Positions 1 to 64,000 of a stretch of 64,000 nucleotides of DNA are shown piece by piece. Positions within the stretch are counted from its first letter, which is position 1; each line of letters opens with the position of its first letter. A model generated the notes under the pieces. The model saw nothing but the letters and a program-made list of their open reading frames with translations, made no database searches and had not been told where the DNA came from. This DNA is from Subdoligranulum variabile (lineage in GTDB: Bacteria > Bacillota > Clostridia > Oscillospirales > Ruminococcaceae): positions 8-64,007 of the forward strand of contig SFOX01000008.1 of NCBI GenBank assembly GCA_004552305.1, in the 5' to 3' direction. The position numbers were made by a program, and so were the translations under genes.

Positions 1-95
1 GCAACGGGCGGCATTTATGCCGCCCCTACGAACCAACCCGTTTTTTTCGCGTTTCGGTTAGGTCGCGGGCGGGGCATGCCCCGCCCCTACCGTGC
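1..95. repeat. REP-like hairpin cluster (2 units)
   Basis: gggcggcatttatgccgccc followed by ctac, and ggggcggggcatgccccgcccc followed by ctac. Same unit families as the other intergenic clusters. Confidence 0.8.
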
Positions 96-103
96 CGCAG
101 CAC

Positions 104-2158
104 TTATTCCAGCTCAAAATCGCCGGGCAGCAGCAGCTCCAGGCTGGCGGCGGGGTCGGCGATCAGGCGGCGGGATTGGTTCAAAATCGCCTTTTCCAAG
201 GCGTTGCGCGCCATACGTCCGTTGCCGTTGGTGGCGGCGTCCTCGGCTTGGCGGCGGTCAAACCATTCGGTCAGCGGCTGCTCGCAGCTTTCGTCCAGCC
301 GGTAGCCCTTGCTTTTGGCGATGGAAAGCAAAATTTTGTACAGCTCCGCGCCCGTGTAATCGGGGAATTCGATCTGGTTCGGGAAGCGGCTGGCAAGCCC
401 GGAGTTCGCGCTCAAAAACAGCTGCATCTCCTTGGTGTAGCCCGCCAGAATCACCACCAGATCGTTGTGATGATCCTCAATGCCCTTGACCAGCGTGTCG
501 ATGGCCTCCAAGCCGAAGCTGTCCTCGCCGCCGCGGTACAGGCTGTAGGCTTCGTCAATAAACAGCACGCCGCCCAAGGCGCTTTGAATCACCGTGTTGG
601 TCAACGGCGCGGTATGCCCGACATAGCGCCCCACCAAGTCGGCGCGGGTCACCTCGACCAGCTGCCCGCCCCGCAAAGCGCCAATGGCTTTGAGGTACTT
701 GGACAAAATGCGGGCGATCGTCGTCTTGCCGGTGCCGGGGTTGCCGGTAAAGATCATATGCATATTGATGTCGGCAACCTTAAGCCCCTCTGCCTTGCGG
801 CGCTGCTGCGCCTGCACGTTTTTGGCGATATCACGCACATAATCCTTAATTTCGGTAAGCCCGACGATCTCGTCCAGCTCTGCCTCCACGGCATCGACAT
901 CCCCGCGGTACTGCTGCGGCAAAAGCGCCAGCAGATCCAGCGGTGCCGCGCCGTCCACCGCCATCAGCAGGCGGTCGTTTTCCACACACAGGGCAGCGGG
1001 GGTTCCGGCGGCGGGGGCGATGTCAGCGTCTAACACATACTCGGCAATGGCGCGGTAAATCGTGTCGCAGTAGTCGCGCATCGCCTGCATACCGCGGGTC
1101 TTGCCGTACTGCGCGGCGACAAGGTCGCGCACGGCGGCGTCCATACCCAAGGTCAGCCCGCATTGGCGGCGCACCCGCTGCGCCAGCTCGTTCAGCTCGC
1201 GTGCGGCGATGGCTGCCAGCGACTCCGGGGTGAAGGCTTCGGTGCGGCAGATATCCCCGCAGACGGCGTCCACAAAGCGGGCACCGAAGGTTTCTGCCAG
1301 CGCCGCCTCGCCCTTGCGGGAGAAAAACACAAAATATTTGCCGCCCGCCTTCAGCTCGCCGATGGCACCGGGTGCCAGCGCCGTGCCGACATCCACCAGA
1401 ATGCCGCGCTGCAAGACGTACCGGCTGGACAGCGCCAGTGTGCCGTCCATCGCCAAGGTCGCCAGCATATTCAGATAACCGGGGGCGCAGCCCTCGTAAT
1501 TTTCAAAGGCAAGGACCTCCGCGTCCGATTGCAGCGCGGCGTACAGGTCCTGCAAAAACAGCTTTTCCTGCGCGGGTCCCGGGTACAGGGCAAGGTCCAG
1601 CGTTTCCACCAGCTCGCTGTGCAAAATGCCGCGCCCTGCCAGCTCGCGCACGGTGCAGTCCAGCGCGTAGTGCCGCCCGGTGCCTGCCGCGCCGCACAGC
1701 ACCAGAATGTTGCGCGCCCTGTCGGTGTCGGCGGCGGTACCCAGCACAAAGGGGCGGCGGAACGCCTTGACCAAGGCGGACACAAAGGCGTCCTGCCCCA
1801 GCACCTGCGCACGGATTTTTTCCGCTACACCGGTAAAATCGGCGTGTTCCGGCACGGCGGGCGCAGGGGTAGGGGCGGCGGTCTTGCCGCCCAGCAGACC
1901 GTCCTGCTTCAGGCTGCGGGCTAAATCGCTGCTCATCTTGCGCACGCTGTCGGCGGTGGCAGCGCCCGCCTTTTGCACGGCATCCACGGCACCGGCGGCG
2001 GATTTCTGGCGGCGGTTTGCCTGCTGCAGCGCTTCCAGCTGCGCCTGCATCTGCTGCACGGCGTCCCCGGCCTGGGCGGTCTGCTCGGGCGTGGCGGCAT
2101 ATTTGCCGCCGCCCATCAAGCCGCGCACCCAAGCATCGTATTGATCTTCCAGACCCAT
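104..2158 (-). CDS. AAA+ ATPase, SpoVK/CbxX-like C-terminal module with a degenerate N-terminal P-loop domain
   Basis: 684 aa. Walker A GNPGTGKTT, Walker B VLFIDEAY, SpoVK/CbxX-type tail. N-terminal half has CGAAGTGRH. The ATG lies 3 nt after the upstream stop. Confidence 0.85.
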   Translation of the reverse strand: MGLEDQYDAWVRGLMGGGKYAATPEQTAQAGDAVQQMQAQLEALQQANRRQKSAAGAVDAVQKAGAATADSVRKMSSDLARSLKQDGLLGGKTAAPTPAPAVPEHADFTGVAEKIRAQVLGQDAFVSALVKAFRRPFVLGTAADTDRARNILVLCGAAGTGRHYALDCTVRELAGRGILHSELVETLDLALYPGPAQEKLFLQDLYAALQSDAEVLAFENYEGCAPGYLNMLATLAMDGTLALSSRYVLQRGILVDVGTALAPGAIGELKAGGKYFVFFSRKGEAALAETFGARFVDAVCGDICRTEAFTPESLAAIAARELNELAQRVRRQCGLTLGMDAAVRDLVAAQYGKTRGMQAMRDYCDTIYRAIAEYVLDADIAPAAGTPAALCVENDRLLMAVDGAAPLDLLALLPQQYRGDVDAVEAELDEIVGLTEIKDYVRDIAKNVQAQQRRKAEGLKVADINMHMIFTGNPGTGKTTIARILSKYLKAIGALRGGQLVEVTRADLVGRYVGHTAPLTNTVIQSALGGVLFIDEAYSLYRGGEDSFGLEAIDTLVKGIEDHHNDLVVILAGYTKEMQLFLSANSGLASRFPNQIEFPDYTGAELYKILLSIAKSKGYRLDESCEQPLTEWFDRRQAEDAATNGNGRMARNALEKAILNQSRRLIADPAASLELLLPGDFELE

Positions 2159-2161
2159 GGC

Positions 2162-3292
2162 TTATGCCTCACTTTCTTTGCGGGGAAGTTTGACGGTATA
2201 AAAGTCCTTGACCGAGCATCCGGCGCGCCCGCCACCCGCACAGGCGCAGGCACACGCACAGCTGGATGCACAGGCACACGCGCAGGAGGAGGCACAGCCG
2301 CCCCCGCTGCTGTGGCGTCCCACACCGCCGCCTCGGCTGTGTCCGCCGCCGGCTTTAAAGCCCTTGGGCGGGTCGGTGCGGTGGTAGCCGCTGGGGGGCG
2401 GGGCTGTGCGCAGACGGCGCACGGTGTGGATACCGTTGGTGTACCAGTACCAGTCGTCGGGGTCGATGTCGTCGCCAAAGCCGACGCTCCAGCGGGGAGG
2501 AATGCTCAGCGCAATAACAATAACGATCAGCAATAAAATCAGAAAGGTAACGCCGATCACCTCATCCATAGAGGTGTCTTGGTCGTTGTCGTCCCATGTC
2601 AGCGCATCGTCGGGGCTGTAGGCGGCGTCGGGGTCAAAGCTCTCGGTCACCGGCATGGTGACGTGGACCTCCCCGCCCTGACCGTGTCCCAGCGGACCGT
2701 ACTCCCACAGGAGGTAGTCGCCGTCGGTCGCCATATTGTCGGCGGTGCAGCCGTCGGTCCTACGCCAGCGCACCTCCATCTTTTCCACGCTCAGCTCGTC
2801 AAACCAGCCGGGGGTAAAGGCAAAGTCGGCGGTGCTGTCGGTATTTAAGCGGAACAGGTGGCTCTGATGTACCGAAAACGCAAAATGTACCCGGCTTTCG
2901 GCACCGATCTCGGCGGCGATGTCGGGGGCGTAGTAAGGCTCGGCAAAGGTGATCTTGGCGTAGCTGCCGCCGTTGCCGCTGTACTCGATGTCGGAGATGG
3001 TGTCGGTCAGGGCGGTCAGCTCGTCGGCGTAGGCGTTGGCAAGACCGATTTTGACCCAGGACAGGTAGTCGTCGCGCCCGCCGTCAATGACCTGCCAGTC
3101 GATCTCGTAGGTGATATCGGCAGAGCCGTCCTCCCGCGGGTCCACGGTGACGCGGTAGTAGGGGATGTAGTCCATATCGCCGCTTTCGGCATAAGGGGCA
3201 AGGTCGCCGGCAAAGGCGGCAAGGCAGAGCAGGCACGCCAGCGCACCGACCAGCAAAAACGCGGAAATTTTGCGTACAAGTGTTGTTTTCAT
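2162..3292 (-). CDS. DUF2207-like membrane protein with a C-terminal Gly-rich and (Cys-Ala)n tail
   Basis: 376 aa. N-terminal signal/TM (FLLVGALACLLCLAAFAG), beta-rich ectodomain (YRVTVDPREDGSADITYEIDW), one TM (VIGVTFLILLLIVIVIALSI), tail GGGCASSCACACASSCACACACAGGGRAGC. Its ATG overlaps the upstream stop (TGATG). Confidence 0.7.
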   Translation of the reverse strand: MKTTLVRKISAFLLVGALACLLCLAAFAGDLAPYAESGDMDYIPYYRVTVDPREDGSADITYEIDWQVIDGGRDDYLSWVKIGLANAYADELTALTDTISDIEYSGNGGSYAKITFAEPYYAPDIAAEIGAESRVHFAFSVHQSHLFRLNTDSTADFAFTPGWFDELSVEKMEVRWRRTDGCTADNMATDGDYLLWEYGPLGHGQGGEVHVTMPVTESFDPDAAYSPDDALTWDDNDQDTSMDEVIGVTFLILLLIVIVIALSIPPRWSVGFGDDIDPDDWYWYTNGIHTVRRLRTAPPPSGYHRTDPPKGFKAGGGHSRGGGVGRHSSGGGCASSCACACASSCACACACAGGGRAGCSVKDFYTVKLPRKESEA

Positions 3293-4677
3293 CAGCAGCC
3301 CTCCTGCAGCGGGGTGTCACCCAGCTGGCACTGGCGTTTCATACGGGCACTTTCCTCGCGCACGGTGCGGCAGGATGCGCTGTCCCAGATGCGCTGCCAC
3401 GGCTCGTGCAGGATGTTGCCCAGCCCCTGCCCCGAAAGCCAGCTCTGGCAGGGCAGCACGGTGCCGTCGGGGGCAATGGCCATATTGGACAGGCACGCCC
3501 CACAGCTGGGAATTTGCGTAAAGCCCAGCGCGGTCAGCGTGTCCTCGCTCAGCCAGCCGGGGCTGGTAAAGTTGATCTCCAACCCGTGTTCGGCGGCAAA
3601 CGCCATGGCAGGACGCAGCGCCTCGGTCAGCTCGGCGGGGGTCAGGCGCACGGCGCGGCTTTCGTCCCCGGCGGCGTTGCCGGTGGGGATCAGCCCGCTG
3701 CAGGTCAGGTACCGCACGCCCATGCTGTGGGCAAATTGCACGGTGGCAAGATAATTTTGGTTTAAGCTGCAAAGCGGGGTGTTGATGCTGACGCTCAGCC
3801 CCGCGTCCAAGGCGTTGCGGATGCCGCCCACGGTGTCGGTAAAGCCGTTGGCGCCCACAAGCTGGTTGTGGGTAGCTTCGTCGGCGGAATACAGGGTGAT
3901 CTGCACAGCGTCCAGGCTGGCATCGTGCAGGTCGCGGCAGAGCGCGCTGGTCAGCATACGTCCGTTGGTGTTCAGGCGGGTCACAAACCACTGCGCCGCC
4001 TGCACCAGCTTGACAAGGTCACTGCGCAGGGTCGGCTCGCCGCCGGTAAAGGTCAGCTGCGGAATGCCCGCGTTGCGGCATTTTTCAATGACCGCCAGCC
4101 ACTGGTCGGTGTCCAGCTCCGGCACCTCGGCAAGGGGCTGGCAGGCGGCGTAGCAGTGCAGGCATTTTTGGTTGCAGTGCCACGCGCCGTCCTTGGTCAT
4201 GGCGCTGATCATCAGATCCATGCGGTGGGGCGCTGCCATGCGGGCGGCGTAGTCGCCAAGGCGCATCGGCTGCACCGACACCGGCGGGGTCTTGCCCTGC
4301 GCGATGGCAAGCAGGCAGTCCAGCAGCACCTGCAGGTCGGATTCGATCTGCACGGACGGCGTGCGGCGGTAAATTTTGTGCGCAGCGGCGACAGCCTGCG
4401 CCTGTACGGCATCCCAGTCGGCAGGGGAAAGTTCCTTGCCGGCAAAGGGCTGCAGGGCGTCCATCAGGCAGGCAAGCAGGATCGCCCAGCTGATTTGCAG
4501 CGGCAGGATATCCTGCCCGTTCAGAATGGCAACAAAGGGGGTGGTGCGGTCGGGCTTGCGGCACGGCACCAGATGGATGCGCACCGCGCCGGGACCGTTG
4601 GGGTCCAGCGTGATATGCCGCACGCGGTTCAGGTGGTTGTATACATAAGCGCGCTCAGCAAGGCTGAGAAATTTCAT
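3292..4677 (-). CDS. Radical SAM enzyme with a SPASM-like C-terminal Cys cluster and a ~150-aa N-terminal extension
   Basis: 461 aa. CNQKCLHC (CX3CX2C), GGEPTL, C-terminal CGACLSNMAIAPDGTVLPCQS. RBS GGAGAGGA upstream. Confidence 0.85.
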   Translation of the reverse strand: MKFLSLAERAYVYNHLNRVRHITLDPNGPGAVRIHLVPCRKPDRTTPFVAILNGQDILPLQISWAILLACLMDALQPFAGKELSPADWDAVQAQAVAAAHKIYRRTPSVQIESDLQVLLDCLLAIAQGKTPPVSVQPMRLGDYAARMAAPHRMDLMISAMTKDGAWHCNQKCLHCYAACQPLAEVPELDTDQWLAVIEKCRNAGIPQLTFTGGEPTLRSDLVKLVQAAQWFVTRLNTNGRMLTSALCRDLHDASLDAVQITLYSADEATHNQLVGANGFTDTVGGIRNALDAGLSVSINTPLCSLNQNYLATVQFAHSMGVRYLTCSGLIPTGNAAGDESRAVRLTPAELTEALRPAMAFAAEHGLEINFTSPGWLSEDTLTALGFTQIPSCGACLSNMAIAPDGTVLPCQSWLSGQGLGNILHEPWQRIWDSASCRTVREESARMKRQCQLGDTPLQEGC

Positions 4678-4714
4678 AAAAATTCGTCCTCTCCGGCGGG
4701 ATTTATATGGAAAA

Positions 4715-4743
4715 AGTATACCATAGCCGGGAGAAAATTACAA
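4715..4743 (-). promoter_or_regulatory. Sigma-A-type promoter of the rSAM operon
   Basis: Minus strand TTGTAA-N17-TATACT with TGg extended -10, about 35 nt upstream of the rSAM ATG. Confidence 0.55.
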
Positions 4744-4744
4744 T

Positions 4745-5015
4745 GCAGTCGGGGCGGAAAGTTTGGGGGAGAATTGCCCCGCCCGCGGCTTTACGGAAAT
4801 TACAATATTGCGGGGAATCCGCCGGTATGGCTTCCCCCTTTTGGGGGAAGCTGTCACCGCAAGTGACGGATGAGGGAGCAACTGCCAAACATTTCCCCCT
4901 CATCCGGCGCGTTCCGCGCCACCTTCCCCCCAAGGGGAAGGCTTTCCCGCGGCATAACGGCAATTGCAATCCTACAACCAAGGGAACAATGGCAATACAC
5001 CCAAACACCGCCCTA
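4745..5015. repeat. REP-like cluster including one five-hairpin element copy (4829-4941)
   Basis: Consecutive GC hairpins (cttccccc/gggggaag, gtcac/gtgac, gatgaggg/ccctcatc, ggcgcg/cgcgcc) matching the copies at 17870 and 40629 in reverse orientation. Confidence 0.8.
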
Positions 5016-5086
5016 TAATAAAAAATGTGCCCGCACAGCGGGCACACCCTATCTAAACTCTAAACTCTGCACGCTCAACTCTAAGC
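5016..5086 (-). repeat. Heptad-repeat + terminator-hairpin module (M1), downstream of the ABC ATPase gene
   Basis: Minus strand reads ttagagtt gagcgtg cagagtt tagagtt tagatag ggtgtgcccgc-tgt-gcgggcac attttttatt. Confidence 0.8.
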
Positions 5087-5094
5087 GCAGCGCA

Positions 5095-5827
<733 letters not shown>

Positions 5828-5841
<14 letters not shown>

Positions 5842-6520
5842 GGTTCAGCCCCCTCTCCAAACGCTTTGCCAGACGCGACAGCAGCGTAATGACGATCAAA
5901 TACATCACACCTACGATAAACCAGACCTCCAACGCGCGCATGACGTTGGCGTTGACGTTCTTGGCGGTGTTGACAAGCTCAGGAAAACCGATGACCGACA
6001 AAATCGAGGTATCCTTCAGCGTGATGATAAACTGGTTGATGATGGAGGGGATCATTGTGCGGATCGCCTGCGGCAGCACGACCTTGGACATCGCCTTCCA
6101 GTACGGCAGACCCAGACTGCGGGCGGCTTCCATCTGACCCTTGTCAACGCTCTCGATACCGGCGCGGATGATTTCCGCCATGTATGCGCCGCAGTTCAGC
6201 GACAGGCAGATGATGCCCGCCTGCAGCGCCGTGAACATAAACTTGCTGCCGAACAGTTCAGACCAGTGCAGCGTGTCGTTCATCAGCATCGGCACACCGA
6301 AAAACACAAAAAACGCCAGCACGATCATCGGCACACCGCGGATGATGTCAACGAAAATCGTGGCAATCGCGTTGCAGATGCGGTTTTTCAGTACGCTTAA
6401 AATGCCCACAAACAGACCGATCAGGCAGGCAAAAAACAGGCTCCACAGCGCCAGCAGCAGCGTCTGCCCCATGGCGACCAGCAGCATGGTGCCGTACTCG
6501 GCAAGGATCTTAAAAACCAA
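5828..6520 (-). CDS. Amino acid ABC transporter permease
   Basis: 230 aa polytopic membrane protein of the HisM/GlnP type. Putative TTG start 9 nt after AAGGAG; the start is uncertain. Confidence 0.88.
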
Positions 6521-6603
6521 GGCGAAGGACTCCTTTCGGGTTTGGTTGTTGCGAAAAAAGCGGGGATGCCTGCGAAAACAGGCGTCCCCGCGCTGTATAA
6601 TAA

Positions 6604-7440
6604 TTAGCCCAAATACTTTTTCAGGATCTCGTCATACTTGCCGTTGGCTTTGATGTTGGCAAGACCCTTGTTGAACATATCCAGCAGCTCCTGGCTGTCC
6701 TCGCTGAAAATGGCGAAGCCGTAGGGGGCGGGGTCGCTGGCGGTGTCGTCCAGCACCTTCAGGGCGAGGTCGCCGTCCTTGATGGACGCCTTCATGATGG
6801 GGGTGTCCTCAAAGCAGCCGACGCACTGACCGCCCAAAACTGCCTGATACATCGTGGGGGAATCCTCAAAGTAGGTCAGGTCAAAGCCGTACTCATCCTT
6901 GAGGCTCTCAGCGTAAGTGGCGCCCTGCGTGCCGGTCTTGACGGCAACCATCTTGCCGGACAGATCGGCAAAGCCGGTGATGTCGGAATCGACGGGGACA
7001 GTCAGCGTCTGGTTGGAGTCATAGTAGCCGTCGCTGAAGGTCCAGCCGCTGGCCTTGCGCTTTTCGGTGATGGAGGCACCGGCGATCATACCGTCCGCCT
7101 GACCGGACTGGCAGGCGGCGATGGCGGCATCCCAGCCCAAGGATTTCAGCTCGTACTTAAAGCCCTGATCCTCGGCAATGGCGGCGACGATATCCACGTC
7201 GATGCCCACAAAGTTGCCGGATGCGTCGGTGTACTCAAACGGCTTAAAGACGGTGTCGGTGGCGATGACCCAAGTCTTGTCGGCAGCGGTGGAGTCCGCG
7301 GCGCTCTCGCTGGCGGATGCGCTCTCGGCAGGGGCTGCGCTTTCGGCAGCGGAGGAGGACGCGGTGGAGGCAGCACCGCCGCAGGCGACCAGATAGGCAG
7401 CCAGGACGGAGGTCAGACCCAAAGCAATGAGTTTTTTCAT
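6604..7440 (-). CDS. Amino acid ABC transporter substrate-binding lipoprotein
   Basis: 278 aa. Lipobox LVAC, Ser/Ala-rich linker, type-3 SBP fold motifs (KPFEY, GIDVDI). Confidence 0.9.
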   Translation of the reverse strand: MKKLIALGLTSVLAAYLVACGGAASTASSSAAESAAPAESASASESAADSTAADKTWVIATDTVFKPFEYTDASGNFVGIDVDIVAAIAEDQGFKYELKSLGWDAAIAACQSGQADGMIAGASITEKRKASGWTFSDGYYDSNQTLTVPVDSDITGFADLSGKMVAVKTGTQGATYAESLKDEYGFDLTYFEDSPTMYQAVLGGQCVGCFEDTPIMKASIKDGDLALKVLDDTASDPAPYGFAIFSEDSQELLDMFNKGLANIKANGKYDEILKKYLG

Positions 7441-7559
7441 GTGTAATACCTTCCCTCAAAAACAAAATGATACCGCACCCGCCGCACAGCGGGCGTGATG
7501 CCTTGCGCGGACCCTCTGTTTGACCGCGCCGGGCGTACACGATTTGCAGGTACAGTTTT

Positions 7560-7587
7560 ATTATAGCACGGTCGTTTCAAAAGTCAA
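7560..7587 (-). promoter_or_regulatory. Promoter of the amino acid ABC operon
   Basis: Minus strand TTGACT-N16-TATAAT with TGc extended -10. Leaves a ~110-nt leader. Confidence 0.5.
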
Positions 7588-7794
7588 GAAAAATTCCGGC
7601 TTTTTGATTAATAAAATAAAGTTTTGCGCTGTATTTTAAAATAAAGATTAGTTTATTCTTGCTTTTTCGCGCGGCACTTAACTAAAACAAGCGGCAAACA
7701 TGCATGCGGAAAATGTGGTTTACCCGCCCGTTTTCGGCATTTCCAGCAGGGAAAGCCCCGTATAATAGGTCGTGTGATATCTTGAGAAGGAGCG

Positions 7795-8451
7795 ATGGAA
7801 ATGCTGCAAACCTTAGAACGAAAGACCCATATTTTTGACGCACAGGTGCTGACCGCAGCGCAGTACGATGCCCTGCGCGAGCTGGCAGATCCCGCCGGGC
7901 TGCCCATGCTGGACGCACTGCGCCCCGCCTTGGACAACGGGCAGATCGTGGGCGATTTTGCCGGGCAGGAGCAATTGCAGATCGCCGCGGCACTGCTGCC
8001 GCTGTACGCACAGGACGAGCTGCCCACCCGCCTGCGTGCCGCCGGCTTTGGTGCCGACGGGCAGGGCGCGGTGCTGACCCCGCCGCTGGTACGCGCAAAT
8101 TATACACAGCTGCGCAACTTTTTGCGGCTATCGCTGCGCTGGGCGATCGAGCGGTACGCCAGCTACCACGTTTGGGCGGTGCAGGTGCTGGATTTTAAAA
8201 ACCTGCCTGCCTGCGAGGATCTGTGTGCGCAGTACTTATCCACGGGGCTGACGCTGCGCGCCGTGCTGCCACTGCAGGACACCGACGGGCTGGTGGTTTA
8301 CGCCGCGCGGGGGTTGGCGCATTGGCGCGAGCCGCTGCGCCGCCTGCACCTGAACGACCCCGCCCTGCCCCGCGTGCTGGAGCGCGGCTACGCGGCGGCG
8401 GATTTCGGCTGGAGCAACGAGGGGATGGAGCTGTTGGTAAGACCGCTTTGA
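7795..8451 (+). CDS. Hypothetical protein
   Basis: 218-aa ORF with RBS GAAGGAG and GC3-rich codons. I recognise no family motif. Confidence 0.65.
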   Translation: MEMLQTLERKTHIFDAQVLTAAQYDALRELADPAGLPMLDALRPALDNGQIVGDFAGQEQLQIAAALLPLYAQDELPTRLRAAGFGADGQGAVLTPPLVRANYTQLRNFLRLSLRWAIERYASYHVWAVQVLDFKNLPACEDLCAQYLSTGLTLRAVLPLQDTDGLVVYAARGLAHWREPLRRLHLNDPALPRVLERGYAAADFGWSNEGMELLVRPL

Positions 8452-8454
8452 TGC

Positions 8455-8519
8455 AAGAGTTAAGAGTGGAGAGTTTAGAGTTAAGATAAGGTGTGCCCGC
8501 CCCGCGGGCACATTTTTTA
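8455..8519 (+). repeat. Heptad-repeat + terminator-hairpin module (M2)
   Basis: AAGAGTT AAGAGTG GAGAGTT TAGAGTT AAGATAA GG TGTGCCCGC-cccg-CGGGCACA TTTTTT. Starts 4 nt after the stop codon. Confidence 0.85.
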
Positions 8520-8985
8520 TTGTGGGGGCGGTGGTTGGGGGGTGTTGCCATTGTTCCCTTGGCTGTAGGGGCGAGCATTGCTCGCCTATGCGGTTTGTCC
8601 GTTAAATCGTATTGTTGGGATGGCTGCAACGGGCGGCATATATGCCGCCCCTACAGATGACCCGTTATGTTGTTATAACCGCAAAACCGCGGGCGGGGCA
8701 ATGCCCCGCCCCTGCCGCGCAACATATTTTATTGCCCCGTAGGGCGGGGTGACCCCACCCCGCCGGGGGAATTGGTGGTAGCCGAAAGGCGGCAAGGAGG
8801 GGTCAAGACCCCTCCCTACAAATTGCCGGAAGGTGAGCGGTTATAAGGCAAAACGCCCATTTTCGGCAGGTTTGTAGGGGACGCATATATGCGTCCCGTG
8901 CGGTTTGCCCGGTAGTTTGATTTGCCGGGATGGCTGCAACGGGCGGTATATATGCCGCCCCTACGAACCGCCCTGCGATGGGGCA
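8520..8985. repeat. REP/BIME-like cluster (at least 7 GTAG-flanked hairpins in both orientations)
   Basis: Units gtaggggcgagcattgctcgcc, gggcggcatatatgccgcccctac, ggcggggcaatgccccgcccc, gtagggcggggtgaccccaccccgcc, ggaggggtcaagacccctccctac, gtaggggacgcatatatgcgtccc. Confidence 0.85.
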
Positions 8986-8993
8986 AAATCACA

Positions 8994-9027
8994 GCAAAAA
9001 AAGGAAGGAGGCAAGCCTCCTTCCTTT
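8994..9027 (-). terminator. Intrinsic terminator after the 150-aa gene (bidirectional shape)
   Basis: aaggaaggagg-caag-cctccttcctt, with a T7 run on the minus strand. Confidence 0.75.
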
Positions 9028-9054
9028 TATAGTATAGTATACTATCCCATGCCG

Positions 9055-9507
9055 TTATTTGCCGAAAATTGCCCCGATGCTGTTGAATACCCCGGCGATG
9101 CTGTCGGCTTGCTTTTGCAGCGCGTCCACGTTTTCCATCAAGCCGGGCAGACCTGCCAGCACTTTATTCAGCGCTTCCACGTCTAATTTTTGCAGCTGAT
9201 CCACAATGCCGGGCAGCTTTTGCATCATATCGTCCAGCTCGGCGGGATCCAGCGTGCCAAGGCTGCTTTGCAGGGTTTCCGCCAGCGCGTCCACCTGCGT
9301 GCAGGCGTCCAGCACCTCGGCGTAGGCGGCGTTCAGGCGCACGGCGGCAAACGCCAGCGCTGCCAGCACCACCACGGCCAGCACAATCGTGACCGCCATA
9401 TGGATCGTCTGGTTGCGCAAAATTTTTTGGTTCTGCGCCTCGATGCGGTCCAGCTGCGCCTGCAGCGCCGTTTCGGGTGCGTCGGGGGTGTGGTTCAGTT
9501 CTTGCAT
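9055..9507 (-). CDS. Hypothetical single-pass membrane/coiled-coil protein, co-operonic with the HK/RR pair
   Basis: 150 aa. One TM (MAVTIVLAVVVLAALAFAAV). RBS AAAGGAGGAG. Starts 12 nt after the HK stop. Confidence 0.7.
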   Translation of the reverse strand: MQELNHTPDAPETALQAQLDRIEAQNQKILRNQTIHMAVTIVLAVVVLAALAFAAVRLNAAYAEVLDACTQVDALAETLQSSLGTLDPAELDDMMQKLPGIVDQLQKLDVEALNKVLAGLPGLMENVDALQKQADSIAGVFNSIGAIFGK

Positions 9508-9518
9508 AGGCTCCTCCT

Positions 9519-11051
9519 TTACTGGGTGCGGGTGTCCCGCATTTCAAACCAGAATGTGCTGCCCTGCCCCACAGCGCTGTTTACGCCAAAGGCAAAGCCG
9601 TGCTGCTGCAAAATCGCCTTGGTAATGCTCAGCCCCAGCCCCGTGCCGCTGCGCCCGGAATCCTGCCGTGCGCGGTAGTAGCGGTCAAAAATGTACGGCA
9701 GATCGTCCGGCGGGATGCCGGGACCGTGGTCGGTGACCTCCACCCGGCAGCCGCCGCCGGGCATGGGCGCGGCGCGCAGAATCACCACGCCGTCCGCGCC
9801 GATGTGGTGGAACGCATTGCCCAAAAGGTTGTGCAGCACCCGCTCCATCATGGCGGGGTCAGCGCTGACCGGGCAGGGGTCGTCGCCCAAAAATTGCAGC
9901 TGCCAGTGGTTTTGCTCGCACAGGGCATCGTAGCGCCCCGCCACCTCAAAGCAAAGCGCATCCATATGAAACTGCACCGGCTCGGGCTTTTCGGCGCCCG
10001 ACTGTACCTTGCTCAGCTCCATCACGCTGTTGACCAGCGCCGACAGGCGGTCGGCTTCATCGGCAATGATGTTGCACTGCTCGGTGCGCTTTTCGGCGTC
10101 GTTGCCCGTGATATCGCGCACCGTTTCGGCGTAGCCCTTGATCAGCGTCAGCGGGGTGCGCAGGTCGTGGCTGACGTTTGCCAGGATGTCCTTTTCCAGC
10201 TGGGCGCTGCGCTTGACCTCGGCGGTCATATGGTTAAAATCGGCGGCAAGACGTCCGATTTCATCGTTATGCTCCACCGAAATGCAGGTGTCGTAGTTGC
10301 CGGCAGCGACCTCTCGCGCGGCGGCGGACAGGCGGTGGATGGGGCGGGTGATCCAGCGGCTGAACAGCATCGCCGCCAGCAGGTCAATGACCAGCAAAAC
10401 CAGCGAAAGCGGCAACAGCAGGCTGCGCAGCACCTCGGCGGCGGTGAAGATCTGCGCCAGATTCGCCGAAACCAGCACGCCGTAGCAGCCGTCCGCCGAC
10501 AGCCTGCCCACGACCATCTGCCGGTTGCTGCCGGTCGCGATAATTTTGTACAGGCTGCCCTGCTCAAACAGTTGCTGCCGCAGCGAGATGACCACCGGGT
10601 TGTCGGGCGTGAAGGCAAACTCGCCGCCGAACGCGCCGGAGCTGTCGTGCAGCAGGCAGGGGAACAGGCTTTCGTATGCCTTGAGGCAGTGCAGGGTCGC
10701 ATCGCTGAAATCCACGCAGGCGCCGTCCACATCAATGCGCTGCTGGGCAAAGGCGTCGCTGACGCTGTTCCAGAAATTGCTGTTGAGCCAAAGCCCCGTG
10801 TAGGTGCGTTGCGAGATTTCCTTGTCGCTTTGGTCGATCATGGCGGTGATGGCGGTGCAGCGGTTTTCCAGCCGGGCGCGCAGCGTGCGGTTGTACATCG
10901 GTTCCAGCCCGTAGGTGATGACCGCCCACATCAGCGCCAGCGTAAACAACGTTAAGGCGCTGATAAACAGCATCATCTGCCAGCGTATCGCCAGCGCGGG
11001 GCGTTTGTGTGCAGGGTGTTTCACGGCAGCGGCACTTCCTTTACCGGGCAT
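9519..11051 (-). CDS. Sensor histidine kinase
   Basis: 510 aa. Two TMs, HAMP, H-box SHDLRTPL, G-box GTGLGLSI. Confidence 0.92.
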   Translation of the reverse strand: MPGKGSAAAVKHPAHKRPALAIRWQMMLFISALTLFTLALMWAVITYGLEPMYNRTLRARLENRCTAITAMIDQSDKEISQRTYTGLWLNSNFWNSVSDAFAQQRIDVDGACVDFSDATLHCLKAYESLFPCLLHDSSGAFGGEFAFTPDNPVVISLRQQLFEQGSLYKIIATGSNRQMVVGRLSADGCYGVLVSANLAQIFTAAEVLRSLLLPLSLVLLVIDLLAAMLFSRWITRPIHRLSAAAREVAAGNYDTCISVEHNDEIGRLAADFNHMTAEVKRSAQLEKDILANVSHDLRTPLTLIKGYAETVRDITGNDAEKRTEQCNIIADEADRLSALVNSVMELSKVQSGAEKPEPVQFHMDALCFEVAGRYDALCEQNHWQLQFLGDDPCPVSADPAMMERVLHNLLGNAFHHIGADGVVILRAAPMPGGGCRVEVTDHGPGIPPDDLPYIFDRYYRARQDSGRSGTGLGLSITKAILQQHGFAFGVNSAVGQGSTFWFEMRDTRTQ

Positions 11052-11724
11052 CGGGGTCGAACTTGTAGCCGATGCCCCACACGGTTACGATCAGATTGCG
11101 GCAAGCCCCCAAGTGGCTGCGCAGCATTTTAATGTGGGTGTCCACGGTGCGGTCCTCGCCGTAGTAGTCGTAGTTCCACACCTTTTGCAGGATTTTTTCG
11201 CGGCTGAGGGCAATGCCCTTGTTGTTGACCAAAAAGACCAGCAGGTCAAATTCCTTGGGGGTCAGCGGGGCTTCCTGCCCGGCGACCTTGACGCTGTGGC
11301 TGGCGGTGTCGATGGTCAGCTCCCCAAAGGTGTACAGCGTGCCGTCGCGGGCGGTGCTGGGCATGGTGCGCGCCAGCACCGCCTTGACCCGTGCCACCAG
11401 CTCGCGCGGGGAAAACGGCTTGACAACGTAGTCGTCGGCACCGTTTTCCAGCCCCGCCAGCTTGTCGTATTCCTCGCTGCGGGCGGTCAGCATAATGACC
11501 GGGGTCATCATTTTGCGGGTGCGCATCTCGCGCAGGCAGGTCATACCGTCCATAAAGGGCATCATAATGTCCAGAATCACAAGGTCAATGCCGCCCTGCG
11601 CCAATAGGCCCAGGGCTTCGCCGCCGTCGCCCGCCTCGGCGCAGGTAAAGCCGGCGTATTGCAGATGCTCCCGGATCAAATCCCGGATGCGGGGTTCATC
11701 GTCCACGATCAGAATGTTCGGCAT
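11041..11724 (-). CDS. OmpR-family response regulator
   Basis: 227 aa. Receiver domain (ILIVDDE, DLVILDIMMP) plus winged helix (TVWGIGYKF). Overlaps the HK by 11 nt. Confidence 0.93.
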   Translation of the reverse strand: MPNILIVDDEPRIRDLIREHLQYAGFTCAEAGDGGEALGLLAQGGIDLVILDIMMPFMDGMTCLREMRTRKMMTPVIMLTARSEEYDKLAGLENGADDYVVKPFSPRELVARVKAVLARTMPSTARDGTLYTFGELTIDTASHSVKVAGQEAPLTPKEFDLLVFLVNNKGIALSREKILQKVWNYDYYGEDRTVDTHIKMLRSHLGACRNLIVTVWGIGYKFDPDAR

Positions 11725-11817
11725 GGGGAAACTCCTCCTTATACGATACCTCTATAAGTCTATCATACCGCAGCTGCGTGGTGAAATTGTGAAATTTTTT
11801 GAAAAAAATTGAAAAAA

Positions 11818-11872
11818 GGGGCGCGGCACAGAGTTGAGAGCGGAAAGTTCAGAGTTGAGATTCGCCGCGCCA
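11818..11872 (+). repeat. Permuted heptad module (M3): hairpin arms flank the heptads
   Basis: ggggcgcggcac AGAGTTG AGAGCGG AAAGTTC AGAGTTG AGATTC gccgcgcc. Confidence 0.6.
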
Positions 11873-11944
11873 ATTTCCATTATCTCTTGCATTTCTCCCC
11901 GTTTTGCTGTACTATTATGCTGAGAAAATCTGGAGGTGCAGCTT

Positions 11945-12766
11945 ATGCAGGATATCCGCGTCGTGGCGCTGGATCTGGACGGTACCGTGTTTGACGATGC
12001 CAAAACCATTTCCCCGCGCAATGCCGCTGCCATCAATGCCGCCCTGCAAAAGGGCGTGCTGGTCTTACCCGCAACGGGGCGTCCCGCCGCCGGGGTGCCG
12101 CAGCAGTTTCTGGACTGGCCGGGTGTAGACTACGCCATTACCAGCAACGGTGCCACCGTCACCGAGCTGGCAACCGGCAAAAAACTTGTCGAACAGCCGT
12201 TTTCCCCCGCCTTGGCGATGCAGCTGTATGACCTTTTGCAGCCCTTCGGCGGGCTGATCAGCGTGTTTGTGGACGGGCAAAGCTACTCGCAAACGGGCAA
12301 CGTGGATGCCTGCGAGGCTTTTTTGCCCCCCAACCTGAGAGCCTACTTCCACACGACCCGGGGCGAAGCCGCCGACCTGCGGCAGTTTCTGCGGGATCAC
12401 GCGCAGGAAATTGAAAAATTCAGCATCATCTATCCCGACGATGCCACCCGCGACGCCGCATGGCAGGCGGTGCTGGCTGCCGGTCCCACCGAGATCACCA
12501 CCAGCCTCGATTCCAACCTGGAGATCAACGCCCCCGGCGTGACCAAGGGCAGTGCGCTGCTGGCGCTCGCCAAGCATCTGGGGCTTGCCCGCAGCCAGCT
12601 GATGGCGATGGGCGATTCCGGCAACGACCTTGCCATGCTGCAGGCCGCCGGGCTGGGTGTCGCCATGGGCAACGCCACCGAGGAGGTCAAGGCAGCCGCC
12701 GACGCCGTAAGCGCCGACAACAACCACGACGGTGTGGCAGTTGCCATTGAAAAATACGTTCTGTAA
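11945..12766 (+). CDS. Cof-type HAD-IIB family hydrolase
   Basis: ALDLDGTVF and GDSGNDLAML motifs. ATG 8 nt after TGGAGG; the ORF track starts 9 nt earlier at a GTG. Confidence 0.88.
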   Translation: MQDIRVVALDLDGTVFDDAKTISPRNAAAINAALQKGVLVLPATGRPAAGVPQQFLDWPGVDYAITSNGATVTELATGKKLVEQPFSPALAMQLYDLLQPFGGLISVFVDGQSYSQTGNVDACEAFLPPNLRAYFHTTRGEAADLRQFLRDHAQEIEKFSIIYPDDATRDAAWQAVLAAGPTEITTSLDSNLEINAPGVTKGSALLALAKHLGLARSQLMAMGDSGNDLAMLQAAGLGVAMGNATEEVKAAADAVSADNNHDGVAVAIEKYVL

Positions 12767-12799
12767 AGCACAATTTGCGATTATACAAGGAGTAATTTC

Positions 12800-14020
12800 A
12801 TGAAAAACGTTCTGGTAGGTCAGTCCGGCGGTCCCACCGCTGTGATCAACGCAAGCCTCGCCGGTGTGTACGAAACCGCTAAGGCGTGCGGCGCCTCCCG
12901 CGTGTACGGTATGCAGTACGGCATTGAGGGCGTGCTGAAGGGGCATCTCATCGACTTGGACGAAAAGCTCGCTGACAAGATGGATATCGAGCTGCTCAAG
13001 CGCACCCCGTCCAGCTACCTCGGCTCCTGCCGCTGCAAGCTGCCCGACCCCAAGGTGAACGCCGCCCCGTTTGAAAAGCTGTTCCAGATTTTTGCCGCGC
13101 ACGACATCGGCGCGGTGTTCTACATCGGCGGCAACGACTCGATGGACACCATCGCCAAGCTGTCGGTGTACGGCGGCAGTATCGGCAGCGGCATCCGGTT
13201 TATCGGCGTACCCAAAACCATCGACAACGACCTGATGCTGACCGACCACACCCCCGGCTACGGCAGCGCCGCCAAGTACATTGCCACCATTTTAAAGGAA
13301 GTCATCTGCGATTCCAGCGTGTACGACCTGCGCAGCGTCACGGTGGCGGAAATCATGGGTCGCCACACCGGCTGGCTTGCCGCCGCCGCCAGCTTGGCTG
13401 CCGGTCCCGACTGCGACGGTCCCGACCTGATCCTGCTGCCGGAGGTTCCCTTTGACGAGGACGCCTTCCTTGCCCGCGTTGCCGAGCTGGCGCAGACCCG
13501 CCACAACGTTATCATTGCCGCCAGCGAGGGCGTCAAAAACAAGGACGGCGTGTTCCTGTGCGATCTGGTTTCCACCGCCGGGCAGCTGGACGCCTTCGGT
13601 CACAAGGCAATTTTGAGCGGCACCAGCCGTTACCTCGCCGATCTCATCCGCGTGCGCCTGGGCTGCAAGACCCGCGCCATTGAATTTTCGACGCTGCAGC
13701 GCTGCGCCAGCCACCTTGCCAGCCGCACCGACATCACCGAGGCGTATCAGGTGGGCGGCGGCGCTGTGGAGGCTGCCGTGCGCGGCGAAACCGGCAAGAT
13801 GTGCGCCATCAAGCGCCTGAGCGACCAGCCCTACCGCGTGGAAACCGAGATGGTCGATGTGACGCAGGTCGCCAACTACGAAAAGAAGGTCCCCGCCGAT
13901 TGGATCGCCGAGGACGGTATGCACGTCAACGAAAACTTTGAGCGCTACGCCCGCCCGCTGATCCAAGCTGAGCTGAACCCCATCTACATCAACGGCGTAC
14001 CCCGCCACATCCACCTGTGA
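12800..14020 (+). CDS. Phosphofructokinase, PPi-dependent signature (diphosphate-fructose-6-phosphate 1-phosphotransferase type)
   Basis: 406 aa. GQSGGPTAVINAS, GGNDS (Asp at the E. coli G104 position), PKTIDND (Lys at the G124 position). Confidence 0.88.
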   Translation: MKNVLVGQSGGPTAVINASLAGVYETAKACGASRVYGMQYGIEGVLKGHLIDLDEKLADKMDIELLKRTPSSYLGSCRCKLPDPKVNAAPFEKLFQIFAAHDIGAVFYIGGNDSMDTIAKLSVYGGSIGSGIRFIGVPKTIDNDLMLTDHTPGYGSAAKYIATILKEVICDSSVYDLRSVTVAEIMGRHTGWLAAAASLAAGPDCDGPDLILLPEVPFDEDAFLARVAELAQTRHNVIIAASEGVKNKDGVFLCDLVSTAGQLDAFGHKAILSGTSRYLADLIRVRLGCKTRAIEFSTLQRCASHLASRTDITEAYQVGGGAVEAAVRGETGKMCAIKRLSDQPYRVETEMVDVTQVANYEKKVPADWIAEDGMHVNENFERYARPLIQAELNPIYINGVPRHIHL

Positions 14021-14766
14021 GCGAGCCGCGCCCCCGCGTCTGGCAGGCGGACGCCCTGCGCGGGCTTGCCCTGCTGAATATGCTTGCCTACCATTTTATG
14101 TACGACTGGGTGTACATTTTTGGGCAAAGTGCGCCGTGGTATAACATCAGCGCGCCCGGCTGCCATGCGTGGCAGCAGTATATCTGCCAGAGCTTTATCC
14201 TGCTGTCGGGCTATAGCTTTGCGTTTGCCCGCAAGCCGCTGAAAAACGCCGCCGTGGTGGGCGGGTGCGCCCTGCTGTTAAGCGCTGTGACCCTGCTGTT
14301 TTTGCCGGCGGAGGGCATCTGGTTCGGCGTTTTGCACCTGAACGCCGCCGCGCTGCTGCTTACCGTGCTTGCCCGCCCCGTTTTGCAGCGCATCCCCGCG
14401 CCCGCGGGCTTGACCGGCTGCGCCGCGCTGTTTTTGCTGACCAACCAACTGCCCTACGGCTTTTTGGGCTTTGAGGGGCTGCATCTTGTCGCCCTGCCCG
14501 CCGGGCTGTACCGCGCCAATTTGTGGTGGCTGGGGCTGCCGGATTTGACAAAATTTGCCTCGGCGGATTATTTTCCGCTGATACCGTGGCTGTTTTTGTT
14601 CTGGGCGGGGCTGTTTGCCGCGCGCCTTGTGCGCCCTGCCCCCGCCGCATCGCCCGCCGCGCTGCGCCCGCTGTGCCGGGTCGGACGGCACACCTTGGCG
14701 GTGTATATGCTGCACCAGCCGATTTTGTACGCAACACTGTGGGTGGTTTTCCACGAAAAAGCATAA
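14017..14766 (+). CDS. DUF1624-like (heparan-alpha-glucosaminide N-acetyltransferase-like) membrane protein
   Basis: 249 aa polytopic protein. N-terminal DALRGLALLNMLAYHF. GTG start overlaps the PFK stop (GTGA). Confidence 0.6.
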   Translation: MSEPRPRVWQADALRGLALLNMLAYHFMYDWVYIFGQSAPWYNISAPGCHAWQQYICQSFILLSGYSFAFARKPLKNAAVVGGCALLLSAVTLLFLPAEGIWFGVLHLNAAALLLTVLARPVLQRIPAPAGLTGCAALFLLTNQLPYGFLGFEGLHLVALPAGLYRANLWWLGLPDLTKFASADYFPLIPWLFLFWAGLFAARLVRPAPAASPAALRPLCRVGRHTLAVYMLHQPILYATLWVVFHEKA

Positions 14767-14813
14767 AAATGTTAAAAATTTAAAAATAAACCCGTTTTCG
14801 GCAAAAAATAAGG

Positions 14814-14843
14814 TTGACATACCCCCTGTACTTATAGTATAAT
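14814..14843 (+). promoter_or_regulatory. rpsU promoter with an A-rich UP-like tract
   Basis: TTGACA-N18-TATAAT, preceded by aaaaatttaaaaataaa. Confidence 0.6.
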
Positions 14844-14905
14844 TTCTGTTACTGGTTGATATTTTGACCGGCAAACTCCTGTCTCAGGTCAAGGGAGGGA
14901 AAAAG

Positions 14906-15082
14906 ATGTCGGAGATCCGTGTCAAAGAGGGCGAGTCCCTCGAGAGCGCTCTGCGCCGTTTCAAGCGCAGCACTGCCCGCAGCGGCGTATTGGCTGAGGT
15001 TCGCAAGCGTGAGGCTTATGAGAAGCCTTCCGTCAAGCGTAAGAAGAAGTCCGAGGCTGCCCGCAAGCGCAAGTTTAAGTAA
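14906..15082 (+). CDS. rpsU: 30S ribosomal protein S21
   Basis: [21 protein letters not shown]...[25 protein letters not shown]. The ORF-track start at 14864 is an upstream extension. Confidence 0.95.
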
Positions 15083-15104
15083 GATTATCTTACAAGGAAC
15101 GACT

Positions 15105-15148
15105 GTGCAGATCCACGCAAATTGCGGGGGTCTGCACTTTTATTTTTA
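15105..15148 (+). terminator. rpsU intrinsic terminator
   Basis: gtgcaga...tctgcac stem followed by ttttattttta. Confidence 0.7.
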
Positions 15149-15150
15149 TT

Positions 15151-15204
15151 GCGGCTGTTGCAAAACTCCCCGGCGGGGTGGGGTCACCCCGCCCTACATC
15201 GTAC
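15151..15204. repeat. REP-like unit (ggcggggtggggtcaccccgcc followed by ctac)
   Basis: Same family as 8739, 18075, 40815, 45686, 57341 and 63520. Confidence 0.75.
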
Positions 15205-15265
15205 TAAATAAAACCGTGCCGCTTAGCGGCACACCTTATCTTAACTCTCAACGCTCCACTCTCCC
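15205..15265 (-). repeat. Heptad-repeat + hairpin module (M4), antisense to the flanking genes
   Basis: Minus strand reads gagagtg gagcgtt gagagtt aagataa ggtgtgccgc-taa-gcggcac ggttttattt. Confidence 0.8.
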
Positions 15266-15277
15266 TGAGGTATTTCT

Positions 15278-15787
15278 ATGATCCTAACGCCCGAATACGT
15301 TTTTCGCCGCATTGAATCCATCACGCCGGAATTTCTGGCGCAGCACGGCATCACCGCGCTGGTCCTCGACGTGGACAACACCCTGACCGCCGACGGCAGC
15401 CAGGTGCTGGACGACTCGGTGCGCCAATGGCTGGATACCATGCGCGCCGCCGGTGTCAGCCTGACCATCGTGTCCAACAACACCGACAAGCGGGTGCGCC
15501 CGTTTGCGCAGCGCGTCGGGCTGGCGTATGTGCCGCTGGCGTGCAAGCCGTTTTCGCCGGGGCTGCGGGTGGCGCGCCGCCGTCTGGGCGTTGCCAAATC
15601 CCGGATGGCGATGGTCGGCGACCAAATCTTCACCGACCGCCTTGCGGCAGGGCTGTACGGCATTCCCTGCCTGTTCCTGCTGCCCCGCACCCCGCACGAC
15701 AAAAACCGCGTGGTGCGCTTTAAGCGCAAATTTGAGCCGTACTGGCTGAACAAATTCTACCGAAACGGGGGAAAGATCTATGAATGA
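15278..15787 (+). CDS. YqeG-family HAD-IIIA phosphatase
   Basis: 169 aa. LDVDNTLT and MVGDQIFTD motifs. Confidence 0.85.
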   Translation: MILTPEYVFRRIESITPEFLAQHGITALVLDVDNTLTADGSQVLDDSVRQWLDTMRAAGVSLTIVSNNTDKRVRPFAQRVGLAYVPLACKPFSPGLRVARRRLGVAKSRMAMVGDQIFTDRLAAGLYGIPCLFLLPRTPHDKNRVVRFKRKFEPYWLNKFYRNGGKIYE

Positions 15788-16634
15788 CACCCCCAAATTC
15801 GGCACTGCCGGGCTGTCCGATTCCTACGCCGCCAAGGGGTTTGACCCGCAAAAAATCGCCGCCTACACGGCGTCCTTCGGGCTGACCGCCTTCGAGTACC
15901 AGTGCGGGCGCGGCGTGCGTCTGGCGCACGACAAGGCACAGGCGCTGGGCAAGGCTGCCGCCGCACAGGGCATCACCCTGTCCGTCCACGCGCCGTACTA
16001 TATCAGTATGTCGGGCTTGGACGATGAAAAACGTCTGCACAGCGTCGATTATCTGCTGCAAAGCTGCGCTTTGGTCAAAGCGCTGGGCGGGCGGCGGGTG
16101 GTGTTCCACCCCGGCAGCTGCGGCAAGCAAAGCCGTGAAGCCGCGCTGGAAAAGGCGCTGGACACCATGCGCCGCGCCGTCGCCGCCTGTGACGAGGCAG
16201 GCTACGGCGATTGCATCCTTTGCCCCGAAACGATGGGCAAAATCAACCAGCTTGGCACCGTGGACGAGGTGCTGGCGCTCTGCGCCGTGGACCCGCGCAT
16301 CACCCCCTGCATCGACTTTGGGCATATCTACGCGCGCAGCGGCGGCGCCGAGCTGACCGACACCGCCTCCTACGCGGCGCTGCTGGACAAGCTGGGCGAC
16401 GCCTTGGGCGATGACCGCGCCGTGCATTTTCACGCGCATTTTTCCCGCATTGCCTACACCGCGGGCGGCGAAAAATGCCACCTGACTTTTGCCGACACCG
16501 CCTACGGTCCGCCCCACGCCCCGCTTTTGCAGCTGCTGAAGCAGCGCAAGCTGGCGCCGACTATCATCTGCGAGTCCGCCGGCACGCAGGCGGAGGATGC
16601 CCAAAAACTGGCTGCCGCCTTTGCCGTGCTGTAA
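15780..16634 (+). CDS. Xylose isomerase-like TIM-barrel protein (endonuclease IV-like)
   Basis: 284 aa. SVHAPYYIS, VVFHPGS and CPETMG motifs typical of AP endonuclease family 2-like proteins. Confidence 0.7.
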   Translation: MNDTPKFGTAGLSDSYAAKGFDPQKIAAYTASFGLTAFEYQCGRGVRLAHDKAQALGKAAAAQGITLSVHAPYYISMSGLDDEKRLHSVDYLLQSCALVKALGGRRVVFHPGSCGKQSREAALEKALDTMRRAVAACDEAGYGDCILCPETMGKINQLGTVDEVLALCAVDPRITPCIDFGHIYARSGGAELTDTASYAALLDKLGDALGDDRAVHFHAHFSRIAYTAGGEKCHLTFADTAYGPPHAPLLQLLKQRKLAPTIICESAGTQAEDAQKLAAAFAVL

Positions 16635-16682
16635 AAAGCGCAAAAAAATTTAAAAAACATCGCAAAAAGTCCCGCAGGGGGC

Positions 16683-16711
16683 TTGCAAAAAGACCTGACA
16701 TCCTGTAAAAT
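16683..16711 (+). promoter_or_regulatory. efp promoter
   Basis: TTGCAA-N17-TAAAAT with TGt extended -10. Confidence 0.5.
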
Positions 16712-16752
16712 AATTACAGGTATGTTTAATCTATTATTGGAGGAATTTTAAT

Positions 16753-17235
16753 ATGATTTCTGCAGGCGAATTCCGTAACGGCGTCACCTTCGAGCAGGAC
16801 GGCCAGGTCCTTCAGGTCGTTGAGTTCCAGCACGTCAAGCCCGGCAAGGGCGCTGCTTTCGTGCGCACCAAGACCAAGGAAGTCACCTACTCTTACGAGG
16901 ACGGCGACCTGTACCACTTTATGGACGTTGAAACCTACGACGATATCCCCGTAGGCGCCAACGATGTGCCCGACAACTTCAAATTCTGCAAAGAGAACGA
17001 CACCTGCAAGCTGCTGAGCTACAAGGGTAAGGTTTTCAGCGTGGAAATCCCCAACTTTGTTGAGCTGGAAGTCACCGCTACCGAGCCGGGCGTCAAGGGC
17101 AACACCGCTACCAACACCCTGAAGCCCGCCACCGTCGAGACCGGTGCCGAGATCCGCGTCCCCCTGTTCATCAACGAGGGCGACAAGATCCGCATCGATA
17201 CCCGCACCGGCGAGTATATGGAGCGCGTCAACTGA
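16753..17235 (+). CDS. efp: Elongation factor P, about 26 aa shorter than canonical (internal in-frame gap)
   Basis: 160 aa. The [12 protein letters not shown] loop is present and domains II/III are intact ([44 protein letters not shown]). The segment between VRTK and TKEVTYSY is missing. Confidence 0.85.
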
Positions 17236-17311
17236 TTTGGCTTTTTGCCGGGTACTGGCTTGTGCCGTGCCCGGCATTTTTGTTCACCAAAAACAATAGG
17301 GAGGCAACACT

Positions 17312-17740
17312 ATGGCTATGGATTTGAACGCAAAGGCCGCCTACATCCGCGGCTTGATGACCGGTATGGAATTTGACCCCGAAAGCAAGAACGGCAAGAT
17401 CATTGCCGCCATGATGGATCTGCTGGAAGAAATGGCAGCCACCGTGGTCGAGCATGACGACGCGCTGGATCAGGTGTATGATGAGCTGGAAACGCTGGAT
17501 CAGGATCTGGACGACGTGGTTTCTGACCTGTACGAGCTGGAGGACGATGAGGACGACGAGGACGACGAGGAGCCTGCCGACCTGTACGAGGTCACCTGCC
17601 CCAACTGCGGTGCCGTTGTGACTGTGGACGAGGACACCCTGCTCAGCCAGGATCTGACCTGCCCCAACTGCCACGCCGCCTTTGACATTGAGATCAAGGA
17701 CGAAGAGGACGAGGACGAGGAACCCAACAGCGAAGAATAA
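17312..17740 (+). CDS. Conserved acidic zinc-ribbon protein (CxxC...CxxC), hypothetical
   Basis: 142 aa. CPNCG...CPNCH, long D/E runs. RBS GGGAGG. Confidence 0.75.
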   Translation: MAMDLNAKAAYIRGLMTGMEFDPESKNGKIIAAMMDLLEEMAATVVEHDDALDQVYDELETLDQDLDDVVSDLYELEDDEDDEDDEEPADLYEVTCPNCGAVVTVDEDTLLSQDLTCPNCHAAFDIEIKDEEDEDEEPNSEE

Positions 17741-17757
17741 GCGCAAAACATAAGCGC

Positions 17758-17793
17758 AAAAGGCGCGCCCCGGCAGGGGCGCGCCTTTTGCTT
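17758..17793 (+). terminator. Intrinsic terminator
   Basis: aggcgcgcccc-ggca-ggggcgcgcct followed by tttgcttt. Confidence 0.75.
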
Positions 17794-17856
17794 TAGAGTT
17801 AAGAGTGGAGAGTGCAGAGTTCAGATAAGGTGTGTCCGCTTTGCGGACACGTTTTA
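17794..17856 (+). repeat. Heptad-repeat + hairpin module (M5)
   Basis: TAGAGTT AAGAGTG GAGAGTG CAGAGTT CAGATAA GG TGTGTCCGC-ttt-GCGGACAC GTTTT. Confidence 0.85.
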
Positions 17857-17869
17857 ATATATTGCAAAG

Positions 17870-17982
17870 CCTTCCCCCAGCGGGGGAAGGTGGCGCGCCT
17901 GCGCGCCGGATGAGGGGGAGATGTCCGGCAGTTGCCCCCTCATCAGTCACCTGCGGTGACAGCTTCCCCCAAAGGGGGAAGC
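17870..17982 (+). repeat. Five-hairpin ~113-nt element, full copy
   Basis: ccttccccc-agc-gggggaagg / ggcgcg-cctg-cgcgcc / gatgaggggg-N16-ccccctcatc / gtcacc-tgc-ggtgac / gcttccccc-aaa-gggggaagc. Confidence 0.8.
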
Positions 17983-17984
17983 CA

Positions 17985-18105
17985 TACACGCGGATTACCC
18001 GTTATGTTGTTACAACCGTAAAACCGCGGGCGGGGCTTGCCCCGCCCCTACCGCGCAACATATTGTATTGCCCCGTAGGGCGGGGTGACCCCACCCCGCC
18101 GTAAG
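17985..18105. repeat. REP-like cluster (2 units)
   Basis: gggcggggcttgccccgcccctac and gtagggcggggtgaccccaccccgcc. Confidence 0.8.
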
Positions 18106-18126
18106 GCGGGATTTTTTGTTTACCTC

Positions 18127-18414
18127 TTACTTTTTCTGCAAGGCGCCCTGCAGCATAATGTCGCCGAAGGACAGCGCGTTGTACAGCCCCACCTTGTTGG
18201 CCTGGCGGACAATGCGCTCCGGCAGGGGCTTGCTGTCGTCGGTGGAAAGCAGCACAATGTGTACCTTATCTGCCACCTCGGCACCGTTTTCCTGCTTGTT
18301 GCTCAGCACCTGCAGGTAGACGACATACGGGTCCGTCATGGAGCCGTAGTAAATATCATTGCCGCAGCGCACCAGCGGGCGGCCTTTATAGGTCAGTTTG
18401 GGAGTAAAAGCCAT
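18127..18414 (-). CDS. Hypothetical small protein
   Basis: 95-aa ORF with RBS GAAAGAAGG and its own promoter. I recognise no motif. Confidence 0.6.
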   Translation of the reverse strand: MAFTPKLTYKGRPLVRCGNDIYYGSMTDPYVVYLQVLSNKQENGAEVADKVHIVLLSTDDSKPLPERIVRQANKVGLYNALSFGDIMLQGALQKK

Positions 18415-18456
18415 AGCATAGACCTTCTTTCTGTCAAAATTTCGTTCTGATATAGT

Positions 18457-18485
18457 ATTATAGCACAGTTTCGGCTGTATTACAA
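18457..18485 (-). promoter_or_regulatory. Promoter of the 95-aa gene; its -35 overlaps the DUF2304 stop codon
   Basis: Minus strand TTGTAA-N17-TATAAT with TGc extended -10. Confidence 0.5.
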
Positions 18486-18851
18486 ATCCATTTTGTCGTC
18501 GCGGTCATGATCTTCCTGCTTTTGCTGGTTCAGCGCCACGCGCTCGGTCAAAACGCGCAGGCGGCTGTCCAGCTGGCTGACCCGGATGGATAGCATAAAT
18601 TGACGTGCCAACAGCAAAAAGATGATAATCAAATACACGCAGTTGATGGGGCTGACAAAGCCCAGCAAGCCGGACACCCAGTACGCAATGCCCGGAAACA
18701 GCGCCACCAGCAGCAAAACAGCGCTGAGCGCCAGCCAGTAGATGGTATCCTCGATCTGCACGCGCGCCTGCCGCACGCGGCGCAGCACATACCCCGCCGT
18801 GGCAAAAGCGCCCAGAATCAGGCAGATGCGCAAAACAGTTTGGTCGGTCAT
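18480..18851 (-). CDS. DUF2304-family small membrane protein
   Basis: 123 aa, 4 TMs. Typical partner located just downstream of a GT2 gene. Confidence 0.75.
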   Translation of the reverse strand: MTDQTVLRICLILGAFATAGYVLRRVRQARVQIEDTIYWLALSAVLLLVALFPGIAYWVSGLLGFVSPINCVYLIIIFLLLARQFMLSIRVSQLDSRLRVLTERVALNQQKQEDHDRDDKMDL

Positions 18852-18852
18852 A

Positions 18853-19572
18853 TCACAGGCTCCTTTCCGGGTAGGGGGTTTCGGTGTCGCGCTTGCGGAA
18901 CCACTGGATCAGCAAAATGGACACCGACATTTTTACCATATACTGCACGCTGCGCCAGAGGGTCAGGTAGCTCTGCCCTGCCGTGCGCTCGCCCATTTTG
19001 ACCTGTACCTCCTTGACCTTGGCACCGTTTTTGATCAGGTAGCTGATGGTATCCGGCTCCGGTCCGTAGTTGAGGTTTTCGGCAAATTCCTGCACCATGG
19101 CGCGGTTGAACATCCGCATACCGCTGGTGGGGTCGCAGATGGCGCGCCCCGTCGTCAGCCGGATCGACCAGCTGATGATATAGCTGCCCACCATACGCAG
19201 TGTTTTGGGCTTTTTGACCGTTAAAAAGCGGCTGCCGATGACGATATCGCTGCCTTCCTCCAGCGCAGCCAGCATTTCGGCAATGTATTCCGGCTTGTGC
19301 TGCCCGTCGGCGTCCATCTGCATGGCGCAGTCGTAGTCATGCTCAGCGGCGTAGCGCAGCCCGGTCTGAAACGCCCCTGCCAGCCCCAGATTGACCGGCA
19401 GGTCAATGAGGTGGAACCCATTCTGGCGGCAGAGCGCGGCGGTCTTGTCGCGGCTGCCGTCGTTGACCACCACATAATCGTACTGGGGGTAGTTTTCTAT
19501 CAGATCCCTGACCACCGGCACGATGCTGGCTTCCTCGTTATGGGCGGGGATAACAATCAGTAACTTTTGCAT
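18853..19572 (-). CDS. Glycosyltransferase family 2
   Basis: 239 aa. VIPAHNEE, VVNDGSRD and MDADGQH (DxD) motifs. Confidence 0.9.
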   Translation of the reverse strand: MQKLLIVIPAHNEEASIVPVVRDLIENYPQYDYVVVNDGSRDKTAALCRQNGFHLIDLPVNLGLAGAFQTGLRYAAEHDYDCAMQMDADGQHKPEYIAEMLAALEEGSDIVIGSRFLTVKKPKTLRMVGSYIISWSIRLTTGRAICDPTSGMRMFNRAMVQEFAENLNYGPEPDTISYLIKNGAKVKEVQVKMGERTAGQSYLTLWRSVQYMVKMSVSILLIQWFRKRDTETPYPERSL

Positions 19573-19581
19573 AAATGCTCC

Positions 19582-20703
19582 TTAGTTTACGATGCTGCGC
19601 AGTTTTTCGTACACGGCTTGCCATGTGAACCGCCCCAGCAGCGTTTGTTTTGCCCGTTGGCTGCGCGCCTTGGCGGCTGCCGGGTCGGCAGCGGTCTTTT
19701 GCAGGGCGGCGGCAATTTCCGCCGTGTCGGCGCTTGGCAGGAATAGGGCATCGTCCCCGCCGGGCAGCAGCTCGCCGGTACCCGCCGTGTGCGTGCAGAC
19801 GATCGGGCAGCCGCAGGCAGCCGCCTCCAGCAAAGTCGTGGGAAAGCCCTCGGCGTAGAGGGTGGGCAGGCAGTAGCAGTCGGCTTGGCTGAGCAGCTGC
19901 ACGATCTGCGCGTGCGGCAGCGCACCGGGGGCGACCACACGCCCGCCGCTTTGCTGTGCCAGCTGCTGCAGCGCGTCCAGCTGCGGACCGTTGCCGACAA
20001 CGACCAGGCTCCAGTCCGGCAGGCTGAGCACCGCCTGCGCCAAGGGCAGCGCGCCTTTTTCGGGGATCAGCCGCCCCACAAACGCCGCCAGCTTGGTGCC
20101 GGCAGGCACAGTTTTGCGCCAATCTACGCGGTTTTTGTCCGCCGCTGCCTGTGCCAGCTCATCGGGGTCCACGGCGTTGGGCAGCGTACCCGCTGCCTGT
20201 ATGCCGAAGGTTTGCAGCCAGCGGCAGGTGTCGGCGGACACGCCGTAAAAATCAAAGCCGCAGCGGGCAATGCGGCGGCAGGCAAAATGCTCGTACCGCT
20301 GCCCCAGCCAGCCGGGCAGCCCGCCGTGCATCATATACCCGGTCGAGTGGTCCAGCACCAGCGCCGGGATGCCCCGCCGCCGGCACTGCTGCGCCGCCCA
20401 GATGCTTTGGGTGTACATCCGCGTCTGGATCACGGCAAAGTCGATTTTTTGCGCCCACAGATCGGCGGCATTCGCCCACGGCTTCAGCACGGGGAACCGC
20501 CCGCCCATCACGGGAAAGGACGGCAGGCGGTAAATTTCGATGCCGTATTCGTCGGTTTCGCGCGCGGGCAGCCCCGGCAGCGCCGCCGTTACGACCAGCG
20601 CCCGATGCCCCGCCGCGGTGAAACGCCGCGCCAGATTCCAAGTATAGCGCTCGACCCCGCCGGGTGTGGGCAGGTACTGCGCCGAGAAAAAACAGATGGT
20701 CAT
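19582..20703 (-). CDS. Glycosyltransferase family 4 (GT-B)
   Basis: 373 aa. N-terminal YLPTPGGVERY, C-terminal EGFPTTLLEAAACGCPIV. Confidence 0.88.
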   Translation of the reverse strand: MTICFFSAQYLPTPGGVERYTWNLARRFTAAGHRALVVTAALPGLPARETDEYGIEIYRLPSFPVMGGRFPVLKPWANAADLWAQKIDFAVIQTRMYTQSIWAAQQCRRRGIPALVLDHSTGYMMHGGLPGWLGQRYEHFACRRIARCGFDFYGVSADTCRWLQTFGIQAAGTLPNAVDPDELAQAAADKNRVDWRKTVPAGTKLAAFVGRLIPEKGALPLAQAVLSLPDWSLVVVGNGPQLDALQQLAQQSGGRVVAPGALPHAQIVQLLSQADCYCLPTLYAEGFPTTLLEAAACGCPIVCTHTAGTGELLPGGDDALFLPSADTAEIAAALQKTAADPAAAKARSQRAKQTLLGRFTWQAVYEKLRSIVN

Positions 20704-20711
20704 ACCTCACC

Positions 20712-21218
20712 TTACACCTTTGCGCCGAAGGCCGCCTGCACGGCAGCCTGCCAGCGCCCGTCCTGCCGCAGAATGGCCTCAACGGCACCGCGCACGGCAC
20801 CCGCGCCGCCCGCTTGGGGGCAGACATAGTCCGCCGCCGCTCTGACCTCGGGGGCGGCATCGGCGGGGCAGGCAACAAACCCGCACAGCGCCATCGCCGC
20901 CAAGTCGTTCAAATCATCGCCGCAGTAGGCGACCTGCTGCGCATCGCAGCCGTTTTGCTGCATAAAATCACGCAGAAACGCCGCTTTGTCGGACACGTTC
21001 TGGTACACATCGGTGATTTTTAAATCCGCGGCGCGGCGGCGCACCGCTGCGCTTTCGCGCCCGGTGCAGATCACCGTCCGGATGCCCGCCGCGCGCGCCA
21101 GCACCAGCCCGGCGCCGTCCTTGATGGCGAACTTTTTCAGCTCGTTGCCGGTGGCGTCGTAGTAAACGCCGCCGTCGGTCAGGGTGCCGTCCACGTCCAG
21201 AATCAGATATCGTATCAC
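20712..21218 (-). CDS. KdsC-family HAD phosphatase (ulosonate-phosphate phosphatase-like)
   Basis: 168 aa from a GTG that overlaps the upstream stop (GTGA). DVDGTLTDG and GDDLNDL motifs. The 232-aa ORF-track version is an upstream extension. Confidence 0.8.
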   Translation of the reverse strand: MIRYLILDVDGTLTDGGVYYDATGNELKKFAIKDGAGLVLARAAGIRTVICTGRESAAVRRRAADLKITDVYQNVSDKAAFLRDFMQQNGCDAQQVAYCGDDLNDLAAMALCGFVACPADAAPEVRAAADYVCPQAGGAGAVRGAVEAILRQDGRWQAAVQAAFGAKV

Positions 21219-22780
21219 GGCATAGCTCCTTCGTACTCGCTGGGGGTCAAAAATTCCACCGGCAGCCCCACGGTGCGCATGGCCCCGGCAATCTGCCGGT
21301 TGTAGCCCTCGCCGCGCCCGGTGTGGGTGTGCAGCCCGGCGTCCGCGTAGGCAGCCGTGCCGGGGCGGTAGCCGTCGGCACCCGCCAGCTTGACCTTGGC
21401 GGCATCGCACAGCCGCAGCAGGCGCAGCAGCATCAGCATACTGTTGCCGCCCTGGTCGTCGGCGGTGGAAAGCCGGTCGTAGTTCAGCACGGCACCCTGC
21501 TTGGCAGAGCGCAGGTTGCTGGTCAGGATCAGGCGGCAGGGGTAGGTCTTATCCTCCTCAAAGCGCTTGGCGTTAGAGAAAAAGGCGTAATCCACTGTGC
21601 GCTCGCCCGGCACAAAGTTGACCGACACCGTCACATCGGCATCGGCGGCTGCCACGGCAGCCTGCCCGGCGGGGGTGGCAAGGCTGGCGCCGGGTGCCAG
21701 CACCAGCACGGTCTTGCCCGCAAAGGCGGCATGCAGGTCGTGCAGGGCTTCGTCATCCTGCACGCGGCGGTTCTTGTATTCCTGATACAGCGTGTCGGCG
21801 TAAGCCTTGTCAAAGGCGGTCTTTTTTTCGGGTGCGATGGCAGCCAGAATGTGGTTGATGTCGCGGTTGGTCAAATCGCCCTTGCCCAGATAATGCTCGG
21901 CATAGTTGCGGTGCAGGTTGAACCGCGCCGACAAAAAATACGCCGGGGTGTAGCCCCACGGGCTTTCGCCCTTGATGGGGGCGATGTAATCCTGAATGGC
22001 GTCCATGATCTGATCCAGATCAAAGTGGCGGGCGCAGTTCTCGTTCATATAATCGGCGGTCAGCTCAATGGGAAGGTTGCCGGGGATACGCCCCATGCCG
22101 ATCAGACTTGCGTCCACGGTTTTATCGCGCTGCAGCGGCATTTCCAAAAATTCCTGCGCAAGGCAGAAGCTCAGCGCCATATTCTCGTGCAGGTGCAGCC
22201 CCAGCCGGATGGCGGGGTCCAGATTGTGGTCGGCCAGCGCGGTGATGCGCTGCAGATCCTTGCGGCGCATACTGCCGAAGGTATCCACAATAGAGAACTG
22301 CCACGGGTGGATTTTGTTGACCTCGTCCAGGATCCACAAAATCTCGCTGTCGGTGTAGCCCATAATGTTGATGGGGTTGATCGCCAGCTTGTAGCCGCGC
22401 GCCTTGACCTCCCGCGCAAAGTCCATGCCCTCGCGGATGTCGTAGTCGTGTGCGGTAATGCGCAGAATTTCAATGCCGGTGCCGTCGTAGGGCGTCAGCT
22501 TGCGGATATCGTAGTTGGAGCGCATCGCCATGCCGGAGTACATTGTACTGCCGCGGCTGCCCGGCGGGGGCAGCAGGCGGTTCAGCTCCTCGATGGTGTT
22601 GCAGACGGTGACGTCGGGGTCGTAGCCCGGCACGTTGCGCAGAAAGCCGACCTCGACAATATCCACCCCGGCGTTGGTCAGCGCCCGGATGATATGCTTG
22701 GCGGGGGATGCCCCCCACTGCCAGTTGTTGATATATCCGCCGTCGCGCAGGGTGCAGTCCAACAGCTTTACGTCAGGCAT
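21215..22780 (-). CDS. Fusion protein: DRE-TIM (HMGL-like) aldolase N-domain plus MptE/DUF115-like C-domain
   Basis: 521 aa. LDCTLRDGG and LHLHEN (metal ligands) in the N-domain. VLVLAPGASL ... KVKLAGADGY resembles the DUF115 GPS / G-x-D pattern. Confidence 0.75.
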   Translation of the reverse strand: MPDVKLLDCTLRDGGYINNWQWGASPAKHIIRALTNAGVDIVEVGFLRNVPGYDPDVTVCNTIEELNRLLPPPGSRGSTMYSGMAMRSNYDIRKLTPYDGTGIEILRITAHDYDIREGMDFAREVKARGYKLAINPINIMGYTDSEILWILDEVNKIHPWQFSIVDTFGSMRRKDLQRITALADHNLDPAIRLGLHLHENMALSFCLAQEFLEMPLQRDKTVDASLIGMGRIPGNLPIELTADYMNENCARHFDLDQIMDAIQDYIAPIKGESPWGYTPAYFLSARFNLHRNYAEHYLGKGDLTNRDINHILAAIAPEKKTAFDKAYADTLYQEYKNRRVQDDEALHDLHAAFAGKTVLVLAPGASLATPAGQAAVAAADADVTVSVNFVPGERTVDYAFFSNAKRFEEDKTYPCRLILTSNLRSAKQGAVLNYDRLSTADDQGGNSMLMLLRLLRLCDAAKVKLAGADGYRPGTAAYADAGLHTHTGRGEGYNRQIAGAMRTVGLPVEFLTPSEYEGAMP

Positions 22781-23507
22781 CGTGCTTCTCCTTCAAAATT
22801 TCGTTGACCAGCGCCAGATCCTTGGGCGTATCGACGCTGACTGTCTTGTACGGGCTTACGATGGCGTGTACCTTGCGCCCGTTTTCGACATAGCGCATCA
22901 TATCGTTTTCCTCGGCGCGTTCCAAGATGGACTTGGGGGTGTCGTGGTAGAACTGCAGCGCCTGCTTGCTGTACAGCTGAATGCCGGTGACCTTCTCGTA
23001 GTCAAAATCCAGCGTGCCTTTGGGGTACGGGATGGGGCTGCGGGAGATCATCAGCACCTCGCGCGCGGCGTTGGTGACGACCTTCTGGTTGGAAAAATCC
23101 ACCACGTCCGCCGGGTGCTGCATCACGTTGGTCAGCACCGCCACATAGCAGGCATCGTCGGGCAGGGTGTCGGGCAAAATCAAATCGAACGCCGCGGGGT
23201 CAACCAGCGGCTCGTCGCCCATCAGCTGCAGGTACAGGTCGGCGTCCACCTTGGTGCTGACCTCCCAGATGCGCCCGGTGGGGGTGTCGTGGTCGGGGCT
23301 GGTCATCACGCATTTCATATCGTACTGTGCGCAGACGTCAGCGATGCGCGTATCGTCTGTGGCAATCAGCACATCGTCCAGCTTGGCGCACGCCCTGGCG
23401 GCGCGGTACACCCACCAGATCATCGGCTTGCCCAGCACATCGGCCAAGGGCTTGCCGGGCATACGGGTGCTGGCATAGCGGGCGGGAATCACGGCAATGG
23501 TTTTCAT
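22773..23507 (-). CDS. KdsB-like 3-deoxy-ulosonate cytidylyltransferase
   Basis: 244 aa. IPARYASTRMPGKPLADVLGKPMIWWVY is a typical KdsB N-terminus. Confidence 0.85.
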   Translation of the reverse strand: MKTIAVIPARYASTRMPGKPLADVLGKPMIWWVYRAARACAKLDDVLIATDDTRIADVCAQYDMKCVMTSPDHDTPTGRIWEVSTKVDADLYLQLMGDEPLVDPAAFDLILPDTLPDDACYVAVLTNVMQHPADVVDFSNQKVVTNAAREVLMISRSPIPYPKGTLDFDYEKVTGIQLYSKQALQFYHDTPKSILERAEENDMMRYVENGRKVHAIVSPYKTVSVDTPKDLALVNEILKEKHDA

Positions 23508-23520
23508 GGCAGTTTCCTCT

Positions 23521-24486
23521 TTACAATAAAGAACGGGCTTCGTCCAGCGTCAGGTGTATCTTTTCTTCGGCGGCGGTGAATCCGCGCAGCACAAAGCTTT
23601 GCACCGTGACGGCACGGCGGAAGGTAAACGGCAGGCAGAAGTTCAGCACCTCGCTGGGCATGGTGCGCTGTAAAATCACAGCGCCGGGGAACAGGGCGGC
23701 GTAGTCGGTTTCATCGCGCGGGTGCGTCTTGATAAACAGCGGCCCTACGGTATATTTTTTTGCCACCGCTTGGAACATGGCATCCTGCTGCGCCTGCGTC
23801 AGCAAGCCGTCCTGCACAAAGCTGCGGGGCAAAAGCAGCGTTGCCCCGGCGGCGTTCTGCGGCAGCGGCTGCGTGATAAACACGCTGCGCACCATGGATT
23901 TTTCGCTCTCGGTCAGGCTTTGCAAAAGCTGCGCCTTGCTGTCACCGACGAGCTTTTCCGCCCCAAACAGGATGCAGCGGGCGGGATCCTCGCTCTCGAC
24001 CTTTTTGCAATAGCGGCTGTCGCCCCAGTAGAGATATCCCTTGCCGCTGCGCTGCTTTTTGGCAAAATCCGGCTGGCGGCGCTGGGCTTCGACCAGCGAT
24101 TGGTCGGGACCGATCGTGCTGGCAAAGGTGTCCTCGCACAGGGTGTAGGCGGCGCGGCAGTCCTGCAGATAGCGCCCCAGGACGCTCCAATCGTTATGGA
24201 TAAATATCTCCGCATAGCGGTCGGGCTGCAAGTGCCAGCCGCAGCGCTTTTCAAAGCCGCGGCGGTTGCGCTGCTGCCCCAGAAAGCCGGTGGCAATGCC
24301 CGGCCAGGCATCCTCGCGCACAAGGATCGGCGTCACAACACCGGTGGCGCGCAGCCTTTGCGCCAGCGCCTGCGCCTCGGGTACCTTGGCAGAAAGCACC
24401 AATTCGTGGGGGGCGCCCGCCGTGCGGGATGCCCGCACCAGATCGATCAGCACTTGATACGCCGTGTGGCAGATATACAGATTCAT
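23521..24486 (-). CDS. Putative ulosonic/sialic-acid transferase (GT52-like)
   Basis: 321 aa from the ATG overlapping the wzt stop (ATGA). N-terminal LYICHTAYQVLI resembles the GT52 ICxTPLQ pattern. IKTHPRDE is an HP-type motif. The family call is tentative. Confidence 0.5.
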   Translation of the reverse strand: MNLYICHTAYQVLIDLVRASRTAGAPHELVLSAKVPEAQALAQRLRATGVVTPILVREDAWPGIATGFLGQQRNRRGFEKRCGWHLQPDRYAEIFIHNDWSVLGRYLQDCRAAYTLCEDTFASTIGPDQSLVEAQRRQPDFAKKQRSGKGYLYWGDSRYCKKVESEDPARCILFGAEKLVGDSKAQLLQSLTESEKSMVRSVFITQPLPQNAAGATLLLPRSFVQDGLLTQAQQDAMFQAVAKKYTVGPLFIKTHPRDETDYAALFPGAVILQRTMPSEVLNFCLPFTFRRAVTVQSFVLRGFTAAEEKIHLTLDEARSLL

Positions 24487-25766
24487 CCCTCTGCCTCCAC
24501 CAGCTTGACCGGCGGGAAGTGGATGCGTCCCCAGCCGGGCGCCCATTCGGGGATGCTCATATCGCTGGGGGTCACCTCAAAGGCGAACTCCACGGCAGGC
24601 TTGTCGAGGCAGACCGCGCTGCCGATCACGCCGTCAAAGACATCCAGATAGAAGTAATACTGCCCCGCGCCCAGCATGGCGGGGTCAAACTCAAACACGG
24701 TGGTGTACAGCCTGCCCGGTTCGGCGGCGCCGAGGTTGACCGGGTGGGTGATGCCCACGGGCGAGGAATCCCGCGCGTGGAGGTTCATCTTCATATTGAT
24801 GCCGGCAAACGGCTCGGTGACGCGCCACTGGATTTGCACCCGCACCGGCTCATTGTCGGCAAAAACGCTGGACTCCTTGCCCAAAAAGCGCAGGCTTTCC
24901 AACCGCAGGCGCTGCCCGGCGCCGACGTTCATACGCCCGACCTTGCGCAGGTCATAGTGTACCACGTTGACGTCGGTGGTATCCATATAGATGGCGATGG
25001 CTTTTTCGACGTCGCCGTCAAAGATGATGCGCCCCTGATCCAGCACGATGCAGCGGGTGCAGAGCTGGCGGATGGTGCTCATATTGTGGCTGACGTACAG
25101 CACGGTGCGCCCGTCCTCGTTGGCGACGTTGCTCATCTTGCCCAGACATTTCTGCTGGAATTTCATATCGCCGACCGCCAGCACCTCGTCCATCACCAGA
25201 ATTTCGCTGTCCAGATGCGCCGCCACGGCGAACGCCAGCTTGACAAACATACCGCTGGAATAGCGCTTGACGGGGGTGTCGATAAAATCGCCGCACTCGG
25301 AAAATTCAATGATCTGCGGCAGCTTGGCGTCGATCTCGGCGCGGGACATACCCAAAATTGCGCCGTTCATATAGATGTTTTCGCGCCCGGTCATCTCGTT
25401 GTTGAAGCCGGTGCCGACCTCCAGCATACTGGAAATGCGCCCCTTGATGCGGATCTCGCCCTCGGTGGGGGCGGTGATGCGGGTCAGCAGCTTGAGCAGG
25501 GTGGATTTTCCGGCGCCGTTGCGCCCGATAATGCCCAGCGCCTCGCCCTTGTACACGGTCAGGTCCACGCCGTTGAGCGCCATAAAGGTCTGCCCGTACA
25601 GCCGCGTGTCGGTGCCGATGATGGTGTTGGGATCCTCCTTGCCGCGCACACGCGCCCACCAGCTTTGCAGATCGTGCGTCAGCGTGCCGCCGCCGATCTG
25701 TCCGAGCTTGTACTGCTTTTTCAGCCCCTCAATTTCAATAACGGGGGTCTTTTCGGTTTTCTGCAT
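24483..25766 (-). CDS. Polysaccharide ABC exporter ATP-binding protein (Wzt/TagH-like) with a C-terminal beta-sandwich domain
   Basis: 427 aa from the ATG after GAGGAGGGGG. GRNGAGKST, YSSGM and ILVMDE motifs, plus a ~170-aa C-terminal extension. Confidence 0.9.
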   Translation of the reverse strand: MQKTEKTPVIEIEGLKKQYKLGQIGGGTLTHDLQSWWARVRGKEDPNTIIGTDTRLYGQTFMALNGVDLTVYKGEALGIIGRNGAGKSTLLKLLTRITAPTEGEIRIKGRISSMLEVGTGFNNEMTGRENIYMNGAILGMSRAEIDAKLPQIIEFSECGDFIDTPVKRYSSGMFVKLAFAVAAHLDSEILVMDEVLAVGDMKFQQKCLGKMSNVANEDGRTVLYVSHNMSTIRQLCTRCIVLDQGRIIFDGDVEKAIAIYMDTTDVNVVHYDLRKVGRMNVGAGQRLRLESLRFLGKESSVFADNEPVRVQIQWRVTEPFAGINMKMNLHARDSSPVGITHPVNLGAAEPGRLYTTVFEFDPAMLGAGQYYFYLDVFDGVIGSAVCLDKPAVEFAFEVTPSDMSIPEWAPGWGRIHFPPVKLVEAEG

Positions 25767-25777
25767 AGTCCCCCTCC

Positions 25778-26644
25778 TCACACGGTGTCCATAAAGGTCT
25801 TTTCAATGCGGCTGAACAGCACTACGCCCAAAACCAACGCCGCAGCGGTAAATACCAGGCTGTAGGCGACGCCCCACGCGGTCACGGTGCCGCCGCCCAG
25901 CGTCGCGGCGCGGAACACCTCGATGGGGGCGGTCATGGGGTTGAACTGCAGCAGCGCCTGCAGGCGGGGGCTGTTGTTCAGCATCGAAACGGGATACACC
26001 ACAGGGGAGGCGTACATCCACAGCTGCACGCCGAAGCCCACGGCAATGGCAAGGTCGCGGTATTTGGTGGTCAGGCTGGACACAATGATGCCCACGCCCA
26101 GCCCCAGCAGCATGACCTGCAGCATAACCACCGGCAGCGCCAGCACCCACAGGCTGAGGTGCATCTGCGCACCGGTCAGGGCAAAGTACACCCAGAAGCA
26201 GGCAAACATCGCGCACTGCACAAGGAAGTTGATGAGCGCCGTCAGCACCTGACTGATGGGGGTGGTCAGGCGCGGAAAGTACACCTTGCCGAACACACCC
26301 GAGTTGGCAACAAAGGTATTGGCGGTGTTGTTGACACAGTTGGCAAAGAAGGTCCAGACCGTGTTGCCCGCCATATAAAACAAAAACGCCGGTGTGCCGT
26401 CGGTCGAAAGCCCTGCCAGCCCGCCGAACACCACGTTGAAGATCACGGTGGTCAGCAGCGGGTTCAGGATGATCCACGCCGGGCCCAGAATGGTCTGCTT
26501 GTACAGCACGGTAAAGTTGCGCTTGACGAACATCCCGATCAGGTCACGGTAGCGCCACAGCTCTGCCAGATCTATATCAAACCAACCGGTCCGCGGGCGC
26601 ACCACAGCGGTCCATTCGGCGGTGTTTTGCGTTTTTTCGCTCAT
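25778..26644 (-). CDS. ABC-2 type polysaccharide exporter permease (Wzm/TagG-like)
   Basis: 288 aa from MSEKTQ, 6 TMs. Confidence 0.88.
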   Translation of the reverse strand: MSEKTQNTAEWTAVVRPRTGWFDIDLAELWRYRDLIGMFVKRNFTVLYKQTILGPAWIILNPLLTTVIFNVVFGGLAGLSTDGTPAFLFYMAGNTVWTFFANCVNNTANTFVANSGVFGKVYFPRLTTPISQVLTALINFLVQCAMFACFWVYFALTGAQMHLSLWVLALPVVMLQVMLLGLGVGIIVSSLTTKYRDLAIAVGFGVQLWMYASPVVYPVSMLNNSPRLQALLQFNPMTAPIEVFRAATLGGGTVTAWGVAYSLVFTAAALVLGVVLFSRIEKTFMDTV

Positions 26645-26684
26645 AAAAAAAGCCTTTCTGTGTAAAATTTGCATATATGTTAGG

Positions 26685-26713
26685 ATTATACCACATATCG
26701 AGGGATTTTACAA
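26685..26713 (-). promoter_or_regulatory. Promoter of the 9-gene glycan operon
   Basis: Minus strand TTGTAA-N17-TATAAT with TGg extended -10, about 40 nt upstream of the wzm ATG. Confidence 0.55.
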
Positions 26714-26794
26714 GCCTTGCCCCTGCCGCGCCTGGCTTTGTTTGTGTAGGTTTGTCATCTGCACTTTATATTCTTCACAATTTGCGCTGCCCTA

Positions 26795-26824
26795 TTGAAA
26801 ATATAGGAATACTGGGTATATAAT
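26795..26824 (+). promoter_or_regulatory. pyrG promoter
   Basis: TTGAAA-N18-TATAAT. Confidence 0.5.
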
Positions 26825-26861
26825 ATCTCTGTGTTTTTGCGCATTTGAGGGAGGTATATTT

Positions 26862-28481
26862 ATGGCAACCAAGTATATTTTTGTCACAGGCGGTGTTGTG
26901 TCCGGGTTGGGAAAGGGCATCACCGCCGCCAGTCTGGGGCGGCTGCTGAAAACCCGCGGGCTGAAGGTCGCCAGCCAAAAGCTGGACCCGTACATCAACG
27001 TGGACCCCGGCACGATGAGCCCCTTGCAGCACGGCGAGGTGTTCGTGACCGACGACGGCACCGAAACGGATCTGGACTTGGGACATTATGAACGTTTTAT
27101 CGACGAAAACCTGAACAAATATTCCAACCTGACCACCGGCAAGGTCTACTGGAACGTGCTGAACAAGGAGCGTCAGGGCGCGTATCTGGGGCAGACCGTG
27201 CAGATCATCCCCCACATCACCGACGAGATCAAGAGCTACATCTACAACCTTGCCCGCAGCACCGAGGCGGACGTTGTCATTACCGAAATCGGCGGCACGA
27301 CCGGCGACATCGAAAGCCAGCCTTTTTTGGAAGCGATCCGTCAGGTCGGGCTGGAGCAGGGCGCCGAAAACTGCTGCTACATCCATGTGGTGCTGGTGCC
27401 GTACATCTCCGGCTCGGACGAGTACAAGTCCAAGCCGGCGCAGCATTCCTGCAAGGAGCTGCAGGGCATGGGCATTGCGCCCAACGTCATTGTGCTGCGC
27501 GCCGATGGTCCCGTGGGCAACGATATCAAGCACAAAATCAGTATGTTCTGCAACGTGCGCCCCGACTGTGTCATTGAAAACCTGACGATGCCCAGCCTGT
27601 ACGAGTGTCCGCTGATGCTGGATGCCGCCGGGCTGACCGACGTCGTGACCCGCCAGCTGCATCTTGACACCCCCGCCAGCGACCTGACCGAATGGAAGGA
27701 GCTGATCGGGCGCATTGCTGCGCGCAGCCGCACCTGCCGCATTGCGCTGGTGGGCAAGTATGTCAAGCTGCACGACGCCTACCTGAGCGTGATGGAAAGC
27801 CTGTACCACGCGGGCTTTGAGAACGAGTGCAAGGTGGATATCCGCTGGGTGGACAGCGAAAATCTGACCGATCAGGCACGCTGCGCCGAGGAATTTGCCG
27901 ATGTGGACGGCATCATCCTGCCCGGCGGATTTGGCGACCGCGGCATCGAAGGGATGATCCAGGCTGCCCGCTATGCCCGCGAAAACAACCTGCCGTATTT
28001 CGGCATCTGCCTGGGTATGCAGATCATGGTGATGGAGTACGCGCGCGGCGTGCTGGGCTATGCGGACGCCAACTCCGGCGAGTTTACCCCCGACGGTGCG
28101 CACAACGTCATTGCCCTGATGCCCGACCAGCAGGGCAATATCCCCAAGGGCGGCACGATGCGCTTGGGCAAGTACCCCTGCGCGGTCACCCCCGGCACCA
28201 AGATGGCGGAATGCTACGGCACCGCCCAGATCGACGAGCGCCACCGCCACCGCTACGAGTTCAACAACGATTACCGCGCCGAGTTTGAGGAGAAGGGGCT
28301 TGTCATTGCAGGCACCAGCCCCGACGGGCATCTGGTGGAAGCGGTGGAGATCCCGGGACGCGCGTTCCATGTGGGCGTGCAGTTCCACCCCGAATTCAAG
28401 AGCCGCCCCAACCGCGCCCACCCGCTGTTTAAAGGGTTTATTGCGGCCGCGATGCAATACCAGCTGCAGAAGAACCAATAA
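26862..28481 (+). CDS. pyrG: CTP synthase
   Basis: 539 aa. [19 protein letters not shown], and the GATase motif GICLGMQ. Confidence 0.97.
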
Positions 28482-28548
28482 TAGAGTTAAGAGTTGAGCG
28501 TGTAGAGTTTAGATTTTGTGTGCCCGCTATGCGGGCACATTTTTTTAT
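28482..28548 (+). repeat. Heptad-repeat + terminator-hairpin module (M6); starts at the base after the pyrG stop
   Basis: TAGAGTT AAGAGTT GAGCGTG TAGAGTT TAGATTT TG TGTGCCCGC-tat-GCGGGCACA TTTTTTT. Confidence 0.85.
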
Positions 28549-28861
28549 GGGGCAACAAAAAATCATGGCGCGGTAGGGGCGGGGTATGCCCCGCCCGCGA
28601 TTTTGCGGGAATTACAATATTACGGGTGGGTTGTAGGGGCGGCATATATGCCGCCCGTTGCAGCCAACCCGGTAATGCGATATAACGGGCAAACCGCACG
28701 GGACGCCTATAGGCGTCCCCTACAAACCTGCCGGAAAAGCCATACACAAAACACATTGCCGTGTAGGGGCGGTCATTGACCGCCCGTTGCAGCCATCCCG
28801 GCAGCGCAGCCTGACGGGTAAACCCCACGGGCGAGCCATCCTCGCCCCTACAACCAAAGGG
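28549..28861. repeat. REP/BIME-like cluster
   Basis: Units ggtaggggcggggtatgccccgccc, gtaggggcggcatatatgccgccc, gggacgcctataggcgtcccctac, gtaggggcggtcattgaccgccc, gggcgagccatcctcgcccctac. Confidence 0.85.
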
Positions 28862-28930
28862 GGAATTGCCATAAAATAAAAATGTGTCCGCTTAGCGGAC
28901 ACACCAAATCTCAACTCTAAACTCTTAACT
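28862..28930 (-). repeat. Heptad-repeat + hairpin module (M7), inverted relative to M6
   Basis: Minus strand reads aagagtg gaaagtt aagagtt tagagtt gagattt ggtgtgtccgc-taa-gcggacac atttttatttt. Confidence 0.85.
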
Positions 28931-29155
28931 TTCCACTCTTCAAAAATGTTTACAACTTTTTTGAAACATACGCCCCCGGAATCTCGTACTATACAATATA
29001 GCAGCAAGGGCAGGCAAGATACATCAAAATCCGCACAATTTTCGCGGTTTTCCCCTGCGCAATCTTGGCAGATTTTTCTCTTGTTTTTCGTAGCTGCGTT
29101 GGTATATAATAGTGCATCGTCCGAAAGGGCGTATCCGTTCAAAAGGAGCTTGTTT

Positions 29156-29827
29156 ATGCGAAATTGGTGCGCGCGCCATCCCGTTGGCTTTATGGCGCTT
29201 TATACCTTGTTTTACTTAACCTTTTTTGCGCTGCTGGAAAAAACCGTTACGGTGCCTGATTTGTGGGTACACTGCCGGCTGGATGACCTGATCCCGTTTT
29301 GCAAGTATGCCATTGTGCCGTATGCAGTGTGGTTTCCGTGGATACCTTTCACACTGTTTTACCTTTTATATAAGGCGCCGCGCCGGGATTTCTGGCGGCT
29401 GTGCCTGCCGCTGTTCGGCGGTATGACGCTGGCGCTGCTGTTCTACGCCGTTGTCCCCAACGGTCTTGCCCTGCGCCCCGCCTATGTGCCAGGGCAGGAT
29501 ATCTTTGCCTGCGCCGTGCGCCGCCTTTACCGCAGCGACACCCCCACCAACGTCTGCCCGTCCATCCATGTGTTCAACTCGGTCACGCTGATGCTGGCGT
29601 ACCTGCGCTCGTCCTGCTTTGCCGCACCGCGCCGCCGCTGGATGCGCCCCACCGCCGTGGTGCTGTGCCTGTCCATCACGGCGTCCACCATGCTGCTGAA
29701 GCAGCACAGCGTCATTGACGTGCTGTTCGGCGCACTGCTGGCACTGGCGCTGGACTACGCCGCCGCCGTGCTGGAGCGTCAGGGCATCCCCGAGCGCCGC
29801 TCCCGCCGCCTGCCGCAGCAAATTTAA
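29156..29827 (+). CDS. PAP2-family membrane phosphatase/phosphotransferase
   Basis: 223 aa from the ATG after AAGGAG. PSIHV and QHSVIDV motifs, polytopic. Confidence 0.8.
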   Translation: MRNWCARHPVGFMALYTLFYLTFFALLEKTVTVPDLWVHCRLDDLIPFCKYAIVPYAVWFPWIPFTLFYLLYKAPRRDFWRLCLPLFGGMTLALLFYAVVPNGLALRPAYVPGQDIFACAVRRLYRSDTPTNVCPSIHVFNSVTLMLAYLRSSCFAAPRRRWMRPTAVVLCLSITASTMLLKQHSVIDVLFGALLALALDYAAAVLERQGIPERRSRRLPQQI

Positions 29828-29835
29828 CGATCTGG

Positions 29836-29867
29836 ATTCCCCGCGTTCCGACGCGGGGAATTTTTTG
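29836..29867 (+). terminator. Intrinsic terminator
   Basis: attccccgcg-ttccga-cgcggggaat followed by ttttt. Confidence 0.8.
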
Positions 29868-29991
29868 TATATCTCATTAGACATTGTGTCTAAATATTTA
29901 CCCCCGTCTTTGGCGCTAATGCTGATTTTGTTGGTCAGTTTCCACAAAATACTTGCACATTTTTCCCTGCGTGTTATGATATGTTTAATAA

Positions 29992-31512
<1,521 letters not shown>

Positions 31513-31516
31513 CACC

Positions 31517-32947
31517 ATGAAGGACGTTATCATTATCGGGGCGGGCGTGGCAGGCTGCGCTGCCGCCCGGGAAATCAGCCGATACAACGCGGATATTCTG
31601 GTTTTGGAAAAAGAGGAGGATGTCTGCTGCGGCACCTCCAAGGCCAACAGCGCCATTGTACACGCGGGCTTTGACGCCGCCGCCGGCAGCCTGATGGCAG
31701 AGCTGAACGTGCAGGGCAGCCGTATGATGCCCGCCCTTGCCAAGGAGCTGGATTTTGCCTACGACCCGTGCGGCAGTCTGGTGGTCTGCCTGTCGGACGC
31801 GGACCGCCCCGCCCTGCAAAAGCTGTACGAAAACGGCGTTGCCAACGGCGTGGAGGGGCTGCGCATCATCGAGCGCGATGAGCTGTTGGCGATGGAGCCG
31901 AATATCTCGGATGAGGCGGTCGCTGCGCTGTGGGCGCCCACCGGGGGCATCGTCTGCCCGTTCGGGCTGACCTTTGCCTTTGCCGAAAACGCTGCCAAAA
32001 ACGGCGCACAGTTCCAATTTGACACCTGTGTGACCGGGCTGGAAAAAATCGACGGCGGCTGGCGTGTGCATACCGACAAGGGCGACTTGGACGCGCGAAG
32101 TGTGGTGAACGCCGCCGGGGTCCATGCGGACGAGCTGCACAACATGGTAAGTGACGATACGATGACGATTATCCCGCGCCGGGGCGATTACTTCCTGCTG
32201 GATCACAGCGCGGGCGGACACGTTAAGCACACGGTGTTCCAGCTGCCCGGCAAGTACGGCAAGGGCGTGCTGGTCACCCCCACGGTACACGGCAACCTGC
32301 TGGTGGGACCCACCGCCACCGACATTGACGACAAGGAAAACACCGCCACCACCGCCGCCGAGCTGGACGAGGTGCGCCAAAAATCCGGTCTGGCGGTCAA
32401 AAACATCCCGCTGCGCCAGACCATTACCAGCTTCAGCGGTCTGCGCGCCCACGAGGTACACCACGAGTTTATCATCCGCGAAAGCGCCCCCGCCTTTGTG
32501 GACTGCGCGGGCATCGAGTCGCCGGGGCTGTCCGCCAGCCCTGCCATCGGGCAAAAGGTTGCGGGCATCGTGGCGGACATTCTGCATCTGGAAAAAGACC
32601 CCGCCTTTGACGGCACCCGCAAGGGCATTCTGGACCCCAAAACGCTGCCGCTGGCAGAGCGCGCCGAGCTGGTGCGCCGCCAGCCTGCCTACGGGCAGAT
32701 CCTCTGCCGCTGCGAGTCGGTGACCGAGGGCGAAATTCTGGACGCCATCCGCCGCACGCCGGGCGCGCGCAGCTTGGACGGCGTCAAGCGCCGCACCCGC
32801 GCCGGGATGGGGCGCTGCCAGTCCGGCTTCTGCAGCCCGCGCGTGATGGAAATTTTGGCGCGTGAGCTGGGCAAGCCGATCGAAAGCATTACAAAATCAG
32901 GCGGTGCATCGCGCATTATTGTGGGTATCGACAAGGACAGCCTGTAA
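31517..32947 (+). CDS. FAD-dependent glycerol-3-phosphate dehydrogenase/oxidase-like protein with a BFD-like [2Fe-2S] domain
   Basis: 476 aa. IIGAGVAGCAAA, and C-terminal CRCESVTEGEI...CQSGFC. Confidence 0.85.
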   Translation: MKDVIIIGAGVAGCAAAREISRYNADILVLEKEEDVCCGTSKANSAIVHAGFDAAAGSLMAELNVQGSRMMPALAKELDFAYDPCGSLVVCLSDADRPALQKLYENGVANGVEGLRIIERDELLAMEPNISDEAVAALWAPTGGIVCPFGLTFAFAENAAKNGAQFQFDTCVTGLEKIDGGWRVHTDKGDLDARSVVNAAGVHADELHNMVSDDTMTIIPRRGDYFLLDHSAGGHVKHTVFQLPGKYGKGVLVTPTVHGNLLVGPTATDIDDKENTATTAAELDEVRQKSGLAVKNIPLRQTITSFSGLRAHEVHHEFIIRESAPAFVDCAGIESPGLSASPAIGQKVAGIVADILHLEKDPAFDGTRKGILDPKTLPLAERAELVRRQPAYGQILCRCESVTEGEILDAIRRTPGARSLDGVKRRTRAGMGRCQSGFCSPRVMEILARELGKPIESITKSGGASRIIVGIDKDSL

Positions 32948-32962
32948 GGGGGGAAAGACCAA

Positions 32963-34222
32963 GTGAAAAACGCAGATCTCGTGATTTTGGGCGGCGGTCC
33001 TGCCGGGCTTGCCGCAGCGCTGGCCGCACGGCAGGCGGGCGTGCAGGATATTTTGATTCTGGAGCGCGACGCCGAGCTGGGCGGTATTCTGAACCAGTGC
33101 ATCCACAACGGCTTCGGGCTGCATACCTTTAAAGAGGAGCTGACGGGTCCCGAGTACGCCGCCCGCTTTGCCGACAAGGTCAAGGCGCAGGGCATCCCCT
33201 ACAAGCTGAACACGATGGTGATGGACCTGTCTGCCGACAAGGTCGTAACCGCGATGAACCGCACCGACGGGCTGTTTCAGGTGCAGGCGAAGGCGGTCGT
33301 GCTGGCGATGGGCTGCCGCGAGCGCCCGCGCGGTGCGCTGAACATCCCTGGCACCCGCCCGGCGGGCATCTTTACCGCAGGTACCGCGCAGCGCCTTGTG
33401 AATATGGAGGGCTACCTGCCCGGACGCCGCGTGGTCATTTTGGGCAGCGGCGATATCGGGCTGATTATGGCGCGCCGTATGACGCTGGAGGGCGCGAAGG
33501 TTTTGTGTGTGGCGGAGCTGATGCCGTATTCCGGCGGGTTGAAGCGCAACATCGTGCAGTGCCTGAACGACTTTGACATTCCGCTCAAGCTCAGCCACAC
33601 CGTGGTGGACATCGAGGGCAAGGAGCGCGTGACCGGGGTGACGATCGCCGAGGTCAAAAACGGCAAGCCCGTACCCGGCACCGAGGAGCATTTTGCCTGC
33701 GACACGCTGCTGCTTTCCTGCGGACTTTTGCCCGAAAACGAGCTGAGCCGCACGGCGGGCGTGGCGCTAAGCCCCATCACGGGCGGACCGCAGGTGGACG
33801 AAAGCCTGCAGACCAGCATCCCCGGCGTGTTTGCCGCGGGCAATGTGCTGCACGTCCACGACTTGGTGGACTATGTTTCGGAGGAGGCTTCTGCCGCCGG
33901 AACCAGCGCTGCTGCGTATATTTTGCACGGTGCTGCCGCAGCAGGGCGAGCCTTACCCGTTGTGGCGCAAAACGGCGTGCGCTACACCGTGCCGGTAACG
34001 GTGCATCCGCAGGCTGCCGAAACGCTGACGCTGCGTATGCGTGTGGACAACGTCTACAAGGGCAAGGCGCTGGCGGTCTACGCGGGCGAAACCTGCCTGT
34101 GGCGGCGCAAGCGCCCCGTGATGGCCCCCGGCGAGATGGAAACCGTGGTGCTGAAGGCGGACGCGCTGGCAAAAATTCCCGCCGATGCCGCCAACCTGAC
34201 CGTGACTTTGGAGGAGGTGTAA
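32963..34222 (+). CDS. Pyridine nucleotide-disulfide oxidoreductase (partner subunit of the glp cluster)
   Basis: 419 aa. Two Rossmann motifs, ILGGGPAGLAAA and ILGSGDIGLIMA. GTG start. Confidence 0.85.
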   Translation: MKNADLVILGGGPAGLAAALAARQAGVQDILILERDAELGGILNQCIHNGFGLHTFKEELTGPEYAARFADKVKAQGIPYKLNTMVMDLSADKVVTAMNRTDGLFQVQAKAVVLAMGCRERPRGALNIPGTRPAGIFTAGTAQRLVNMEGYLPGRRVVILGSGDIGLIMARRMTLEGAKVLCVAELMPYSGGLKRNIVQCLNDFDIPLKLSHTVVDIEGKERVTGVTIAEVKNGKPVPGTEEHFACDTLLLSCGLLPENELSRTAGVALSPITGGPQVDESLQTSIPGVFAAGNVLHVHDLVDYVSEEASAAGTSAAAYILHGAAAAGRALPVVAQNGVRYTVPVTVHPQAAETLTLRMRVDNVYKGKALAVYAGETCLWRRKRPVMAPGEMETVVLKADALAKIPADAANLTVTLEEV

Positions 34223-34226
34223 CGCT

Positions 34227-34592
34227 ATGGAACAACGCGAACTGACCTGTATCGGCTGCCCGCTGGGCTGCCCCCTGACCGTTACGCTGGAAAACGGCGC
34301 CGTGCAGAGCGTGCAGGGCAACACCTGCCCCCGGGGCGATGCCTACGCCCGCAAGGAGGTGACCGCCCCCACCCGCATCGTGACCAGCACCGTCAGGGTG
34401 ACGGGCGGCACGCTGCCTGCCGTCAGTGTGAAAACGGCGGGGGATATCCCCAAGGGCAAAATTTTTGATTGCGTGCGCGCGTTAAAGGACATTGCCGTGC
34501 CGGCACCCGTAAGCATCGGGCAGGTCATTGTGCCGGATATTGCCGGAACCGGCGTTGCCATTGTGGCTACAAAAAATATCGACAAGGTGTAA
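34227..34592 (+). CDS. DUF1667 domain protein
   Basis: 121 aa. CIGCPLGCPL. The usual third gene of this clostridial glp set. Confidence 0.85.
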   Translation: MEQRELTCIGCPLGCPLTVTLENGAVQSVQGNTCPRGDAYARKEVTAPTRIVTSTVRVTGGTLPAVSVKTAGDIPKGKIFDCVRALKDIAVPAPVSIGQVIVPDIAGTGVAIVATKNIDKV

Positions 34593-34610
34593 AATCTGCA
34601 CCGTAACAGC

Positions 34611-34660
34611 AAAACAAGCGCGCCCCCTGCCGGATGACCCGGCAGGGGGCGCGCTTTGGT
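34611..34660. terminator. Bidirectional intrinsic terminator between convergent genes
   Basis: aagcgcgccccctgccgg-atga-cccggcagggggcgcgctt, flanked by A and T runs. Confidence 0.8.
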
Positions 34661-34679
34661 TCTTAAGTTTCGTTAGCTT

Positions 34680-34904
34680 TTACTGCTTCAGGGCGCGGAT
34701 GACGTGGTTCAGGTCCTGCTCGTTCTCGCAAACGATCTTGACAGGGTGGCTGTAATCCAGGCTCATCATACCCAGAATGCTCTTGGCATCGGCGATGCTG
34801 CCCTTTACATCGTGTACGCCGACATCGTTATAACACTTGGCGGCAGCAGACACGATTCCCTTCACTTCAGCAAAATTGGAAACCTTGACTTGTTTCACCA
34901 TCAT
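34680..34904 (-). CDS. HPr-like small protein lacking the His15 motif
   Basis: 74 aa from the ATG 5 nt after GGAGG. AKSILGMMSL matches the HPr Ser46 region. There is no GLHARPA-type His. Confidence 0.7.
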   Translation of the reverse strand: MMVKQVKVSNFAEVKGIVSAAAKCYNDVGVHDVKGSIADAKSILGMMSLDYSHPVKIVCENEQDLNHVIRALKQ

Positions 34905-35307
34905 AATGACCTCCAAACGTAATCGTGCGGCGGTGTTTTCCCACAAACAGGCGCCGTGCTGTAAGGCACCGGACCATCTTGCCCGTGTGTTTTCTTCCTT
35001 ACGCGGGATATTATAGCACAAATCCGGCGTGCTACACACCAAACACACACAACAACGTTGTCTTTCTATTTTCCGTACAAAAGCCACAAAAACGCATATT
35101 GGATTTTAGGCACTTCCACCAAAAACAAGCGCGAAAATTTGGCTTTGTTCACATACTTTATGTGTTTGCAAAAGATTTATTATGTGTTTGCAAATGATGA
35201 AAGTGAAAGAATACACAAAAGTGTTACTTTTGCCAAATCTTGACTGCGCGTGGGCTGCAAGCAAAACAACAAAACTACATAATTTGCGCAAAAATCGCAA
35301 ATTCCGG

Positions 35308-37470
35308 TTATTGCAGCCCCTTCATGGTCAGGGCTATGCGCTTTTTGGCGGTGTCTACGCTCAGGATTTTGACGCGCACAATATCGCCCACCTTCAAAGC
35401 CTCGCGCGGGTGCTTGATAAATTTGTCGCTGATCTGTGAAATATGCACCAGTCCGTCCTGATGCACGCCCAAATCCACAAACGCGCCAAAGTCAATGACG
35501 TTGCGCACAGTGCCGGTCATCTCCATGCCGGGCTTTAAATCCTCCAGGCTCATAATGTCGCTGCGCAGCAGGGGCTTGGGCAGGCTGTCGCGCACATCGC
35601 GCCCCGGCTTGCACAGCTCGGCAATGATGTCGTTCAGCGTCGGCTCGCCCACGCCCAAGGTGTCGCACAGGGTGCGGACGCCCTTGGCTTTGACCACGCC
35701 GGGCAGCCCTGCCAGCTTGTCGGTGCCGATCTCGGCGGCGGTGTAGCCGCAGGCATCCAGCAGCGCCTTGGCGGCAGGGTAGCTTTCGGGGTGAACGGCG
35801 GTGGCGTCCAGCCGGTTTTTGGCTTCGGGCAGGCGCAAGAATCCGGCGCACTGCTCATACGCCTTGGGACCCAGCCCCTTGACCTTTTTCAGCTGTGCGC
35901 GGGAGGTGAAGGCACCCTTCTCCTCGCGCCACGCCACAATATTTTTGGCGATGGCAGCGGTCACGCCTGCCACGCGGCGCAACAGGGGCGCACTGGCGGT
36001 GTTTAAATCCACGCCCACCGAGTTGACGCAGTCCTCCACCACGCCGTCCAGCGTTTCGTTCAGGCGCTTTTGCGGCATATCGTGCTGGTACTGCCCCACG
36101 CCGACCGCCTTGGGGTCGATCTTGACCAGCTCTGCCAGCGGGTCCTGCAGGCGGCGGGCGATGGACACGGCGCTGCGCAGGTTGACGTCAAACTGCGGGA
36201 ACTCCTCCGCCGCCAGCTTGGACGCCGAATACACCGACGCGCCCGCCTCGCTGACGACCATATATTGCAGATGCCGGTCGTTTTCCTGCGCCAACTCGCG
36301 GATGACCTCGGCGGCAAATTCCTCGGTTTCGTGTCCGGCGGTGCCGTTGCCGATGGCCATAACCTCGACACCGTTTTTCAAAACCATCGATTTGATGATC
36401 TTTTTGGCTTGGTCAACGCGCTTGAACTCCGGTACGGGGTAGACAACGTTGGTGTCCAGCACCTTGCCGGTGGGGTCCACAACGGCGACCTTGCAGCCCA
36501 TGCGGTAGCCGGGGTCCAGCCCCATAACGGTTTTGCCGCGGATGGGCGGCTGCAGCAAAAGCTGGCGCAGGTTGTCGCCGAAAACCTTGATGGCACCCTC
36601 GGCGGCGGCGTCCGACAGGGCGGTGCGCAGCTCGTTTTCCAAGCTGGGGTGGATCAGGCGGCTGTAGGCGTCGCGGGCGGCCTCGTCCACCAGCAGGGCG
36701 CTGGCGCCGCCGGTCTTTTTGCGGGCAAACATCCAGCTTACGATGCCGGCGGCGCGCTCGGCGTCCACCTCCAGCGCAACCTTCAAAAAGCCCTCGCGCT
36801 CGCCGCGGTCCAGCGCCAGCACGCGGTGACCGGGGATTTTGTTCAGCGGCTCGGCGTAGTCGTAATATTGGGCGTAGACGCTGTCCTCGTCCTTGGCTTT
36901 GGCGGCGGTGATGCGCCCGAACGCGCGGTAGTAGCGGCGCAGCTCGGCGCGGCAGGCGGCATCGTCCGAAACGGCTTCGGCGATGATGTCCTTGGCGCCC
37001 TGCAGTGCGGCATCGGCGTCGGGGACTTCATCGTTCAAGTAGTCGGCAGCGGCGGCTTGCGGGTCAAAAGCAGCGTCCTGACGCAAAATAGCGTCCGCCA
37101 GCGGCTGCAGCCCGCGCGCCTTGGCAATGCCCGCGCGGGTCTTGCGCTTGGGCTTGTAGGGGCGGTAGATGTCCTCGACCTCCGCCAGCGTTTTGGCGTT
37201 TTGCAGCGCGGCGGTCAGCTCGGGGGTCATAACGCCCTGCTCGGTGATGGAGCTGGTGACCTCGGTCTTGCGCTTGTCCAGACCGCGCAGATATTCTAGG
37301 CGGTCGCCCAAGGCGCGCAGCACCTGGTCGTCCATCGAGCCGGTGGCTTCCTTGCGGTAGCGGGCGATAAACGGGATGGTGTTGCCTTGGTCGATCAGAT
37401 CAATGGCACCCTGTACGTTTTTCAGGTTCAGGTTCAGTTCGGCGGCAAGTTGTTCGGCATGGGTTTGCAT
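35308..37470 (-). CDS. tex: Tex-like transcription accessory protein (S1 RNA-binding domain)
   Basis: 720 aa from MQTHAEQ. FIARYRKEATG, YqgF and HhH regions, C-terminal S1 domain (GTVRNVIDFGAFVDLGVHQDGLVHIS). Confidence 0.93.
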   Translation of the reverse strand: MQTHAEQLAAELNLNLKNVQGAIDLIDQGNTIPFIARYRKEATGSMDDQVLRALGDRLEYLRGLDKRKTEVTSSITEQGVMTPELTAALQNAKTLAEVEDIYRPYKPKRKTRAGIAKARGLQPLADAILRQDAAFDPQAAAADYLNDEVPDADAALQGAKDIIAEAVSDDAACRAELRRYYRAFGRITAAKAKDEDSVYAQYYDYAEPLNKIPGHRVLALDRGEREGFLKVALEVDAERAAGIVSWMFARKKTGGASALLVDEAARDAYSRLIHPSLENELRTALSDAAAEGAIKVFGDNLRQLLLQPPIRGKTVMGLDPGYRMGCKVAVVDPTGKVLDTNVVYPVPEFKRVDQAKKIIKSMVLKNGVEVMAIGNGTAGHETEEFAAEVIRELAQENDRHLQYMVVSEAGASVYSASKLAAEEFPQFDVNLRSAVSIARRLQDPLAELVKIDPKAVGVGQYQHDMPQKRLNETLDGVVEDCVNSVGVDLNTASAPLLRRVAGVTAAIAKNIVAWREEKGAFTSRAQLKKVKGLGPKAYEQCAGFLRLPEAKNRLDATAVHPESYPAAKALLDACGYTAAEIGTDKLAGLPGVVKAKGVRTLCDTLGVGEPTLNDIIAELCKPGRDVRDSLPKPLLRSDIMSLEDLKPGMEMTGTVRNVIDFGAFVDLGVHQDGLVHISQISDKFIKHPREALKVGDIVRVKILSVDTAKKRIALTMKGLQ

Positions 37471-37508
37471 AGGGTGGGTTCCTTTCCAAAAATAATACGA
37501 TACAACGT

Positions 37509-39869
37509 TTACTGGCGGGCTTGCTGGCTTTTTTTGCGGCGCACGGCGGCGGCACACAGGTACACAAGGTACAAAACCCACGCAGCTGCGGTGATTTTTG
37601 ACGATACCCCCAACCCCGGTGTGCGGTAGCTCACGCGGATGTCGCACGCCCCGGCGGGTACATACAGCGCGGTCAAGCCGTTGTCCACCTTTTCCAACCG
37701 GGCGGGGCTGCCGTTGATGGTGGCGGTAAAGCCCTCGTCATACGGCACGCTGAAAAACACCAGCCGGTTGGTGTCGTAGTCGGTGCGGGCGGTAAAGCCG
37801 TAGTTGTCGGCGGCAAATTCCGCCACAGCGGCGGCGCGGCGGTCGGCGCAGTCCTGCGCGTAGGCAGCGGTGGTGCGGTGGGTCAGCTCGTTGTCGGGCA
37901 GGGGCTGCAGCGTGCTGCCGTAGGCGGCGATCTGCGCGTCATCCAACAGCACGGCGCGCAGCAGGATTTGGGCGCGTTCGCTTTCCGGCACGGTTTCCAG
38001 CTGGTCGGCGGTGACATAGTAGTCGTAGGTAAAGCCCATAGGAACGTAGTTTTCGTTCTCGTAGATTTGGTACTGTGCGGTTTCGCCCCACAGTGTCCAG
38101 CCCTCCGGCGCTTCCTTTTGCCAGCCTTCGTCCTCGTCCTTGGCGACCAGCGTGTAGCGCACGCTCAACAGACCGCGCAGGGCGTAGTTTTTGACCTCCG
38201 GCTTGGAGTTGACGTCCCGCTTGACCCCGACGCTGGGATAAAATTCCATAATGCTGGGGGACACGGTCGAATTGAAAAATTGCAGGCAGGGGCGGTGGAA
38301 CCACAGCCCCAGATTGTTGTGCGCGCCGTAGGCATCCAGCCGGTAAAAGCCATCATCGGGCAGGGTCTGCTCAATTTCCTGCACAGAATCGTAGGTTTGC
38401 GGGATCAGGTCGCTGTCGTTCTCCCACTGGGCGTACTTGCCCAGCGAAAGATGCACCGTGCCGTACACAAAGCTGAAGCCCAAGATCCCCGCCAGCAGGA
38501 TGCTGCACCAGCGGCGCTTGTCGCGGGCAAAATGCCACAAAAGTCCAAACAGAACAACACCCAACAGCGTCACGCCCCAGATGCCCCAGAAGCGGGCGGG
38601 TTCGTCGGTGACGCCAAGGATAAAGTTGCCGTCCTTGTCCTTATTGGGAACCAGCGCAAAGGCGGCGGCGCTGAGCGTGACCAGCAAAACCAGCCGCCAC
38701 GCAGGCGGTATCTCTTTTTCCGCCAGATGCGGGCGCGAGAAAGAATATGACGTTGCAGCGCACAAAATCAGAATCGGCATATAGTACCAGCGGGCATAAT
38801 AGCTGGAATTTAAGGCGTAGAACGCGCTGTTCAGCACCGGCACAAAGGCGCAGACAATGCACGCCTTGAGGATGTAGGTAAAGGGATGGCTGCGCTTGGC
38901 GCGCATAAACGCCAGCCCGCCCGCCAGCCCGACCAGCGGCAGGTAGGCAGTCATACTGGTGTGCTTTAAGATGCCCTCTTGGAACATATCCTTAAAATAG
39001 GGGGCATCCGGCATCAAAAAGGCGCTGTAAAAAATGGCGGGGTACTGCTGGGATTTGCCGTACACAAGGTAGCCATACCCGGTAAAAGGCGCGATGGTGC
39101 GCGGATTTTTCACAAGCGAAATGCCAGCTGGCAGCAGCATCAGGCAGCCCATGGCACAGCCCAGCAGCGTTTCAAACGCCAGCGTGCAGAAGCTGCGCAC
39201 CCCCAGCTTGTATGCCCCGGCGGCGACCATGGCAAAAAAGTAGATGACCAAAAACACCGCCTGCCCGGCGAAAAAGAAGTAGCTGTTTAAAAGGTTCACG
39301 GCGACCCAGAAGGGGAACGCGCCGCGTTTGCCGTCCAGCACGGCGGCGTCCAGCGCTGCCAGCATAAACGGAAACAACGCTATAACGTCAATAAAATGGT
39401 TAAAAAAGATGTTATACACCGAAAATCCGCAAAAGGCGTACAGCACGGCGGCAACCACGCTCCAATTGTCCACACCGAGCCAGCGCCGCGCCCACAGGTA
39501 CGCGCCGCCGCCCGCCACGGCAAATTTTACGCAGAGCAGCGGCACCAGCATATAGGGCATAAACCGCGCAGGTACGAAAATGCTCAGCCAGAAAAACGGG
39601 CTGCCCAGCAGGTAGAACGAGTAGGAGTTCATAAACCCGGAGCCTAAATCGGTTTCCCAGCTGTAGCTGCCCCCCTGTTTGAGAAAGCTGTTGGCGTACT
39701 GGTAAAAATTGATCTGCTGGTCGTTAAAATCCCCGGCGTAGTGGAAGTACCCGCCGCCCCGGACAGCGTCGATGAGGCAGTGCGGCAAAAACAGCAGCGC
39801 TGCCAGCAGAAAGCAGATGCCGAACACCTGCCAGAAGCGGCTTTTGGATTTTGATGGCAAAAATTTCAT
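37509..39869 (-). CDS. YfhO-family membrane glycosyltransferase-like protein
   Basis: About 786 aa from MKFLPSK (an alternative ATG lies 12 nt upstream). Many TMs followed by a C-terminal extracytoplasmic domain. Confidence 0.8.
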   Translation of the reverse strand: MKFLPSKSKSRFWQVFGICFLLAALLFLPHCLIDAVRGGGYFHYAGDFNDQQINFYQYANSFLKQGGSYSWETDLGSGFMNSYSFYLLGSPFFWLSIFVPARFMPYMLVPLLCVKFAVAGGGAYLWARRWLGVDNWSVVAAVLYAFCGFSVYNIFFNHFIDVIALFPFMLAALDAAVLDGKRGAFPFWVAVNLLNSYFFFAGQAVFLVIYFFAMVAAGAYKLGVRSFCTLAFETLLGCAMGCLMLLPAGISLVKNPRTIAPFTGYGYLVYGKSQQYPAIFYSAFLMPDAPYFKDMFQEGILKHTSMTAYLPLVGLAGGLAFMRAKRSHPFTYILKACIVCAFVPVLNSAFYALNSSYYARWYYMPILILCAATSYSFSRPHLAEKEIPPAWRLVLLVTLSAAAFALVPNKDKDGNFILGVTDEPARFWGIWGVTLLGVVLFGLLWHFARDKRRWCSILLAGILGFSFVYGTVHLSLGKYAQWENDSDLIPQTYDSVQEIEQTLPDDGFYRLDAYGAHNNLGLWFHRPCLQFFNSTVSPSIMEFYPSVGVKRDVNSKPEVKNYALRGLLSVRYTLVAKDEDEGWQKEAPEGWTLWGETAQYQIYENENYVPMGFTYDYYVTADQLETVPESERAQILLRAVLLDDAQIAAYGSTLQPLPDNELTHRTTAAYAQDCADRRAAAVAEFAADNYGFTARTDYDTNRLVFFSVPYDEGFTATINGSPARLEKVDNGLTALYVPAGACDIRVSYRTPGLGVSSKITAAAWVLYLVYLCAAAVRRKKSQQARQ

Positions 39870-39959
39870 TTTCGGCTCCATTGTCCCGTTTATCGGATTT
39901 CGGAAAATAAGAAATCGTGGTATACTGATACTATACCACATCGAAAGGAAAGAATAAAG

Positions 39960-40547
39960 ATGAAAACCTATCCGTTCAGCGCCCTGCTGGGGCGTATGAA
40001 ATATATCACCCGCTGGAGCCTGATGCGCTCCGCCCGCCCCGAAAGCCTGAGCGAGCATACCGCCGACACGGCGCTGCTGGCGCACACATTGTGCCTGATC
40101 GCCCAAAAATGCACCGGCACGGGGGCGAACATCCGCCCCGATGTGGTGGCGACGGCGGCATTATATCACGATGCACCGGAGATTTTGACCGGGGATATGC
40201 CCACGCCGGTCAAGTACAAGAACGAGGCGCTGCGCACAGCGTACAAGCAGGTCGAGCAGGAGAGCGCCCGGCTGATGGCAAGCCTGCAGCCGCCCGAGCT
40301 GCGCCCCGTGACCGAAGGCTACCTGACCGGCAGCGTGCTGAACGCCGACGAGGCAAAGCTTTTGAAGGCGGCGGATCGGCTTTCGGCGCTGATCAAATGT
40401 ATGGAGGAGGACTCGCACGAGTTTGCCGCCGCCAAGGCGCAGCAGACGCAGGCGCTGCACGAGATGCACTGCCCGGAGGCAGAGTATTTTATGCAGTATA
40501 TGCTGCCCTGCTATGCGGAAAATTTGGACGAACTGACGAAAATTTGA
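39960..40547 (+). CDS. YfbR-like HD-domain 5'-deoxynucleotidase
   Basis: 195 aa. SEHTADTALLAH...YHDAPEILTGD. Confidence 0.85.
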   Translation: MKTYPFSALLGRMKYITRWSLMRSARPESLSEHTADTALLAHTLCLIAQKCTGTGANIRPDVVATAALYHDAPEILTGDMPTPVKYKNEALRTAYKQVEQESARLMASLQPPELRPVTEGYLTGSVLNADEAKLLKAADRLSALIKCMEEDSHEFAAAKAQQTQALHEMHCPEAEYFMQYMLPCYAENLDELTKI

Positions 40548-40610
40548 GAGTTTAGAGTTGAGAGTTTAGAGTTTAGATTTGGTGTGTCCGCGCAAGCGGA
40601 CACATTTTTA
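40546..40610 (+). repeat. Heptad-repeat + terminator-hairpin module (M8), overlapping the stop codon
   Basis: tGAGAGTT TAGAGTT GAGAGTT TAGAGTT TAGATTT GG TGTGTCCGC-gcaa-GCGGACACA TTTTT. Confidence 0.85.
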
Positions 40611-40628
40611 TAGAGCGGGATGAGAAAG

Positions 40629-40742
40629 CCTTCTCCCTTGGGGAGAAGGTGGCGCGCCTGCGCGCCGGATGAGGGGGAAACGTCCGGCAGACTCCCCCTC
40701 ATCAGTCACCTGCGGTGACAGCTTCCCCCAAAGGGGAGAAGC
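40629..40742 (+). repeat. Five-hairpin element, full copy
   Basis: Collinear with 17870-17982. Hairpin 1 is ccttctccc-ttg-gggagaagg, a compensatory c>t / g>a change. Confidence 0.8.
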
Positions 40743-40925
40743 CATACCGATACCCGCAAAATCGCGGGCGGGGCATGCCCCGCCCCTACCGCGCAATGAT
40801 TTGTATTGCCCCGTAGGGCGGGGTGACCCCACCCCGCCGGGGAAATGGACAATAGCCGCAAATTTCCCCCTCATCAGTCACCTGCGGTGACAGCTTCCCC
40901 CAAAGGGGGAAGCCATACCGATACC
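40743..40925. repeat. REP units plus a partial five-hairpin copy (40866-40913)
   Basis: gggcggggcatgccccgcccctac, gtagggcggggtgaccccaccccgcc, then ccccctcatcagtcacctgcggtgacagcttcccccaaagggggaagc. Confidence 0.8.
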
Positions 40926-40942
40926 CATAAACCCGCAGTCGG

Positions 40943-41920
40943 TCACTCCTGCAATTTATACACCGCGTCGATCAGGGTGTCCACGTCGGTGAAATGCTCC
41001 AGCATCGAGCAGTAGCGGCGCAGGGCGGCGGCACCGCGCAAGCCTTTCATATAATGCATGGCTTGGCTGCGGGCTTGGGGCATGGCCAGCCATTCGCCCT
41101 TGTCCTCACACATTTCGTAAATCTGCGCGCGCAGGGTGTTCATCCGCTGGTTCAGCGTCGGCTCGGCGGGGGCGGGCTGCCCCAAAAGCGCCGCACGCAC
41201 GCGGTCAAACAGCCACGGTTCGCCCAAGGCACCGCGCCCGATCATCACACCGTCACAGCCGGTGCGCTGCAAAAGTTCCAGCGCGCCCTCGGCGGTGGTC
41301 ACATCGCCGTTTGCCAGCACCGGGATCCCCACCGCCGCCTTGATCTCGGCAATGGCCTCGGCGTTGATGGGCGGCACATACATCTGCTCGCGCGTGCGCC
41401 CGTGTACCGCCAGCAGGTCGGCGCCGCCTGCCTCGCACTGCTTGGCGACCTCCACGCCGGTTCGGTTGGCTTCGTCCCAGCCGATGCGCATTTTTACGGT
41501 CAGCGGCTTTTCGTCCCCCAAAGCGCGGCGGGCGGCGGCGACCATCTGCCCGCACAGCGGCGGGTCCAGCAGCAGCTTGCTGCCTGCCCCGCTGTTCGTG
41601 ATTTTGGGCGCGGGGCAGCCCATATTGATGTCCAGAATATCAAAGGCGATGCCCTTTTCCTGCACGGCGTACACTGCCTTTTCCAGCGCGGCAGGCTCTG
41701 CCCCGAACAGCTGGATGGCGTACAGCCCGTGGGGCTGCTTGTCCTTTAACAGCGCAAAGGACTTGGCATCGTTAAAATTCAACGCCTTGGCGCTTGCCAT
41801 CTCGCTGACGGTCCACGCCGCGCCGTGGTCTGCCATCAGGTGGCGGCAGGCGGCGTCGGTCAGCCCTGCCATCGGCGCAAACACCGCGCCGGTGGGAATT
41901 TCCAGATTGCGTAACTGCAT
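40943..41920 (-). CDS. dusB: tRNA-dihydrouridine synthase
   Basis: 325 aa from MQLRNLEI. APMAGLTD, and ILDINMGCP with the catalytic Cys. Confidence 0.9.
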   Translation of the reverse strand: MQLRNLEIPTGAVFAPMAGLTDAACRHLMADHGAAWTVSEMASAKALNFNDAKSFALLKDKQPHGLYAIQLFGAEPAALEKAVYAVQEKGIAFDILDINMGCPAPKITNSGAGSKLLLDPPLCGQMVAAARRALGDEKPLTVKMRIGWDEANRTGVEVAKQCEAGGADLLAVHGRTREQMYVPPINAEAIAEIKAAVGIPVLANGDVTTAEGALELLQRTGCDGVMIGRGALGEPWLFDRVRAALLGQPAPAEPTLNQRMNTLRAQIYEMCEDKGEWLAMPQARSQAMHYMKGLRGAAALRRYCSMLEHFTDVDTLIDAVYKLQE

Positions 41921-42019
41921 ACAAAAGTTCCTTTTTTCAAAAATTACCACTTTATTCTACCACAAATCCGCCATTTGTGGTATACTTATTTTGTATATTG
42001 TGATTGTAAGGAGTACGCT

Positions 42020-44524
42020 ATGAAACTGATGGTACTGGACGGCAACAGCTTGGTCAACCGCGCGTTCTTCGGCATAAAGCTGCTGACCACCAAGGATGGC
42101 CGCTACACCAACGCCATATTTGGCTTTCAAAATATTTTGCTGAATCTGCTGGCGGCGCACAAGCCGGACGCCGTTGCCATTGCGTGGGACCTGCGTGCGC
42201 CAACCTTCCGCCACAAGGCCTACGACGGCTACAAGGCGACCCGCCACGGTATGCCCGACGAGCTGGCGCAGCAGATGCCCGTACTGAAAGAGCTGCTGAC
42301 CGACCTCGGCTTTGTGCAGGTCAGCTGCGAGGGCTGGGAGGCGGACGACATTCTGGGTACGCTGGCCGCCGCGTGTGAGGCGCAGGGCGGCACGACGCTG
42401 CTTGCCACCGGCGACCGCGACAGCCTGCAATTGGTGGACGATGCCACCACCGTGCTGCTTGCCACCAACAAGGAAACCATCCCCATGGATCCGGCTGCCA
42501 TCCGCGAAAAATACGGCGTGGAACCCAAACAGCTCATCGACGTAAAAAGCCTGATGGGCGACAGCTCCGACAATATCCCCGGCGTACCCGGCATCGGGGA
42601 AAAGACCGCTTTAGCGTTGATTTCCAAGTTCGGCAGCCTGCAAAATGTCTATGACCATCTGGATGACAAGTCCATCAAGCCGGGGCAGCGCGCCAAGCTG
42701 AGCGACAACCGCGACAAAGCGGAGCTTTCGTATAGGTTGGGCACCATCCGCACCGATGCGCCCATTGAAAAGAACCCCGAAGCCTATCGGCGCGGGGCGG
42801 GCGATGCGGCGGCAGCCGCCCGGCTTTTGGCAGAACTGGAAATGCACAAGCTGACCCAGCGCTGGCAGCTGGACCCCGCAGCCCCCGCGGCAGCCGCCGC
42901 ACCGGCGGAGGAGGTGGAGCCTTCGCCGCTGCCGCTCTTGGTGGAGGGGGTGCTGTACCTTGCCCAAAACGCCGACGGCAGCTGGTACGCCGTGCAAAAC
43001 GGCGAGGTCTTTCTGCCCGATGCCGACCGCCTGCCTGCTTTGCTGGACAGCGGCTGCGAGCTGCGCGTCTTTGACGCCAAGCCCCTGTTCCGCCAGGCGC
43101 TGGAAAACGGCGGCGAGGGACGCGCCGTAAAGTTTGACGGCAAGCTGGCAGCCTACCTGCTGAACCCCTCTGCCAGCGGGTATGCCGTCAAGGAATTGGC
43201 GGCAGAATATGGCATAGCACCGCAGTTTTCCTGCGCTGCTGCGCCCGATGCCGGGGTGCTTTGCCCGCTGCTGGACAAGCTGCAGGACGAATTAAAAGCC
43301 GACGGGCAGGACAAGCTGCTGACCGAGATGGAGCTGCCGCTGGCGCGGGTGCTGGCGGATATGGAGCGCATCGGCTTTGCCATTGACGCCGACGGCATTG
43401 CGCAGTTTGGCGACAGCCTGCGCGGCGAACTGGACGGTATTCTGCAAAATATTTATACAGAAGTCGGCTATCCGTTCAACGTAAACAGCCCCAAGCAGCT
43501 GGGCGATGCGCTGTTTGACAAGATGGGGCTGCCGCCGCGCAAAAAGACCCAGCGCGGCTATTCGACCGACGCCGAAACGCTGGAAAGCCTTCGCCCCTAC
43601 AGCCCGGTCATTGATGACATCTTAAAATATCGCACCTACGCAAAATTGCTCTCCACCTATGTGGATGGGCTGCTGGCGGCCAAAGCGCCGGACGGGCGCG
43701 TACACTCGACCTTTATCCAGACCGAGGCGCGCACCGGGCGCATTTCCTCCAGCGAGCCGAACCTGCAAAACATCCCCATCCGCACCGAGCTGGGCAGCCG
43801 CCTGCGCGGGTATTTTGTGGCAGCGCCCGGCTGCACGCTGGTGGACGCCGACTACTCCCAGATCGAGCTGCGCATCTTGGCGCACATCACGGGGGACGAG
43901 CATATGCAGCAGGCGTTTTTGAACGGCGCGGATATCCACCGTTCCACCGCTGCCAAAATTTACCATATCCCCGAGAGCGAGGTCACCCCCCAGCTGCGCA
44001 GCGCCAGCAAGGCGATCAACTTCGGCATTATGTACGGCAAGGGGGCGTATTCGCTCAGCAAGGATTTGGGAATTTCGGTCAAGGAGGCGGACGCCTTTTT
44101 GAAAACCTATCTGGACACCTTCCCCAAAGTGGACGGCTATATGCAAAGCTGCATTGCCGATGCCAAGGAAAAAGGCTACGTTGCTACGCTGTTTAACCGC
44201 CGCCGCGCCCTGCCGGAGCTGGCAAGCAGCAATTTTCAGGTGCGCGCCGGGGGCGAGCGTATGGCGCGCAACACGCCCATTCAGGGTACGGCAGCGGACA
44301 TTATCAAGCTGGCGATGGTACACGTCTGGCAGCGTCTGCGCGACGAAAAATTGCAGGCACGGCTGCTGCTGCAGGTACACGACGAGCTGATCGTGGAAGC
44401 GCCGGAGGCAGAAGCCGAGCGCGTCAAGCAGATTTTGCAGCAGGAAATGGAAAACGTGGTGCATTACAGCGTACCCCTGACCACCGAGGTGGGCGTGGGC
44501 AAAACGTGGCTGCAGGCGCATTGA
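42020..44524 (+). CDS. polA: DNA polymerase I
   Basis: 834 aa from MKLMVLDG (RBS TAAGGAG). 5'-nuclease N-terminus, motif A DYSQIELR, motif C QVHDELI. Confidence 0.96.
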   Translation: MKLMVLDGNSLVNRAFFGIKLLTTKDGRYTNAIFGFQNILLNLLAAHKPDAVAIAWDLRAPTFRHKAYDGYKATRHGMPDELAQQMPVLKELLTDLGFVQVSCEGWEADDILGTLAAACEAQGGTTLLATGDRDSLQLVDDATTVLLATNKETIPMDPAAIREKYGVEPKQLIDVKSLMGDSSDNIPGVPGIGEKTALALISKFGSLQNVYDHLDDKSIKPGQRAKLSDNRDKAELSYRLGTIRTDAPIEKNPEAYRRGAGDAAAAARLLAELEMHKLTQRWQLDPAAPAAAAAPAEEVEPSPLPLLVEGVLYLAQNADGSWYAVQNGEVFLPDADRLPALLDSGCELRVFDAKPLFRQALENGGEGRAVKFDGKLAAYLLNPSASGYAVKELAAEYGIAPQFSCAAAPDAGVLCPLLDKLQDELKADGQDKLLTEMELPLARVLADMERIGFAIDADGIAQFGDSLRGELDGILQNIYTEVGYPFNVNSPKQLGDALFDKMGLPPRKKTQRGYSTDAETLESLRPYSPVIDDILKYRTYAKLLSTYVDGLLAAKAPDGRVHSTFIQTEARTGRISSSEPNLQNIPIRTELGSRLRGYFVAAPGCTLVDADYSQIELRILAHITGDEHMQQAFLNGADIHRSTAAKIYHIPESEVTPQLRSASKAINFGIMYGKGAYSLSKDLGISVKEADAFLKTYLDTFPKVDGYMQSCIADAKEKGYVATLFNRRRALPELASSNFQVRAGGERMARNTPIQGTAADIIKLAMVHVWQRLRDEKLQARLLLQVHDELIVEAPEAEAERVKQILQQEMENVVHYSVPLTTEVGVGKTWLQAH

Positions 44525-44590
44525 GCAGAGTTTAGAGTGGAAAGTTAAGAGTTAAGATAAGGTGCGCCGCCTGCGGCGGCGCAGTTTAAA
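44525..44590 (+). repeat. Heptad-repeat + hairpin module (M9) abutting the polA stop
   Basis: gCAGAGTT TAGAGTG GAAAGTT AAGAGTT AAGATAA GG TGCGCCGCC-tgc-GGCGGCGCA GTTTAAAAA. Confidence 0.8.
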
Positions 44591-44624
44591 AAGAACGAAG
44601 CAAAACAAAAAATGGTGAAAGTGT

Positions 44625-45632
44625 ATGTATGTTTTAGGAATTGAATCTACCTGCGACGAAACCGCCGCCGCGGTGGTGGAGGACGGGCGCAGGGTCGTTT
44701 CCAACGTGATCGCCACCAGCGTCAAGGAGCAGGCGCTGTACGGCGGCGTTGTGCCGGAAATTGCCAGCCGCCGCCATGCCGAGTATATCAGTGCCACCGT
44801 GGACAAGGCACTGGCGGACGCGGGGCTGACCATGCAGGACATCGGCGCGGTGGCGGTGACCTTTGCGCCGGGGCTGATCGGCGCGGTGCTGGTGGGTGTC
44901 AACTACGCCAAGGGGCTGGCTTACGCCGCCGGCAAGCCGCTGGTGCCGGTGCATCACCTGCGCGGACACATTGCCGCCAACTACCTGACCCACCCGGAGC
45001 TGAAGCCGCCGTTTTTGTGCCTGGTTGCCAGCGGCGGACACAGCCACATTGTGATGGTGGAGGACTGGTGCCGCTACAAAATTTTGGGGCGCACGGTGGA
45101 CGATGCCGCCGGCGAAGCCTACGATAAGGTCGCCCGCACCTTGGGGCTGCCGTACCCCGGCGGTCCCAGCGTGGCGGCTGCCGCGCGCGGCGGCAACCCC
45201 AAGGCGTACAAGCTGCCCGTGCCGCAGGTGGAGGGCAAGTACAATGTCAGCTTCAGCGGGCTGAAAACCGCCGTCATCAACGAGGTACACAACGCCGAGC
45301 AAAAGGGCAACGCCGTGAACGTGGCCGATATGGCAGCCAGCTTTCAGGAGCGCATCGACCAGATTCTGGCGAAAAAGCTGCTGACCGCTGCCGCCGACAC
45401 GGGGGCAAAAACCATCTGTTTAGCGGGCGGCGTGGCAGCCAACGGACGTCTGCGCCAGCTTGTCAACGATGGCGCACAGAAGCTGGGCTGCCGGGTGTTT
45501 TTGCCGGAGCTGAAATACTGCGGCGACAACGGCGCGATGATCGCCGCGCAGGGGTATTACGAGTACCGCGACGGCAACCTTGCCGACTGGACGCTGAACG
45601 GTCTGCCGACCTTGCCGATCGATTATCGGTAA
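44625..45632 (+). CDS. tsaD: tRNA N6-adenosine threonylcarbamoyltransferase
   Basis: 335 aa. GIESTCDETAAAV, VHHLRGH. Confidence 0.95.
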   Translation: MYVLGIESTCDETAAAVVEDGRRVVSNVIATSVKEQALYGGVVPEIASRRHAEYISATVDKALADAGLTMQDIGAVAVTFAPGLIGAVLVGVNYAKGLAYAAGKPLVPVHHLRGHIAANYLTHPELKPPFLCLVASGGHSHIVMVEDWCRYKILGRTVDDAAGEAYDKVARTLGLPYPGGPSVAAAARGGNPKAYKLPVPQVEGKYNVSFSGLKTAVINEVHNAEQKGNAVNVADMAASFQERIDQILAKKLLTAAADTGAKTICLAGGVAANGRLRQLVNDGAQKLGCRVFLPELKYCGDNGAMIAAQGYYEYRDGNLADWTLNGLPTLPIDYR

Positions 45633-45641
45633 AATAACGAT

Positions 45642-45673
45642 AAAACGCCGTCCCGAAGGGGGCGGCGTTTTGG
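45642..45673 (+). terminator. Intrinsic terminator after tsaD
   Basis: aaacgccgtccc-gaa-ggggcggcgttt followed by tgg. Confidence 0.7.
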
Positions 45674-45684
45674 TTATAGCACGA

Positions 45685-46050
45685 TGTAGGGCGGGGTGAC
45701 CCCACCCCGCCGGGCAACATAAAATTTTATGGCATTTCCCCCTTTGGTTGTAGGGGCGAGCATTGCTCGCCCGCGGGGTTTACCCGTTAGGCTGCGCTGC
45801 CGGGATGGCTGCACGGGCGGTCAATGACCGCCCCTACAAACCAACCCGCAAGATTGCAATTGCCGTTATGCCGCGGGCGGGGCAATGCCCCGCCCCTACC
45901 GCGCAACATATTTTTATTGCCCCGTAGGGCGGGGTGACCTCACCCCGCCAAGGGATTTGGCGGCAGCCGCAATTTTCCCCCTCATCAGTCACCTTCGGTG
46001 ACAGCTTCCCCCAAGGGGGAAGCCTTACAGGCGGTTACCCGTTGGGTCGC
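45685..46050. repeat. REP/BIME-like cluster plus a partial five-hairpin copy (45977-46023)
   Basis: 45731-45840 is the reverse complement of about 28740-28860 (gcgagc / gcggtc hairpin pair). Confidence 0.85.
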
Positions 46051-46062
46051 GGGGCATACCTT

Positions 46063-47082
46063 TTAATTCAGCTGCATCCCGAAAAACTCCAGCTCCGGGC
46101 GGATGGTTGCCATCAGTGTGTCGAACTGGTCGGGGGTCAGGCTCTGTGCGCCGTCGCTCTTAGCCTTGGCGGGGTCGTTGTGCGTTTCGATCATCAAGCC
46201 GTCCGCGCCCACTGCCACGGCTGCCTTGGCAAGGGCAGGTACCATAAACGCGATGCCCGCCGCGTGGCTGGGGTCGATCACAACCGGCAGATGCGTCATC
46301 TTTTTTAACATAGGTACGGCGGAAATATCCAGTGTGTTGCGCATACTGGTTTCAAACGTGCGGATGCCGCGCTCGCACAAAACCACGTTGGGGTTGCCCT
46401 CCGCCATAATGTATTCGGCGCTCATCACCAGCTCCTCCAGCGTGGCGGACAGCCCGCGCTTGAGCAAAACCGGCGTCTGCAATTTGCCCACCGCCTTCAG
46501 CAGCTCAAAGTTCTGCATATTGCGCGCACCGATCTGGATCATATCCACACCCGCTTCCTCAAACAGCGGGATATGCTCGGCGCTCATCAGCTCGGTCACG
46601 ATGGGTTGCCCCGTCACTGTGCGGGCGTGCTGCAGCATCTCCAGCCCCTCGGCGCGCAGCCCCTGAAAGCTGTACGGGCTGGTGCGCGGCTTGAACGCGC
46701 CGCCGCGCAAAATGCTGGCTCCGGCGGCCTGCACCCGCTGCGCCACATAGGTGATCTGCTCGCGGCTTTCGACACTGCACGGACCCGACATCACCACAAA
46801 ATGCCCGCCGCCGATCTTATGCCCCGCCACGTCCACCACGGTGTCGTCCGGGTGGAATTTGCGGTTGGCTTTCTTGTACGGCTCGCTGACGCGGCGGCAG
46901 GTTTCGACCACGGGGTTGGCAAGCACCCAGCTTTCGGACAGGGCCTTGGTGTCGCCGATCAGCCCCAGAATGTGGGTATCGCTGCCGACAGAATCATTGA
47001 TCTGGAAGCCCATGCTTTCCAGCTCTCGGCAAAAGCCTGCCACCTGCTCGGCGGCGGCGTGGGGTTTTAATACAACAATCAT
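46063..47082 (-). CDS. aroF: 3-deoxy-7-phosphoheptulonate (DAHP) synthase, type I-beta with an N-terminal regulatory domain
   Basis: 339 aa from MIVVLKP (RBS AGGAG). KPRTSPYSFQG. Confidence 0.9.
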   Translation of the reverse strand: MIVVLKPHAAAEQVAGFCRELESMGFQINDSVGSDTHILGLIGDTKALSESWVLANPVVETCRRVSEPYKKANRKFHPDDTVVDVAGHKIGGGHFVVMSGPCSVESREQITYVAQRVQAAGASILRGGAFKPRTSPYSFQGLRAEGLEMLQHARTVTGQPIVTELMSAEHIPLFEEAGVDMIQIGARNMQNFELLKAVGKLQTPVLLKRGLSATLEELVMSAEYIMAEGNPNVVLCERGIRTFETSMRNTLDISAVPMLKKMTHLPVVIDPSHAAGIAFMVPALAKAAVAVGADGLMIETHNDPAKAKSDGAQSLTPDQFDTLMATIRPELEFFGMQLN

Positions 47083-47149
47083 CGTTTTGGCGCTCCTGTT
47101 TCTGTAGTACACACAGTTTAACACTGTAAAGCGATAAAGTCAAGCCCCC

Positions 47150-47178
47150 TTGTAAAATTTCCCTTATGGAAGTATAAT
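47150..47178 (+). promoter_or_regulatory. ybaK promoter
   Basis: TTGTAA-N17-TATAAT. Confidence 0.5.
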
Positions 47179-47211
47179 AAAAGCGAATTTGCACAAAAGA
47201 GGGGAACAATT

Positions 47212-47706
47212 ATGGCAAAGGAAGCAAAAACCAACGCAATGCGTATGCTGGAGCGCGCAAAGATCCCGTACACCGCCCACGAATACCCCCACGAGGAGGG
47301 ACAGGCGGTGGACGGCGCCAACGTGGCGCGTCTGACCGGGCAGGACCCTGCGCGGGTGTTCAAGACGCTGGTCACGCAGGGCGCGGACCGCAACTATTAT
47401 GTCTTTGTTGTGCCGGTGCTGGCGGAGCTGGACCTGAAAAAGGCCGCCAAGTCCGCCGGGGTCAAGAGCGTGGCGATGATCCACGTGGCCGACATCAACA
47501 AGGTCACGGGGTATATCCGCGGCGGCTGCAGCCCCGTGGGGATGAAAAAGCAGTACCTGACGGTTTTTGACGAAAGCTGCCTGACGCAGGACACCATTTT
47601 GGTCAGCGGCGGGCGCATCGGCACGCAGATCGAGTGCGCCCCGCAGCAGCTGATTGCCGCCGTGCGCGGCAAGACCGCCGCCATCACGCAGGAGCAGGCA
47701 GAATGA
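47212..47706 (+). CDS. ybaK: Cys-tRNA(Pro)/Cys-tRNA(Cys) deacylase (YbaK/EbsC family)
   Basis: 164 aa. KTNAMRMLE start and YbaK-domain motifs. Confidence 0.88.
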   Translation: MAKEAKTNAMRMLERAKIPYTAHEYPHEEGQAVDGANVARLTGQDPARVFKTLVTQGADRNYYVFVVPVLAELDLKKAAKSAGVKSVAMIHVADINKVTGYIRGGCSPVGMKKQYLTVFDESCLTQDTILVSGGRIGTQIECAPQQLIAAVRGKTAAITQEQAE

Positions 47707-48419
47707 GATTGGATAAATATGTGGCCGAGCGCACCGGTATGACCCGCAGCGAAAGCCGCAAGGCGATCACCAAGGGGCGCATTATGGTGGACGGCACGGT
47801 TGTGCGCAAGGCGGACGCCGCTGTGGCACAAACCGCCGCCCTTGCCGTGGACGGTGTGCCGCTGGCGGGCAGCTACCAAAAAAACGTCTATATTATGTTG
47901 TATAAGCCCGCAGGGGTCGTCAGCGCCAGCCGCGACAAAAAGGACACGACGGTGGTCGATCTGGTGGCGGGCAGTTTTCCCCGGCGGGAGCTGTTCCCGG
48001 CGGGGCGGCTGGACAAAACCAGTACCGGCTTTGTGCTGCTGACGGACGACGGCGCGCTGGCGCACGATATTTTAGCGCCGGCACATCACGTCGAAAAGCA
48101 GTACCTTGTCACGCTGGACACCCCGCTGACCGAGGAAATGCGCCGCGGCTTTGCAGCGGGCGTGACCTTGGCGGACGGGCAGACGCTGGCACCTGCCGCC
48201 GCCGACCCGGCAGGGGACGACCCCTGCGCCGTGCGGGTGACGCTGCGGCAGGGGGTGTACCACCAGATCAAGCGGATGTTCGGCGTGTACAACGCAGGGG
48301 TCAACGCCCTGCACCGCGAGAGCATCGGCGGCGTCGCCCTGGATGCCGCGCTGAACCCCGGCGATTGGCGCGAGCTGACGGACGCGGAAGTGGAGCGGCT
48401 GAAAAACAGGATAGAATGA
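47703..48419 (+). CDS. RsuA/RluB-family pseudouridine synthase
   Basis: 238 aa from the ATG overlapping the ybaK stop (ATGA). S4 domain MRLDKYV, catalytic GRLDKTSTG. Confidence 0.9.
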   Translation: MRLDKYVAERTGMTRSESRKAITKGRIMVDGTVVRKADAAVAQTAALAVDGVPLAGSYQKNVYIMLYKPAGVVSASRDKKDTTVVDLVAGSFPRRELFPAGRLDKTSTGFVLLTDDGALAHDILAPAHHVEKQYLVTLDTPLTEEMRRGFAAGVTLADGQTLAPAAADPAGDDPCAVRVTLRQGVYHQIKRMFGVYNAGVNALHRESIGGVALDAALNPGDWRELTDAEVERLKNRIE

Positions 48420-48422
48420 CGG

Positions 48423-48455
48423 CGTGCCGCCCCGATGGGGCGGCACGTTTTTTTG
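48423..48455 (+). terminator. Intrinsic terminator
   Basis: cgtgccgcccc-gat-ggggcggcacg followed by ttttttt. Confidence 0.85.
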
Positions 48456-48465
48456 TTGCGGCAAG

Positions 48466-48850
48466 CCTTCCCCCCGTGGGGGAAGGTGGCGCGGAACGCG
48501 CCGGATGAGGGGGAAATGTCCGGCAGGCTGCAACGGGCGGCATGTATGCCGCCCCTACAAACCGAACCGCAGTATTGCAATTGCCGCAAAACCGCGGGCG
48601 GGGCATACCCCGCCCCTACTGCGCAATGATTGTTGTTGCCGCACAATCCTGTGATGGTTCGGTATTTCCGGCGGGTTTGTAGGGGACGCATATATGCGTC
48701 CCGTGCGGTTTGCCCGTTAGGTTGTATTACCGGAATGGCTGCAACGGGCGGCATGTATGCCGCCCCTACGAATGACCCGTTATGTTGCTGCAACCGCAAA
48801 GTCGCGGGCGGGGCTTGCCCCGCCCCTACTGCGCAATGTTTGTTGCTGCC
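48466..48850. repeat. REP/BIME-like cluster; the 5' end is a partial five-hairpin copy and the 3' end overlaps the murE-like stop
   Basis: Five GTAG hairpins. The flank ctactgcgcaatgNttgttgNtgcc occurs at both 48625 and 48825. Confidence 0.8.
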
Positions 48851-50307
48851 TTGTTCAGGATGATTTCCCTCTCATCAAACGGCAAACGTTCCCCGGCGCG
48901 TTCCAAAAACGTTTCGTGTCCCTTGCCCAGCACCGCGATCATATCCCCGGGCTGGGCGTGGTCCAGCGCGTAATACAGCGCCGCGCGCCGGTCGGGAATC
49001 TCCAAGTACGGCGTGTCGGGGTTGCCTTTGCGCAGCCCCGCTTTGATGTCGGCTAAGATATTTTCCAACGGCTCATCGCGGGAATTGTCCTCGGTCAAAA
49101 TGCAGAGGTCCGCCAATTTGGCGCACACCTCGCCCATACCAAACCGCCGCAGTCGACTGCGCTGCCCCCCGCAGCCAAACACCGCCACCAGCCGCTTGGG
49201 AGCATACCCGCGCAGGGTGGTCAGCAGCCCGGCGGCAGATGCGGCGTTGTGGGCGTAGTCCAGCACCACGGTGTAGGGCGCGTGCAGAGGCAGCACCTCA
49301 CACCGCCCGCGCACGGCGGCGGTTTGCAGCCCGGCGGCGGCAGCCCCGGCGGGCAGATGCAGCACATCCGCCATACTCAGCGCCGCCAAGGCGTTGTACA
49401 CGCTGAAACGCCCGGGCAGGTGTACGGTATATTCGCGGGCGGTGCCATCGGGCGCGGCGGCGTAAAAGGCTACGCCCAAGGCGTCCGGCTGGCGCAGCAG
49501 CCGAAACGGCGGTAGGGCGCGCCAATCTGCCTCGTGGGTGATGCCGTACCGCACCACCTTGCAGCTGTGGTTTGCCAGAATTTCCTCGCAGTGGGGGTCG
49601 TCGGCGTTCACGATGCCAGTCGCGCAGCGGCGGAACAGCACGCTTTTCCACGCGCGGTACTCGGCAAAGCTGGCGTGTTCCTCGGGCGAAATATGGTCGG
49701 GCGTTAAGTTGGTAAAGATGCCGATATCAAAATAAATGCCGGTGACACGTTCCATTTTTAACCCCAGGCTGGAAACCTCCATCACGCAGGTGTCGCAGCC
49801 ATCCTGCGCCATTTGGTACAAAAGCCGCTGCAGGTCGCAGCTTTCGGGGGTGGTGTGCGTCAGATCGTGGCGGTGTCCGGACCAGCACGCGCCGTTGGTA
49901 CCCAGCAGCCCCACGCGCCGCCCGGCAGCGGTCAGCATTGCCGCCGCAAGGTGTGCCGTGACCGTCTTGCCCTTGGTGCCTGTGATGCCGATCATCGTCA
50001 TACGGCGGGCGGGTTCGCCGTACAGCCGCACCGAAAGCCACGCCATCGCACGGCGGGCGTTCGCCACCCGTATGACCGCGATCTCCGGCGGCAGGCGCAG
50101 CGGGCACTCGCACAGCACGGCAACGGCACCCTGTGCCACCGCCTGCAGCGCAAAGTCCGCACCGTCCTGATGCTGCCCCGACAGGCAGACAAACAGCGCC
50201 CCCGCCGTGACCGCCCGCGAATCGCAGCAGATGCAAAGCACGTCCGCCTCGGTGCTGCCCCGCAGCGAGATACGCTCCAGCCCGTGGAGCAATTGACGCA
50301 AAAGCAT
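48826..50307 (-). CDS. murE: Mur ligase, MurE-like (UDP-MurNAc-L-Ala-D-Glu:diamino acid ligase)
   Basis: 493 aa from MLLRQLL (RBS GGGAGGGA). GITGTKGKT, EDNSRDE. The 920-aa ORF-track version is an upstream artefact. Confidence 0.85.
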   Translation of the reverse strand: MLLRQLLHGLERISLRGSTEADVLCICCDSRAVTAGALFVCLSGQHQDGADFALQAVAQGAVAVLCECPLRLPPEIAVIRVANARRAMAWLSVRLYGEPARRMTMIGITGTKGKTVTAHLAAAMLTAAGRRVGLLGTNGACWSGHRHDLTHTTPESCDLQRLLYQMAQDGCDTCVMEVSSLGLKMERVTGIYFDIGIFTNLTPDHISPEEHASFAEYRAWKSVLFRRCATGIVNADDPHCEEILANHSCKVVRYGITHEADWRALPPFRLLRQPDALGVAFYAAAPDGTAREYTVHLPGRFSVYNALAALSMADVLHLPAGAAAAGLQTAAVRGRCEVLPLHAPYTVVLDYAHNAASAAGLLTTLRGYAPKRLVAVFGCGGQRSRLRRFGMGEVCAKLADLCILTEDNSRDEPLENILADIKAGLRKGNPDTPYLEIPDRRAALYYALDHAQPGDMIAVLGKGHETFLERAGERLPFDEREIILNKAATNIAQ

Positions 50308-50418
50308 GGGTATCCCTCCCTCTGTAACCGGCGGTTGCCTTTTTGCCAAGCCGTCTTGCTGGTATTTTACCGCCGTCTGTGCTAAAATAATGTCACAAAC
50401 AAGAACGGAGGAACCCCT

Positions 50419-51573
50419 ATGACACTCGGACAGAACATCCAGACGGCGCGCAAGGCGAAGGGCATCAGCCAGGAGGCACTGGCAGAAAAAATCGGCGTCA
50501 GCCGTCAGGCGCTGGGCAAGTGGGAGAAGGACACCGCCCTGCCCGGCGTGGACAATCTGCAGGCACTCGCCAAGGAGCTGGGCGTCAGCGTGGACGCGCT
50601 GCTGGGCTGTGCCGCGCCCGATACCGCCGCGCCCGCCGTTACGCTGAACGCCCTGCGCGACCTGCTGGATGCCCGCGATGCCGAGGCGTGCCGACGCCGC
50701 CGTGGCGCGTGGCTGGCTGCGGCAGCCGCCGCGGCGGTGCTGCTGGCGGTGGGCGGCGGTATGGCGGCACGGCTGGACGGTCTGGCGGGGCAATATGGAT
50801 ATTTGAGCAGTGAGGTCAGCCGCACCAACAGCGACCTGAGCGCCCGTATGCAGGAGCTGCAAAACGCTGTGCGCCAGGGCGAAAGCACCGTGCTGGACTG
50901 GGGCTGGCACCCGCTGGCAAGCCTGCAGGACGACGGCAAAATGCCGGTGGAGGTTTATGTGAAGCCCCGCACCGAGCAGCAGGGCGCTGCCGTGACGCTG
51001 TGCGTGACCAACGGCAGCGACACCGCGCTGTACGCGATGCAGCGCGGGCAGGACGGCGTGTACACGGCGCAGGAGTTGGTGTTTGCGCTGGGGCAGGATT
51101 ATGCACTTTCGGTGCAGTGGACAAACCCCGACGGCACGACGGTAAACGAAAATCTGGACACCGTGCCTTTTACGAAGGACTGCGTCGAGCCGGAGATTCT
51201 GATGGTGCAAACCTCCGGCATGTCTGACCACTACCGCGTGGAAACCGTCAACGGGGAACAGCGCCTGACGCTGGCGGTCTACCCGATCACGCTGGAGGTC
51301 TGCGCGCCCGGCTGGATGCAGATCGACGCGGTGGAAGCACAGCTTTGGCAGGACGGCGCGGACGAACCCACCGCCTTGGCCGTGCTGCAAAGCGAGAACG
51401 GCACGGCGCCCGACAGCAACGTGAGGGTCTATACCGAATGGAACGGTAATTTTTATAATGAGGACACCGCCGAGGGCTGGCCGTATCTTGGCGGCGGGGC
51501 GCATTACACGCTGTGCGTGCGCGATGCCGACGGCAACGAATGGACGCGCGAGGTGCCGCTGATTCGAGAATGA
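50419..51573 (+). CDS. XRE-family HTH protein with a TM segment and an extracytoplasmic domain
   Basis: 384 aa. N-terminal QNIQTARKAKGISQEALAEKIGVSRQALGKWE, one TM (AWLAAAAAAAVLLAVGGGMAA). Confidence 0.8.
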   Translation: MTLGQNIQTARKAKGISQEALAEKIGVSRQALGKWEKDTALPGVDNLQALAKELGVSVDALLGCAAPDTAAPAVTLNALRDLLDARDAEACRRRRGAWLAAAAAAAVLLAVGGGMAARLDGLAGQYGYLSSEVSRTNSDLSARMQELQNAVRQGESTVLDWGWHPLASLQDDGKMPVEVYVKPRTEQQGAAVTLCVTNGSDTALYAMQRGQDGVYTAQELVFALGQDYALSVQWTNPDGTTVNENLDTVPFTKDCVEPEILMVQTSGMSDHYRVETVNGEQRLTLAVYPITLEVCAPGWMQIDAVEAQLWQDGADEPTALAVLQSENGTAPDSNVRVYTEWNGNFYNEDTAEGWPYLGGGAHYTLCVRDADGNEWTREVPLIRE

Positions 51574-51780
51574 GGCAACACCTTGCAATTCCCGCCTGAC
51601 GGCTTAAGTACCGCTCCGACGGCTGCGGCACACCCTCTGCGTTGCAAAAATGCTCGATAATACACAAAGTATTATCTGCGCTTTTTGCTTAGCAGCCGGT
51701 GTACCTCGCTCGCCGTATCGGTACTTAGAATTGTGCGGTATTGCCTTAAAAAACAAATTTAAAAAAAGTTGAAAAATCGC

Positions 51781-51809
51781 TTGACAAATGCGCCCGGCGT
51801 TGCTATAAT
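51781..51809 (+). promoter_or_regulatory. Consensus promoter of the tRNA cluster
   Basis: TTGACA-N17-TATAAT, preceded by the A-rich tract aaaaaacaaatttaaaaaaagttgaaaaa. Confidence 0.7.
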
Positions 51810-51842
51810 ATCCCTTGCAAATGCCTTTGTGGGCAAGAATCT

Positions 51843-51916
<74 letters not shown>

Positions 51917-51919
51917 TAT

Positions 51920-51997
51920 GGTGCCTATGGCGCAGTTGGTTAGCGCGCCAGATTGTGGCTCTGGAGGCCGAGAGTTCGAATCTCTCTAGGCACCCCA
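51920..51997 (+). tRNA. tRNA-His (anticodon GTG) with encoded G-1 and CCA
   Basis: Extra 5' G, acceptor GTGCCTA/TAGGCAC, anticodon loop TTGTGGC, T-loop TTCGAAT, then C-CCA. Confidence 0.9.
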
Positions 51998-52044
51998 CCA
52001 AAAAACCGTGTAGGCAAAGCACCCGCACGGTTTTTTATTTTTAC

Positions 52045-52119
52045 TGGGCCGTCGCCAAGCGGTAAGGCAGAGGACTTTGACTCCTCCATCCGTCGGTTCA
52101 AATCCGGCCGGCCCAACCA
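52045..52119 (+). tRNA. tRNA-Gln (anticodon TTG) with encoded CCA
   Basis: Acceptor TGGGCCG/CGGCCCA, anticodon loop CTTTGAC, T-loop TTCAAAT. Confidence 0.9.
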
Positions 52120-52120
52120 A

Positions 52121-52155
52121 CGCATCCCTCGTATGGGGGATGCGGTTTTTTATTT
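52121..52155 (+). terminator. Terminator of the tRNA cluster
   Basis: cgcatccc-tcgtatgg-gggatgcg followed by ttttttatttt. Confidence 0.8.
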
Positions 52156-52199
52156 TGCGGGTGTTTTACAAGGGTTGTATAGGTCTGGATCTTATAAAA

Positions 52200-52235
52200 A
52201 AGGACGCAGTTTCGTAAGAAACTGCGTCCTTTTTT
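52200..52235. terminator. Bidirectional terminator-shaped hairpin
   Basis: aaaaaaggacgcagtttc-gtaa-gaaactgcgtcctttttt. Confidence 0.65.
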
Positions 52236-52300
52236 AGAGTTAAGAGTGGAGAGTTGAGAGTTTAGATAAGGTATGCCGCCCGAGGGGCGGCATTTTTTGT
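52235..52300 (+). repeat. Heptad-repeat + hairpin module (M10)
   Basis: TAGAGTT AAGAGTG GAGAGTT GAGAGTT TAGATAA GG TATGCCGCCC-gag-GGGCGGCAT TTTTT. Confidence 0.85.
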
Positions 52301-52495
52301 AAAAAACCTAATGGGACGGTTGCGAACCTTCGGAGGGTTTGTAGGGGACGCATAGATGCGTCCCGTGCGGTTTTCCCGTTAGGTCGATTTGCCGGGATGG
52401 CTGCAACGGGCGGCATATATGCCGCCCCTACGAACCAACCCATTATATTCATTATAATATATACGGTCGCGGGCGGGGCGTGCCCCGCCCCTACA
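52301..52495. repeat. REP-like cluster (3 units)
   Basis: gtaggggacgcatagatgcgtccc, gggcggcatatatgccgcccctac, gggcggggcgtgccccgcccctac. Confidence 0.85.
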
Positions 52496-52537
52496 CATTC
52501 TTGGTCTATTGATTGAGATTTTTTACGGGATTCAGCA

Positions 52538-53179
52538 TTACCGCATCTGCAAAAATTGCTGCAAAATGCGCAGACCTACGGTGCCGGATTTTTCGGGGTG
52601 GAACTGGCAGCCCAGCACGCTGCCGCGCATAGCGGCGGCGCACACCGGGCGTCCGCCGTAGGGTGTGTCGGCAAGGCGGTCGGCATCGTTGGCGGGTTTT
52701 GCTTCGTAGCTATGGATAAAATAGCATTCCTCGCCGGGGCGCAGCAGCGCCAGGGGCGTGCCGGAAAAATCCGTGCGTCCCCCTGCGGGCAGTAGCGGAT
52801 CCCAGTTGACGTGCGGCACGCGCTGCGGTGTGCCGTCGGCGGCAGTGTCGGGCAGGCGAACCACCCGCCCCGGAATCAGCCCCAGCCCGGCGTAATGCCC
52901 GAACTCCTCGGACTCGTCAAACAGCATCTGCATACCCAGACAAATGCCCAAAAGCGGCGTGCCGCTCTGCGCCTTTTGCCGCAGCGGCTCCACCAGACCC
53001 AGCCGGGCAAGCCCCGCCATACCGTCCCGGAATGCCCCCACGCCGGGCAAAACCAGCGCATCGGCGCGCAAAATGTCCTGCGCGTCGCCGGTCGTCAGCG
53101 TTTCGGCACCCAAATGCGCAAAGGCGTGCTGCACGCTCAGCAAATTGGACAGCCCGTAGTTGACAATGGTTACCTTCAT
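52538..53179 (-). CDS. HisH-like glutamine amidotransferase (WbuY-type, glycan context)
   Basis: 213 aa. GICLGMQ, QFHPEKS. Its ATG overlaps the hisF-like stop (ATGA). Confidence 0.85.
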   Translation of the reverse strand: MKVTIVNYGLSNLLSVQHAFAHLGAETLTTGDAQDILRADALVLPGVGAFRDGMAGLARLGLVEPLRQKAQSGTPLLGICLGMQMLFDESEEFGHYAGLGLIPGRVVRLPDTAADGTPQRVPHVNWDPLLPAGGRTDFSGTPLALLRPGEECYFIHSYEAKPANDADRLADTPYGGRPVCAAAMRGSVLGCQFHPEKSGTVGLRILQQFLQMR

Positions 53180-53940
53180 ACGCAGCGCACCTCCACACCG
53201 TCAGCGCGCAGATCGTCCTTCAATTCCGCAACGCTTTCCTTATTATAATGCAATACGGCGGCGCACGCCACGGCATCCGCTCCGGCGTTGGCAGCGTCGG
53301 CAATGTCATCGCCGCAGCCCACGCCGCCGCCGCAGATCACCGGCACGCTTACGGCGTCGGTCACGGCGCGGATCAGCTCTAAATCCATACCGGACTGCAG
53401 CCCCTCGCAATCGACGCTGGTGAGCAGGATCTCCCCGGCACCCAGCGCGGCGCCGCGCTTTGCCCACTCGACAACGTCATAGCCGGAATGGGCGCGTCCG
53501 TTGTCGTAGTAAGCCTCCCACCGTCCCGGCCAGGTGCGGCTGCGCTTGGCTTGGATGGACAACACCATACACTGGCTGCCGAAGGCTTCGGCAACCTCGG
53601 TAATCAGCGCGGGACGCTTGATGGCTGCCGTGTTGATGGCGACCTTATCGGCACCCGCCGCCAGAATGGCGCGCACATCCTCAACACTGCGCAGACCACC
53701 GCCCACGCAGACGGGGATGAACACCTCGTCCACGGTTTTGCGCACGATGTCGCTTAAATTGTTGCGGTTGTACAGGCTGGCAACGATGTCGATGTACAGC
53801 AGCTCGTCAATGCCCTGCTCATAGTAGCGCTTGGCAAAGTCGTTGGGGTTGCCGAGCTTGCGCAGCCCCTCAAGCTGGATGCCCTTGACAAGGTTTTCGT
53901 CCTTGACGTCCAGCCGGGCGATCAGGCGGAGTTTTTTCAC
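53176..53940 (-). CDS. HisF-like cyclase subunit (WbuZ-type)
   Basis: 254 aa. (beta/alpha)8 HisF motifs (ARLDVKD, DELLYIDI, GGGL, ICGGGVG). GTG start. Confidence 0.85.
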   Translation of the reverse strand: MKKLRLIARLDVKDENLVKGIQLEGLRKLGNPNDFAKRYYEQGIDELLYIDIVASLYNRNNLSDIVRKTVDEVFIPVCVGGGLRSVEDVRAILAAGADKVAINTAAIKRPALITEVAEAFGSQCMVLSIQAKRSRTWPGRWEAYYDNGRAHSGYDVVEWAKRGAALGAGEILLTSVDCEGLQSGMDLELIRAVTDAVSVPVICGGGVGCGDDIADAANAGADAVACAAVLHYNKESVAELKDDLRADGVEVRCV

Positions 53941-54015
53941 AATTCAGGTCCCCTTTTGTTGAAAAAATGAAGAAACGGGCGGCGGGTTCAAGCAGCGAAC
54001 CCGCGAACGCTGCCG

Positions 54016-55389
54016 TTACATTTCGTGGTGCGTGCCTTTGGGGTCGCCCCACAGAACCTCGCTGTCACCCTCGTAGGGGGTGTGACGCAGCTTCCAGATA
54101 CCGTCCTCCCACTTCCACAGATGCGGCGAGCGGAAACGGTCGGCAAGGTGCATAAAGTATTCGCGGTCCATCTTGGGCTGCTCAAAGCAGCGGGATGCCT
54201 GCGGGAAATTTTTGCGGTCGATCGAAAGATACTGGAAAATCTCCTTCTCGAAACGGTCGGGGTATTCGCCGTCAAATTTTTTGCAGAGCGCCTTTGCCTC
54301 GTCCAGCGTGATCTCCTCGTTGCGAATTTCCTGCGCGGCGTCGTAGGTCGTGCGCCCGATGCCGTACTTGATGTAGGTCGTGTAGTAGAAGAAATCGTCG
54401 ATCTTATCATCGATGGAATTGTACTTGGAGTAGGTACCCTGCGTGCGCTCGGGCGCGGGGCGGAAACCGCCGTGTTCCACGCTGTAATAGTACGCGCCCT
54501 GCGGGTGCCATTTTTCGTAGTAGCCCAGATACCGCACCTGAATGTGGTTCTTTTCGAGGTTGCTGGTTTCGCCCGGCAGGTAGATGGCAAGGTCGGCCTT
54601 GTCCACCTTGTAGTCCTCCTCCAGCTCACGCAGGCTGACGCCGCCCAGATAAATGTGGTCGTAGTCGTTCACGGCAAAAAAATGCTCGTCGCGCAGGGCA
54701 GAGTTATTGTCGGCAATGGGGTTGCCGAACTCCGCCTCGTTCTCGCCGTAGAACACCAGCGGGATGCCGAACTTGGCGGCCATCTTGGGCGCCAGCTGCT
54801 TTTGCCCCAAAATAAACGGCTGGAACGGGTGGAACAGGTTTTCGGTGGCAAGGCGGGTCAGCAGGCGGTGGGTCTGCCCGTTGGGGGTACACAGGTAGTT
54901 GTCGAACCCGGCGTGGATCCACGCCTGCATATTGTCCCAACCCCACGGCGTGTAGATGTGGGGCGCCCACGTCACGGTCAGCGGGTGCATACCGTACTTG
55001 TATTTCAGCAGGTGGGCGGCGTAAAAGCTGTCCTTGCCGCCGGAGCCGGGGACAAGGCAGTCATAGCTGCCGTCAGTCTTGCGGTATTCGTCACACAGCT
55101 CGCGCAGCTCTTTTTCGCGCAGCGCCCAGTCGATGTGACCGTTGGCTTTGTTGTGGCAGGCGTGGCAGGCATCGCAGACGCCGTCGTCCTGAATGACCAT
55201 CGTCTTTTTCAGCGATTGGGCGGTATGCTCAAACTCGTAGCAGGAGTTGGGCTTTTGGTTGCTCATCACGCACTCCTTGCAAAACTGGACGTGCCGGGGC
55301 AGACCGTAGTAGACCTCGCGGGCATCCTCGGGGATGTCGGGGGCGTATTTGGTGTAATCAATGTCGATATAGCGGGGATTCTTTTCCAT
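54016..55389 (-). CDS. N-acetyl sugar amidotransferase (PP-loop ATPase, WbuX/WbpG-like)
   Basis: 457 aa. Zn-ribbon-like CKEC...CDAC at the N-terminus, PP-loop PGSGGKDS. Confidence 0.85.
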   Translation of the reverse strand: MEKNPRYIDIDYTKYAPDIPEDAREVYYGLPRHVQFCKECVMSNQKPNSCYEFEHTAQSLKKTMVIQDDGVCDACHACHNKANGHIDWALREKELRELCDEYRKTDGSYDCLVPGSGGKDSFYAAHLLKYKYGMHPLTVTWAPHIYTPWGWDNMQAWIHAGFDNYLCTPNGQTHRLLTRLATENLFHPFQPFILGQKQLAPKMAAKFGIPLVFYGENEAEFGNPIADNNSALRDEHFFAVNDYDHIYLGGVSLRELEEDYKVDKADLAIYLPGETSNLEKNHIQVRYLGYYEKWHPQGAYYYSVEHGGFRPAPERTQGTYSKYNSIDDKIDDFFYYTTYIKYGIGRTTYDAAQEIRNEEITLDEAKALCKKFDGEYPDRFEKEIFQYLSIDRKNFPQASRCFEQPKMDREYFMHLADRFRSPHLWKWEDGIWKLRHTPYEGDSEVLWGDPKGTHHEM

Positions 55390-55414
55390 ATTTTCTGCAC
55401 TCCTATCGGCGGCA

Positions 55415-55461
55415 AAACAAAAAAGGCACCGTTTGACAGGATATCCCTGTCAAACAGCACC
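55415..55461 (-). terminator. Leader terminator/attenuator immediately upstream of the amidotransferase RBS
   Basis: Minus strand ggtgctgtttgacagg-gata-tcctgtcaaacggtgcc (about 16 bp including G-U pairs) followed by ttttttgttttg. It ends 25 nt before the ATG. Confidence 0.6.
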
Positions 55462-55476
55462 TTTGCCGTTACGGTG

Positions 55477-55505
55477 ATTATACCACGAAGAAACACAGGA
55501 TGCAA
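55477..55505 (-). promoter_or_regulatory. Candidate promoter P2 of the amidotransferase operon
   Basis: Minus strand TTGCAT-N17-TATAAT with TGg extended -10. Confidence 0.5.
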
Positions 55506-55561
55506 GAGCCAAACCGCAGGAACTTTGAAAAATATATGGCCCGGCGGAAAAAGCAGAAAAA

Positions 55562-55658
55562 CACAAAAGCCCGCAGAAATCTGCGGGCTTTTGTGCATAG
55601 AGGGGTGGGAAAGTATATAAAGGTCAGTGAATGTCTATGTTGATTACAATAGTTATTA
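55562..55658 (-). ncRNA. Candidate ~95-nt non-coding transcript (promoter P1 to terminator), function unknown
   Basis: Bounded by TTGACA-N16-TATAAT (55665-55692) and the hairpin aaagcccgcag-attt-ctgcgggcttt plus tgtgttttt. No RBS-preceded ORF lies inside. Confidence 0.25.
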
Positions 55659-55664
55659 TACCTT

Positions 55665-55692
55665 TTTTTCTTAAAATGTCAAACTTCCCCCT
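55665..55692 (-). promoter_or_regulatory. Candidate promoter P1
   Basis: Minus strand TTGACA-N16-TATAAT in an AT-rich spacer. Confidence 0.5.
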
Positions 55693-55701
55693 TGTATTTT
55701 C

Positions 55702-55730
55702 TTTTTCAAAAGATTATAATATTGCAGAAA
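55702..55730 (+). promoter_or_regulatory. Candidate promoter of the Lrp/GT2 pair
   Basis: TTGTAT-N17-TATAAT. Leaves a ~125-nt AT-rich leader. Confidence 0.5.
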
Positions 55731-55860
55731 TAACTTTATTTTATTTAGTAATTTTCCGTTAAATTCACTTTTGAAGCAATATACAAACAGCACAAGGCGT
55801 TTTTTCTTGATTTTATTTTTTTGTGCGCATTATACAAACCCAAGAAAGAGGAAGTTCCCC

Positions 55861-56292
55861 ATGGATGAATTAGACCACAAGATCGTTCAGCTCTTAGCCG
55901 AAAATGCACGTATGCCCGTCAAGGACATTGCCCAGCACGTCAGCCTGACCAGCCCTGCCGTGTCCAGCCGTATCCACCGCTTGGAGCAGGAGGGCGTCAT
56001 TGCCGGGTACACCGTGGTGCTGCACCGCCCCGATACCCCCGCCCGGGTCGAGGCGCTGATCTCGGTGCTGGTGGACGCCACCACCCGCGCGGACTTTTTG
56101 TCGCTGGTGGACGAGGAGCCGCAGGTGCTGCAATGCTACCGCGTGACCGGCAGCTACAACTTTATGGTCAAGGTAAGCTGCACCGACATTGACGCGCTGG
56201 AGCATCTGCTGACCCGTATGCAGAAGCTCGGCTCGACCAACACGCAGATCATCTTGAACACCCAGCTGGACCGCAGCCTGCTGCTGGACTAA
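55861..56292 (+). CDS. Lrp/AsnC-family transcriptional regulator
   Basis: 143 aa from MDELDHKIVQLL. HTH VKDIAQHVSLTSPAVSSRIHRLEQEGVI plus an RAM domain. Confidence 0.9.
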   Translation: MDELDHKIVQLLAENARMPVKDIAQHVSLTSPAVSSRIHRLEQEGVIAGYTVVLHRPDTPARVEALISVLVDATTRADFLSLVDEEPQVLQCYRVTGSYNFMVKVSCTDIDALEHLLTRMQKLGSTNTQIILNTQLDRSLLLD

Positions 56293-56303
56293 AAGGAGCC
56301 GAC

Positions 56304-57293
56304 GTGAAAGCAACTGTAATTATCCCCAACCTGAACGGTGCCGGCTGGCTGCGCGATTCGATTGAGAGCATCTGGCGGCAGACCGAGCAGGACTTTGAAC
56401 TGATCGTCGTGGACAACGGCTCCACCGACGAAAGCCTTGCCATTGCCCGCAGCTACCAAGGGCATCCGCGCTATACGCTGATCGAAAATGCCGAGAACAC
56501 CGGCTTTTCGCACGCCGTCAACCAAGGCATTGCGCTGGCAAAAAGCGAGTATGTGGCGCTGTTCAACAACGACGCCTTTGCCGAGCCGACCTGGCTGGCG
56601 GAGCTTTTGCGCACCGCCGACGCCGACCCCCGCATTTTTGCCGTGAGCAGCCTGATGCTGCGCTACTATGAGCCGCATCTGGCGGACGACGCGGGCGATT
56701 ATGTGACGATTTTGGGCTTTGCCTGCAAGCGCGGCGACGGTCTGCGCGCCGAACGTTACACAAAACCCTGCCGTGTGTTCAGTGCGTGCGGCGGCGCGGC
56801 GCTGTACCGCAAGGCGGTGCTGGATGAGATCGGCACCTTTGACGAAAATTTTTTTGCCTATTACGAGGACGTAGATTTGAGCTGGCGCGCCAACAACCGC
56901 GGCTGGCGCAATGTGTATTGCCCCACCGCCCGCTGCCGCCATATCTGCGGCGCGACCACCGGCGCGGTGCGCTACAACCCGTTTAAGAGCATCCAGAGCG
57001 GGCGCAACAGCATTTTGCTGCCCTACAAAAACCAGCCGCTGCTGATGCTGGTGCTGAACTTTGTGCCGATGCTGCTGGGCTACCTGCTGAAGGTGGTGAT
57101 GTTCCGGCTGCGCGGCTTCGGCAACGACTACGCCAAGGGCTTTCACGAGGCGTGGATCACCCTGCCCAAGCTGGACAAGCCGCGCTTTCGCTGGCGCGAT
57201 CTGCCCAACTACCTGTGGGTGGAGTGCAGCCTGATCGCGGGGCTGTTCCGGTACCTTGTGTACCGCGTGCAGCGCGCGCTGAAAATTACCTGA
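56304..57293 (+). CDS. Glycosyltransferase family 2 (rhamnosyltransferase-like)
   Basis: 329 aa, GTG start after AAGGAG. VIIPNLNG, VVDNGSTD, YEDVDLSWR. Confidence 0.88.
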   Translation: MKATVIIPNLNGAGWLRDSIESIWRQTEQDFELIVVDNGSTDESLAIARSYQGHPRYTLIENAENTGFSHAVNQGIALAKSEYVALFNNDAFAEPTWLAELLRTADADPRIFAVSSLMLRYYEPHLADDAGDYVTILGFACKRGDGLRAERYTKPCRVFSACGGAALYRKAVLDEIGTFDENFFAYYEDVDLSWRANNRGWRNVYCPTARCRHICGATTGAVRYNPFKSIQSGRNSILLPYKNQPLLMLVLNFVPMLLGYLLKVVMFRLRGFGNDYAKGFHEAWITLPKLDKPRFRWRDLPNYLWVECSLIAGLFRYLVYRVQRALKIT

Positions 57294-57305
57294 TACGATG
57301 CGAAT

Positions 57306-57333
57306 ACCCGCCTGAGAAGGCGGGTGTTTTTTG
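57306..57333 (+). terminator. Intrinsic terminator
   Basis: acccgcc-tgagaa-ggcgggt followed by gttttttg. Confidence 0.8.
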
Positions 57334-57334
57334 T

Positions 57335-57570
57335 TGCCCCGTAGGGCGGGGTGACCCCACCCCGCCGGGGAAATGGGCGGTTGCCGCAAAATTGCCCGGA
57401 ACGGTCAAGACCGTTCCCTACAAATAACCGGAAGGTAAGGTATAATTGGGGAAAATGCAAATTTCCGGCAGGTTTGTACGGGACGCATAGATGCGTCCCG
57501 TGCGGGTTACCCGATATATCGCTGTTTTGGCGTGGCTGCAACGGGCGGCATAGTAGCCGTGCCTACGAAT
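57335..57570. repeat. REP/BIME-like cluster (composite C-G-D block 57341-57499 plus a decayed unit)
   Basis: Collinear with 8739-8897 and, inverted, with 63391-63543. The middle hairpin is ggaacggtcaagaccgttcc, versus ggaggggtcaagacccctcc at 8800. Confidence 0.85.
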
Positions 57571-57695
57571 TACCCGTAAAATGGTTATTGCCATAAAACT
57601 GCGGGCAGGGAATTTGGCAATTGCCGCACGCGACCCGTCCGCTGTTTACAATTTGTTTATTGCGCCGGGGGGCAAAATGTGCTATACTTGCACTG

Positions 57696-57715
57696 CCGAC
57701 CGACCGGTCGGTCGG
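57696..57715. promoter_or_regulatory. Perfect 20-bp palindrome, candidate TetR operator of the RND operon
   Basis: CCGACCGACC|GGTCGGTCGG, 7 nt downstream of TGcTATACT (57681-57689) and 43 nt upstream of the RND ATG. Confidence 0.5.
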
Positions 57716-57757
57716 GAAAATACAGCCTTCCGATTTATCACCCAGAGGGGAAACGAT

Positions 57758-60700
57758 ATGCCGAAATTCAGCGTTAAAAAACCGTTTACTGTGCTGGTGG
57801 CGGTCATTCTGGTCATTGTGCTGGGGTTTGTCAGCCTCAGCGGGATGCAGACCGACCTGCTGCCCAATATGAACCTGCCGTACCTGATGGTCATCACCAC
57901 CTATCCCGGCGCCAGCCCCGAGCAGGTCGAGGGCGAGGTCACCAAGCCCATTGAGGACAGCCTTGCCACGCTGAACGGTGTTAAAAATGTCACCAGCCAA
58001 AGCAATGAAAACTACAGCCTTGTCACCTTGGAGTACGAGGATAAAACCAATATGGACAGCGCTATGGTCAAGGCCAGCACGGCGCTGAACCAGCTGGGCG
58101 ATGCATTGCCCGGCGTATGCTCGACCCCGATGCTGATCGAAATGTCGCCCGATATGCTTGCCACGCAGTACATTGCAGTCAGCCGTGACGATATGGACAT
58201 CTACGAATTGTCCGATTATGTCGAAAACACGCTGCTGCCAAAGCTGGGGCGTGTGGACGGTGTGGCGCGTATTTCCACAACCGGGCTTGTGAAAAAGACC
58301 GTGGAGATCACGCTGAACCAGGACAAGATCGATGCGGTCAACGACAAGCTGCTGGTGCAGGTCAGCGACCGTCTGGCGGATGCCAAGGCGGAGCTGGACA
58401 AGAGCCAGGCACAGCTGAACACCACCAAAAAACAACTGGAGGACGCGCAAAAACAGGTACAGGCGGGCAAGCAGCAGCTGACCGTCCAAAAGGACAGCGT
58501 GACCGCCCAGCTGAAGGACGCCATACAAAAAATTGACGAGCAGCTGCCCGAGGTGACCGGTCAGGTGGCGGAGCTGGGCAATCAGCTGCAGGAATTGCAG
58601 CGCCAGCTGGACAACCTCAAGATGGATGCCGACCGGCTGCCCGGCATCGGCGTGCCGATGAACGAGGAGCTGTACGCCAAGGGGCTGGCAGTCGTGGCGG
58701 AATACGCCCCGCAGTACACCGCCGACACGCGGCCTGACACTTGGGAACAGGCGAAGGCGGACGCCGCCAAGCGCGCCGCGCTGCAAGCCGACTGCAGCGA
58801 CGCTGCCGCCGCCCTGCGCAGCGCTATTGAAAACGACAACGGCACCAACCTGCCCGCCCTGAACGAAAAGCAGCTGTACCTGACGGCACTTTCCGCCGCG
58901 CTGACGCTGGAGCAGCAACAGCAGGACACCGCCGCCGCCATCACCGATCTCAACGCCAAAATCGACGGGCTGAACGCGCAGCTGCAGGCGCTGAACGACC
59001 AGCGCGCACAGCTGCAAGCCACGCTGGAGGGGCTGACGCAAAACCCGCTGGACCCCTCGCTGGGGGCGCTGGCAAGCCAGCTGCTGTTCAGCGGCAGCGA
59101 GGCGCAGCTGGGCTTGGGCGAGTACCAGATCACCGACGGTCTGACCCAGCTGCAGGCAGGGCAGGCACAGCTGGACGCCGCCCGCAAACAGTACGAATCC
59201 GCCCGCGAGGAGGCACTGAAAAACGCCAACCTTGACCAGCTTTTGAACATCACAACGCTGTCGCAGCTGATTATGGCGCAAAACTTCTCGATGCCCGCCG
59301 GGTACATCGACGACACCGATGGCAACAGCTATGTGCTGAAGGTCGGCACCCCCTACGACAGCGTGGACGCGCTGGGCGATATGGTGCTGTGCGCCGTACC
59401 CGGCGTGGGCGATGTACAGCTGCAGGATGTCGCCGACGTCCGGCTGACCGACAACGCCGATGCCAGCTACGCCAAGGTGGGCGAAAACCGCGCGGTGCTG
59501 CTGTCGGTCTACAAAGGCTCGACCGCCTCGACCTCCGCCGTGTCCAAGGCGATGAACGCCGAAATGACCGCGCTGGAAGCCGATAACAGCGCCCTGCATC
59601 TGACCGCCATTATGGACCAGGGCGACTACATCAAGCTGATCGTGCGCAGCGTGCTGTCCAACCTGATCGAGGGTGCGATCCTCGCCGTGATCGTGCTGGC
59701 GTTCTTCTTAAAGGACCTGCGCCCGACGCTGGTCGTGGCGATCAGTATGCCGCTGAGCGTGCTGTTTGCCATTGTGCTGATGTATTTTTCCGGTATAACG
59801 TTAAATATTTTGAGCCTGTCGGGCTTGGCGCTGGGCGTGGGTATGCTGGTGGACAACTCGGTCGTTGTCATTGAAAACATCTACCGCCTGCGCAACCGCG
59901 GCTTGCCCGCCGCCCGCGCCGCCGTGCAGGGTGCGCGGCAGGTGCAGGGCAGCATCATCTCGTCCACCATGACCACGGTCTGCGTGTTTTTGCCGCTGGT
60001 GTTCAGCTCCGGTATGGTCATGGAATTGATGGACGATATGGCGTGGACCATCACCTTCAGCCTGCTGGCGTCGCTGGTCGTGGCGCTGACCGTGGTACCC
60101 TGCGCCGGCTCCACGGTGCTGAAAAAGCCCAAGGACATCCGCCACCCGCTGTTTGACCGTATGCTGAACGGCTACGAAAAGCTGCTGCGGTTCTGCCTGC
60201 GCCGCAAGGCGGTGCCGCTGGCGCTGGCGGTGGTGCTGCTGGGCGTGTCGGTGTGGCGCGTTGCCACCATGGGCATTGTGCTGATCCCGGAAATGAGTTC
60301 AAATCAGCTTTCGATGAGCCTGACCCTGCCCGCCGATACCCCCGATGCCGACTGCTTTGCCGCCGCCGATGCCGCCATGGCAGCGGTTTGCGGTGTGGAC
60401 GGTGTCGAAACGGTGGGCGCGATGTCCGGGGGCAGCAATTCGATGGCTGCCACCGTCGGGCTTGGCGCCGACACCGCCGCTAACAACACCGAAATGACCT
60501 TCTACATTCTGCTGACGGACGAGGGCGCTGCCCACGGGGACCGCGTGCAGCAGGACATTTTGCAGCGCACCTCCGGCTTAAACGGCGAGGTCAGCCTGAA
60601 CGCCAACGGTATGATGGATATGAGCGCGCTGTCCGGCAGCGGTGCCGAGGTGGATATTTACGGCAACGATCTGGACGACCTGCGCACCGCCGCCGACGCG

Positions 60701-61858
60701 GTAAAGACCGTGATGGCGGAAATCCCCGGCGTGGAGGATATCTCCGACGGGCAGGACGCGGGCGATGAGGAAGTACTGCTGACCATCGACAAGGACAAGG
60801 CGATGCGCAGCGGGCTGACCGTGGCGCAGATTTACCAAAAAATCGCCGCCGCGCTGAGTACCGACGCCACCGCGACCACGCTGACCGTGGAAAACGAAAC
60901 CTACACCGTCAAGGTCATCAATGCCGCCGACGTGCCGACACTGGACGCACTGTTTGATCTGGAGCTGACCGCCACCGCCATGGACGACAGCGGGCAGCAG
61001 GTGCAGACCACCCACACGCTGGGCGAGTTTGCCACCCGCAGCGTGCGCCCCGGCTACACGACCATCACGCGCGAGAACGGCGCACGCAAAATGACGGTGA
61101 CCGCCTCGACCGCCGCGGGGTACAATACCACGCTGATCACCCGCGAGCTGGCACCCAAGCTGGCGGCGCTGACGCTGCCCGCGGGCTGCACCACTGAGAT
61201 TGCGGGCGAGAGCAGCCAGGTTTCCGATATGCTGGCGCAGATGGCAAAAATGCTCGCACTGGCGCTGGTTTTTGTCTATTTTGTTATGGTGGCGCAGTTC
61301 CAGAGCCTGCTTTCGCCCTTTATTGTGCTGTTCACCATACCGCTGGCGTTCACCGGCGGTATGCTGGGGCTGATGGCGTTCGGCGAGCAGCTTTCGGTGA
61401 TTTCGCTGATGGGCTTTTTGGTGCTGATGGGCGTTGTCGTAAACAACGGCATCGTCTTTGTGGACTACGCCAACCAGCTGCGCATCGGCGGGCTGCAGCG
61501 GCAGGATGCGCTGGTTGCCACCGGGCGCACCCGTATGCGTCCCATCCTGATGACCACGCTGACCACCGTGCTGGCGATGGTGACCATGCTGCTCAGCACC
61601 GATGCGGGCAGCGAGATGGGCAAGGGGATGGCGATCGTCATCATTGGCGGACTCGCCTATGCGACCCTGATGACGCTGTTTATCGTGCCGGTTTTGTATG
61701 ACAGCTTCTACCGCAAGCCGCCCGTCAACGTGGATGTCGGGGACGAAGGGCTGGATGACCTGCCCGATGATGCCGCCGAGTTTGCCGCCGAGTTTGCCGC
61801 CCGCCGCGCTGCCGAGCAGCAGCCGCAAGACCCTGAGAAGGAGGAGAACGAGCTATGA
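57758..61858 (+). CDS. RND (AcrB/HAE-type) efflux permease with a ~300-aa coiled-coil insertion
   Basis: 1366 aa from MPKFSVKKPF. 12-TM RND layout (GVGMLVDNSVVVIENI, MGVVVNNGIVFVDY). Residues ~196-497 are heptad-rich and Q/L/A/E-rich. Confidence 0.9.
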   Translation: MPKFSVKKPFTVLVAVILVIVLGFVSLSGMQTDLLPNMNLPYLMVITTYPGASPEQVEGEVTKPIEDSLATLNGVKNVTSQSNENYSLVTLEYEDKTNMDSAMVKASTALNQLGDALPGVCSTPMLIEMSPDMLATQYIAVSRDDMDIYELSDYVENTLLPKLGRVDGVARISTTGLVKKTVEITLNQDKIDAVNDKLLVQVSDRLADAKAELDKSQAQLNTTKKQLEDAQKQVQAGKQQLTVQKDSVTAQLKDAIQKIDEQLPEVTGQVAELGNQLQELQRQLDNLKMDADRLPGIGVPMNEELYAKGLAVVAEYAPQYTADTRPDTWEQAKADAAKRAALQADCSDAAAALRSAIENDNGTNLPALNEKQLYLTALSAALTLEQQQQDTAAAITDLNAKIDGLNAQLQALNDQRAQLQATLEGLTQNPLDPSLGALASQLLFSGSEAQLGLGEYQITDGLTQLQAGQAQLDAARKQYESAREEALKNANLDQLLNITTLSQLIMAQNFSMPAGYIDDTDGNSYVLKVGTPYDSVDALGDMVLCAVPGVGDVQLQDVADVRLTDNADASYAKVGENRAVLLSVYKGSTASTSAVSKAMNAEMTALEADNSALHLTAIMDQGDYIKLIVRSVLSNLIEGAILAVIVLAFFLKDLRPTLVVAISMPLSVLFAIVLMYFSGITLNILSLSGLALGVGMLVDNSVVVIENIYRLRNRGLPAARAAVQGARQVQGSIISSTMTTVCVFLPLVFSSGMVMELMDDMAWTITFSLLASLVVALTVVPCAGSTVLKKPKDIRHPLFDRMLNGYEKLLRFCLRRKAVPLALAVVLLGVSVWRVATMGIVLIPEMSSNQLSMSLTLPADTPDADCFAAADAAMAAVCGVDGVETVGAMSGGSNSMAATVGLGADTAANNTEMTFYILLTDEGAAHGDRVQQDILQRTSGLNGEVSLNANGMMDMSALSGSGAEVDIYGNDLDDLRTAADAVKTVMAEIPGVEDISDGQDAGDEEVLLTIDKDKAMRSGLTVAQIYQKIAAALSTDATATTLTVENETYTVKVINAADVPTLDALFDLELTATAMDDSGQQVQTTHTLGEFATRSVRPGYTTITRENGARKMTVTASTAAGYNTTLITRELAPKLAALTLPAGCTTEIAGESSQVSDMLAQMAKMLALALVFVYFVMVAQFQSLLSPFIVLFTIPLAFTGGMLGLMAFGEQLSVISLMGFLVLMGVVVNNGIVFVDYANQLRIGGLQRQDALVATGRTRMRPILMTTLTTVLAMVTMLLSTDAGSEMGKGMAIVIIGGLAYATLMTLFIVPVLYDSFYRKPPVNVDVGDEGLDDLPDDAAEFAAEFAARRAAEQQPQDPEKEENEL

Positions 61859-62439
61859 ACCGCGATGTCCGCACCCTGCGCGAACACGCCCTGTACGCCG
61901 CCGCCCTGCGCCTGATCGAACAGGGTTGCGACCCCAAAGCGATGAAGGTGCAGCAAATTGCCGAGGCTGCCGGCATCGGCAAGGGGACGGTGTATGAGTA
62001 TTTTTCCTCCAAAAACGAAATTTTGCACGGTATGTCGCTGTATATTTTTGACGATGAGCTGAACCGCCTGCAGGTGCAGCTACAGGGCTGCACCACGGCA
62101 GAGGGACTCGCCGCCGCCGTGGGGGAGTACCTGACCGATTTGGCAAAGACCCGTATGGGGGTGTACCGTATCATTGCCGGAAGCGCCGCGGGCGCACACC
62201 TGTGCGGCGACCCCGGCAAAAATCAGCGCACCGAGGCATTGCGCACGCTGGTGCGCAGCACGCTGCAGCGCCTGCAGGACGCCGGGCAGATTGCCCCCGC
62301 GCTGGGTATGGACTATTGCGTTTATGCGCTGGTCAGCGCCACGGCGGGCGGCTTTCTGGCGCTGGCAGCCGACCCGGGCATCGACCCCGATGCCATGGGC
62401 GGGCATATCTGCCGCCTGTTGGAGCGCGCGCTGCAATAA
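61855..62439 (+). CDS. TetR/AcrR-family transcriptional regulator
   Basis: 194 aa. HTH VQQIAEAAGIGKGTVYEYFSSKNEIL. Its ATG overlaps the RND stop (ATGA). Confidence 0.9.
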   Translation: MNRDVRTLREHALYAAALRLIEQGCDPKAMKVQQIAEAAGIGKGTVYEYFSSKNEILHGMSLYIFDDELNRLQVQLQGCTTAEGLAAAVGEYLTDLAKTRMGVYRIIAGSAAGAHLCGDPGKNQRTEALRTLVRSTLQRLQDAGQIAPALGMDYCVYALVSATAGGFLALAADPGIDPDAMGGHICRLLERALQ

Positions 62440-62475
62440 ACCGCCTTATTTCGCGCAAAAGCCGCAATTTGCCCA

Positions 62476-62504
62476 TTGACATTCCCATTGCCCGCTTTTA
62501 TACT
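62476..62504 (+). promoter_or_regulatory. Promoter of the ECF S-component gene
   Basis: TTGACA-N17-TATACT. Confidence 0.55.
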
Positions 62505-62560
62505 GGGTATGGTTGTTCCGAGTATGAACCACCATTGCGGAAAAAAGGAGTTATGGAATT

Positions 62561-63109
62561 ATGAAAAACAATACTGTAAAAACGTTTGTCGCCATCGGTA
62601 TCGGCGCGGCTCTGTTCTTTGTGCTGGGGCGCTTTGTTGCCATTCCCAGCCCGATCGCCAACACCAACATCAGCCTGCAGTATGCGGTGCTGGGTCTGCT
62701 GGCTGCCATGTACGGTCCCGTTGCCGGCGGTCTGATCGGCTTTATCGGTCACACCCTGATCGACCTGTCCTGGGGCGGTGCGCCGTGGTGGAGCTGGGTT
62801 CTGTCCTCTGCGCTGGTGGGCGTTATCGTCGGTCTGTTCGCCAAGAAGATGAACATTCAGGAGGGTGAGTTCGGCAAGAAGGAAGTCATCACCTTTGCCA
62901 TCTCCAACGTGATTGCCCATGTGGTTGCGTGGTGCGCACTGGCGCCTGTGCTGGATATCCTGATTTATCAGGAGCCTGTCAATAAGGTCTTCGCACAGGG
63001 TGCCTTTGCCGCCATCTCCAACACGCTGACCGCTGTCATCGTCGGCAGCCTGCTGATTGTGGCGTTCACCAAGACGATTGCCAAGAAGGGGTCTTTGGAT
63101 AAGGAATAA
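62561..63109 (+). CDS. ECF transporter S component (UPF0397-like)
   Basis: 182 aa, 5-6 TMs. Followed downstream by a YkoD-like ABC ATPase gene. Confidence 0.8.
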   Translation: MKNNTVKTFVAIGIGAALFFVLGRFVAIPSPIANTNISLQYAVLGLLAAMYGPVAGGLIGFIGHTLIDLSWGGAPWWSWVLSSALVGVIVGLFAKKMNIQEGEFGKKEVITFAISNVIAHVVAWCALAPVLDILIYQEPVNKVFAQGAFAAISNTLTAVIVGSLLIVAFTKTIAKKGSLDKE

Positions 63110-63124
63110 TAGGGCATTGCCCGG

Positions 63125-63552
63125 AATGTGTACTTTCTTTGGACGCCCAAAGAAAGTACCAAAGAAAGGCGCCGCTACTTCCGAAGCGCGGGGCACGGCC
63201 GGGGGACCAGTCCCCCTGGACCCCCAAAGAGGAAGGTCGCGGACGGGCGGGGCTAAAAAATCGTCAAGACACATTTTTTGACGCCCCGCCCACCCGCTCC
63301 CGTCTTACGGCTCCGCCGAAAAATTCACCACCCGCATATATGCCGCCCGTGCAATCTTCCCAACAATGCAATCTAACGGGCAAACCGCACGGGACGCATC
63401 TATGCGTCCCCTACAAACCTGCCGGAAATTTGCATTTCCCCAATTATTGCTTGCCTTCCGGTTATTCGTAGGGAGGGGTCTTGACCCCTCCTTGCCACTT
63501 TGCGGTTGCTGCCAAATTCCCTGGCGGGGTCACCCCGCCCTACATCGCACTA
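63125..63552. repeat. Hairpin-rich spacer: unique long hairpins (63125-63290) plus a REP composite (63391-63543)
   Basis: gtactttctttgg-acgc-ccaaagaaagtac; gggcggggc...cgtcaa-N10-ttgacg-ccccgccc; then gcggcatatatgccgc, gggacgcatctatgcgtcccctac, gtagggaggggtcttgacccctcc, ggcggggtcaccccgccctac. Confidence 0.8.
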
Positions 63553-63618
63553 TATAAAAATGTGTCCGCAAAGCGGACACACCAAATCTTAACTCTCCAC
63601 TCTCCACTCTTAACTCTC
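63553..63618 (-). repeat. Heptad-repeat + hairpin module (M11), antisense to the flanking genes
   Basis: Minus strand reads gagagtt aagagtg gagagtg gagagtt aagattt ggtgtgtccgc-ttt-gcggacac atttttata. Confidence 0.85.
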
Positions 63619-63696
63619 ATCATTTATGTTTTCATCCGCCTTCCCCGCCGGGAAGGCATTTTGTTGTCTTTCACCCTACGTTCCGAGAGGTGCCCT

Positions 63697-64000
63697 ATGG
63701 CTCAAACCAAAACACCCATCATCTCTTTTCAAAATTTCAGCTTTCAGTACCGCGCGCAAAAACAGCCCACGCTGCACGATATCAATCTGGATATCTACCC
63801 CGGCGAGCGTGTGCTGATCGCCGGTCCGTCCGGCAGCGGAAAAAGCACGCTGGCGGGCTGCATCAACGGGCTGAACCCCTACGCCAACCCCGGCAAAGCC
63901 ACCGGCGCCCTGACAGTGGACGGCGTGGACGTCATGCACAGCAGCATCTTTGCGCTGAGCGCCCACGTCGGCACCGTGCTGCAGGACCCCGACGGGCAGT
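63697..64000 (+). CDS. ABC transporter ATP-binding protein (ECF energizing, YkoD-like), 5' part truncated by the window end
   Basis: MAQTKTPIISFQNFSFQY...[21 protein letters not shown]. The frame stays open to position 64000. Confidence 0.85.
   Translation, partial: MAQTKTPIISFQNFSFQYRAQKQPTLHDINLDIYPGERVLIAGPSGSGKSTLAGCINGLNPYANPGKATGALTVDGVDVMHSSIFALSAHVGTVLQDPDGQ

What the first reader, a model, noticed from the sequence alone, without database searches (positions are those of the whole stretch)
104..4743. Three-gene operon: radical SAM/SPASM enzyme, DUF2207-like membrane protein with a cytoplasmic (Cys-Ala)n tail, and a SpoVK-like AAA+ ATPase
The unit has its own promoter (4715-4743), then three genes joined by a 1-nt overlap (TGATG) and a 3-nt gap. 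It ends in a repeat cluster. The rSAM protein has CX3CX2C plus a C-terminal auxiliary Cys cluster (the SPASM class is typical of peptide/protein-modifying maturases) and a ~150-aa N-terminal extension that could be a substrate-recognition domain. I find no small precursor ORF. The translationally coupled next gene ends with HSRGGGVGRHSSGGGCASSCACACASSCACACACAGGGRAGC. With signal peptide out and a single TM, that tail should be cytoplasmic and accessible to both the rSAM enzyme and the ATPase. Hypothesis: the Cys-rich tail of the membrane protein is the rSAM substrate (thioether-type crosslinks, as in SCIFF/ranthipeptide or sactipeptide chemistry) or a metal/Fe-S binding module, with the AAA+ protein acting as a remodeller. 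I am not aware of a described system with this composition.
Basis: partly seen in the sequence, partly recalled or inferred. Interest (0 to 1): 0.7.

Follow-up and report, generated by a model that had tools for sequence, protein, structure and literature searches.

The report
rSAM enzyme plus Cys-Ala-tailed membrane protein
Many gut Clostridia carry an undescribed two-gene cassette: a radical-SAM enzyme always encoded next to a single-pass membrane protein whose cytoplasmic tail ends in the invariant sequence CACACACAGGGRAGC, which is probably the enzyme's substrate; Gemmiger and its relatives, including this window, add a dedicated CbbX/SpoVK-type ATPase.

Summary
Three minus-strand genes form one unit: rSAM/SPASM 4677-3292, membrane protein 3292-2162, AAA+ 2158-104. 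They are joined by a TGATG overlap and a 3-nt gap.

The conserved core is the first two genes.
- The rSAM gene lies beside the membrane-protein gene in 48/48 species genomes found through the ectodomain.
- It also does so in 61/61 metagenome contigs found through the tail motif alone.
- The same holds in 3/3 distant representatives and in six contigs carrying P0006 (64% identical).
- Flanking genes are unrelated from clade to clade.

Forty homologs average 31% identity, yet the 15 residues CACACACAGGGRAGC never change. Forty-five different DNA versions encode them.

The ectodomain is a remote DUF2207 / ribophorin-I-like beta-sandwich. The tail is predicted disordered and inferred cytoplasmic. 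The rSAM enzyme is closest to the RiPP maturases SkfB, SuiB and CteB, and has a family-specific N-terminal domain of 4 strands and 3 helices.

The AAA+ gene occurs only in the Gemmiger/Subdoligranulum clade. There it tracks a clade-specific juxtamembrane segment perfectly.

No family model, source name or paper describes the system.

Best reading: RiPP-type modification, probably thioether, of a full-length membrane protein's tail. The chemistry is untested.

The parts
4715..4743 (-). Sigma-70-like promoter candidate: TTGTAA, 17 nt, extended TG-TATACT
   Evidence: Three sites were found against 1.1 expected in 5.2 kb, so this is suggestive only. An RBS (GGAGAGGA) lies before the ATG at 4677.
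3292..4677 (-). Radical SAM / SPASM-like enzyme, 461 aa. Proposed maturase of the tail motif.
   Evidence: Pfam Radical_SAM 1.1e-17 and SPASM 5.4e-8. No NCBIfam equivalog reaches its cutoff. Closest solved structures are SkfB, SuiB, anSME, CteB and PqqE.
4273..4677 (-). Family-specific N-terminal domain (aa 1-135): 4 beta-strands then 3 helices. Candidate substrate-recognition (RRE-like) domain.
   Evidence: AF2 pLDDT is about 80-96 over aa 1-126. The domain is conserved in all subfamily members. Foldseek alignments to the RRE-bearing SkfB, SuiB and CteB span 420-471 columns. No sequence-level RRE or PqqD match was found.
4153..4176 (-). CX3CX2C radical-SAM cluster motif (C168, C172, C175; CNQKCLHC)
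   Evidence: Direct reading. Invariant in alignments A2 and A3.
3325..3504 (-). SPASM/twitch-like auxiliary Cys region (aa 392-451): C392, C395, G405, C410, C436, C450
   Evidence: The Pfam SPASM hit covers profile positions 1-64 of 67. These Cys are invariant. The canonical CX2CX5CX3C is absent by direct reading.
2162..3292 (-). Single-pass membrane protein, 376 aa: signal peptide, beta-sandwich ectodomain, TM helix, disordered Cys-Ala tail
   Evidence: The family has 650 clusters at 50% identity with E<=1e-3.
3209..3292 (-). N-terminal signal peptide or anchor (aa 1-28, AFA|GD)
   Evidence: AF2 helix 4-25. The n-region averages +2.65 K/R and 0.05 D/E in 40 homologs.
2651..3172 (-). Extracytoplasmic all-beta domain (aa 41-214), remote DUF2207 N-domain / ribophorin I-like fold
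   Evidence: AF2 pLDDT >90. Foldseek matches RPN1/Ost1 (6e-7) and M1-aminopeptidase N-domains. Pfam PF09972 is hit sub-threshold in 22 of 40 homologs.
2504..2569 (-). Transmembrane helix (aa 242-263)
   Evidence: AF2 helix 242-263. Hydropathy 3.2.
2366..2467 (-). Clade-specific juxtamembrane segment IDPDDWYWYTNGIHTVRRLRTAPPPSGYHRTDPP (aa 276-309). Candidate docking site for the AAA+.
   Evidence: Invariant within the Gemmiger clade. Present in 64/64 scorable loci with the AAA+ gene and in 0/63 loci without it.
2216..2296 (-). Cys-rich stretch C333-C359. The family-invariant core CACACACAGGGRAGC is C345-C359 (2216-2260).
   Evidence: 15 of the 22 invariant columns in 40 homologs fall here. The motif is present in 47/48 ectodomain-selected genomes, encoded by 45 DNA versions. 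It occurs once in the window.
2165..2215 (-). C-terminal 'follower' SVKDFYTVKLPRKESEA. K362 is invariant and S360 and Y365 are nearly so.
   Evidence: The motif always lies 5-42 aa (median 21) from the C-terminus.
104..2158 (-). AAA+ ATPase, 684 aa. A clade-specific accessory, probably a dedicated chaperone or remodeller.
   Evidence: Adjacent in 38 of 47 scorable genome loci; all 38 were recovered with full-length, roughly 43-95% identical membrane-protein matches and are mostly titled Gemmiger/Subdoligranulum.
107..898 (-). CbbX/SpoVK/EccA-type AAA module (aa 421-684): Walker A GNPGTGKT, Walker B VLFIDEA, pore loop LVGRYVGHT, sensor-1 AGY
   Evidence: CbbX 3syk 4.6e-58 and EccA1 1.6e-46. The motifs are conserved in 42 of 42 complete homologs.
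914..2158 (-). AAA+ N-terminal half (aa 1-415): coiled-coil-like start, then a degenerate P-loop region (GAAGTGRHYA). By eye it resembles Clp-D2 or torsin.
   Evidence: Faint Pfam Torsin hit at aa 107-187, E 0.011. No PDB or Pfam match when searched alone. The degenerate P-loop is conserved. It is 75-95% identical across the clade.
6..90 (-). Two REP-like hairpins downstream of the operon (6-29 and 67-90). Generic genome repeats, possibly also the transcript end.
   Evidence: 18 copies in the window against 0 expected.

Best explanation
The conserved unit is a two-gene cassette. A cytoplasmic radical-SAM enzyme with a SPASM/twitch-type auxiliary cluster is co-translated with a single-pass membrane protein. 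That protein has an extracytoplasmic DUF2207/ribophorin-I-like beta-sandwich, one TM helix and a disordered cytoplasmic tail.

Inferred mechanism:
- The enzyme binds the tail through its family-specific N-terminal domain. It most likely recognises the conserved segment that follows the motif ([ST]-x-K-[DN]-[FL]-Y plus a short helix), because the sequence before the motif is variable low-complexity linker.
- It then uses 5'-deoxyadenosyl radical chemistry on the invariant CACACACAGGGRAGC core.
- The most likely product is Cys-derived thioether cross-links (sacti- or ranthi-type) onto neighbouring Ala or Gly carbons. This would turn a floppy tail into a rigid, cross-linked cytoplasmic module.
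- This is RiPP-style maturation applied to a full-length membrane protein rather than to a small exported peptide.

In the Gemmiger/Subdoligranulum lineage, which includes this window, a third gene encodes a CbbX/SpoVK/EccA-clade AAA+ protein. Its large N-terminal half is inferred to recruit the tail through the clade-specific WYTNG...PPPxGY juxtamembrane segment. Its intact pore loop would then pull on or remodel the tail, or hand it to or take it from the rSAM enzyme.

Shown: gene linkage, motif invariance, folds and family placement. Inferred: substrate identity, chemistry, topology and the AAA+ role.
For: 1. Obligate pairing.
- The rSAM gene is adjacent on the same strand in 48/48 species-level genomes retrieved through ectodomain peptides.
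- It is adjacent in 61/61 metagenome contigs retrieved only through the motif's degenerate DNA pattern and long enough to judge; 60 lie upstream and 1 downstream.
- It is adjacent in 3/3 distant representatives, each with a 4-nt overlap, and in six contigs of P0006.
- The other neighbours are unrelated housekeeping genes.

2. Motif conservation.
- In 40 homologs averaging 31% identity, 15 of the 22 invariant columns are CACACACAGGGRAGC.
- 47/48 genomes carry the motif; the exception is cut by a contig end.
- 45 distinct DNA versions vary synonymously at every codon, so selection acts on the peptide.
- The Ala and Gly residues are as invariant as the Cys. That suits an enzyme substrate better than a simple metal site.

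3. The motif always sits 5-42 aa from the C-terminus of this one architecture. The stretch is predicted disordered, which means accessible.

4. The rSAM enzyme resembles peptide and protein maturases.
- phmmer against PDB: SkfB 2.5e-11, PqqE 1.3e-10.
- Foldseek: SkfB 4.9e-9, then SuiB, anSME, CteB.
- A confident N-terminal 4-strand, 3-helix domain is present, and alignments to RRE-bearing maturases cover nearly the full length.

5. No conserved small ORF accompanies the cassette.

6. The AAA+ module is 200 bits to CbbX, which acts on the RbcL C-terminal tail. Walker A, Walker B and the pore loop are intact. Its clade is described as dedicated chaperones whose variable N-domains recruit one substrate (PMC11513918). 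Its presence tracks the juxtamembrane segment in 64/64 loci, against 0/63 loci without it.
Against: - No chemistry or binding was tested. AF-Multimer was not available.
- The N-terminal domain has no detectable sequence similarity to PqqD or RRE families.
- The Foldseek TM-scores are low (0.39-0.47) and the RMSDs high.
- The auxiliary-cluster region lacks the canonical SPASM CX2CX5CX3C.
- The His/Gly/Ser/Cys-rich composition of the tail would also suit metal binding.
- The cytoplasmic location of the tail is inferred. The positive-inside signal around the TM helix is weak, with K/R 1.75 after it against 1.2 before it.
- The match between the AAA+ gene and the juxtamembrane segment is confined to one clade. 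It may therefore reflect shared ancestry rather than interaction.
Confidence: 0.55

Rival explanations
1. The tail is a metal- or Fe-S-binding module, not a substrate. The CxCxCxC face and the His/Gly-rich linker would bind Fe-S, Zn, Cu or Ni. The membrane protein would then act as a membrane anchor, redox partner or cluster donor for the rSAM enzyme, and the enzyme would act on a different substrate such as a lipid or an envelope precursor at the membrane.
For: The tail is rich in Cys, His and Gly. One subfamily inserts a Zn-ribbon into the same tail. CxC motifs are classic metallothionein-type ligands (general knowledge). The lipid-modifying rSAM enzyme GDGT-MAS appears among the structural neighbours at rank 25. 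The tight pairing would be explained equally well.
Against: Metal sites rarely fix the spacer residues, yet here every Ala and Gly of the 15-mer is invariant across about 30%-identical proteins. The enzyme's best relatives are peptide and protein maturases, not lipid enzymes. No transporter or other metal-related gene is conserved nearby.
Confidence: 0.22
2. The C-terminal 35-60 residues are a tethered RiPP precursor. After rSAM modification the Cys-rich peptide would be cleaved from the membrane protein and released or exported as a signal or antimicrobial.
For: The enzyme resembles sactipeptide and ranthipeptide maturases. The motif lies at the extreme C-terminus. Upstream CAHSS/CASS units vary in number, like repeated cores.
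Against: No protease, exporter or immunity gene is conserved with the cassette. The ectodomain, the TM helix and the tail are always found as one protein (101 of 118 motif ORF segments carry the ectodomain; those examined among the rest were frameshifted or truncated). There are no hits in viral contigs, and nothing marks the locus as mobile.
Confidence: 0.08
3. The rSAM enzyme generates a radical or cofactor on the tail rather than cross-links. For example it could produce a stable glycyl or thiyl radical, or a protein-derived cofactor, in the GGGRAGC segment, making the membrane protein itself catalytic or redox-active.
For: The Gly-rich GGGRAG stretch next to Cys is invariant. There is precedent for rSAM activases acting on a Gly loop of a partner protein (glycyl radical enzymes; general knowledge).
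Against: The enzyme is not PflA-like by any HMM. The motif does not match the RVxG-type glycyl-radical signature by direct reading. The tail has no predicted fold that could shield a radical.
Confidence: 0.05
4. The adjacency has no functional meaning. The rSAM enzyme and the membrane protein would simply be neighbours, and the tail would be low-complexity filler.
For: None beyond the lack of experimental data.
Against: The genes are adjacent in every scorable case across two independent sampling routes, with overlapping stop and start codons and unrelated flanks. The 15-mer is under strict purifying selection.
Confidence: 0.02

Closest known systems
Sactipeptide and ranthipeptide maturases (SkfB/SkfA, CteB/SCIFF, AlbA, thuricin enzymes)
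   Same: They are rSAM enzymes with a C-terminal twitch/SPASM auxiliary cluster and an N-terminal recognition domain. They act on Cys-rich ribosomal substrates encoded next door and form Cys thioethers. SkfB is the best hit by both sequence and structure.
   Different: Here the substrate is not a 40-60 aa leader-core peptide. It is the C-terminal tail of a 310-430 aa membrane protein. No leader, protease or exporter is present. The conserved flank lies after the core, like a follower. No NCBIfam maturase model reaches its cutoff. The SPASM Cys pattern is incomplete.
QhpD/QhpC (thioether cross-linking of the quinohemoprotein amine dehydrogenase gamma subunit) and anSME (formylglycine in sulfatases)
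   Same: These are SPASM-type rSAM enzymes that modify Cys in a functional protein rather than in an exported natural product. anSME is among the top structural neighbours.
   Different: The target architecture, the motif (no C-x-[PA]-x-R) and the organisms all differ. The targets of those enzymes are soluble or periplasmic enzymes, not membrane-protein tails.
DUF2207 (PF09972) membrane proteins
   Same: They share a signal peptide, an N-terminal beta-sandwich ectodomain, a TM region and a Gly-rich cytoplasmic C-terminus. 22 of 40 family members give sub-threshold PF09972 hits. The fold is ribophorin-I-like.
   Different: The window protein itself gives no hit. Scores stay below the gathering threshold (best 23 bits in the scans that reported scores, against 24.4). 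There is one TM helix rather than several. The invariant Cys-Ala motif and the rSAM partner are not features described for DUF2207 (recalled knowledge; the paper search for 'DUF2207' with 'radical SAM' returned 0 papers).
CbbX / SpoVK / EccA clade of AAA+ chaperones
   Same: The C-terminal 265 aa match CbbX at 4.6e-58. Walker A, Walker B, the pore-loop Tyr and the sensor-1 GY are present. The clade is known for single dedicated clients recruited by variable N-domains (PMC11513918). CbbX acts on a C-terminal tail.
   Different: The 415-aa N-terminal half is unique, with a degenerate P-loop. No NCBIfam equivalog threshold is reached. The first SRH Arg is replaced by Ala. The client is unknown and the operon partner is an rSAM cassette.

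Membership tests
Radical SAM superfamily | CX3CX2C cluster motif within a Radical_SAM (PF04055) domain | tested here: met
   PF04055 scores 65 bits against a cutoff of 29.5. C168, C172 and C175 are invariant.
SPASM-domain rSAM enzymes | PF13186/TIGR04085 domain carrying the 7-Cys pattern CX9-15GX4C ... CX2CX5CX3C ... C for two auxiliary [4Fe-4S] clusters | tested here: inconclusive
   PF13186 scores 33.4 bits against a cutoff of 21.5. C395-x9-G-x4-C410 is present. CX2CX5CX3C is absent by direct reading; only C436 and C450 follow. The region is probably twitch-like with one cluster. Three further invariant Cys (C247, C303, C326) lie in the barrel.
RiPP rSAM maturases (sacti- and ranthipeptide type) | N-terminal RiPP recognition element (PqqD-like winged helix-turn-helix) | tested here: inconclusive
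   AF2 gives a confident 4-strand, 3-helix domain. Foldseek gives near-full-length alignments to the RRE-bearing SkfB, SuiB and CteB. Pfam, a profile search of PDB and hhalign against a PqqD protein all find nothing.
RiPP rSAM maturases (sacti- and ranthipeptide type) | Adjacent small precursor peptide with a leader and a Cys-containing core | tested here: not met
   No conserved small ORF was found upstream in 118 loci. The only conserved Cys-rich sequence is the tail of the 376-aa membrane protein.
RiPP rSAM maturases (sacti- and ranthipeptide type) | Product contains Cys S-to-C(alpha/beta/gamma) thioether bonds | not testable with these tools
   This needs mass spectrometry or NMR of the modified tail.
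SCIFF system (TIGR03973 peptide / TIGR03974 maturase) | HMM membership of the peptide and the maturase | tested here: not met
   Neither model appears among the 25 best NCBIfam hits shown for the rSAM enzyme, and none of those reaches its cutoff. The tail gives no NCBIfam family hit apart from a chance-level 8-residue SpoVM match.
anSME (sulfatase-maturating enzymes) | Substrate motif C/S-x-P/A-x-R | tested here: not met
   Direct reading shows that no Cys in the tail has P or A at +2 and R at +4.
DUF2207 (PF09972) | N-terminal domain scoring above the Pfam gathering threshold | tested here: not met
   The window protein gives no hit at E<=10. Family members score 12.8-23 bits against a threshold of 24.4 in the scans that reported scores; 22 of 40 have E<1. 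The relationship is remote homology, not membership.
SpoVK / CbbX / EccA AAA+ clade | Classical AAA domain plus AAA_lid_6, sensor-1 GY signature, Walker A and B | tested here: met
   PF00004 6e-17 and PF17866 3e-10. CbbX 4.6e-58. GNPGTGKT, VLFIDEA and ILAGY are present.
SpoVK (TIGR02881 equivalog), CbbX (TIGR02880), EccA (TIGR03922) | Score above the curated equivalog cutoff | tested here: not met
   302 against 423, 240 against 459, and 233 against 467 bits. The protein is a clade member but not an ortholog of any of the three.

The most novel reading that the evidence does not exclude
A previously unrecognised post-translational modification system. A dedicated radical-SAM enzyme would install a new covalent structure on the cytoplasmic tail of a widespread family of single-pass surface proteins of gut Clostridia. 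The structure could be a ladder of adjacent Cys-Ala/Gly thioethers (thiomorpholine-like rings) or a protein-derived sulfur or metal cofactor. Recognition would be through a C-terminal follower sequence. In Gemmiger a bespoke CbbX-like AAA+ would work on the modified tail. This would be RiPP chemistry repurposed to build a functional module of a transmembrane receptor or anchor.
Probability: 0.35. Interest if true: 0.85.

Novelty: new variant of a known kind. Interest (0 to 1): 0.7.

Why it matters
Radical-SAM/SPASM maturases are known almost only from small exported peptides (RiPPs) and a few soluble enzymes. This cassette would extend that chemistry to the cytoplasmic tail of an integral membrane protein.

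The family is large. It has 650 clusters at 50% identity and thousands of members, in abundant human-gut, animal-gut and rumen Clostridia such as Gemmiger, Subdoligranulum, Acetatifactor and other Lachnospiraceae. NCBI calls these genes only 'hypothetical protein' and 'radical SAM protein'.

A 15-residue sequence that never changes across proteins about 30% identical is a rare and sharply defined target for experiments. The substrate is short, the enzyme is encoded next to it, and a mass shift would settle the question. The result would also give a first functional handle on DUF2207-like surface proteins and on a new client of the CbbX/SpoVK/EccA chaperone clade.

Tried and rejected
- **Family libraries on the membrane protein and its parts.** Pfam, NCBIfam and PADLOC gave no hit for the window protein. 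PADLOC hits to the rSAM enzyme (pVip) and the AAA+ (IetA and others) reflect only the generic domains, so a defence-system reading was dropped.
- **YxzE-like 'putative bacteriocin' (PF25184).** It is hit weakly in 7 of 40 homologs, at 12-14 bits against a threshold of 40 in the two members whose scores were shown. The match lies over the TM helix plus the Cys/Gly tail. I judged it compositional. The papers on YxzE gave no sequence information.
- **RRE or PqqD assignment of the rSAM N-domain by sequence.** Pfam at E<=10, a 21-sequence profile against PDB, and hhalign against a PqqD protein from L001 were all negative.
- **AAA+ N-half.** A search against PDB and Pfam found nothing. The homolog search returned only 75-95% identical Gemmiger and Subdoligranulum proteins, so it added nothing about other contexts.
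- **A third conserved partner in loci without the AAA+ gene.** None was found. The neighbours I examined look, by eye, like PheT, QueA, an aminopeptidase, an SNF2 helicase, a glycosidase and AraC.
- **A stand-alone precursor peptide.** None was found.
- **Phage or mobile-element origin.** The motif pattern is absent from IMG/VR.
- **Literature.** Searches by motif string, by DUF2207 with radical SAM, by rSAM with SPASM, SpoVK and membrane protein, and by thioether with tail returned nothing relevant. The hits on CACACACAGGG and GGGRAGC appear to be nucleotide sequences (primers and the like).
- **Structure prediction with locus-derived sequences.** The rSAM model therefore rests on a shallow 8-sequence alignment.
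- **Cluster listing artefact.** In one search the listing for the AAA+ cluster was mixed with membrane-protein sequences. I ignored that part.

Full report
**1. Observation.**

The window carries three minus-strand ORFs exactly as described.
- A 461-aa radical-SAM protein at 4677-3292.
- A 376-aa membrane protein at 3292-2162.
- A 684-aa AAA+ protein at 2158-104.

The first junction is TGATG, a 1-nt overlap with a GGAGG just upstream. The second is TAA-gcc-ATG. A sigma-70-like -35/-10 pair lies at 4743-4715, though the scan is only mildly enriched: 3 sites against 1.1 expected. A terminator-like hairpin at 5050-5022 ends the upstream glnQ-like gene. The trio is therefore its own transcription unit.

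The 'repeat cluster' after the operon is two copies of a REP-like hairpin (GTAGGGGCGG-loop-CCGCCC). That hairpin occurs 18 times in the window against 0 expected. It is generic, not part of the system.

**2. The three proteins.**

*rSAM enzyme.*
- Pfam finds Radical_SAM at aa 168-301 and SPASM at aa 392-451.
- No NCBIfam equivalog comes near its cutoff. The best is NirJ2 at 104 bits against 500.
- Direct reading shows C392-x2-C395-x9-G-x4-C410 followed only by C436 and C450. The canonical CX2CX5CX3C is missing, so the auxiliary domain is twitch-like or a partial SPASM. Three more invariant Cys lie in the barrel.
- By sequence the closest solved proteins are SkfB (2.5e-11) and PqqE.
- An AF2 model has mean pLDDT 72.8 and is built on a shallow alignment. 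Its best structural matches are SkfB, SuiB, anSME, CteB and PqqE.
- Residues 1-126 fold confidently into four strands and three helices.
- Foldseek alignments to the RRE-bearing maturases run 420-471 columns, nearly full length. TM-scores are only about 0.45.
- Pfam, a profile search of PDB and hhalign against a PqqD protein find no sequence link to RREs.
- I call the domain 'RRE-like by topology, unproven'.

*Membrane protein.*
- No Pfam, NCBIfam or PADLOC hit.
- AF2 with a 40-sequence alignment gives a helix at 4-25, an all-beta domain at 41-214 with pLDDT above 90, a TM helix at 242-263 and a disordered tail.
- The beta domain matches the lumenal domain of ribophorin I/Ost1 and the N-domain of M1 aminopeptidases.
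- 22 of 40 homologs give sub-threshold hits to the DUF2207 N-domain.
- The N-terminal n-region is basic, averaging +2.65 K/R. With a single further TM helix, the tail should be cytoplasmic. The positive-inside signal at that helix is weak. This topology is an inference.

*AAA+.*
- Residues 415-671 match CbbX at 4.6e-58 and EccA1 at 1.6e-46.
- Walker A, Walker B, the pore loop LVGRYVGHT and the sensor-1 GY are conserved in all 42 complete homologs.
- The 415-aa N-half has no database match.
- It keeps a conserved degenerate P-loop (GxxG[TS]GRH[YF]A). By eye it resembles a Clp-D2 or torsin module, and Pfam gives a faint Torsin hit.
- The SpoVK paper characterises this clade as dedicated chaperones with one client, recruited through variable N-domains (PMC11513918).

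**3. What is conserved.**

- The membrane protein has thousands of homologs. A profile search of 50%-identity representatives gives 650 clusters at E<=1e-3.
- Of the best 149 representatives, 96 carry GGG[RK]AGC. Those lacking it are mostly fragments or frameshifted at the tail.
- In an alignment of 40 diverse full-length members (mean column identity 31%) only 22 columns are invariant. Fifteen of them are the contiguous CACACACAGGGRAGC, followed by S-x-K-[DN]-[FL]-Y.
- Among 48 species genomes retrieved only through ectodomain peptides, 47 carry the motif. The exception is cut by a contig end.
- Forty-five distinct DNA versions vary synonymously at every codon. The peptide, including its Ala and Gly residues, is under strict purifying selection.

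**4. Gene linkage.**

- In all 48 genome loci a close homolog of this rSAM enzyme (43-98% identity, including the N-domain) lies directly beside the membrane-protein gene.
  - 101 of 118 motif-bearing ORF segments carry the ectodomain. Those I examined among the rest were frameshifted or truncated.
  - The motif lies 5-42 aa from the C-terminus.
  - All 61 contigs with enough upstream sequence have the subfamily rSAM gene adjacent on the same strand.
- Two contigs without an rSAM gene (L111, L162) carry N-terminally truncated or chimeric genes.
- Three distant representatives checked individually again show the rSAM gene upstream with a 4-nt overlap.
- Flanking genes differ from clade to clade and look like housekeeping genes.
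- No small ORF is conserved upstream beyond closely syntenic relatives.
- The motif pattern is absent from IMG/VR.
- The functional unit is therefore the rSAM gene plus the tailed membrane-protein gene.

**5. The AAA+ gene is an add-on.**

- It is adjacent in 38 of the 47 scorable genome loci, all from the Gemmiger/Subdoligranulum group.
- It is absent from all nine loci labelled Acetatifactor, Lachnospiraceae, Clostridia or Clostridiales and from the three extra representatives.
- Across all fetched loci, 65 of 128 scorable motif sites have it downstream.
- Its presence coincides perfectly with a clade-specific juxtamembrane segment...DPDDW-x-WY[TS]NG-x-H-x-I...PPP-x-GY. After correcting my over-strict regular expression by eye, the count is 64/64 with the gene and 0/63 without it.
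- This fits the AAA+ N-half docking on that segment. Because it involves a single clade, shared ancestry cannot be excluded.

**6. Interpretation.**

The best-supported reading is that the rSAM enzyme modifies the invariant tail motif.

The reasons are the obligate, translationally coupled pairing, a 15-mer in which the spacer residues are as fixed as the cysteines, an accessible disordered location on the enzyme's side of the membrane, maturase-like relatives of the enzyme, and the absence of any other candidate substrate.

The sequence before the motif is a variable low-complexity linker, while the sequence after it is conserved. Recognition is therefore more likely through a C-terminal follower.

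Cys-to-carbon thioether formation is the chemistry with the closest precedent (SkfB, CteB and other sacti- and ranthisynthases; general knowledge). It is not shown here.

The main rival is that the tail is a metal or Fe-S site and the protein is a membrane partner of the enzyme. The invariance of Ala and Gly argues against this, but it is not excluded.

A tethered, cleavable RiPP precursor is unlikely because no protease or exporter accompanies the cassette.

In Gemmiger the AAA+ most plausibly acts as a dedicated tail-directed chaperone, by analogy with CbbX pulling the RbcL C-terminus.

**7. Novelty.**

- NCBI names the three proteins 'hypothetical protein', 'radical SAM protein' and 'AAA family ATPase'.
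- No curated family covers the membrane protein or its motif.
- No paper in the searchable library mentions the motif or the combination.
- I classify the system as a new variant of a known kind: an rSAM maturase with a genetically linked Cys-rich substrate. The unusual feature is that the substrate would be the tail of a full-length membrane protein.
The pairing and the tail-as-substrate idea stand up well. The three-gene framing, the SPASM label and the repeat cluster need correcting. The chemistry remains open.

Noticed in passing
window 6-29, 67-90, 8631-8964, 18028, 28573-28785, 40766, 45815-45899, 48535-48829, 52408-52494; also 1869-1892 inside the AAA+ ORF: A REP-like hairpin family, GTAGGGGCGG-N3-12-CCGCCC. 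There are 18 copies against 0 expected, often in pairs about 60 nt apart in intergenic regions. One copy lies within coding sequence.
   Followed up: partly
window 5051-5068, 8456-8480, 28483-28514, 40547-40578, 52236-52267 and others: A second dispersed short repeat, AGAGTT[TAG]AGAG, sometimes in tandem with a 7-nt period. There are 18 matches against 0.18 expected. Several copies lie within a few hundred bases of the REP hairpins or next to the terminator-like site at 5022-5050.
   Followed up: partly
window 4836-4937: An imperfect inverted repeat with 46-nt arms (74% complementary), made of several short hairpins, lies in the 5' intergenic region of the operon. Its function is unknown and it has no Rfam match.
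   Followed up: no
window 51842-52119: A tRNA cluster: Arg(tct), His(gtg), Gln(ttg).
   Followed up: no
L001 and L005, 189-2195: In Gemmiger formicilis-type contigs, an unrelated RiPP-like set lies about 6 kb upstream of the cassette. It comprises two small ORFs (78 and 66 aa), a PqqD protein, a 371-aa rSAM enzyme and a 41-aa ORF.
   Followed up: no
L051 8001-9221; L082 1-1894; P0344, P0383: One subfamily of the membrane protein has a Zn-ribbon (CPxCG...CxYCG) inserted in the cytoplasmic tail between the TM helix and the Cys-Ala motif. L082 has two such genes in tandem.
   Followed up: partly
P0246, P0250, P0339, P0340, P0349, P0352 (representatives): Several database representatives are frameshifted within the Cys-Ala tail, reading for example RVRVHVHAQAEE. 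This may be assembly error or slippage in the GC-rich TGYGCN repeat. Real phase variation was not excluded.
   Followed up: no
window AAA+ aa ~588-595 (about 374-397) and aa ~160-170: The AAA+ second region of homology reads NSGLASRF in 42 of 42 complete homologs, so the first Arg of CbbX's FRSR is Ala here. The N-half keeps a degenerate P-loop, GxxG[TS]GRH[YF]A, which suggests a pseudo-ATPase module.
   Followed up: partly
L111 and L162: These are motif-bearing genes whose N-terminal part is replaced or truncated. In L111 it is fused to sequence that, by eye, resembles a type I restriction-modification specificity subunit. No rSAM gene is on either contig. They are probably chimeric assemblies or disrupted loci.
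   Followed up: partly

Follow-up and report, generated by a model that had tools for sequence, protein, structure and literature searches.

A dispersed repeat of heptad arrays and hairpins at gene boundaries in gut Oscillospiraceae

Eleven modules in a Gemmiger window

The window, a 64-kb stretch of DNA from an uncultured Gemmiger species, contains exactly 11 copies of a module composed of (AGAGTKN)x4-AGAT-WN-GGTG, a GC hairpin and a T-run (Table 1), or about one per 6 kb. The heptad pattern AGAGTNNAGAGTNNAGAT, searched with up to two mismatches, gave 31 in-register matches, all at the 11 module loci, compared with a chance expectation of 0.03 derived from dinucleotide shuffles. One stray two-mismatch match lies outside the modules at 26757-26774(-). 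A covariance model trained on ten copies, M3 excluded, was run over the window with filters off (full sensitivity); it recovered its ten training copies and M3 (35 bits) but no further full copy. The count of 11 is exact because all other matches to the model are hairpin-only partials. All 11 loci listed in a preliminary description of this DNA are present; the span of M7, given there as 28862-28930, is corrected to 28873-28941(-).

All GTGYCCGC-type hairpins in the window bear heptads, and a stem follows each array except in M3, where the stem encloses it. The A-G at heptad positions 2-3, previously called invariant, is nearly but not strictly so: M1, M4 and M6 contain AGCGT units, M7, M9 and M3 contain AAAGT units, and M3 also has a single AGAGCG unit. 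M3 had also been described as permuted. It is a variant but not a simple permutation; its five units (AGAGTTG AGAGCGG AAAGTTC AGAGTTG AGAT) are situated within the loop of a GGCGCGGC/GCCGCGCC stem; the fold of this region is no better than that of shuffles (z = 0.04).

Table 1. Positions, strands, covariance-model scores and parts of the module copies in the window
Feature	Position	Strand	Score (bits)	Remarks
M1	5016-5084	-	87.6	Type-a hairpin GTGTGCCCGC..GCGGGCACAC, T6
M2	8454-8522	+	89.5	Among the top-ranked terminator-like sites
M2 heptads	8456-8483	+		AGAGTTA AGAGTGG AGAGTTT AGAGTTA
M2 terminal AGAT	8484-8487	+		Then junction AAGG, 8488-8491
M2 stem, 5' side	8492-8500	+		TGTGCCCGC
M2 loop	8501-8503	+		CCC
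M2 stem, 3' side	8504-8512	+		GCGGGCACA
M2 T-run	8513-8518	+		
M3 (variant)	11818-11872	+	35.3	Outside the training set
M4	15205-15268	-	63.3	Four units; hairpin GTGCCGC..GCGGCAC; weak T-run
M5	17793-17861	+	87.9	Type-b hairpin GTGTGTCCGC..GCGGACACG; weak T-run
M6	28481-28549	+	85.2	Type-a hairpin, T7
M7	28873-28941	-	83.6	Type-b hairpin, T5
M8	40545-40614	+	83.9	Type-b hairpin, T5
M9	44525-44593	+	80.9	Stem GCGCCGCC/GGCGGCGC, then only GTTT
M10	52234-52302	+	72.7	Stem ATGCCGCCC/GGGCGGCAT, T6
M11	63551-63619	-	91	Type-b hairpin, T5

The flanking genes are unrelated housekeeping genes, with copies at their 3' ends or before their start codons. Five copies follow a stop codon closely. The M1 array begins 12 nt past the stop of an ABC-transporter ATPase gene (5095-5841, -), with other repeats then at 4776-4947, and the M2 array 4 nt past the TGA of a 218-aa ORF (7795-8451), with a REP mosaic then at 8556-8979. 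M6 begins 1 nt past the pyrG stop. The first heptad of M8 overlaps the TGA of a yfbR-like gene (-1 nt), and behind it 330 nt of other repeats reach the convergent dus stop. M9, a solo insert between polA and tsaD, begins 2 nt past the stop. For these five copies, given earlier as beginning 0-10 nt after a stop, the measured range from stop codon to first AGAGT is -1 to 12 nt. In the family as a whole, 47/71 stop-facing arrays begin within 15 nt of the stop.

The remaining copies have other neighbors. A response-regulator gene (11041-11724, -) and a HAD hydrolase gene (11936-12766, +) diverge from the spacer that contains M3. M4 is antisense to the neighboring + genes; its heptad end is 15 nt from the ATG (15278) of a HAD-family gene, with the SD sequence GAGG between, and a REP (15149-15197) is found on its hairpin side. 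The M5 array stands directly behind a strong terminator (17756-17791) belonging to the upstream Zn-ribbon gene. The heptads of M7 face a PAP2 gene, the true start of which is at about 29156, with a TATAAT promoter between. M10 is downstream of three tRNA genes (51843-52116); its array abuts a separate bidirectional terminator (52196-52234), an additional hairpin lies upstream at 52121-52153, and REPs follow at 52329-52494. M11 has REPs on its hairpin side (63334-63543), and its heptads point to an ABC-ATPase gene whose start is at about 63697; a related Gemmiger MAG (L141) keeps this copy with one unit fewer. The window is rich in true GTAG-type REPs, which are separate elements adjoining the modules.

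An Rfam 15 scan of the window at the gathering threshold gave only three tRNAs and no module match. At E <= 5 nothing was attributable to any module; chance-level mir-515 matches (E about 0.5) graze the start of M10. A hammerhead-like sequence, CTGATGAG, in a neighboring repeat family had no Rfam match at E <= 5 and is a plain inverted repeat. A literature search found nothing relevant on these sequences or on repeats in Gemmiger, Faecalibacterium or Subdoligranulum. The preliminary view that no element of this composition had been described thus stands, with neither an Rfam family nor a paper that matches. The modules belong to a hitherto undescribed family of small intergenic repeats that are dispersed in the genomes of gut Oscillospiraceae.

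An inverted-pair element across Oscillospiraceae

A search of the family with a hairpin-free pattern retrieves more than 124 copies, mainly from Gemmiger, Faecalibacterium, Flavonifractor and other Oscillospiraceae. A strong hairpin is found behind 74% of the arrays, as compared to 12% at random positions. The 7-nt register is strict in all copies, and the mode of the array length is five units (103/196). The AGAGT core carries 1.4-2.0 bits per position (150 copies), and heptad positions 6-7 are under little constraint. Different families share the junction AGAT-WN-GGTG, each G/T position of its GGTG being kept in 136-147 of about 150 copies.

The hairpin sequences are lineage-specific, with a few repeated types within one genome. 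The compensatory stem differences reported between copies are real: 95.6% of stem cells are paired, against 69% in shuffles and 32-49% in slid controls, and all nine stem pairs (9/9) covary, with 276 double-sided changes where 77 +/- 10 are expected. Pairing and covariation relative to shuffles show that the stem is under structural constraint, as the proposed selection on structure implied.

The orientation rule is invariant: the heptads always point toward the nearest gene and the hairpin toward the interior of the spacer. Among pairs of arms within 700 nt of each other, 52 face inward and none outward, with inner distances that cluster near 55, 88 and 120 nt. The order in the full element is sense heptads, hairpin A, A/T spacer, hairpin B and antisense heptads. 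Paired elements have 55-250 nt cores with two hairpins; in tight pairs these are 12-70 nt apart and differ in sequence. Full elements occupy whole stop-to-SD spacers. Roughly half of the arms point, in antisense, at a gene start, and in 28/48 start-facing cases the antisense array stops 10-36 nt short of the ATG. The predicted fold of the full inverted element has a dG of -60 kcal/mol (z = -9.7). One relative (L236) carries a pair in which one arm has the type-b hairpin of the window and the other arm the type-a hairpin.

The window module is one arm of this larger inverted-pair element, which is found across Oscillospiraceae. In its complete form the element has on the outside an array of about five 7-bp units that share an AGAGT core. 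Further inward come the conserved junction AGAT-WN-GGTG, a GC hairpin specific to the lineage and a short A/T spacer, and then the same parts in mirror image, where the hairpin is a different one. Solo arms prevail in the Gemmiger lineage of the window, where they lie on the side of REP-type repeat mosaics nearest to the gene. Others are separated by later REP-type insertions, as are M6 (left arm) and M7 (right arm), an inward-facing pair around the REP cluster 28573-28860 and the only pair in the window.

Other readings of the arrays were rejected or found no support: i) a three-frame stop cassette, as only 25/110 five-unit arrays have stops in all three frames versus 52% in a composition-matched control; ii) selected pairing of sense with antisense arrays as an RNA stem or cruciform, as the seventh position pairs at the chance rate (60/148) despite the strong fold, so that array-array pairing looks like a by-product; iii) a promoter inside the arrays, as in a scan of 4500-18500 (M1-M5) only the M3 array overlaps a consensus sigma-70-like match; and iv) phage origin, as no viral contig matches the full junction pattern, although the heptad-only pattern occurs in more than 120 of them. 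The phage arrays show modest enrichment after ORF stops and are a separate phenomenon.

Gain and loss, and likeness to known repeats

Close relatives differ by the insertion or loss of copies at gene boundaries. The polA-tsaD spacer measures 100 nt with M9, and 3 nt (L233) or 18 nt (L235) where the site is empty; M9 is present in a 99% relative (L232) and in the 96% relative L236. The yfbR and dus stops are 395 nt apart in the window, with M8 between them, and adjacent in L234; in L235 they are separated by a 72-nt spacer and the site is empty. The YfbR C-terminus, DELTRGRF before the stop in L234 (empty site), reads DELTKI before the stop in the window; inserted copies sometimes change the last codons of a gene and provide its stop. 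In L227 the pyrG hairpin is present without heptads, and M7 is absent from the orthologous site in L227 and L228. L236 has a pair at a site where the window has none. Filled and empty orthologous sites (M7, M8, M9 and the L236 pair) thus document presence/absence polymorphism and, with the patchy distribution among close relatives, bear out the suspicion of a dispersed or mobile element. No full-length copy occurs in about 87 kb of sister-species DNA, although the density of the window predicts about 15. The arrays vary in unit number and order between genomes that are about 96% identical, while the hairpins are 96-100% identical; the arrays turn over faster than their hairpins.

No target-site duplication (TSD) was detected: direct repeats of k >= 3 are no commoner at the outer ends of 48 pairs than in shuffles, and none is visible when the filled and empty sites of M8 and M9 are compared. 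The flanks, T-rich and A-rich, suggest that terminator T-tracts may be the insertion targets. A search for an autonomous copy found none, and there is no gene that inward-facing ends enclose consistently. About 100 independent loci have no recurring protein family in their vicinity, neither an RHH protein nor a Y1 transposase; the 20 window proteins scanned include no Y1 transposase, and no RAYT gene was seen in the window and the 2-22 kb loci covered. Since TSD, autonomous copy and recurrent protein are all missing from this material, spread by recombination or gene conversion is possible.

Several known repeats resemble the modules in part. SPRITE of S. pneumoniae is a dispersed terminator-like repeat near CDS 3' ends for which no TSD is established and no matching IS known (PMC3049150). 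Like the modules, it is a small interspersed Firmicute repeat with a stem and a U-rich tract, for which co-option as terminator was proposed, and it is found in one species and nearly absent from relatives. It differs in being AT-rich, with an 18-bp stem, a long U-tract and terminal repeats that are only AAAA/TTTT; it has no heptad array, conserved junction or paired two-hairpin form. This comparison is one of anatomy and composition (28% GC versus about 45% here).

The REPIN concept reportedly goes back to Bertels and Rainey in 2011. REP/REPIN (RAYT) elements, including SMAG, which is GTAG plus a palindrome (PMC3184786), likewise have a conserved tetranucleotide before a lineage-specific GC palindrome, form inverted doublets with a short spacer, and are intergenic, often behind genes, without TSD. 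However, the tetranucleotide is GTAG rather than GGTG, REPs have no 35-nt heptad array, and the paired hairpins of the present element differ from each other. MITEs such as Correia in Neisseria, RUP, ERIC and BOX (PMC3184786) share a size below 200 bp, non-coding character, terminal inverted repeats, intergenic location, insertion polymorphism between strains and, if transcribed, long hairpins. BOX is in addition modular, with a tandemly repeated sub-unit. In contrast to MITEs, the modules show no TSD and, in the window and loci covered, no IS with matching ends, the window's arms are mostly solo, and the inverted repeats are 7-bp periodic and imperfect at every seventh position.

Tandem heptamers form another point of comparison. 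The STRR heptamers of heterocystous cyanobacteria are said to have been reported by Mazel et al. in 1990. TAACTGA tandem heptamers are intergenic in Beggiatoaceae, Cyanobacteria and Bacteroidetes (PMC4679880). Both are intergenic 7-nt tandem units of sporadic distribution, many just upstream of start codons at the ribosome binding site, and the reverse complement of TAACTGA, TCAGTTA, resembles AGAGTTA of the modules. Their units, however, are homogeneous and number 2-43, with no attached hairpin or inverted pair described, whereas the units here differ at two positions, number about five and are fused to a hairpin.

Probable terminators and the reading of the heptads

The window stems have 8-9 bp of GC type and loops of 3-4 nt, with 5-7 T in 7/10 canonical copies. 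The T-run reported behind each hairpin is strong in M1, M2, M6, M7, M8, M10 and M11, but weak in M4, M5 and especially M9 (GTTTAAAAA). A terminator scan of 4500-18500 (M1-M5) places M1, M2 and M4 at the top, and in the M2 fold the terminator hairpin alone folds, the heptads being unstructured. In the family, strong T-runs are mostly on solo arms (19/24), 13 of them stop-facing and 6 start-facing; the bias of solo arms toward stops is only a trend and not significant (13:6, p = 0.17). The suggestion that the modules are 3' UTRs and terminators suits the co-oriented copies but not M5 and M10, each of which comes second, behind a separate strong terminator that follows the upstream gene or tRNAs. 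Nor is termination the universal role of the family: the T-run is not conserved family-wide, and in many lineages an A-run or only 3 T follows the hairpin.

In the window lineage, the 5-7 T behind the hairpin would make each arm a canonical intrinsic terminator that reads away from the heptads. M1, M2, M6 and M8, behind genes with no other terminator, are likely to act as the terminators of those genes. The T-run appears weak where termination would be harmful, as in M9 at polA-tsaD and in the tight stop-to-SD pairs of other genera. As judged from sequence, the modules probably serve as ready-made transcription terminators and not as a gene-specific riboregulator. The favored reading, with a probability of roughly 0.6, is a non-autonomous dispersed repeat of the SPRITE/REPIN/MITE kind that has proliferated in some Oscillospiraceae genomes and been co-opted as terminators.

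The conservation of the AGAGT core and of GGTG over family-level divergence exceeds what a selfish, decaying repeat would need, and hints at a recognition function. Protein binding to the heptads, at the RNA or DNA level, is possible. With less confidence, a putative trans-acting protein may read the heptads unit by unit through the AGAGT core and mobilize or bind the element, and base pairing between the two arrays would play no part in this reading.

At the DNA level, the heptads might be cooperative double-stranded sites for a small dimeric protein, similar to ribbon-helix-helix (RHH) operators or centromeres. The protein might be nucleoid-associated, or else a transposase or recombinase belonging to the element. 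The hairpin would then be the cleavage or recognition hairpin of a REP/RAYT-like system. Omega of pSM19035 occupies 7-10 contiguous 7-bp repeats with one dimer on each heptad, and fewer than four contiguous units do not suffice (PMC9499535); ParG of TP228 binds ACTC boxes in direct or inverted arrays (PMC3130281). The arrays have the four contiguous repeats that omega needs (mode five, in inverted pairs), the ACTC box is the reverse complement of GAGT, and the variable heptad position is not constrained by pairing. Furthermore, GGTG 5' of lineage-specific palindromes parallels GTAG plus REP, and the tight pairs parallel inverted REP doublets (PMC3184786). Yet omega recognizes WATCACW over its own promoters and not AGAGTKN, the ACTC boxes are 8-bp-spaced, and both are plasmid partition or operator sites beside their own par genes, whereas the modules are chromosomal, probably number in the hundreds and carry a hairpin, with no par/RHH genes adjacent. 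The lack of a recurrent RHH, Y1 transposase or other gene near the arrays, the tetranucleotide GGTG in place of GTAG, and hairpins that differ within a pair, contrary to REPIN arms, also make this DNA-level reading doubtful.

A broader and rather unlikely proposal is that the array is a cooperative docking platform for a putative sequence-specific protein, RHH/transposase-like on DNA or of CSD/ring type on RNA, such that a mobile element would have spread hundreds of protein-addressable terminators and 5'-UTR leaders across Oscillospiraceae. If true, a system carried by a transposon would control termination, read-through or translation throughout the genome, possibly related to the TAACTGA/STRR heptamer repeats and to the AGAGTNN arrays of many phage contigs.

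The preliminary description drew a parallel with ring-shaped RNA-binding proteins. In B. subtilis, HutP binds NAG triplets near a terminator and TRAP binds (G/U)AG repeats, and attenuation proteins of this kind are known from Firmicutes, to which the present host also belongs. The modules might by analogy be regulated terminators, the array being an RNA platform for an oligomeric protein (HutP/TRAP-like, cold-shock-domain or Hfq-type) that modulates termination or read-through genome-wide. The strict 7-nt phase, the AGAGT core, free positions 6-7 and about five units would fit unit-wise recognition by a protein; the unstructured array ends 4-8 nt before the stem, in an invariant array-then-hairpin order, and NAG triplets with 4-nt spacing (7-nt period) just upstream of a terminator stem are as in HutP sites. 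However, the position in front of AG shows no U/G specificity (A 31%, G 29%, T 27.5%, C 13%; n = 440 units), unlike the UAG of HutP sites, and the array neither overlaps the stem nor lies in an operon leader. TRAP sites have 9-11 triplets 2-3 nt apart, unlike five units of 7-nt period with a free first base. A raw G.U excess on the sense strand (29:6), which might have told an RNA from a DNA role, is confounded by pairing of GGTG with the T-run and disappears when the core only is counted (8:3, p = 0.23). The copies, moreover, flank unrelated housekeeping genes rather than forming regulon leaders; about half of the arms would appear in RNA only as antisense, other terminators precede M5 and M10, and many lineages have no T-run. 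Gain and loss between genomes about 96% identical, and sister species without copies, are likewise contrary to such regulation. The HutP/TRAP-like reading is not upheld, and a regulated terminator of any of these kinds is quite improbable.

Slippage could also have produced the arrays, as functionless heptanucleotide microsatellites expanding beside terminator hairpins. Heptanucleotide repeats are the commonest long SSRs in many bacteria (PMC4679880), and the change of unit number and order beside nearly constant hairpins, seen also between M11 and its L141 counterpart, would be expected of them. This is very improbable given a mode fixed at five units, positions 1-5 invariant while 6-7 are heterogeneous, a junction conserved across families, the strict 52:0 orientation, and a few repeated hairpin types per genome where ordinary terminators are unique. 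Multi-copy sRNA genes or 3'-UTR-derived sRNAs of about 65 nt, with a single-stranded AGAG-rich seed, would share the usual sRNA anatomy of unstructured 5' region, terminator hairpin and U-tail, and M4, M7 and M11, which face away from genes, would need their own promoter, but this is hardly credible with no consensus promoter before the arrays of M1-M5 (only the M3 array overlaps a promoter-like match), back-to-back paired arms without T-runs in other genera, no Rfam match, and repeat-like presence/absence turnover.

Few bacteria are more abundant in the human gut than Gemmiger, Faecalibacterium and their relatives, whose non-coding DNA has hardly been characterized. The element reshapes gene ends by supplying stop codons and altering C-termini, puts predicted terminators into former operon junctions such as polA-tsaD, and marks the edges of hypervariable REP mosaics, which are sites of rearrangement. 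For these reasons, an annotation of the element should precede any inference of operons, 3' UTRs or sRNAs in these organisms. Because short contigs of close relatives stop near such clusters, the repeats probably also help fragment metagenome assemblies. Among bacterial dispersed repeats, an end made of a heptad array is unusual, and it offers a 35-nt bait for finding the putative protein that recognizes it. A heptad-binding protein, if found, could illuminate the tandem heptamer repeats of cyanobacteria and Beggiatoaceae as well.

Anatomy, number and setting of the copies

The module reported at 8455-8519 and at ten further loci was found again when the window was re-read. A heptad-only pattern gave 31 in-register matches at the 11 module loci plus one stray, for a chance expectation of 0.03. 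With filters off, a covariance model (A1/R1) trained on ten copies recovered those ten in the window and, at 35 bits, the variant copy M3, whose units lie in the loop of a stem. Its remaining returns were hairpin-only partial matches to ordinary terminators; thus the count of 11 is exact. Heptads and hairpin belong together: every array has a stem on its 3' side or, in M3, is enclosed by one, and all GTGYCCGC-type hairpins in the window occur with heptads. The GC stems are 8-9 bp long with loops of 3-4 nt, and 5-7 T follow in seven of the ten canonical copies; no structure is predicted for the heptads. Array length is nearly constant, four AGAGTKN units and then a terminal AGAT, and unit variants are position-specific (unit 2 often AAGAGTG, unit 3 often GAGAGTT). 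The arrays therefore have the look of a copied master sequence, not of homogeneous slippage products. A match to a curated family had been named as a check; on the Rfam side, no Rfam 15 family fits the module at the gathering threshold or even at E <= 5, and full-text literature searches with module sequences found nothing.

The window has 60% GC, with GC3 near 80%. Its PolA falls in a cluster named 'uncultured Gemmiger sp.', and proteins related to its own are annotated as Gemmiger, Subdoligranulum or Faecalibacterium. Several repeat families make up the mosaics in its intergenic spacers: GTAG-type REP palindromes, commonly in inverted pairs; a palindromic family, GGCTTCCCC...GGGGGAAGC / CTGATGAGGGGG...; and the heptad-hairpin module. 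All module copies point their heptads toward the nearest gene boundary and their hairpin toward the spacer interior, and the inward-facing pair M6(+)/M7(-) brackets a REP cluster. The flanking genes are functionally unrelated (ABC ATPase, 218-aa protein, response regulator, HAD hydrolases, Zn-ribbon protein, CTP synthase, PAP2, YfbR-like nucleotidase, Dus, PolA, TsaD, tRNAs, GATase and ECF S-component).

The REP palindromes (e.g. GTAGGGGCGGCATATATGCCGCCC, GTAGGGCGGGGTGACCCCACCCCGCC) form dense clusters, often as REPIN-like inverted pairs, filling the spacers of this Firmicute. The palindromic family has a long form, GGCTTCCCC-N4-GGGGGAAGC ... GTCACCGCAGGTGAC ... CTGATGAGGGGG-N-CCCCCTCATC. Its CTGATGAG recalls a hammerhead core, but no ribozyme model fits at E <= 5. 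A palindromic, sub-threshold match to the Thr operon leader, on both strands of a divergent spacer (36 and 31 bits against a gathering threshold of 55; E = 0.005 and 0.07), is probably a hairpin/T-run look-alike.

Repeats, orthologous spacers and rearranged blocks in the window and in loci of other genomes (L-numbers)
Feature	Sequence	Position, spacing or content
REP clusters	window	8556-8979, 28573-28860, 45686-45940, 48553-48830, 52329-52494, 57323-57613, 63334-63543
Further REP sites	window	15149-15197, 18046-18101, 40750-40846
GGCTTCCCC/GGGGGAAGC palindrome family	window	4776-4947, 17866-18036, 40624-40750, 40863-40942, 48455-48530
GGCTTCCCC/GGGGGAAGC palindrome family	L227	7680-7810
Thr operon leader match	window	55508-55677
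Divergent spacer of that match, flanks	window	54016-55389(-) / 55771-56292(+)
YfbR C-terminus	window	40530-40547
PyrG tail	window	28460-28481
polA-tsaD spacer	window and L232 (99% relative)	100 nt, with M9
polA-tsaD spacer	L233 (89% PolA identity)	3 nt, TGAaaaATG
polA-tsaD spacer	L235 (85% PolA identity)	18 nt
polA-tsaD spacer	L234 (86% PolA identity)	266 nt of REPs without heptads
yfbR/dus spacer	L234	stop codons adjacent
yfbR/dus spacer	L235	stops 72 nt apart
yfbR/dus spacer	window	stops 395 nt apart; M8 and other repeats
pyrG spacer	L227/L228 (95% PyrG identity, synteny conserved)	family hairpin and T-run after stop; no heptads, no M7
pyrG spacer	more distant relatives	unrelated terminators
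Matched block	L227 1-5867	window 57675-63334
Matched block	L227 5903-13541	window 26764-34600
Complete pair	L236 16417-16623	orthologous to window ~48420-48850
Tandem half-elements	L134	4080-4400
Tandem half-elements	L169	3000-3180

A paired element in related genomes

A hairpin-free pattern, AGAGTNNAGAGTNNAGATNNGGTG, run on 185,579 species genomes gave at least 124 matches in at least 106 stretches. Among the matches listed, nearly all come from Oscillospiraceae/Ruminococcaceae; the taxa are Gemmiger spp., Ca. Faecalibacterium, Flavonifractor, Pseudoflavonifractor, Butyricicoccus, Acutalibacteraceae and Christensenellales, with a few outliers in Aquirufa, Endomicrobium and others. The association with a hairpin extends beyond the window: a strong hairpin follows 74% of 196 arrays (modal length five units) vs 12% of random positions. 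The hairpin sequence is specific to the lineage and its pairing is kept. In 150 model-aligned copies, an alignment fitted to the model, 95.6% of stem cells are paired vs 69% after column shuffling and 32-49% in slid controls, and double-sided changes occur at all nine stem pairs (276 cells; 77 +/- 10 expected). The family consensus is NN-(AGAGTKN)x4-AGAT-W-N-GGTG-stem-TTT-N-AAA, in which the AGAGT core is nearly invariant and heptad positions 6 and 7 are under almost no constraint. Not all members of the family have a T-run: 3' of the hairpin, 36 copies carry one, 45 have an A-run and 103 have neither.

The module makes up one half of a palindromic element. Most genera carry two facing arms, composed of sense heptads, GGTG, hairpin A, a short A/T spacer, hairpin B, CACC and antisense heptads. 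Array pairs up to 700 nt apart are inward-facing in 52 cases and outward-facing in none, with inner distances clustering near 55, 88 and 120 nt, and the paired element often occupies the whole spacer. Of 71 stop-facing cases, 47 have no more than 15 nt between the upstream stop codon and the sense array, and in about 16 cases the stop falls within the first heptad (TAG|AGTT, TAA|GAGTT, TGA|GAGTT). On the start-facing side, the antisense array ends 10-36 nt 5' of the next start codon in 28 of 48, an A-rich stretch and SD following directly; other start-facing cases have a TTGACA-TATAAT promoter between array and start. The full element is predicted to fold as a long regular helix to which each heptad contributes 6 bp and a 1x1 mismatch (predicted dG -60 kcal/mol, z = -9.7).

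A complete pair in L236, a close relative's locus, joins both hairpin types of the window, type b (GTGTCCGC) in one arm and type a (GTGCCCGC) in the other, which indicates that the two types descend from the two arms of one ancestral element. In place of AGAGTKN, the outer arrays of this pair consist of degenerate, AT-rich heptads (AATAGAT AAGAGAT AATAGAT ...), and the window has no pair at the orthologous site. Half-elements (hairpin plus antisense array) occur in tandem duplicate in L134 and L169, each duplicate taking in the final ~14 nt of the gene upstream (GGAAAGCGGAATAA), a sign that copies multiply partly by local duplication.

Against 2.9 million viral contigs, AGAGTNNAGAGTNNAGATNNGGTG gave zero matches. 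AGAGTNN heptad arrays do occur in more than 120 IMG/VR contigs (L001-L120; e.g. L053, L105, L120, L081), in no case with the AGAT..GGTG-hairpin junction. They are intergenic, several per contig, with AGAGTGA, AGAGTTA, AGAGTTG and other units, often mixed and sometimes in inverted pairs; 41% have an ORF stop no more than 40 nt upstream, as do 17% of controls.

Gain, loss and turnover

Orthologous sites were chosen by protein anchors and not by motif, so the comparisons are clean. Across ~87 kb of such sister-species sequence, in which ~15 copies would be expected at window density, neither regex nor covariance model found a full-length copy. YfbR ends ...DELTKI in the window, its TGA made at the array junction, and ...DELTRGRF in relatives; the PyrG tail also differs from those of relatives without the array. 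These altered C-termini, where the stop abuts the array, suggest that element insertion or turnover rewrites the 3' ends of genes.

At closer range (L236-L239, ~96% nucleotide identity), the orthologous sites do hold M8, M9 and M10. The array is the fastest-evolving part of the module: comparison of the window with L236 gives array identities of 72% (M9) and 76% (M10), vs 96-97% for hairpin and tail; M9 has 4+1 units vs 5+1, and M11 differs by one unit from its L141 orthologue. The REP mosaic behind M8 is completely different in L236. In L227 a block of window 57.6-63.3 kb is inverted and lies directly upstream of pyrG, its breakpoints coinciding with repeat clusters. Contigs of the closest relatives (L232 and L233, 3.7-3.9 kb, and other short ones) end in or beside repeat clusters; Gemmiger short-read metagenome assemblies are thus probably fragmented by repeats.

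Probable termination, possible recognition and relation to known repeats

A consensus terminator scan placed M1, M2 and M4 in its top ranks. At M1, M2, M6 and M8 the stop codon and the module have no second terminator between them, and the simplest inference is that these four would act as terminators of their upstream genes. M9 has the weakest T-run (GTTT then A5; likewise in L236), and the polA and tsaD genes that flank it, 3-18 nt apart in relatives, are probably co-transcribed. Over all loci, 19 of 24 strong T-runs are on solo arms, 13 toward stop codons and 6 toward gene starts (a trend only, p = 0.17); the T-run is weak in 44 of 49 paired arms in stop-to-SD spacers. These patterns would fit a repeat element in which context decides whether terminator strength is tolerated or trimmed, as proposed for pneumococcal SPRITE (PMC3049150).

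The preliminary description had likened the heptads to the RNA sites of HutP or TRAP; on such a reading the module would be a terminator regulated by an RNA-binding protein. The 7-nt period agrees with HutP spacing, but the first triplet base is free (A 31%, G 29%, T 27.5%, C 13%), the sites lie outside any regulon's leaders, half of all arms have an antisense context, two arrays in the window stand behind other terminators, many lineages lack the T-run and copies are polymorphic among near-identical genomes; such regulation is improbable. As other roles for the heptads, a three-frame stop cassette was tested and rejected, and a scan of 4500-18500, which holds M1-M5, did not support a promoter within the arrays. 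Counts of G.U pairs by strand showed a raw excess on the sense strand (29 vs 6), which fell to 8 vs 3 (p = 0.23) when only the core was counted. Pairing between arrays is apparently not under selection, since the seventh position pairs between partner arrays at chance rate (60/148).

The residual features carry the signature of unit-by-unit recognition by a putative protein: about five contiguous units in strict 7-bp register, each with an invariant AGAGT core and two free positions. Such recognition has precedents on DNA: omega of pSM19035 binds 7-bp WATCACW units, one dimer per heptad, and needs at least four contiguous units (PMC9499535); ParG of TP228 binds direct or inverted arrays of ACTC boxes (PMC3130281), the reverse complement of GAGT in the heptad core. 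The search for a candidate protein yielded none: no genes are enclosed by inward-facing ends, and no protein family recurs among the 487 proteins encoded near arrays. No target-site duplication was found. One outer flank is T-rich and the other A-rich, and in M5, M10 and L177 (a copy outside the window) the array begins right after another terminator's T-tract.

The closest known kinds are SPRITE, a dispersed terminator-like repeat in a Firmicute, REP/REPIN elements and MITEs. REP/REPIN elements with their RAYT transposases (PMC3184786) offer a parallel in the conserved tetranucleotide 5' of lineage-specific palindromes and in inverted doublets; however, the tetranucleotide here is GGTG, not GTAG, and the paired hairpins are unlike each other. 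Unlike a MITE, the module shows no target-site duplication, and no cognate IS was found near the arrays. Its units, in contrast to those of tandem heptamer repeats, are heterogeneous and joined to a hairpin; the TAACTGA repeats of Beggiatoaceae and cyanobacteria (PMC4679880) are possibly related. As it lacks some defining features of each family tested, the module is filed as a small non-autonomous dispersed repeat outside the named families. The family is abundant in important gut bacteria, undescribed and unusual in anatomy, and its heptad array is a clear bait for finding the partner protein.

Follow-up and report, generated by a model that had tools for sequence, protein, structure and literature searches.

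The window analysed here, a 64,000-nucleotide stretch of DNA, belongs to a 92% complete MAG of Gemmiger, a monoderm gut bacterium of the Oscillospiraceae. At 18480-26713 it carries nine co-directional, densely packed open reading frames on the minus strand, in the order Wzm, Wzt, GT52-like transferase, KpsU/KdsB-like enzyme, aldolase-MptE fusion, KdsC-like phosphatase, GT4, GT2 and DUF2304 protein. These form a genuine operon, as had been observed in an earlier note on this sequence: the frames lie at the coordinates given there, the family list agrees with the Pfam and NCBIfam assignments, and the claimed spacing of 13 nt or less agrees with the junctions, three of which are overlaps (4, 4 and 8 nt) while the other five leave 1, 8, 9, 13 and no more than 11 nt between the genes. 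The features are:

26685..26713 (-): sigma-70-type promoter, TTGTAA-17 nt-TATAAT with a TG extended -10
25778..26644 (-): Wzm, ABC-2 permease (PF01061, 67.5 bits)
24483..25781 (-): Wzt, ABC ATPase with C-terminal extension (PF00005); likely start ATG 25766
24486..24983 (-): Wzt_C-type C-terminal domain of Wzt, ~160 aa (PF14524)
23521..24486 (-): GT52-like sialyltransferase-type GT-B transferase, 321 aa, candidate CMP-ulosonate transferase
22773..23507 (-): KdsB/KpsU-like CMP-ulosonate synthetase, 244 aa (PF02348, 137 bits)
21770..22780 (-): DRE-TIM (HMGL-like) metal-dependent pyruvate aldolase with helical linker, residues 1-337 of the fusion (PF00682)
21218..21769 (-): domain X of the fusion, MptE/Maf/sialyltransferase fold, residues 338-521 (fold match)
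20712..21218 (-): KdsC-like HAD phosphatase, 168 aa, GTG start (TIGR01670, 138 bits, cut-off 107)
19582..20703 (-): GT4 retaining-type glycosyltransferase, 373 aa (PF00534, PF13439)
18853..19572 (-): GT2, GacI/PpgS/WpsA-like polyprenyl-phosphate-(Hex/HexNAc) synthase, 239 aa (PF00535)
18480..18851 (-): DUF2304 small membrane protein, GacJ/WpsB/Rv3632-like, predicted GT2 activator (PF10066, 87 bits)
18127..18414 (-): 95-aa frame of uncertain operon membership, with its own promoter-like site at 18485-18457

The single upstream promoter claimed earlier was found at 26713-26685, the expected place ahead of the operon. The match alone is only moderately significant, because the promoter region holds 9 promoter-like sites as compared to 3.1 ± 1.7 in shuffles. 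The wzm frame opens at 26674, and ATG 26644 with the RBS AGAAAGG is its likely start, preferred since ATG 26674 lies only 10 nt past the -10 hexamer. Two further gene starts were corrected: that of the GT52-like gene to ATG 24486, in an ATGA overlap with the wzt stop, and that of the KdsC-like gene to GTG 21218, in a GTGA overlap with the aldolase stop and with AGGAG 7 nt upstream. The 95-aa frame is syntenic in 11 of 11 close relatives (79-94% identity) and had no match in Pfam or NCBIfam. Gene set and order of the operon are common to the 11 relatives retrieved (Gemmiger, Subdoligranulum, Allofournierella and others), and a 300-genome sample of the family yielded the operon in 22 cases. Gemmiger formicilis ATCC 27749 has this operon as well. 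The relatives carry a DUF2142 membrane protein of ~880 aa between kdsC and the GT4 gene, which the operon here lacks; this genome has only DUF2142 paralogues outside the operon.

Wzm also matched the galactan Wzm and KpsM models more weakly, and the TagH/Wzt models of NCBIfam align to Wzt residues 63-267. The extra domain that the earlier note had seen on Wzt proved to be Wzt_C-like, with ~160 aa following the nucleotide-binding domain: its 30 closest neighbours among the named Atlas clusters are without exception Wzt_C, at scores of 0.95-0.96, and the PF14524 match has an E-value of 3.1e-5, although at 24.4 bits it stays below the gathering score of 30.4. No sequence match to the domain was found among solved structures, including solved carbohydrate-binding domains. 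It was present in 22 of 300 genomes of the family (11 genera), with the GT52-like gene directly downstream in all 22. Next comes the KdsB-like gene or aldolase-X, either further along the same contig or, where the assembly is fragmented, at a contig end. About 45 other genomes of the family have the cassette without the Wzt C-domain. The link between domain and cassette is one vertically inherited operon and not a repeated independent association.

Assignment of the third gene product as GT52-like held up in HMM searches, which place it among sialyltransferase-type GT-B enzymes with a K-x-H-P-x-D motif: it scored 28.6-28.8 bits against PF07922 (gathering score 26.1), by its C-terminal half only, and showed no sequence-level match to solved GT52 structures. 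E118-D119, K253-x-H255-P256-x-D258, P277-x-E279 and S297 are invariant in its family. Among 17 relatives, 13 match GT52 and 14 match polyST (polysialyltransferase GT38), for which the protein of this operon is only marginal (E 0.075). The short Gemmiger-type transferase scores as GT52, and the long coiled-coil forms of Lachnospiraceae loci with NBD-only Wzt score as polysialyltransferase. Known GT52 enzymes transfer single terminal sialic acids, and by its sequence the short form resembles such single-addition enzymes. Among 80 species loci, 26 have a GT52-like gene and 14 a stand-alone MptE-like gene but none has both, as expected of alternative transferases for one sugar.

With regard to the donor, the cytidylyltransferase groups with CMP-Kdo synthetases, in line with the earlier KdsB-like label: among solved structures it comes closest to E. 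coli K-CKS (1GQ9, E 1.2e-47), it reached 215 bits against NF003952 (cut-off 193), and its NeuA and PseF matches were much weaker. The KdsC-like phosphatase likewise falls in the KdsC/KDN-9-P family, being equally near KdsC (1J8D, 1.7e-31) and the KDN-9-P phosphatase of B. thetaiotaomicron (3E81, 3.1e-30), so that a C8 and a C9 sugar are not distinguishable by it. A genome search for kdsA and neuB, as suggested earlier, found no kdsA, kdsD/kpsF, lpxC or waaA in the 92%-complete MAG: both DAHP_synth_1 matches are DAHP synthases, and no kpsF/kdsD match was above cut-off. The only neuB lies on a separate contig (C66) in a self-contained, legionaminic-type locus, which contains NeuC, DegT and a PtmE-like gene and has a CTP_transf_3 and a short Wzm/Wzt of its own. 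This leaves the aldolase fusion as the only candidate sugar-forming enzyme, and it appears to replace the usual synthase in making the acidic sugar. No description of such a route was found in the literature searched.

In this fusion of 521 aa, the aldolase domain matches 3DXI, the N-terminal domain of BVU_2661, a Bacteroides member of the same family, as well as the DmpG-type aldolases 1NVM, 8IH7, 4LRS and 4JN6, both by sequence and by Foldseek. Its R12-D13, H196 and H198 are conserved at 90% or more in 121 relatives. DmpG-type aldolases have a catalytic His next to the RDG motif; here the motif reads DCTLRDGGY, with Tyr in the place of that His. This aldolase might also work towards cleavage or yield a different 2-oxo acid. 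The fusion family is large, with 3662 representative clusters, and occurs in the genomes of at least 592 species. Of 80 species loci, 70 have CTP_transf_3 and 60 a HAD phosphatase within 7 kb of the fusion, mostly directly adjoining it. Natural fusions of aldolase-X to CTP_transf_3 (P0219, P0233, P0253) and to HAD (P0263) exist, P0053 combines PF00682 with PF08282, and aldolase-only forms without X retain an adjoining KdsC-like phosphatase.

The last three genes bear on how the glycan is started and extended. The GT4 enzyme reached no equivalog level in the NCBIfam search, and the best NCBIfam model of the GT2 enzyme was PpgS at 97 bits, far under the cut-off of 370. The DUF2304 protein GacJ stimulates GacI (bioRxiv 10.1101/180810), and WpsB likewise stimulates WpsA (PMC10821137). 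By this comparison, the GT2 and DUF2304 genes would be a GacI/GacJ-type polyprenyl-phosphate-sugar synthase module. The pair, uninterpreted in the earlier note, alters the likely assembly scheme: WecA/TagO was absent from the genome search, in which the sole PF00953 match is MraY, and the module may supply the primer that is otherwise missing. The primer could instead come from two phosphoglycosyl transferases (PF02397) that are encoded in other parts of the genome.

The operon probably serves to build and export a surface glycan with an acidic sugar that resembles Kdo or sialic acid. Our preferred reading, held tentatively at somewhat under an even chance, is that of an ABC-transporter-dependent glycan operon with its own pathway to a CMP-3-deoxy-2-ulosonic acid (Kdo/Kdn class), which would cap the glycan. 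The aldolase domain would join pyruvate and a phosphorylated aldose of central metabolism to an ulosonate phosphate, the KdsC-like phosphatase would take off the phosphate, and the KpsU/KdsB-like enzyme would form the CMP-sugar. Subsequently, the GT52-like enzyme, a metal-independent GT-B with an HP motif, would add the ulosonate to a lipid-linked glycan extended by GT4 and maybe primed on polyprenyl-phosphate-HexNAc from GT2 and the DUF2304 protein. Export would proceed via Wzm/Wzt, with the Wzt_C domain most likely checking the ulosonate-bearing terminus, so that the acidic sugar would act as a completion mark or cap in this clade. A GT-C-like DUF2142 protein would finally shift the glycan to its wall acceptor; since the DUF2142 gene is missing from the operon here, this last step may differ. 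The earlier idea of a terminal ulosonic-acid cap is plausible: in known systems, WbbB attaches a terminal beta-Kdo (PMC9587256) and the carbohydrate-binding domain of Wzt recognises the modified terminus (PMC9445017). The analogy drawn with Klebsiella O12 and Raoultella holds as a functional one but not as homology, because the transferase of the operon is not a relative of WbbB, the GT99 enzyme that adds the beta-Kdo cap.

Alternatively, and with a small but real chance, the ulosonic acid might lie within the chain: GT4 and the GT52-like enzyme would alternate to give a hexose-ulosonate copolymer, teichulosonic-acid- or capsule-like and exported by Wzm/Wzt. The repeat would then be the ligand of the Wzt C-domain, or the domain would have another role. 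As these two enzymes are the only ones to build the chain, an alternating copolymer could be made just as well. Teichulosonic acids occur in Gram-positives, and the W/Y polymerases of Neisseria meningitidis join a GT4 hexosyltransferase to a sialyltransferase. That just two soluble chain-building transferases are encoded, with no separate polymerase or coiled-coil ruler, would suit such a polymer, as would the polysialyltransferase matches of the relatives (14 of 17) and the many loci with this cassette in which, as in capsule or teichoic-acid systems, the Wzt consists of the NBD alone and large unknown proteins are encoded. However, the operon's own transferase scores as GT52 and barely as polyST, the Wzt C-domain always adjoins the transferase in the clade, and Wzt_C marks terminus-gated export in studied systems (PMC9445017).

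The 'MptE' half of the fusion was borne out at the fold level. The AF2 model of X (pLDDT 93) matched MptE HPPK (8SD5, Z 11.7), Maf (5MU5, Z 10.8), GT29 sialyltransferases (Z 8.7-9.8), Cst-I (2P56, Z 8.6) and thiamin pyrophosphokinases (~Z 7) in VIA-align. By sequence, X had no Pfam match of its own, weak profile matches to GT42 sialyltransferase and MptE, and relatives with weak PF01973 matches (12 of 60); its nearest named Atlas clusters, MptE-like and WaaZ_KDO_III, reach only 0.86-0.87. The invariant motif A-G-x-D-G-Y...N-Y aligns with G-I-D-F-Y...N-Y of GT42 sialyltransferase, and X has a single invariant acidic residue and no conserved His. X would bind a nucleotide ligand, and a CMP-sugar-binding role, as end-product sensor or accessory transferase, is favoured over a kinase. 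It is improbable that the ulosonate is transferred by X instead of the GT52-like protein, in the manner of Maf, WaaZ or GT42 enzymes; the GT52-like protein would then add a second ulosonate or serve another acceptor, giving two acid residues or a short oligo-ulosonate. The Maf and GT29/GT42 fold, the aligned GT42 motif and the Atlas neighbours speak for this, together with 40 of 80 loci that have no GT52-like or stand-alone MptE-like gene near the cassette. Contrarily, GT42 and GT29 enzymes use a catalytic His, the best fold match of X is a pyrophosphokinase, and X lies between aldolase and cytidylyltransferase in the triple fusions, an odd position for an enzyme with a membrane acceptor; moreover, aldolase-only loci occur, and X is present whichever dedicated transferase type accompanies the cassette.

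Quite improbable is also that X is a kinase or pyrophosphokinase which uses ATP to phosphorylate the free aldose or to trap the product of the aldol step. The four domains would then reproduce the route to sialic acid in animals (kinase, synthase, phosphatase, CMP-synthetase), except that ATP would supply the energy that PEP provides there. Such a role would be in line with the top structural neighbours of X and with a cassette that has a phosphatase while the operon encodes no kinase, and fusion to the aldolase would channel the intermediate. However, X is not needed to create a phosphorylated intermediate, because aldolase-only forms keep the phosphatase, and one invariant acidic residue is few for a Mg-ATP pyrophosphokinase. 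Very improbable, finally, is that the acid is not made de novo, and that the substrate of the KdsB-like enzyme is either an ulosonic or sialic acid scavenged from host or diet or the C66 NeuB product, the fusion being catabolic or serving another metabolite: pyruvate aldolases usually favour cleavage, and a complete NeuB-type pathway exists elsewhere in the genome, but the C66 locus includes a cytidylyltransferase and an exporter of its own, the KdsB-like enzyme is distant from NeuA and PseF, the cassette retains a biosynthetic-type phosphatase, the aldolase is fused to cytidylyltransferase or phosphatase in several lineages, and the aldolase/cytidylyltransferase/phosphatase trio is kept within glycan loci in hundreds of species.

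As compared to the canonical CMP-Kdo pathway (KdsD, KdsA, KdsC, KdsB; in capsules KpsF and KpsU), the operon has homologues for the last two steps, whereas the first two enzymes were not found in the genome and the aldolase-X fusion stands in the place of the synthase. The fusion shares the DRE-TIM barrel and the R-D and H-x-H metal/enolate site with BVU_2661 and the DmpG/BphI/HsaF aldolases (1NVM, 4JN6), and differs from the latter in its C-terminal domain, the Tyr replacing the catalytic His, the absence of a partner aldehyde dehydrogenase and a context of glycan biosynthesis instead of aromatic or steroid catabolism. Like Neisseria Lst (GT52) and the bacterial polysialyltransferases (GT38), the transferase shows an above-threshold GT52 Pfam match and the acidic pair and HP motif of CMP-sugar-using GT-B enzymes; as differences, the match covers the C-terminal half only and the donor is probably not Neu5Ac. 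In GacI/GacJ/GacL of Streptococcus pyogenes, WpsA/WpsB/WpsJ of Lactococcus and PpgS/Rv3632 of Mycobacterium, the GT2 gene is followed by DUF2304 as in the operon, which has an ABC transporter instead of a Wzx-type flippase and no GT-C-like gene; its relatives add the large polytopic DUF2142 protein at the place of a GT-C partner. In contrast to Klebsiella pneumoniae O12 and Raoultella terrigena, the host is a monoderm in which no LPS genes were found, the sugar would be made without KdsA/KdsD and need not be Kdo, the transferase is GT52/sialyltransferase-like instead of a GT99 WbbB, no coiled-coil ruler is present, and binding by the Wzt C-domain is predicted from sequence. Shared with both are an ABC-2 exporter that has a Wzt_C-type extension on its ATPase, a transferase (here a candidate one) dedicated to a CMP-activated ulosonic acid and the logic of finishing the chain before export.

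The operon is real and conserved. Nine open reading frames, all on the minus strand and together spanning 18480-26674, were read in the window, and their products were assigned to families by Pfam and NCBIfam searches.

Products of the nine genes (18480-26674, minus strand) in operon order, with family matches and revised starts:
Wzm: ABC-2 permease (PF01061, 67.5 bits); start probably ATG 26644, with AGAAAGG ahead of it
Wzt: ABC ATPase (PF00005, 78.6 bits); best NCBIfam models TagH/Wzt, over the nucleotide-binding domain (NBD)
GT52-like protein: PF07922, 28.6-28.8 bits against a gathering score of 26.1; start ATG 24486, in an ATGA overlap with the wzt stop
KdsB-type cytidylyltransferase: PF02348; NF003952, 215 bits against a cut-off of 193
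521-aa protein: HMGL-like (DRE-TIM) domain at the N-terminus (PF00682, 53.5 bits)
KdsC-type HAD phosphatase: TIGR01670, 138 bits against a cut-off of 107; start GTG 21218, in a GTGA overlap with the aldolase stop and with AGGAG upstream
GT4: Pfam/NCBIfam assignment
GT2: PF00535, 97 bits; best NCBIfam model PpgS, with a score far under its cut-off
DUF2304 protein: PF10066, 87 bits

The junctions are overlaps or gaps of at most 13 nt throughout, and a TG-extended promoter, TTGTAA-17-TATAAT, lies at 26713-26685. The earlier note had described a tightly packed nine-gene operon behind one promoter with KdsB-like, KdsC-like and GT52-like products, all of which was borne out by the reading frames, the family scores and the structural and motif comparisons described below. 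An ABC-2 permease and its cognate ATPase stand together in this glycan locus, the arrangement of ABC-dependent (Wzm/Wzt) export. Upstream lies the divergent pyrG (CTP synthase, 26862-28481, plus strand); a functional tie to the CTP-consuming operon was considered and dropped, as the loci of relatives lack pyrG alongside, and the adjacency is probably coincidence. Downstream follow a conserved 95-aa reading frame with its own promoter-like site and then a convergent zinc-ribbon gene and efp. The 95-aa reading frame (18127-18414, minus strand) has no family match and relatives that are 79-94% identical, a conservation above that of the majority of the glycan genes; in relatives its place is always after DUF2304, and the hexamers of its TG-extended promoter-like site (18485-18457, TTGTAA-17-TATAAT) are identical to those of the operon promoter. 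The EF-P encoded at 16753-17235 (plus strand) has only 160 aa, with a KOW-like N-domain match that ends at profile position 42 of 58; its internal gap was remarked in the earlier note too.

The nearest homologues are from Gemmiger, Subdoligranulum and Allofournierella (Oscillospiraceae, Clostridia), and the assembly comprises 1.96 Mb in 76 contigs at 91.7% completeness. By sequence, the cytidylyltransferase groups with Kdo-type ulosonate activators, since among solved structures it comes closest to 1GQ9 (E 1.2e-47), the CMP-Kdo synthetase specific to the E. coli capsule, whereas NeuA-type enzymes match at 1e-8 or worse; against the kdsB equivalog TIGR00466 it reaches only 123 bits, with a cut-off of 155. 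The phosphatase is equidistant from KdsC (1J8D, 1.7e-31) and the Bacteroides KDN-9-P phosphatase (3E81, 3.1e-30), and scores 138.5 bits with the model of the latter, under its own cut-off of 180. Using its affinity to decide between a C8 and a C9 sugar failed: the two are not separable because both phosphatases are equally near.

In the genome-wide check for kdsA and neuB proposed in the earlier note, kdsA was not found and neuB was present as a single copy on another contig (C66). KdsA was judged absent from the 91.7%-complete genome because both DAHP_synth_1 matches are DAHP synthases, and the genome held no KdsD/KpsF arabinose-5-P isomerase at cut-off (top TIGR00393 match 31.8 bits against 203.7). 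Since KdsA and KdsD were looked for in the genome and not found, the operon stands outside the Kdo pathway; furthermore, neither LpxC nor WaaA was found in the genome search, and the operon genes are not LPS genes. No NeuB/PseI/LegI synthase is encoded in the operon. On C66, NeuB is accompanied by NeuC, a PtmE-like nucleotidyltransferase, DegT, two GFO/IDH oxidoreductases and its own PseF/NeuA-like cytidylyltransferase (CTP_transf_3), and divergently beside these genes lie another Wzm, a Wzt of only 258 aa that has the NBD but no C-domain, and two double-GT2 proteins of about 610 aa. The product looks like a legionaminic-type nonulosonate glycan, judging from the gene content. As C66 has its own activator and exporter, this is a separate self-contained locus and probably not the operon's missing synthase, with cross-feeding a possibility. 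This second ABC-transporter glycan locus of the genome (G000) occupies C66:4000-23000 (L090) and also has a 353-aa protein of no assigned family.

Within the operon, the 521-aa fusion is the sole candidate by sequence for forming the carbon-carbon bond, and its full-length model has a pLDDT of 95.9 and a pTM of 0.90. In Foldseek searches its N-terminal barrel matched 3DXI (6e-18), the structure of the N-terminal domain of BVU_2661, which itself belongs to this two-domain family and comes from Bacteroides, and 1NVM (5.5e-16), the other structure group matched being the DmpG-type 4-hydroxy-2-oxovalerate aldolases. As in DRE-TIM metallolyases, the N-terminal TIM barrel has an R-D ... H-x-H metal site, and an alignment of 121 relatives shows R12-D13, H196 and H198 conserved to 90% or more.

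The fusion family comprises 3662 representative clusters at E <= 1e-3 and 639 at E <= 1e-30, and relatives are encoded in at least 592 species genomes, for the most part gut Clostridia, with others in Bacteroides, Treponema, Melainabacteria, an alphaproteobacterium and an Akkermansia-labelled MAG. Neighbourhoods of 7 kb were compared for the 80 best loci (L007-L086). A CTP_transf_3 gene was found in 70 of them, typically immediately upstream of the fusion, and a HAD phosphatase (KdsC-like or HAD_2) in 60, typically immediately downstream; Wzm/Wzt exporters were present in 23 and a Wzx flippase in 10. Moreover, there are natural fusions of the aldolase and its C-terminal domain, here called X (residues 338-521), with a CTP_transf_3 domain at the C-terminus (representative proteins P0219, P0233 and P0253) and with a HAD domain at the C-terminus (P0263, with P0053 similar). 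Because the natural fusions and the neighbourhoods tie these parts together, there is good evidence at the sequence level that aldolase fusion, phosphatase and cytidylyltransferase serve a single route to a CMP-activated acid. In the simplest scheme to employ every part, the aldolase would add pyruvate enolate to an aldose phosphate, and the product would then be dephosphorylated. A division into two substrate classes, with HAD presence separating from DegT-type amino-sugar loci, was looked for and no such pattern was seen. Larger aldolase-X fusions are represented by P0200, P0219, P0233, P0253, P0263 and P0053, and one aldolase-X form has an N-terminal HpcH/HpaI aldolase, which would put two pyruvate aldolases in one chain. 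Searches of open-access papers and preprints found no description of the cassette. What is most interesting in the operon is this CMP-ulosonate cassette, which lacks a classical synthase and has a pyruvate-aldolase fusion at its base.

Of the whole model, the role of X is what we are least sure of. Modelled alone, its 184 residues gave a pLDDT of 93, and its fold assignment rests on VIA-align, used in an all-against-representatives structural search with a background of about Z 4-5.

Structural matches of X (fusion residues 338-521):
archaeal MptE HPPK, 8SD5: Z 11.7
Maf flagellin glycosyltransferase, 5MU5: Z 10.8
SteA: Z 9.8
animal GT29 sialyltransferases: Z 8.7-9.8 (2WNF 9.8)
Campylobacter Cst-I, 2P56: Z 8.6
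thiamin pyrophosphokinases: about Z 7

With Foldseek the isolated domain gave weak E-values (best 1.5e-3, to sialyltransferases and HPPK). Weak sequence signals agree with the fold: the invariant A-G-x-D-G-Y...N-Y lines up with a GT42 sialyltransferase, and the first strand-loop with MptE. PF01973 does not match X of the window at E <= 1; among 60 relatives of X, 12 match it weakly (best E 0.0011) and two match CST-I. The designation as an aldolase-MptE fusion in the earlier note is hence right at the level of the fold. Two candidate relationships were discarded, namely that the 440-aa protein encoded upstream of the aldolase-only genes represents X in detached form (hhalign probability 0.2%) and that X is a simple fused copy of the stand-alone MptE-like proteins of other loci, which align with it solely over the N-terminal G-x-G-x-S strand.

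A kinase role of X would account for the phosphate that the phosphatase removes, and the HPPK and thiamin pyrophosphokinase matches are of this kind. Weighing against it are the aldolase-only forms in L042, L043, L045 and L047 (about 335-350 aa, without X, 51-54% identical over residues 1-337), which still have a KdsC-like gene next door; since these loci keep the phosphatase, the phosphate is independent of X. The domain has one invariant acidic residue, conserved Asn, Arg, Ser/Thr and Tyr, and no conserved His, a composition which we take to resemble metal-independent CMP-sugar binding more than Mg-ATP chemistry, and in the triple fusions it lies between aldolase and cytidylyltransferase. 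We favour the reading that X may bind a CMP-sugar, whether to sense the end product at the committed step or to act as an accessory transferase.

The acidic pair and HP motif that are hallmarks of bacterial GT-B enzymes using CMP-sugars are present in the GT52-like protein, for which 17 relatives share invariant E118-D119, K253-x-H255-P256-x-D258, P277-x-E279 and S297; 13 of these match GT52 and 14 match polysialyltransferase. Together with the Pfam match, these motifs place it among the GT52/bacterial GT-B sialyltransferases. A profile search of the family against PDB sequences returned nothing meaningful. The short form of about 320 aa, which scores as GT52, occurs in the Gemmiger clade alongside a long Wzt, and a long form of about 520 aa in Lachnospiraceae loci with an NBD-only Wzt and large unassigned proteins; both long forms scanned from Lachnospiraceae loci scored above threshold for polysialyltransferase, and the one copy read, from L042, ends in a helical, coiled-coil-like tail. 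Loci of the long polysialyltransferase-like form are L025, L027, L029, L042, L043, L045 and L081 (Lachnospiraceae, Blautia and Treponema), and they carry one or two proteins of 700-900 aa, without a Pfam match in the one copy scanned, that may be polymerases. Among the 80 loci, GT52-like genes (26 loci) and stand-alone MptE-like PF01973 genes (14 loci) never occur together near the cassette, a pattern consistent with their being alternatives for the transfer of one sugar.

The C-terminal extension of Wzt resembles Wzt_C (PF14524) over residues 293-402 with E 3.1e-5, though its 24.4 bits fall short of the gathering score, 30.4, and its 30 nearest named ESM-Atlas clusters are all Wzt_C (0.95-0.96); a profile search against PDB sequences matched no solved carbohydrate-binding domain. 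In a 300-genome sample of the family, the domain was present at 57-79% identity in 22 genomes of 11 genera, and aldolase-X lies about 2-4 kb away on the same contig in 18 of them. In the other four, as in one control, the GT52-like gene directly follows wzt, and in three of the four a KdsB-like gene comes next or at the contig end; in the remaining genome (G199) the query used found no KdsB-like gene, and aldolase-X is at the start of another contig. Because the C-domain was never seen without transferase and cassette in these 22 genomes, even at 36-37% aldolase identity, a functional link between them is supported; the association is that of one inherited operon, however, and does not amount to independent replication. 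The cassette without the C-domain occurs in about 45 further genomes of the family.

In studied Gram-negative systems, the Wzt domain reads a terminal modification (PMC9445017), which in R. terrigena is beta-Kdo added by WbbB (PMC9587256). Pfam and NCBIfam scans gave no match to this GT99 beta-Kdo transferase for any of the nine proteins, and the analogy to these cap systems is a reasonable one of function only. By this analogy, the C-domain would bind a modified non-reducing terminus. For the Gemmiger-type operon we rank cap recognition first among the readings, with a likelihood that we place at or just under an even chance; its main rival is an in-chain copolymer, with the acid inside the chain instead of at its end.

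How the glycan is started may be read from the last two genes, GT2 and DUF2304, which lie 1 nt apart as in GacI/GacJ-type modules. GacI makes GlcNAc-P-undecaprenol, the DUF2304 protein GacJ binds and strongly activates it, and the sugar is then transferred outside the membrane by the GT-C enzyme GacL; PpgS/Rv3632 is the mycobacterial equivalent of GacI/GacJ (10.1101/180810). In lactococci, the product of the homologous WpsA/WpsB serves as a primer that cytoplasmic transferases extend before export, and a GT-C enzyme moves the extended product onto rhamnan (PMC10821137). The arrangement of GT2 and DUF2304 is alike in the Gemmiger-type operon, and a primer scheme of the lactococcal type would fit well because the operon encodes no initiating enzyme, the only PF00953 protein of the genome is MraY, and relatives carry DUF2142. 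The two PF02397 phosphoglycosyl transferases elsewhere in the genome are alternative primer suppliers. A DUF2142 polytopic membrane protein of about 880 aa sits between kdsC and GT4 in all 11 close relatives, including Gemmiger formicilis, Subdoligranulum and Allofournierella (for example L007:11895-14702), and in streptococcal rgp loci GT2 genes have DUF2142 proteins alongside (PMC9746298). In the window the DUF2142 gene is lacking, kdsC and GT4 being 8 nt apart (20703-20712), and no partner GT-C gene was found; the genome has two distant DUF2142 paralogues (27-39% identical) on contigs C31 and C44.

Ulosonic acids such as Kdo, Kdn, sialic, legionaminic and pseudaminic acid are key surface determinants in host-microbe recognition, and to our knowledge all known routes to them proceed via PEP-dependent synthases of the KdsA/NeuB type. 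We tentatively propose, at a likelihood somewhat short of even, that aldolase-X is a PEP-independent, pyruvate-dependent ulosonic-acid synthase non-homologous to KdsA/NeuB, that with the KdsB-like and HAD enzymes it constitutes an undescribed pathway to a Kdo/Kdn-like or new surface acid in hundreds of gut Clostridia, Bacteroidota and other species, and that in Gemmiger and its relatives this acid is an export-licensing cap read by the carbohydrate-binding domain of Wzt. If true, this would be the first terminus-gated export system of that kind in a Gram-positive-type envelope. A pyruvate-aldolase route would escape present genome mining for 'sialic-acid-like' sugars, and abundant human and animal gut commensals that bear the fusion (Gemmiger, Subdoligranulum, Lachnospiraceae, Blautia and Bacteroides) may display acidic sugars so far unnoticed. 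Small in size, the Gemmiger-type operon appears to be self-contained, with putative initiation, two transferases, a sugar pathway and a presumably gated exporter, and its presence in the cultured strain G. formicilis ATCC 27749 makes pathway and cap recognition directly testable. It is a variant of two kinds of system already known, namely ABC-dependent export of glycans by way of a terminus-reading ATPase, and the biosynthesis of CMP-ulosonates.
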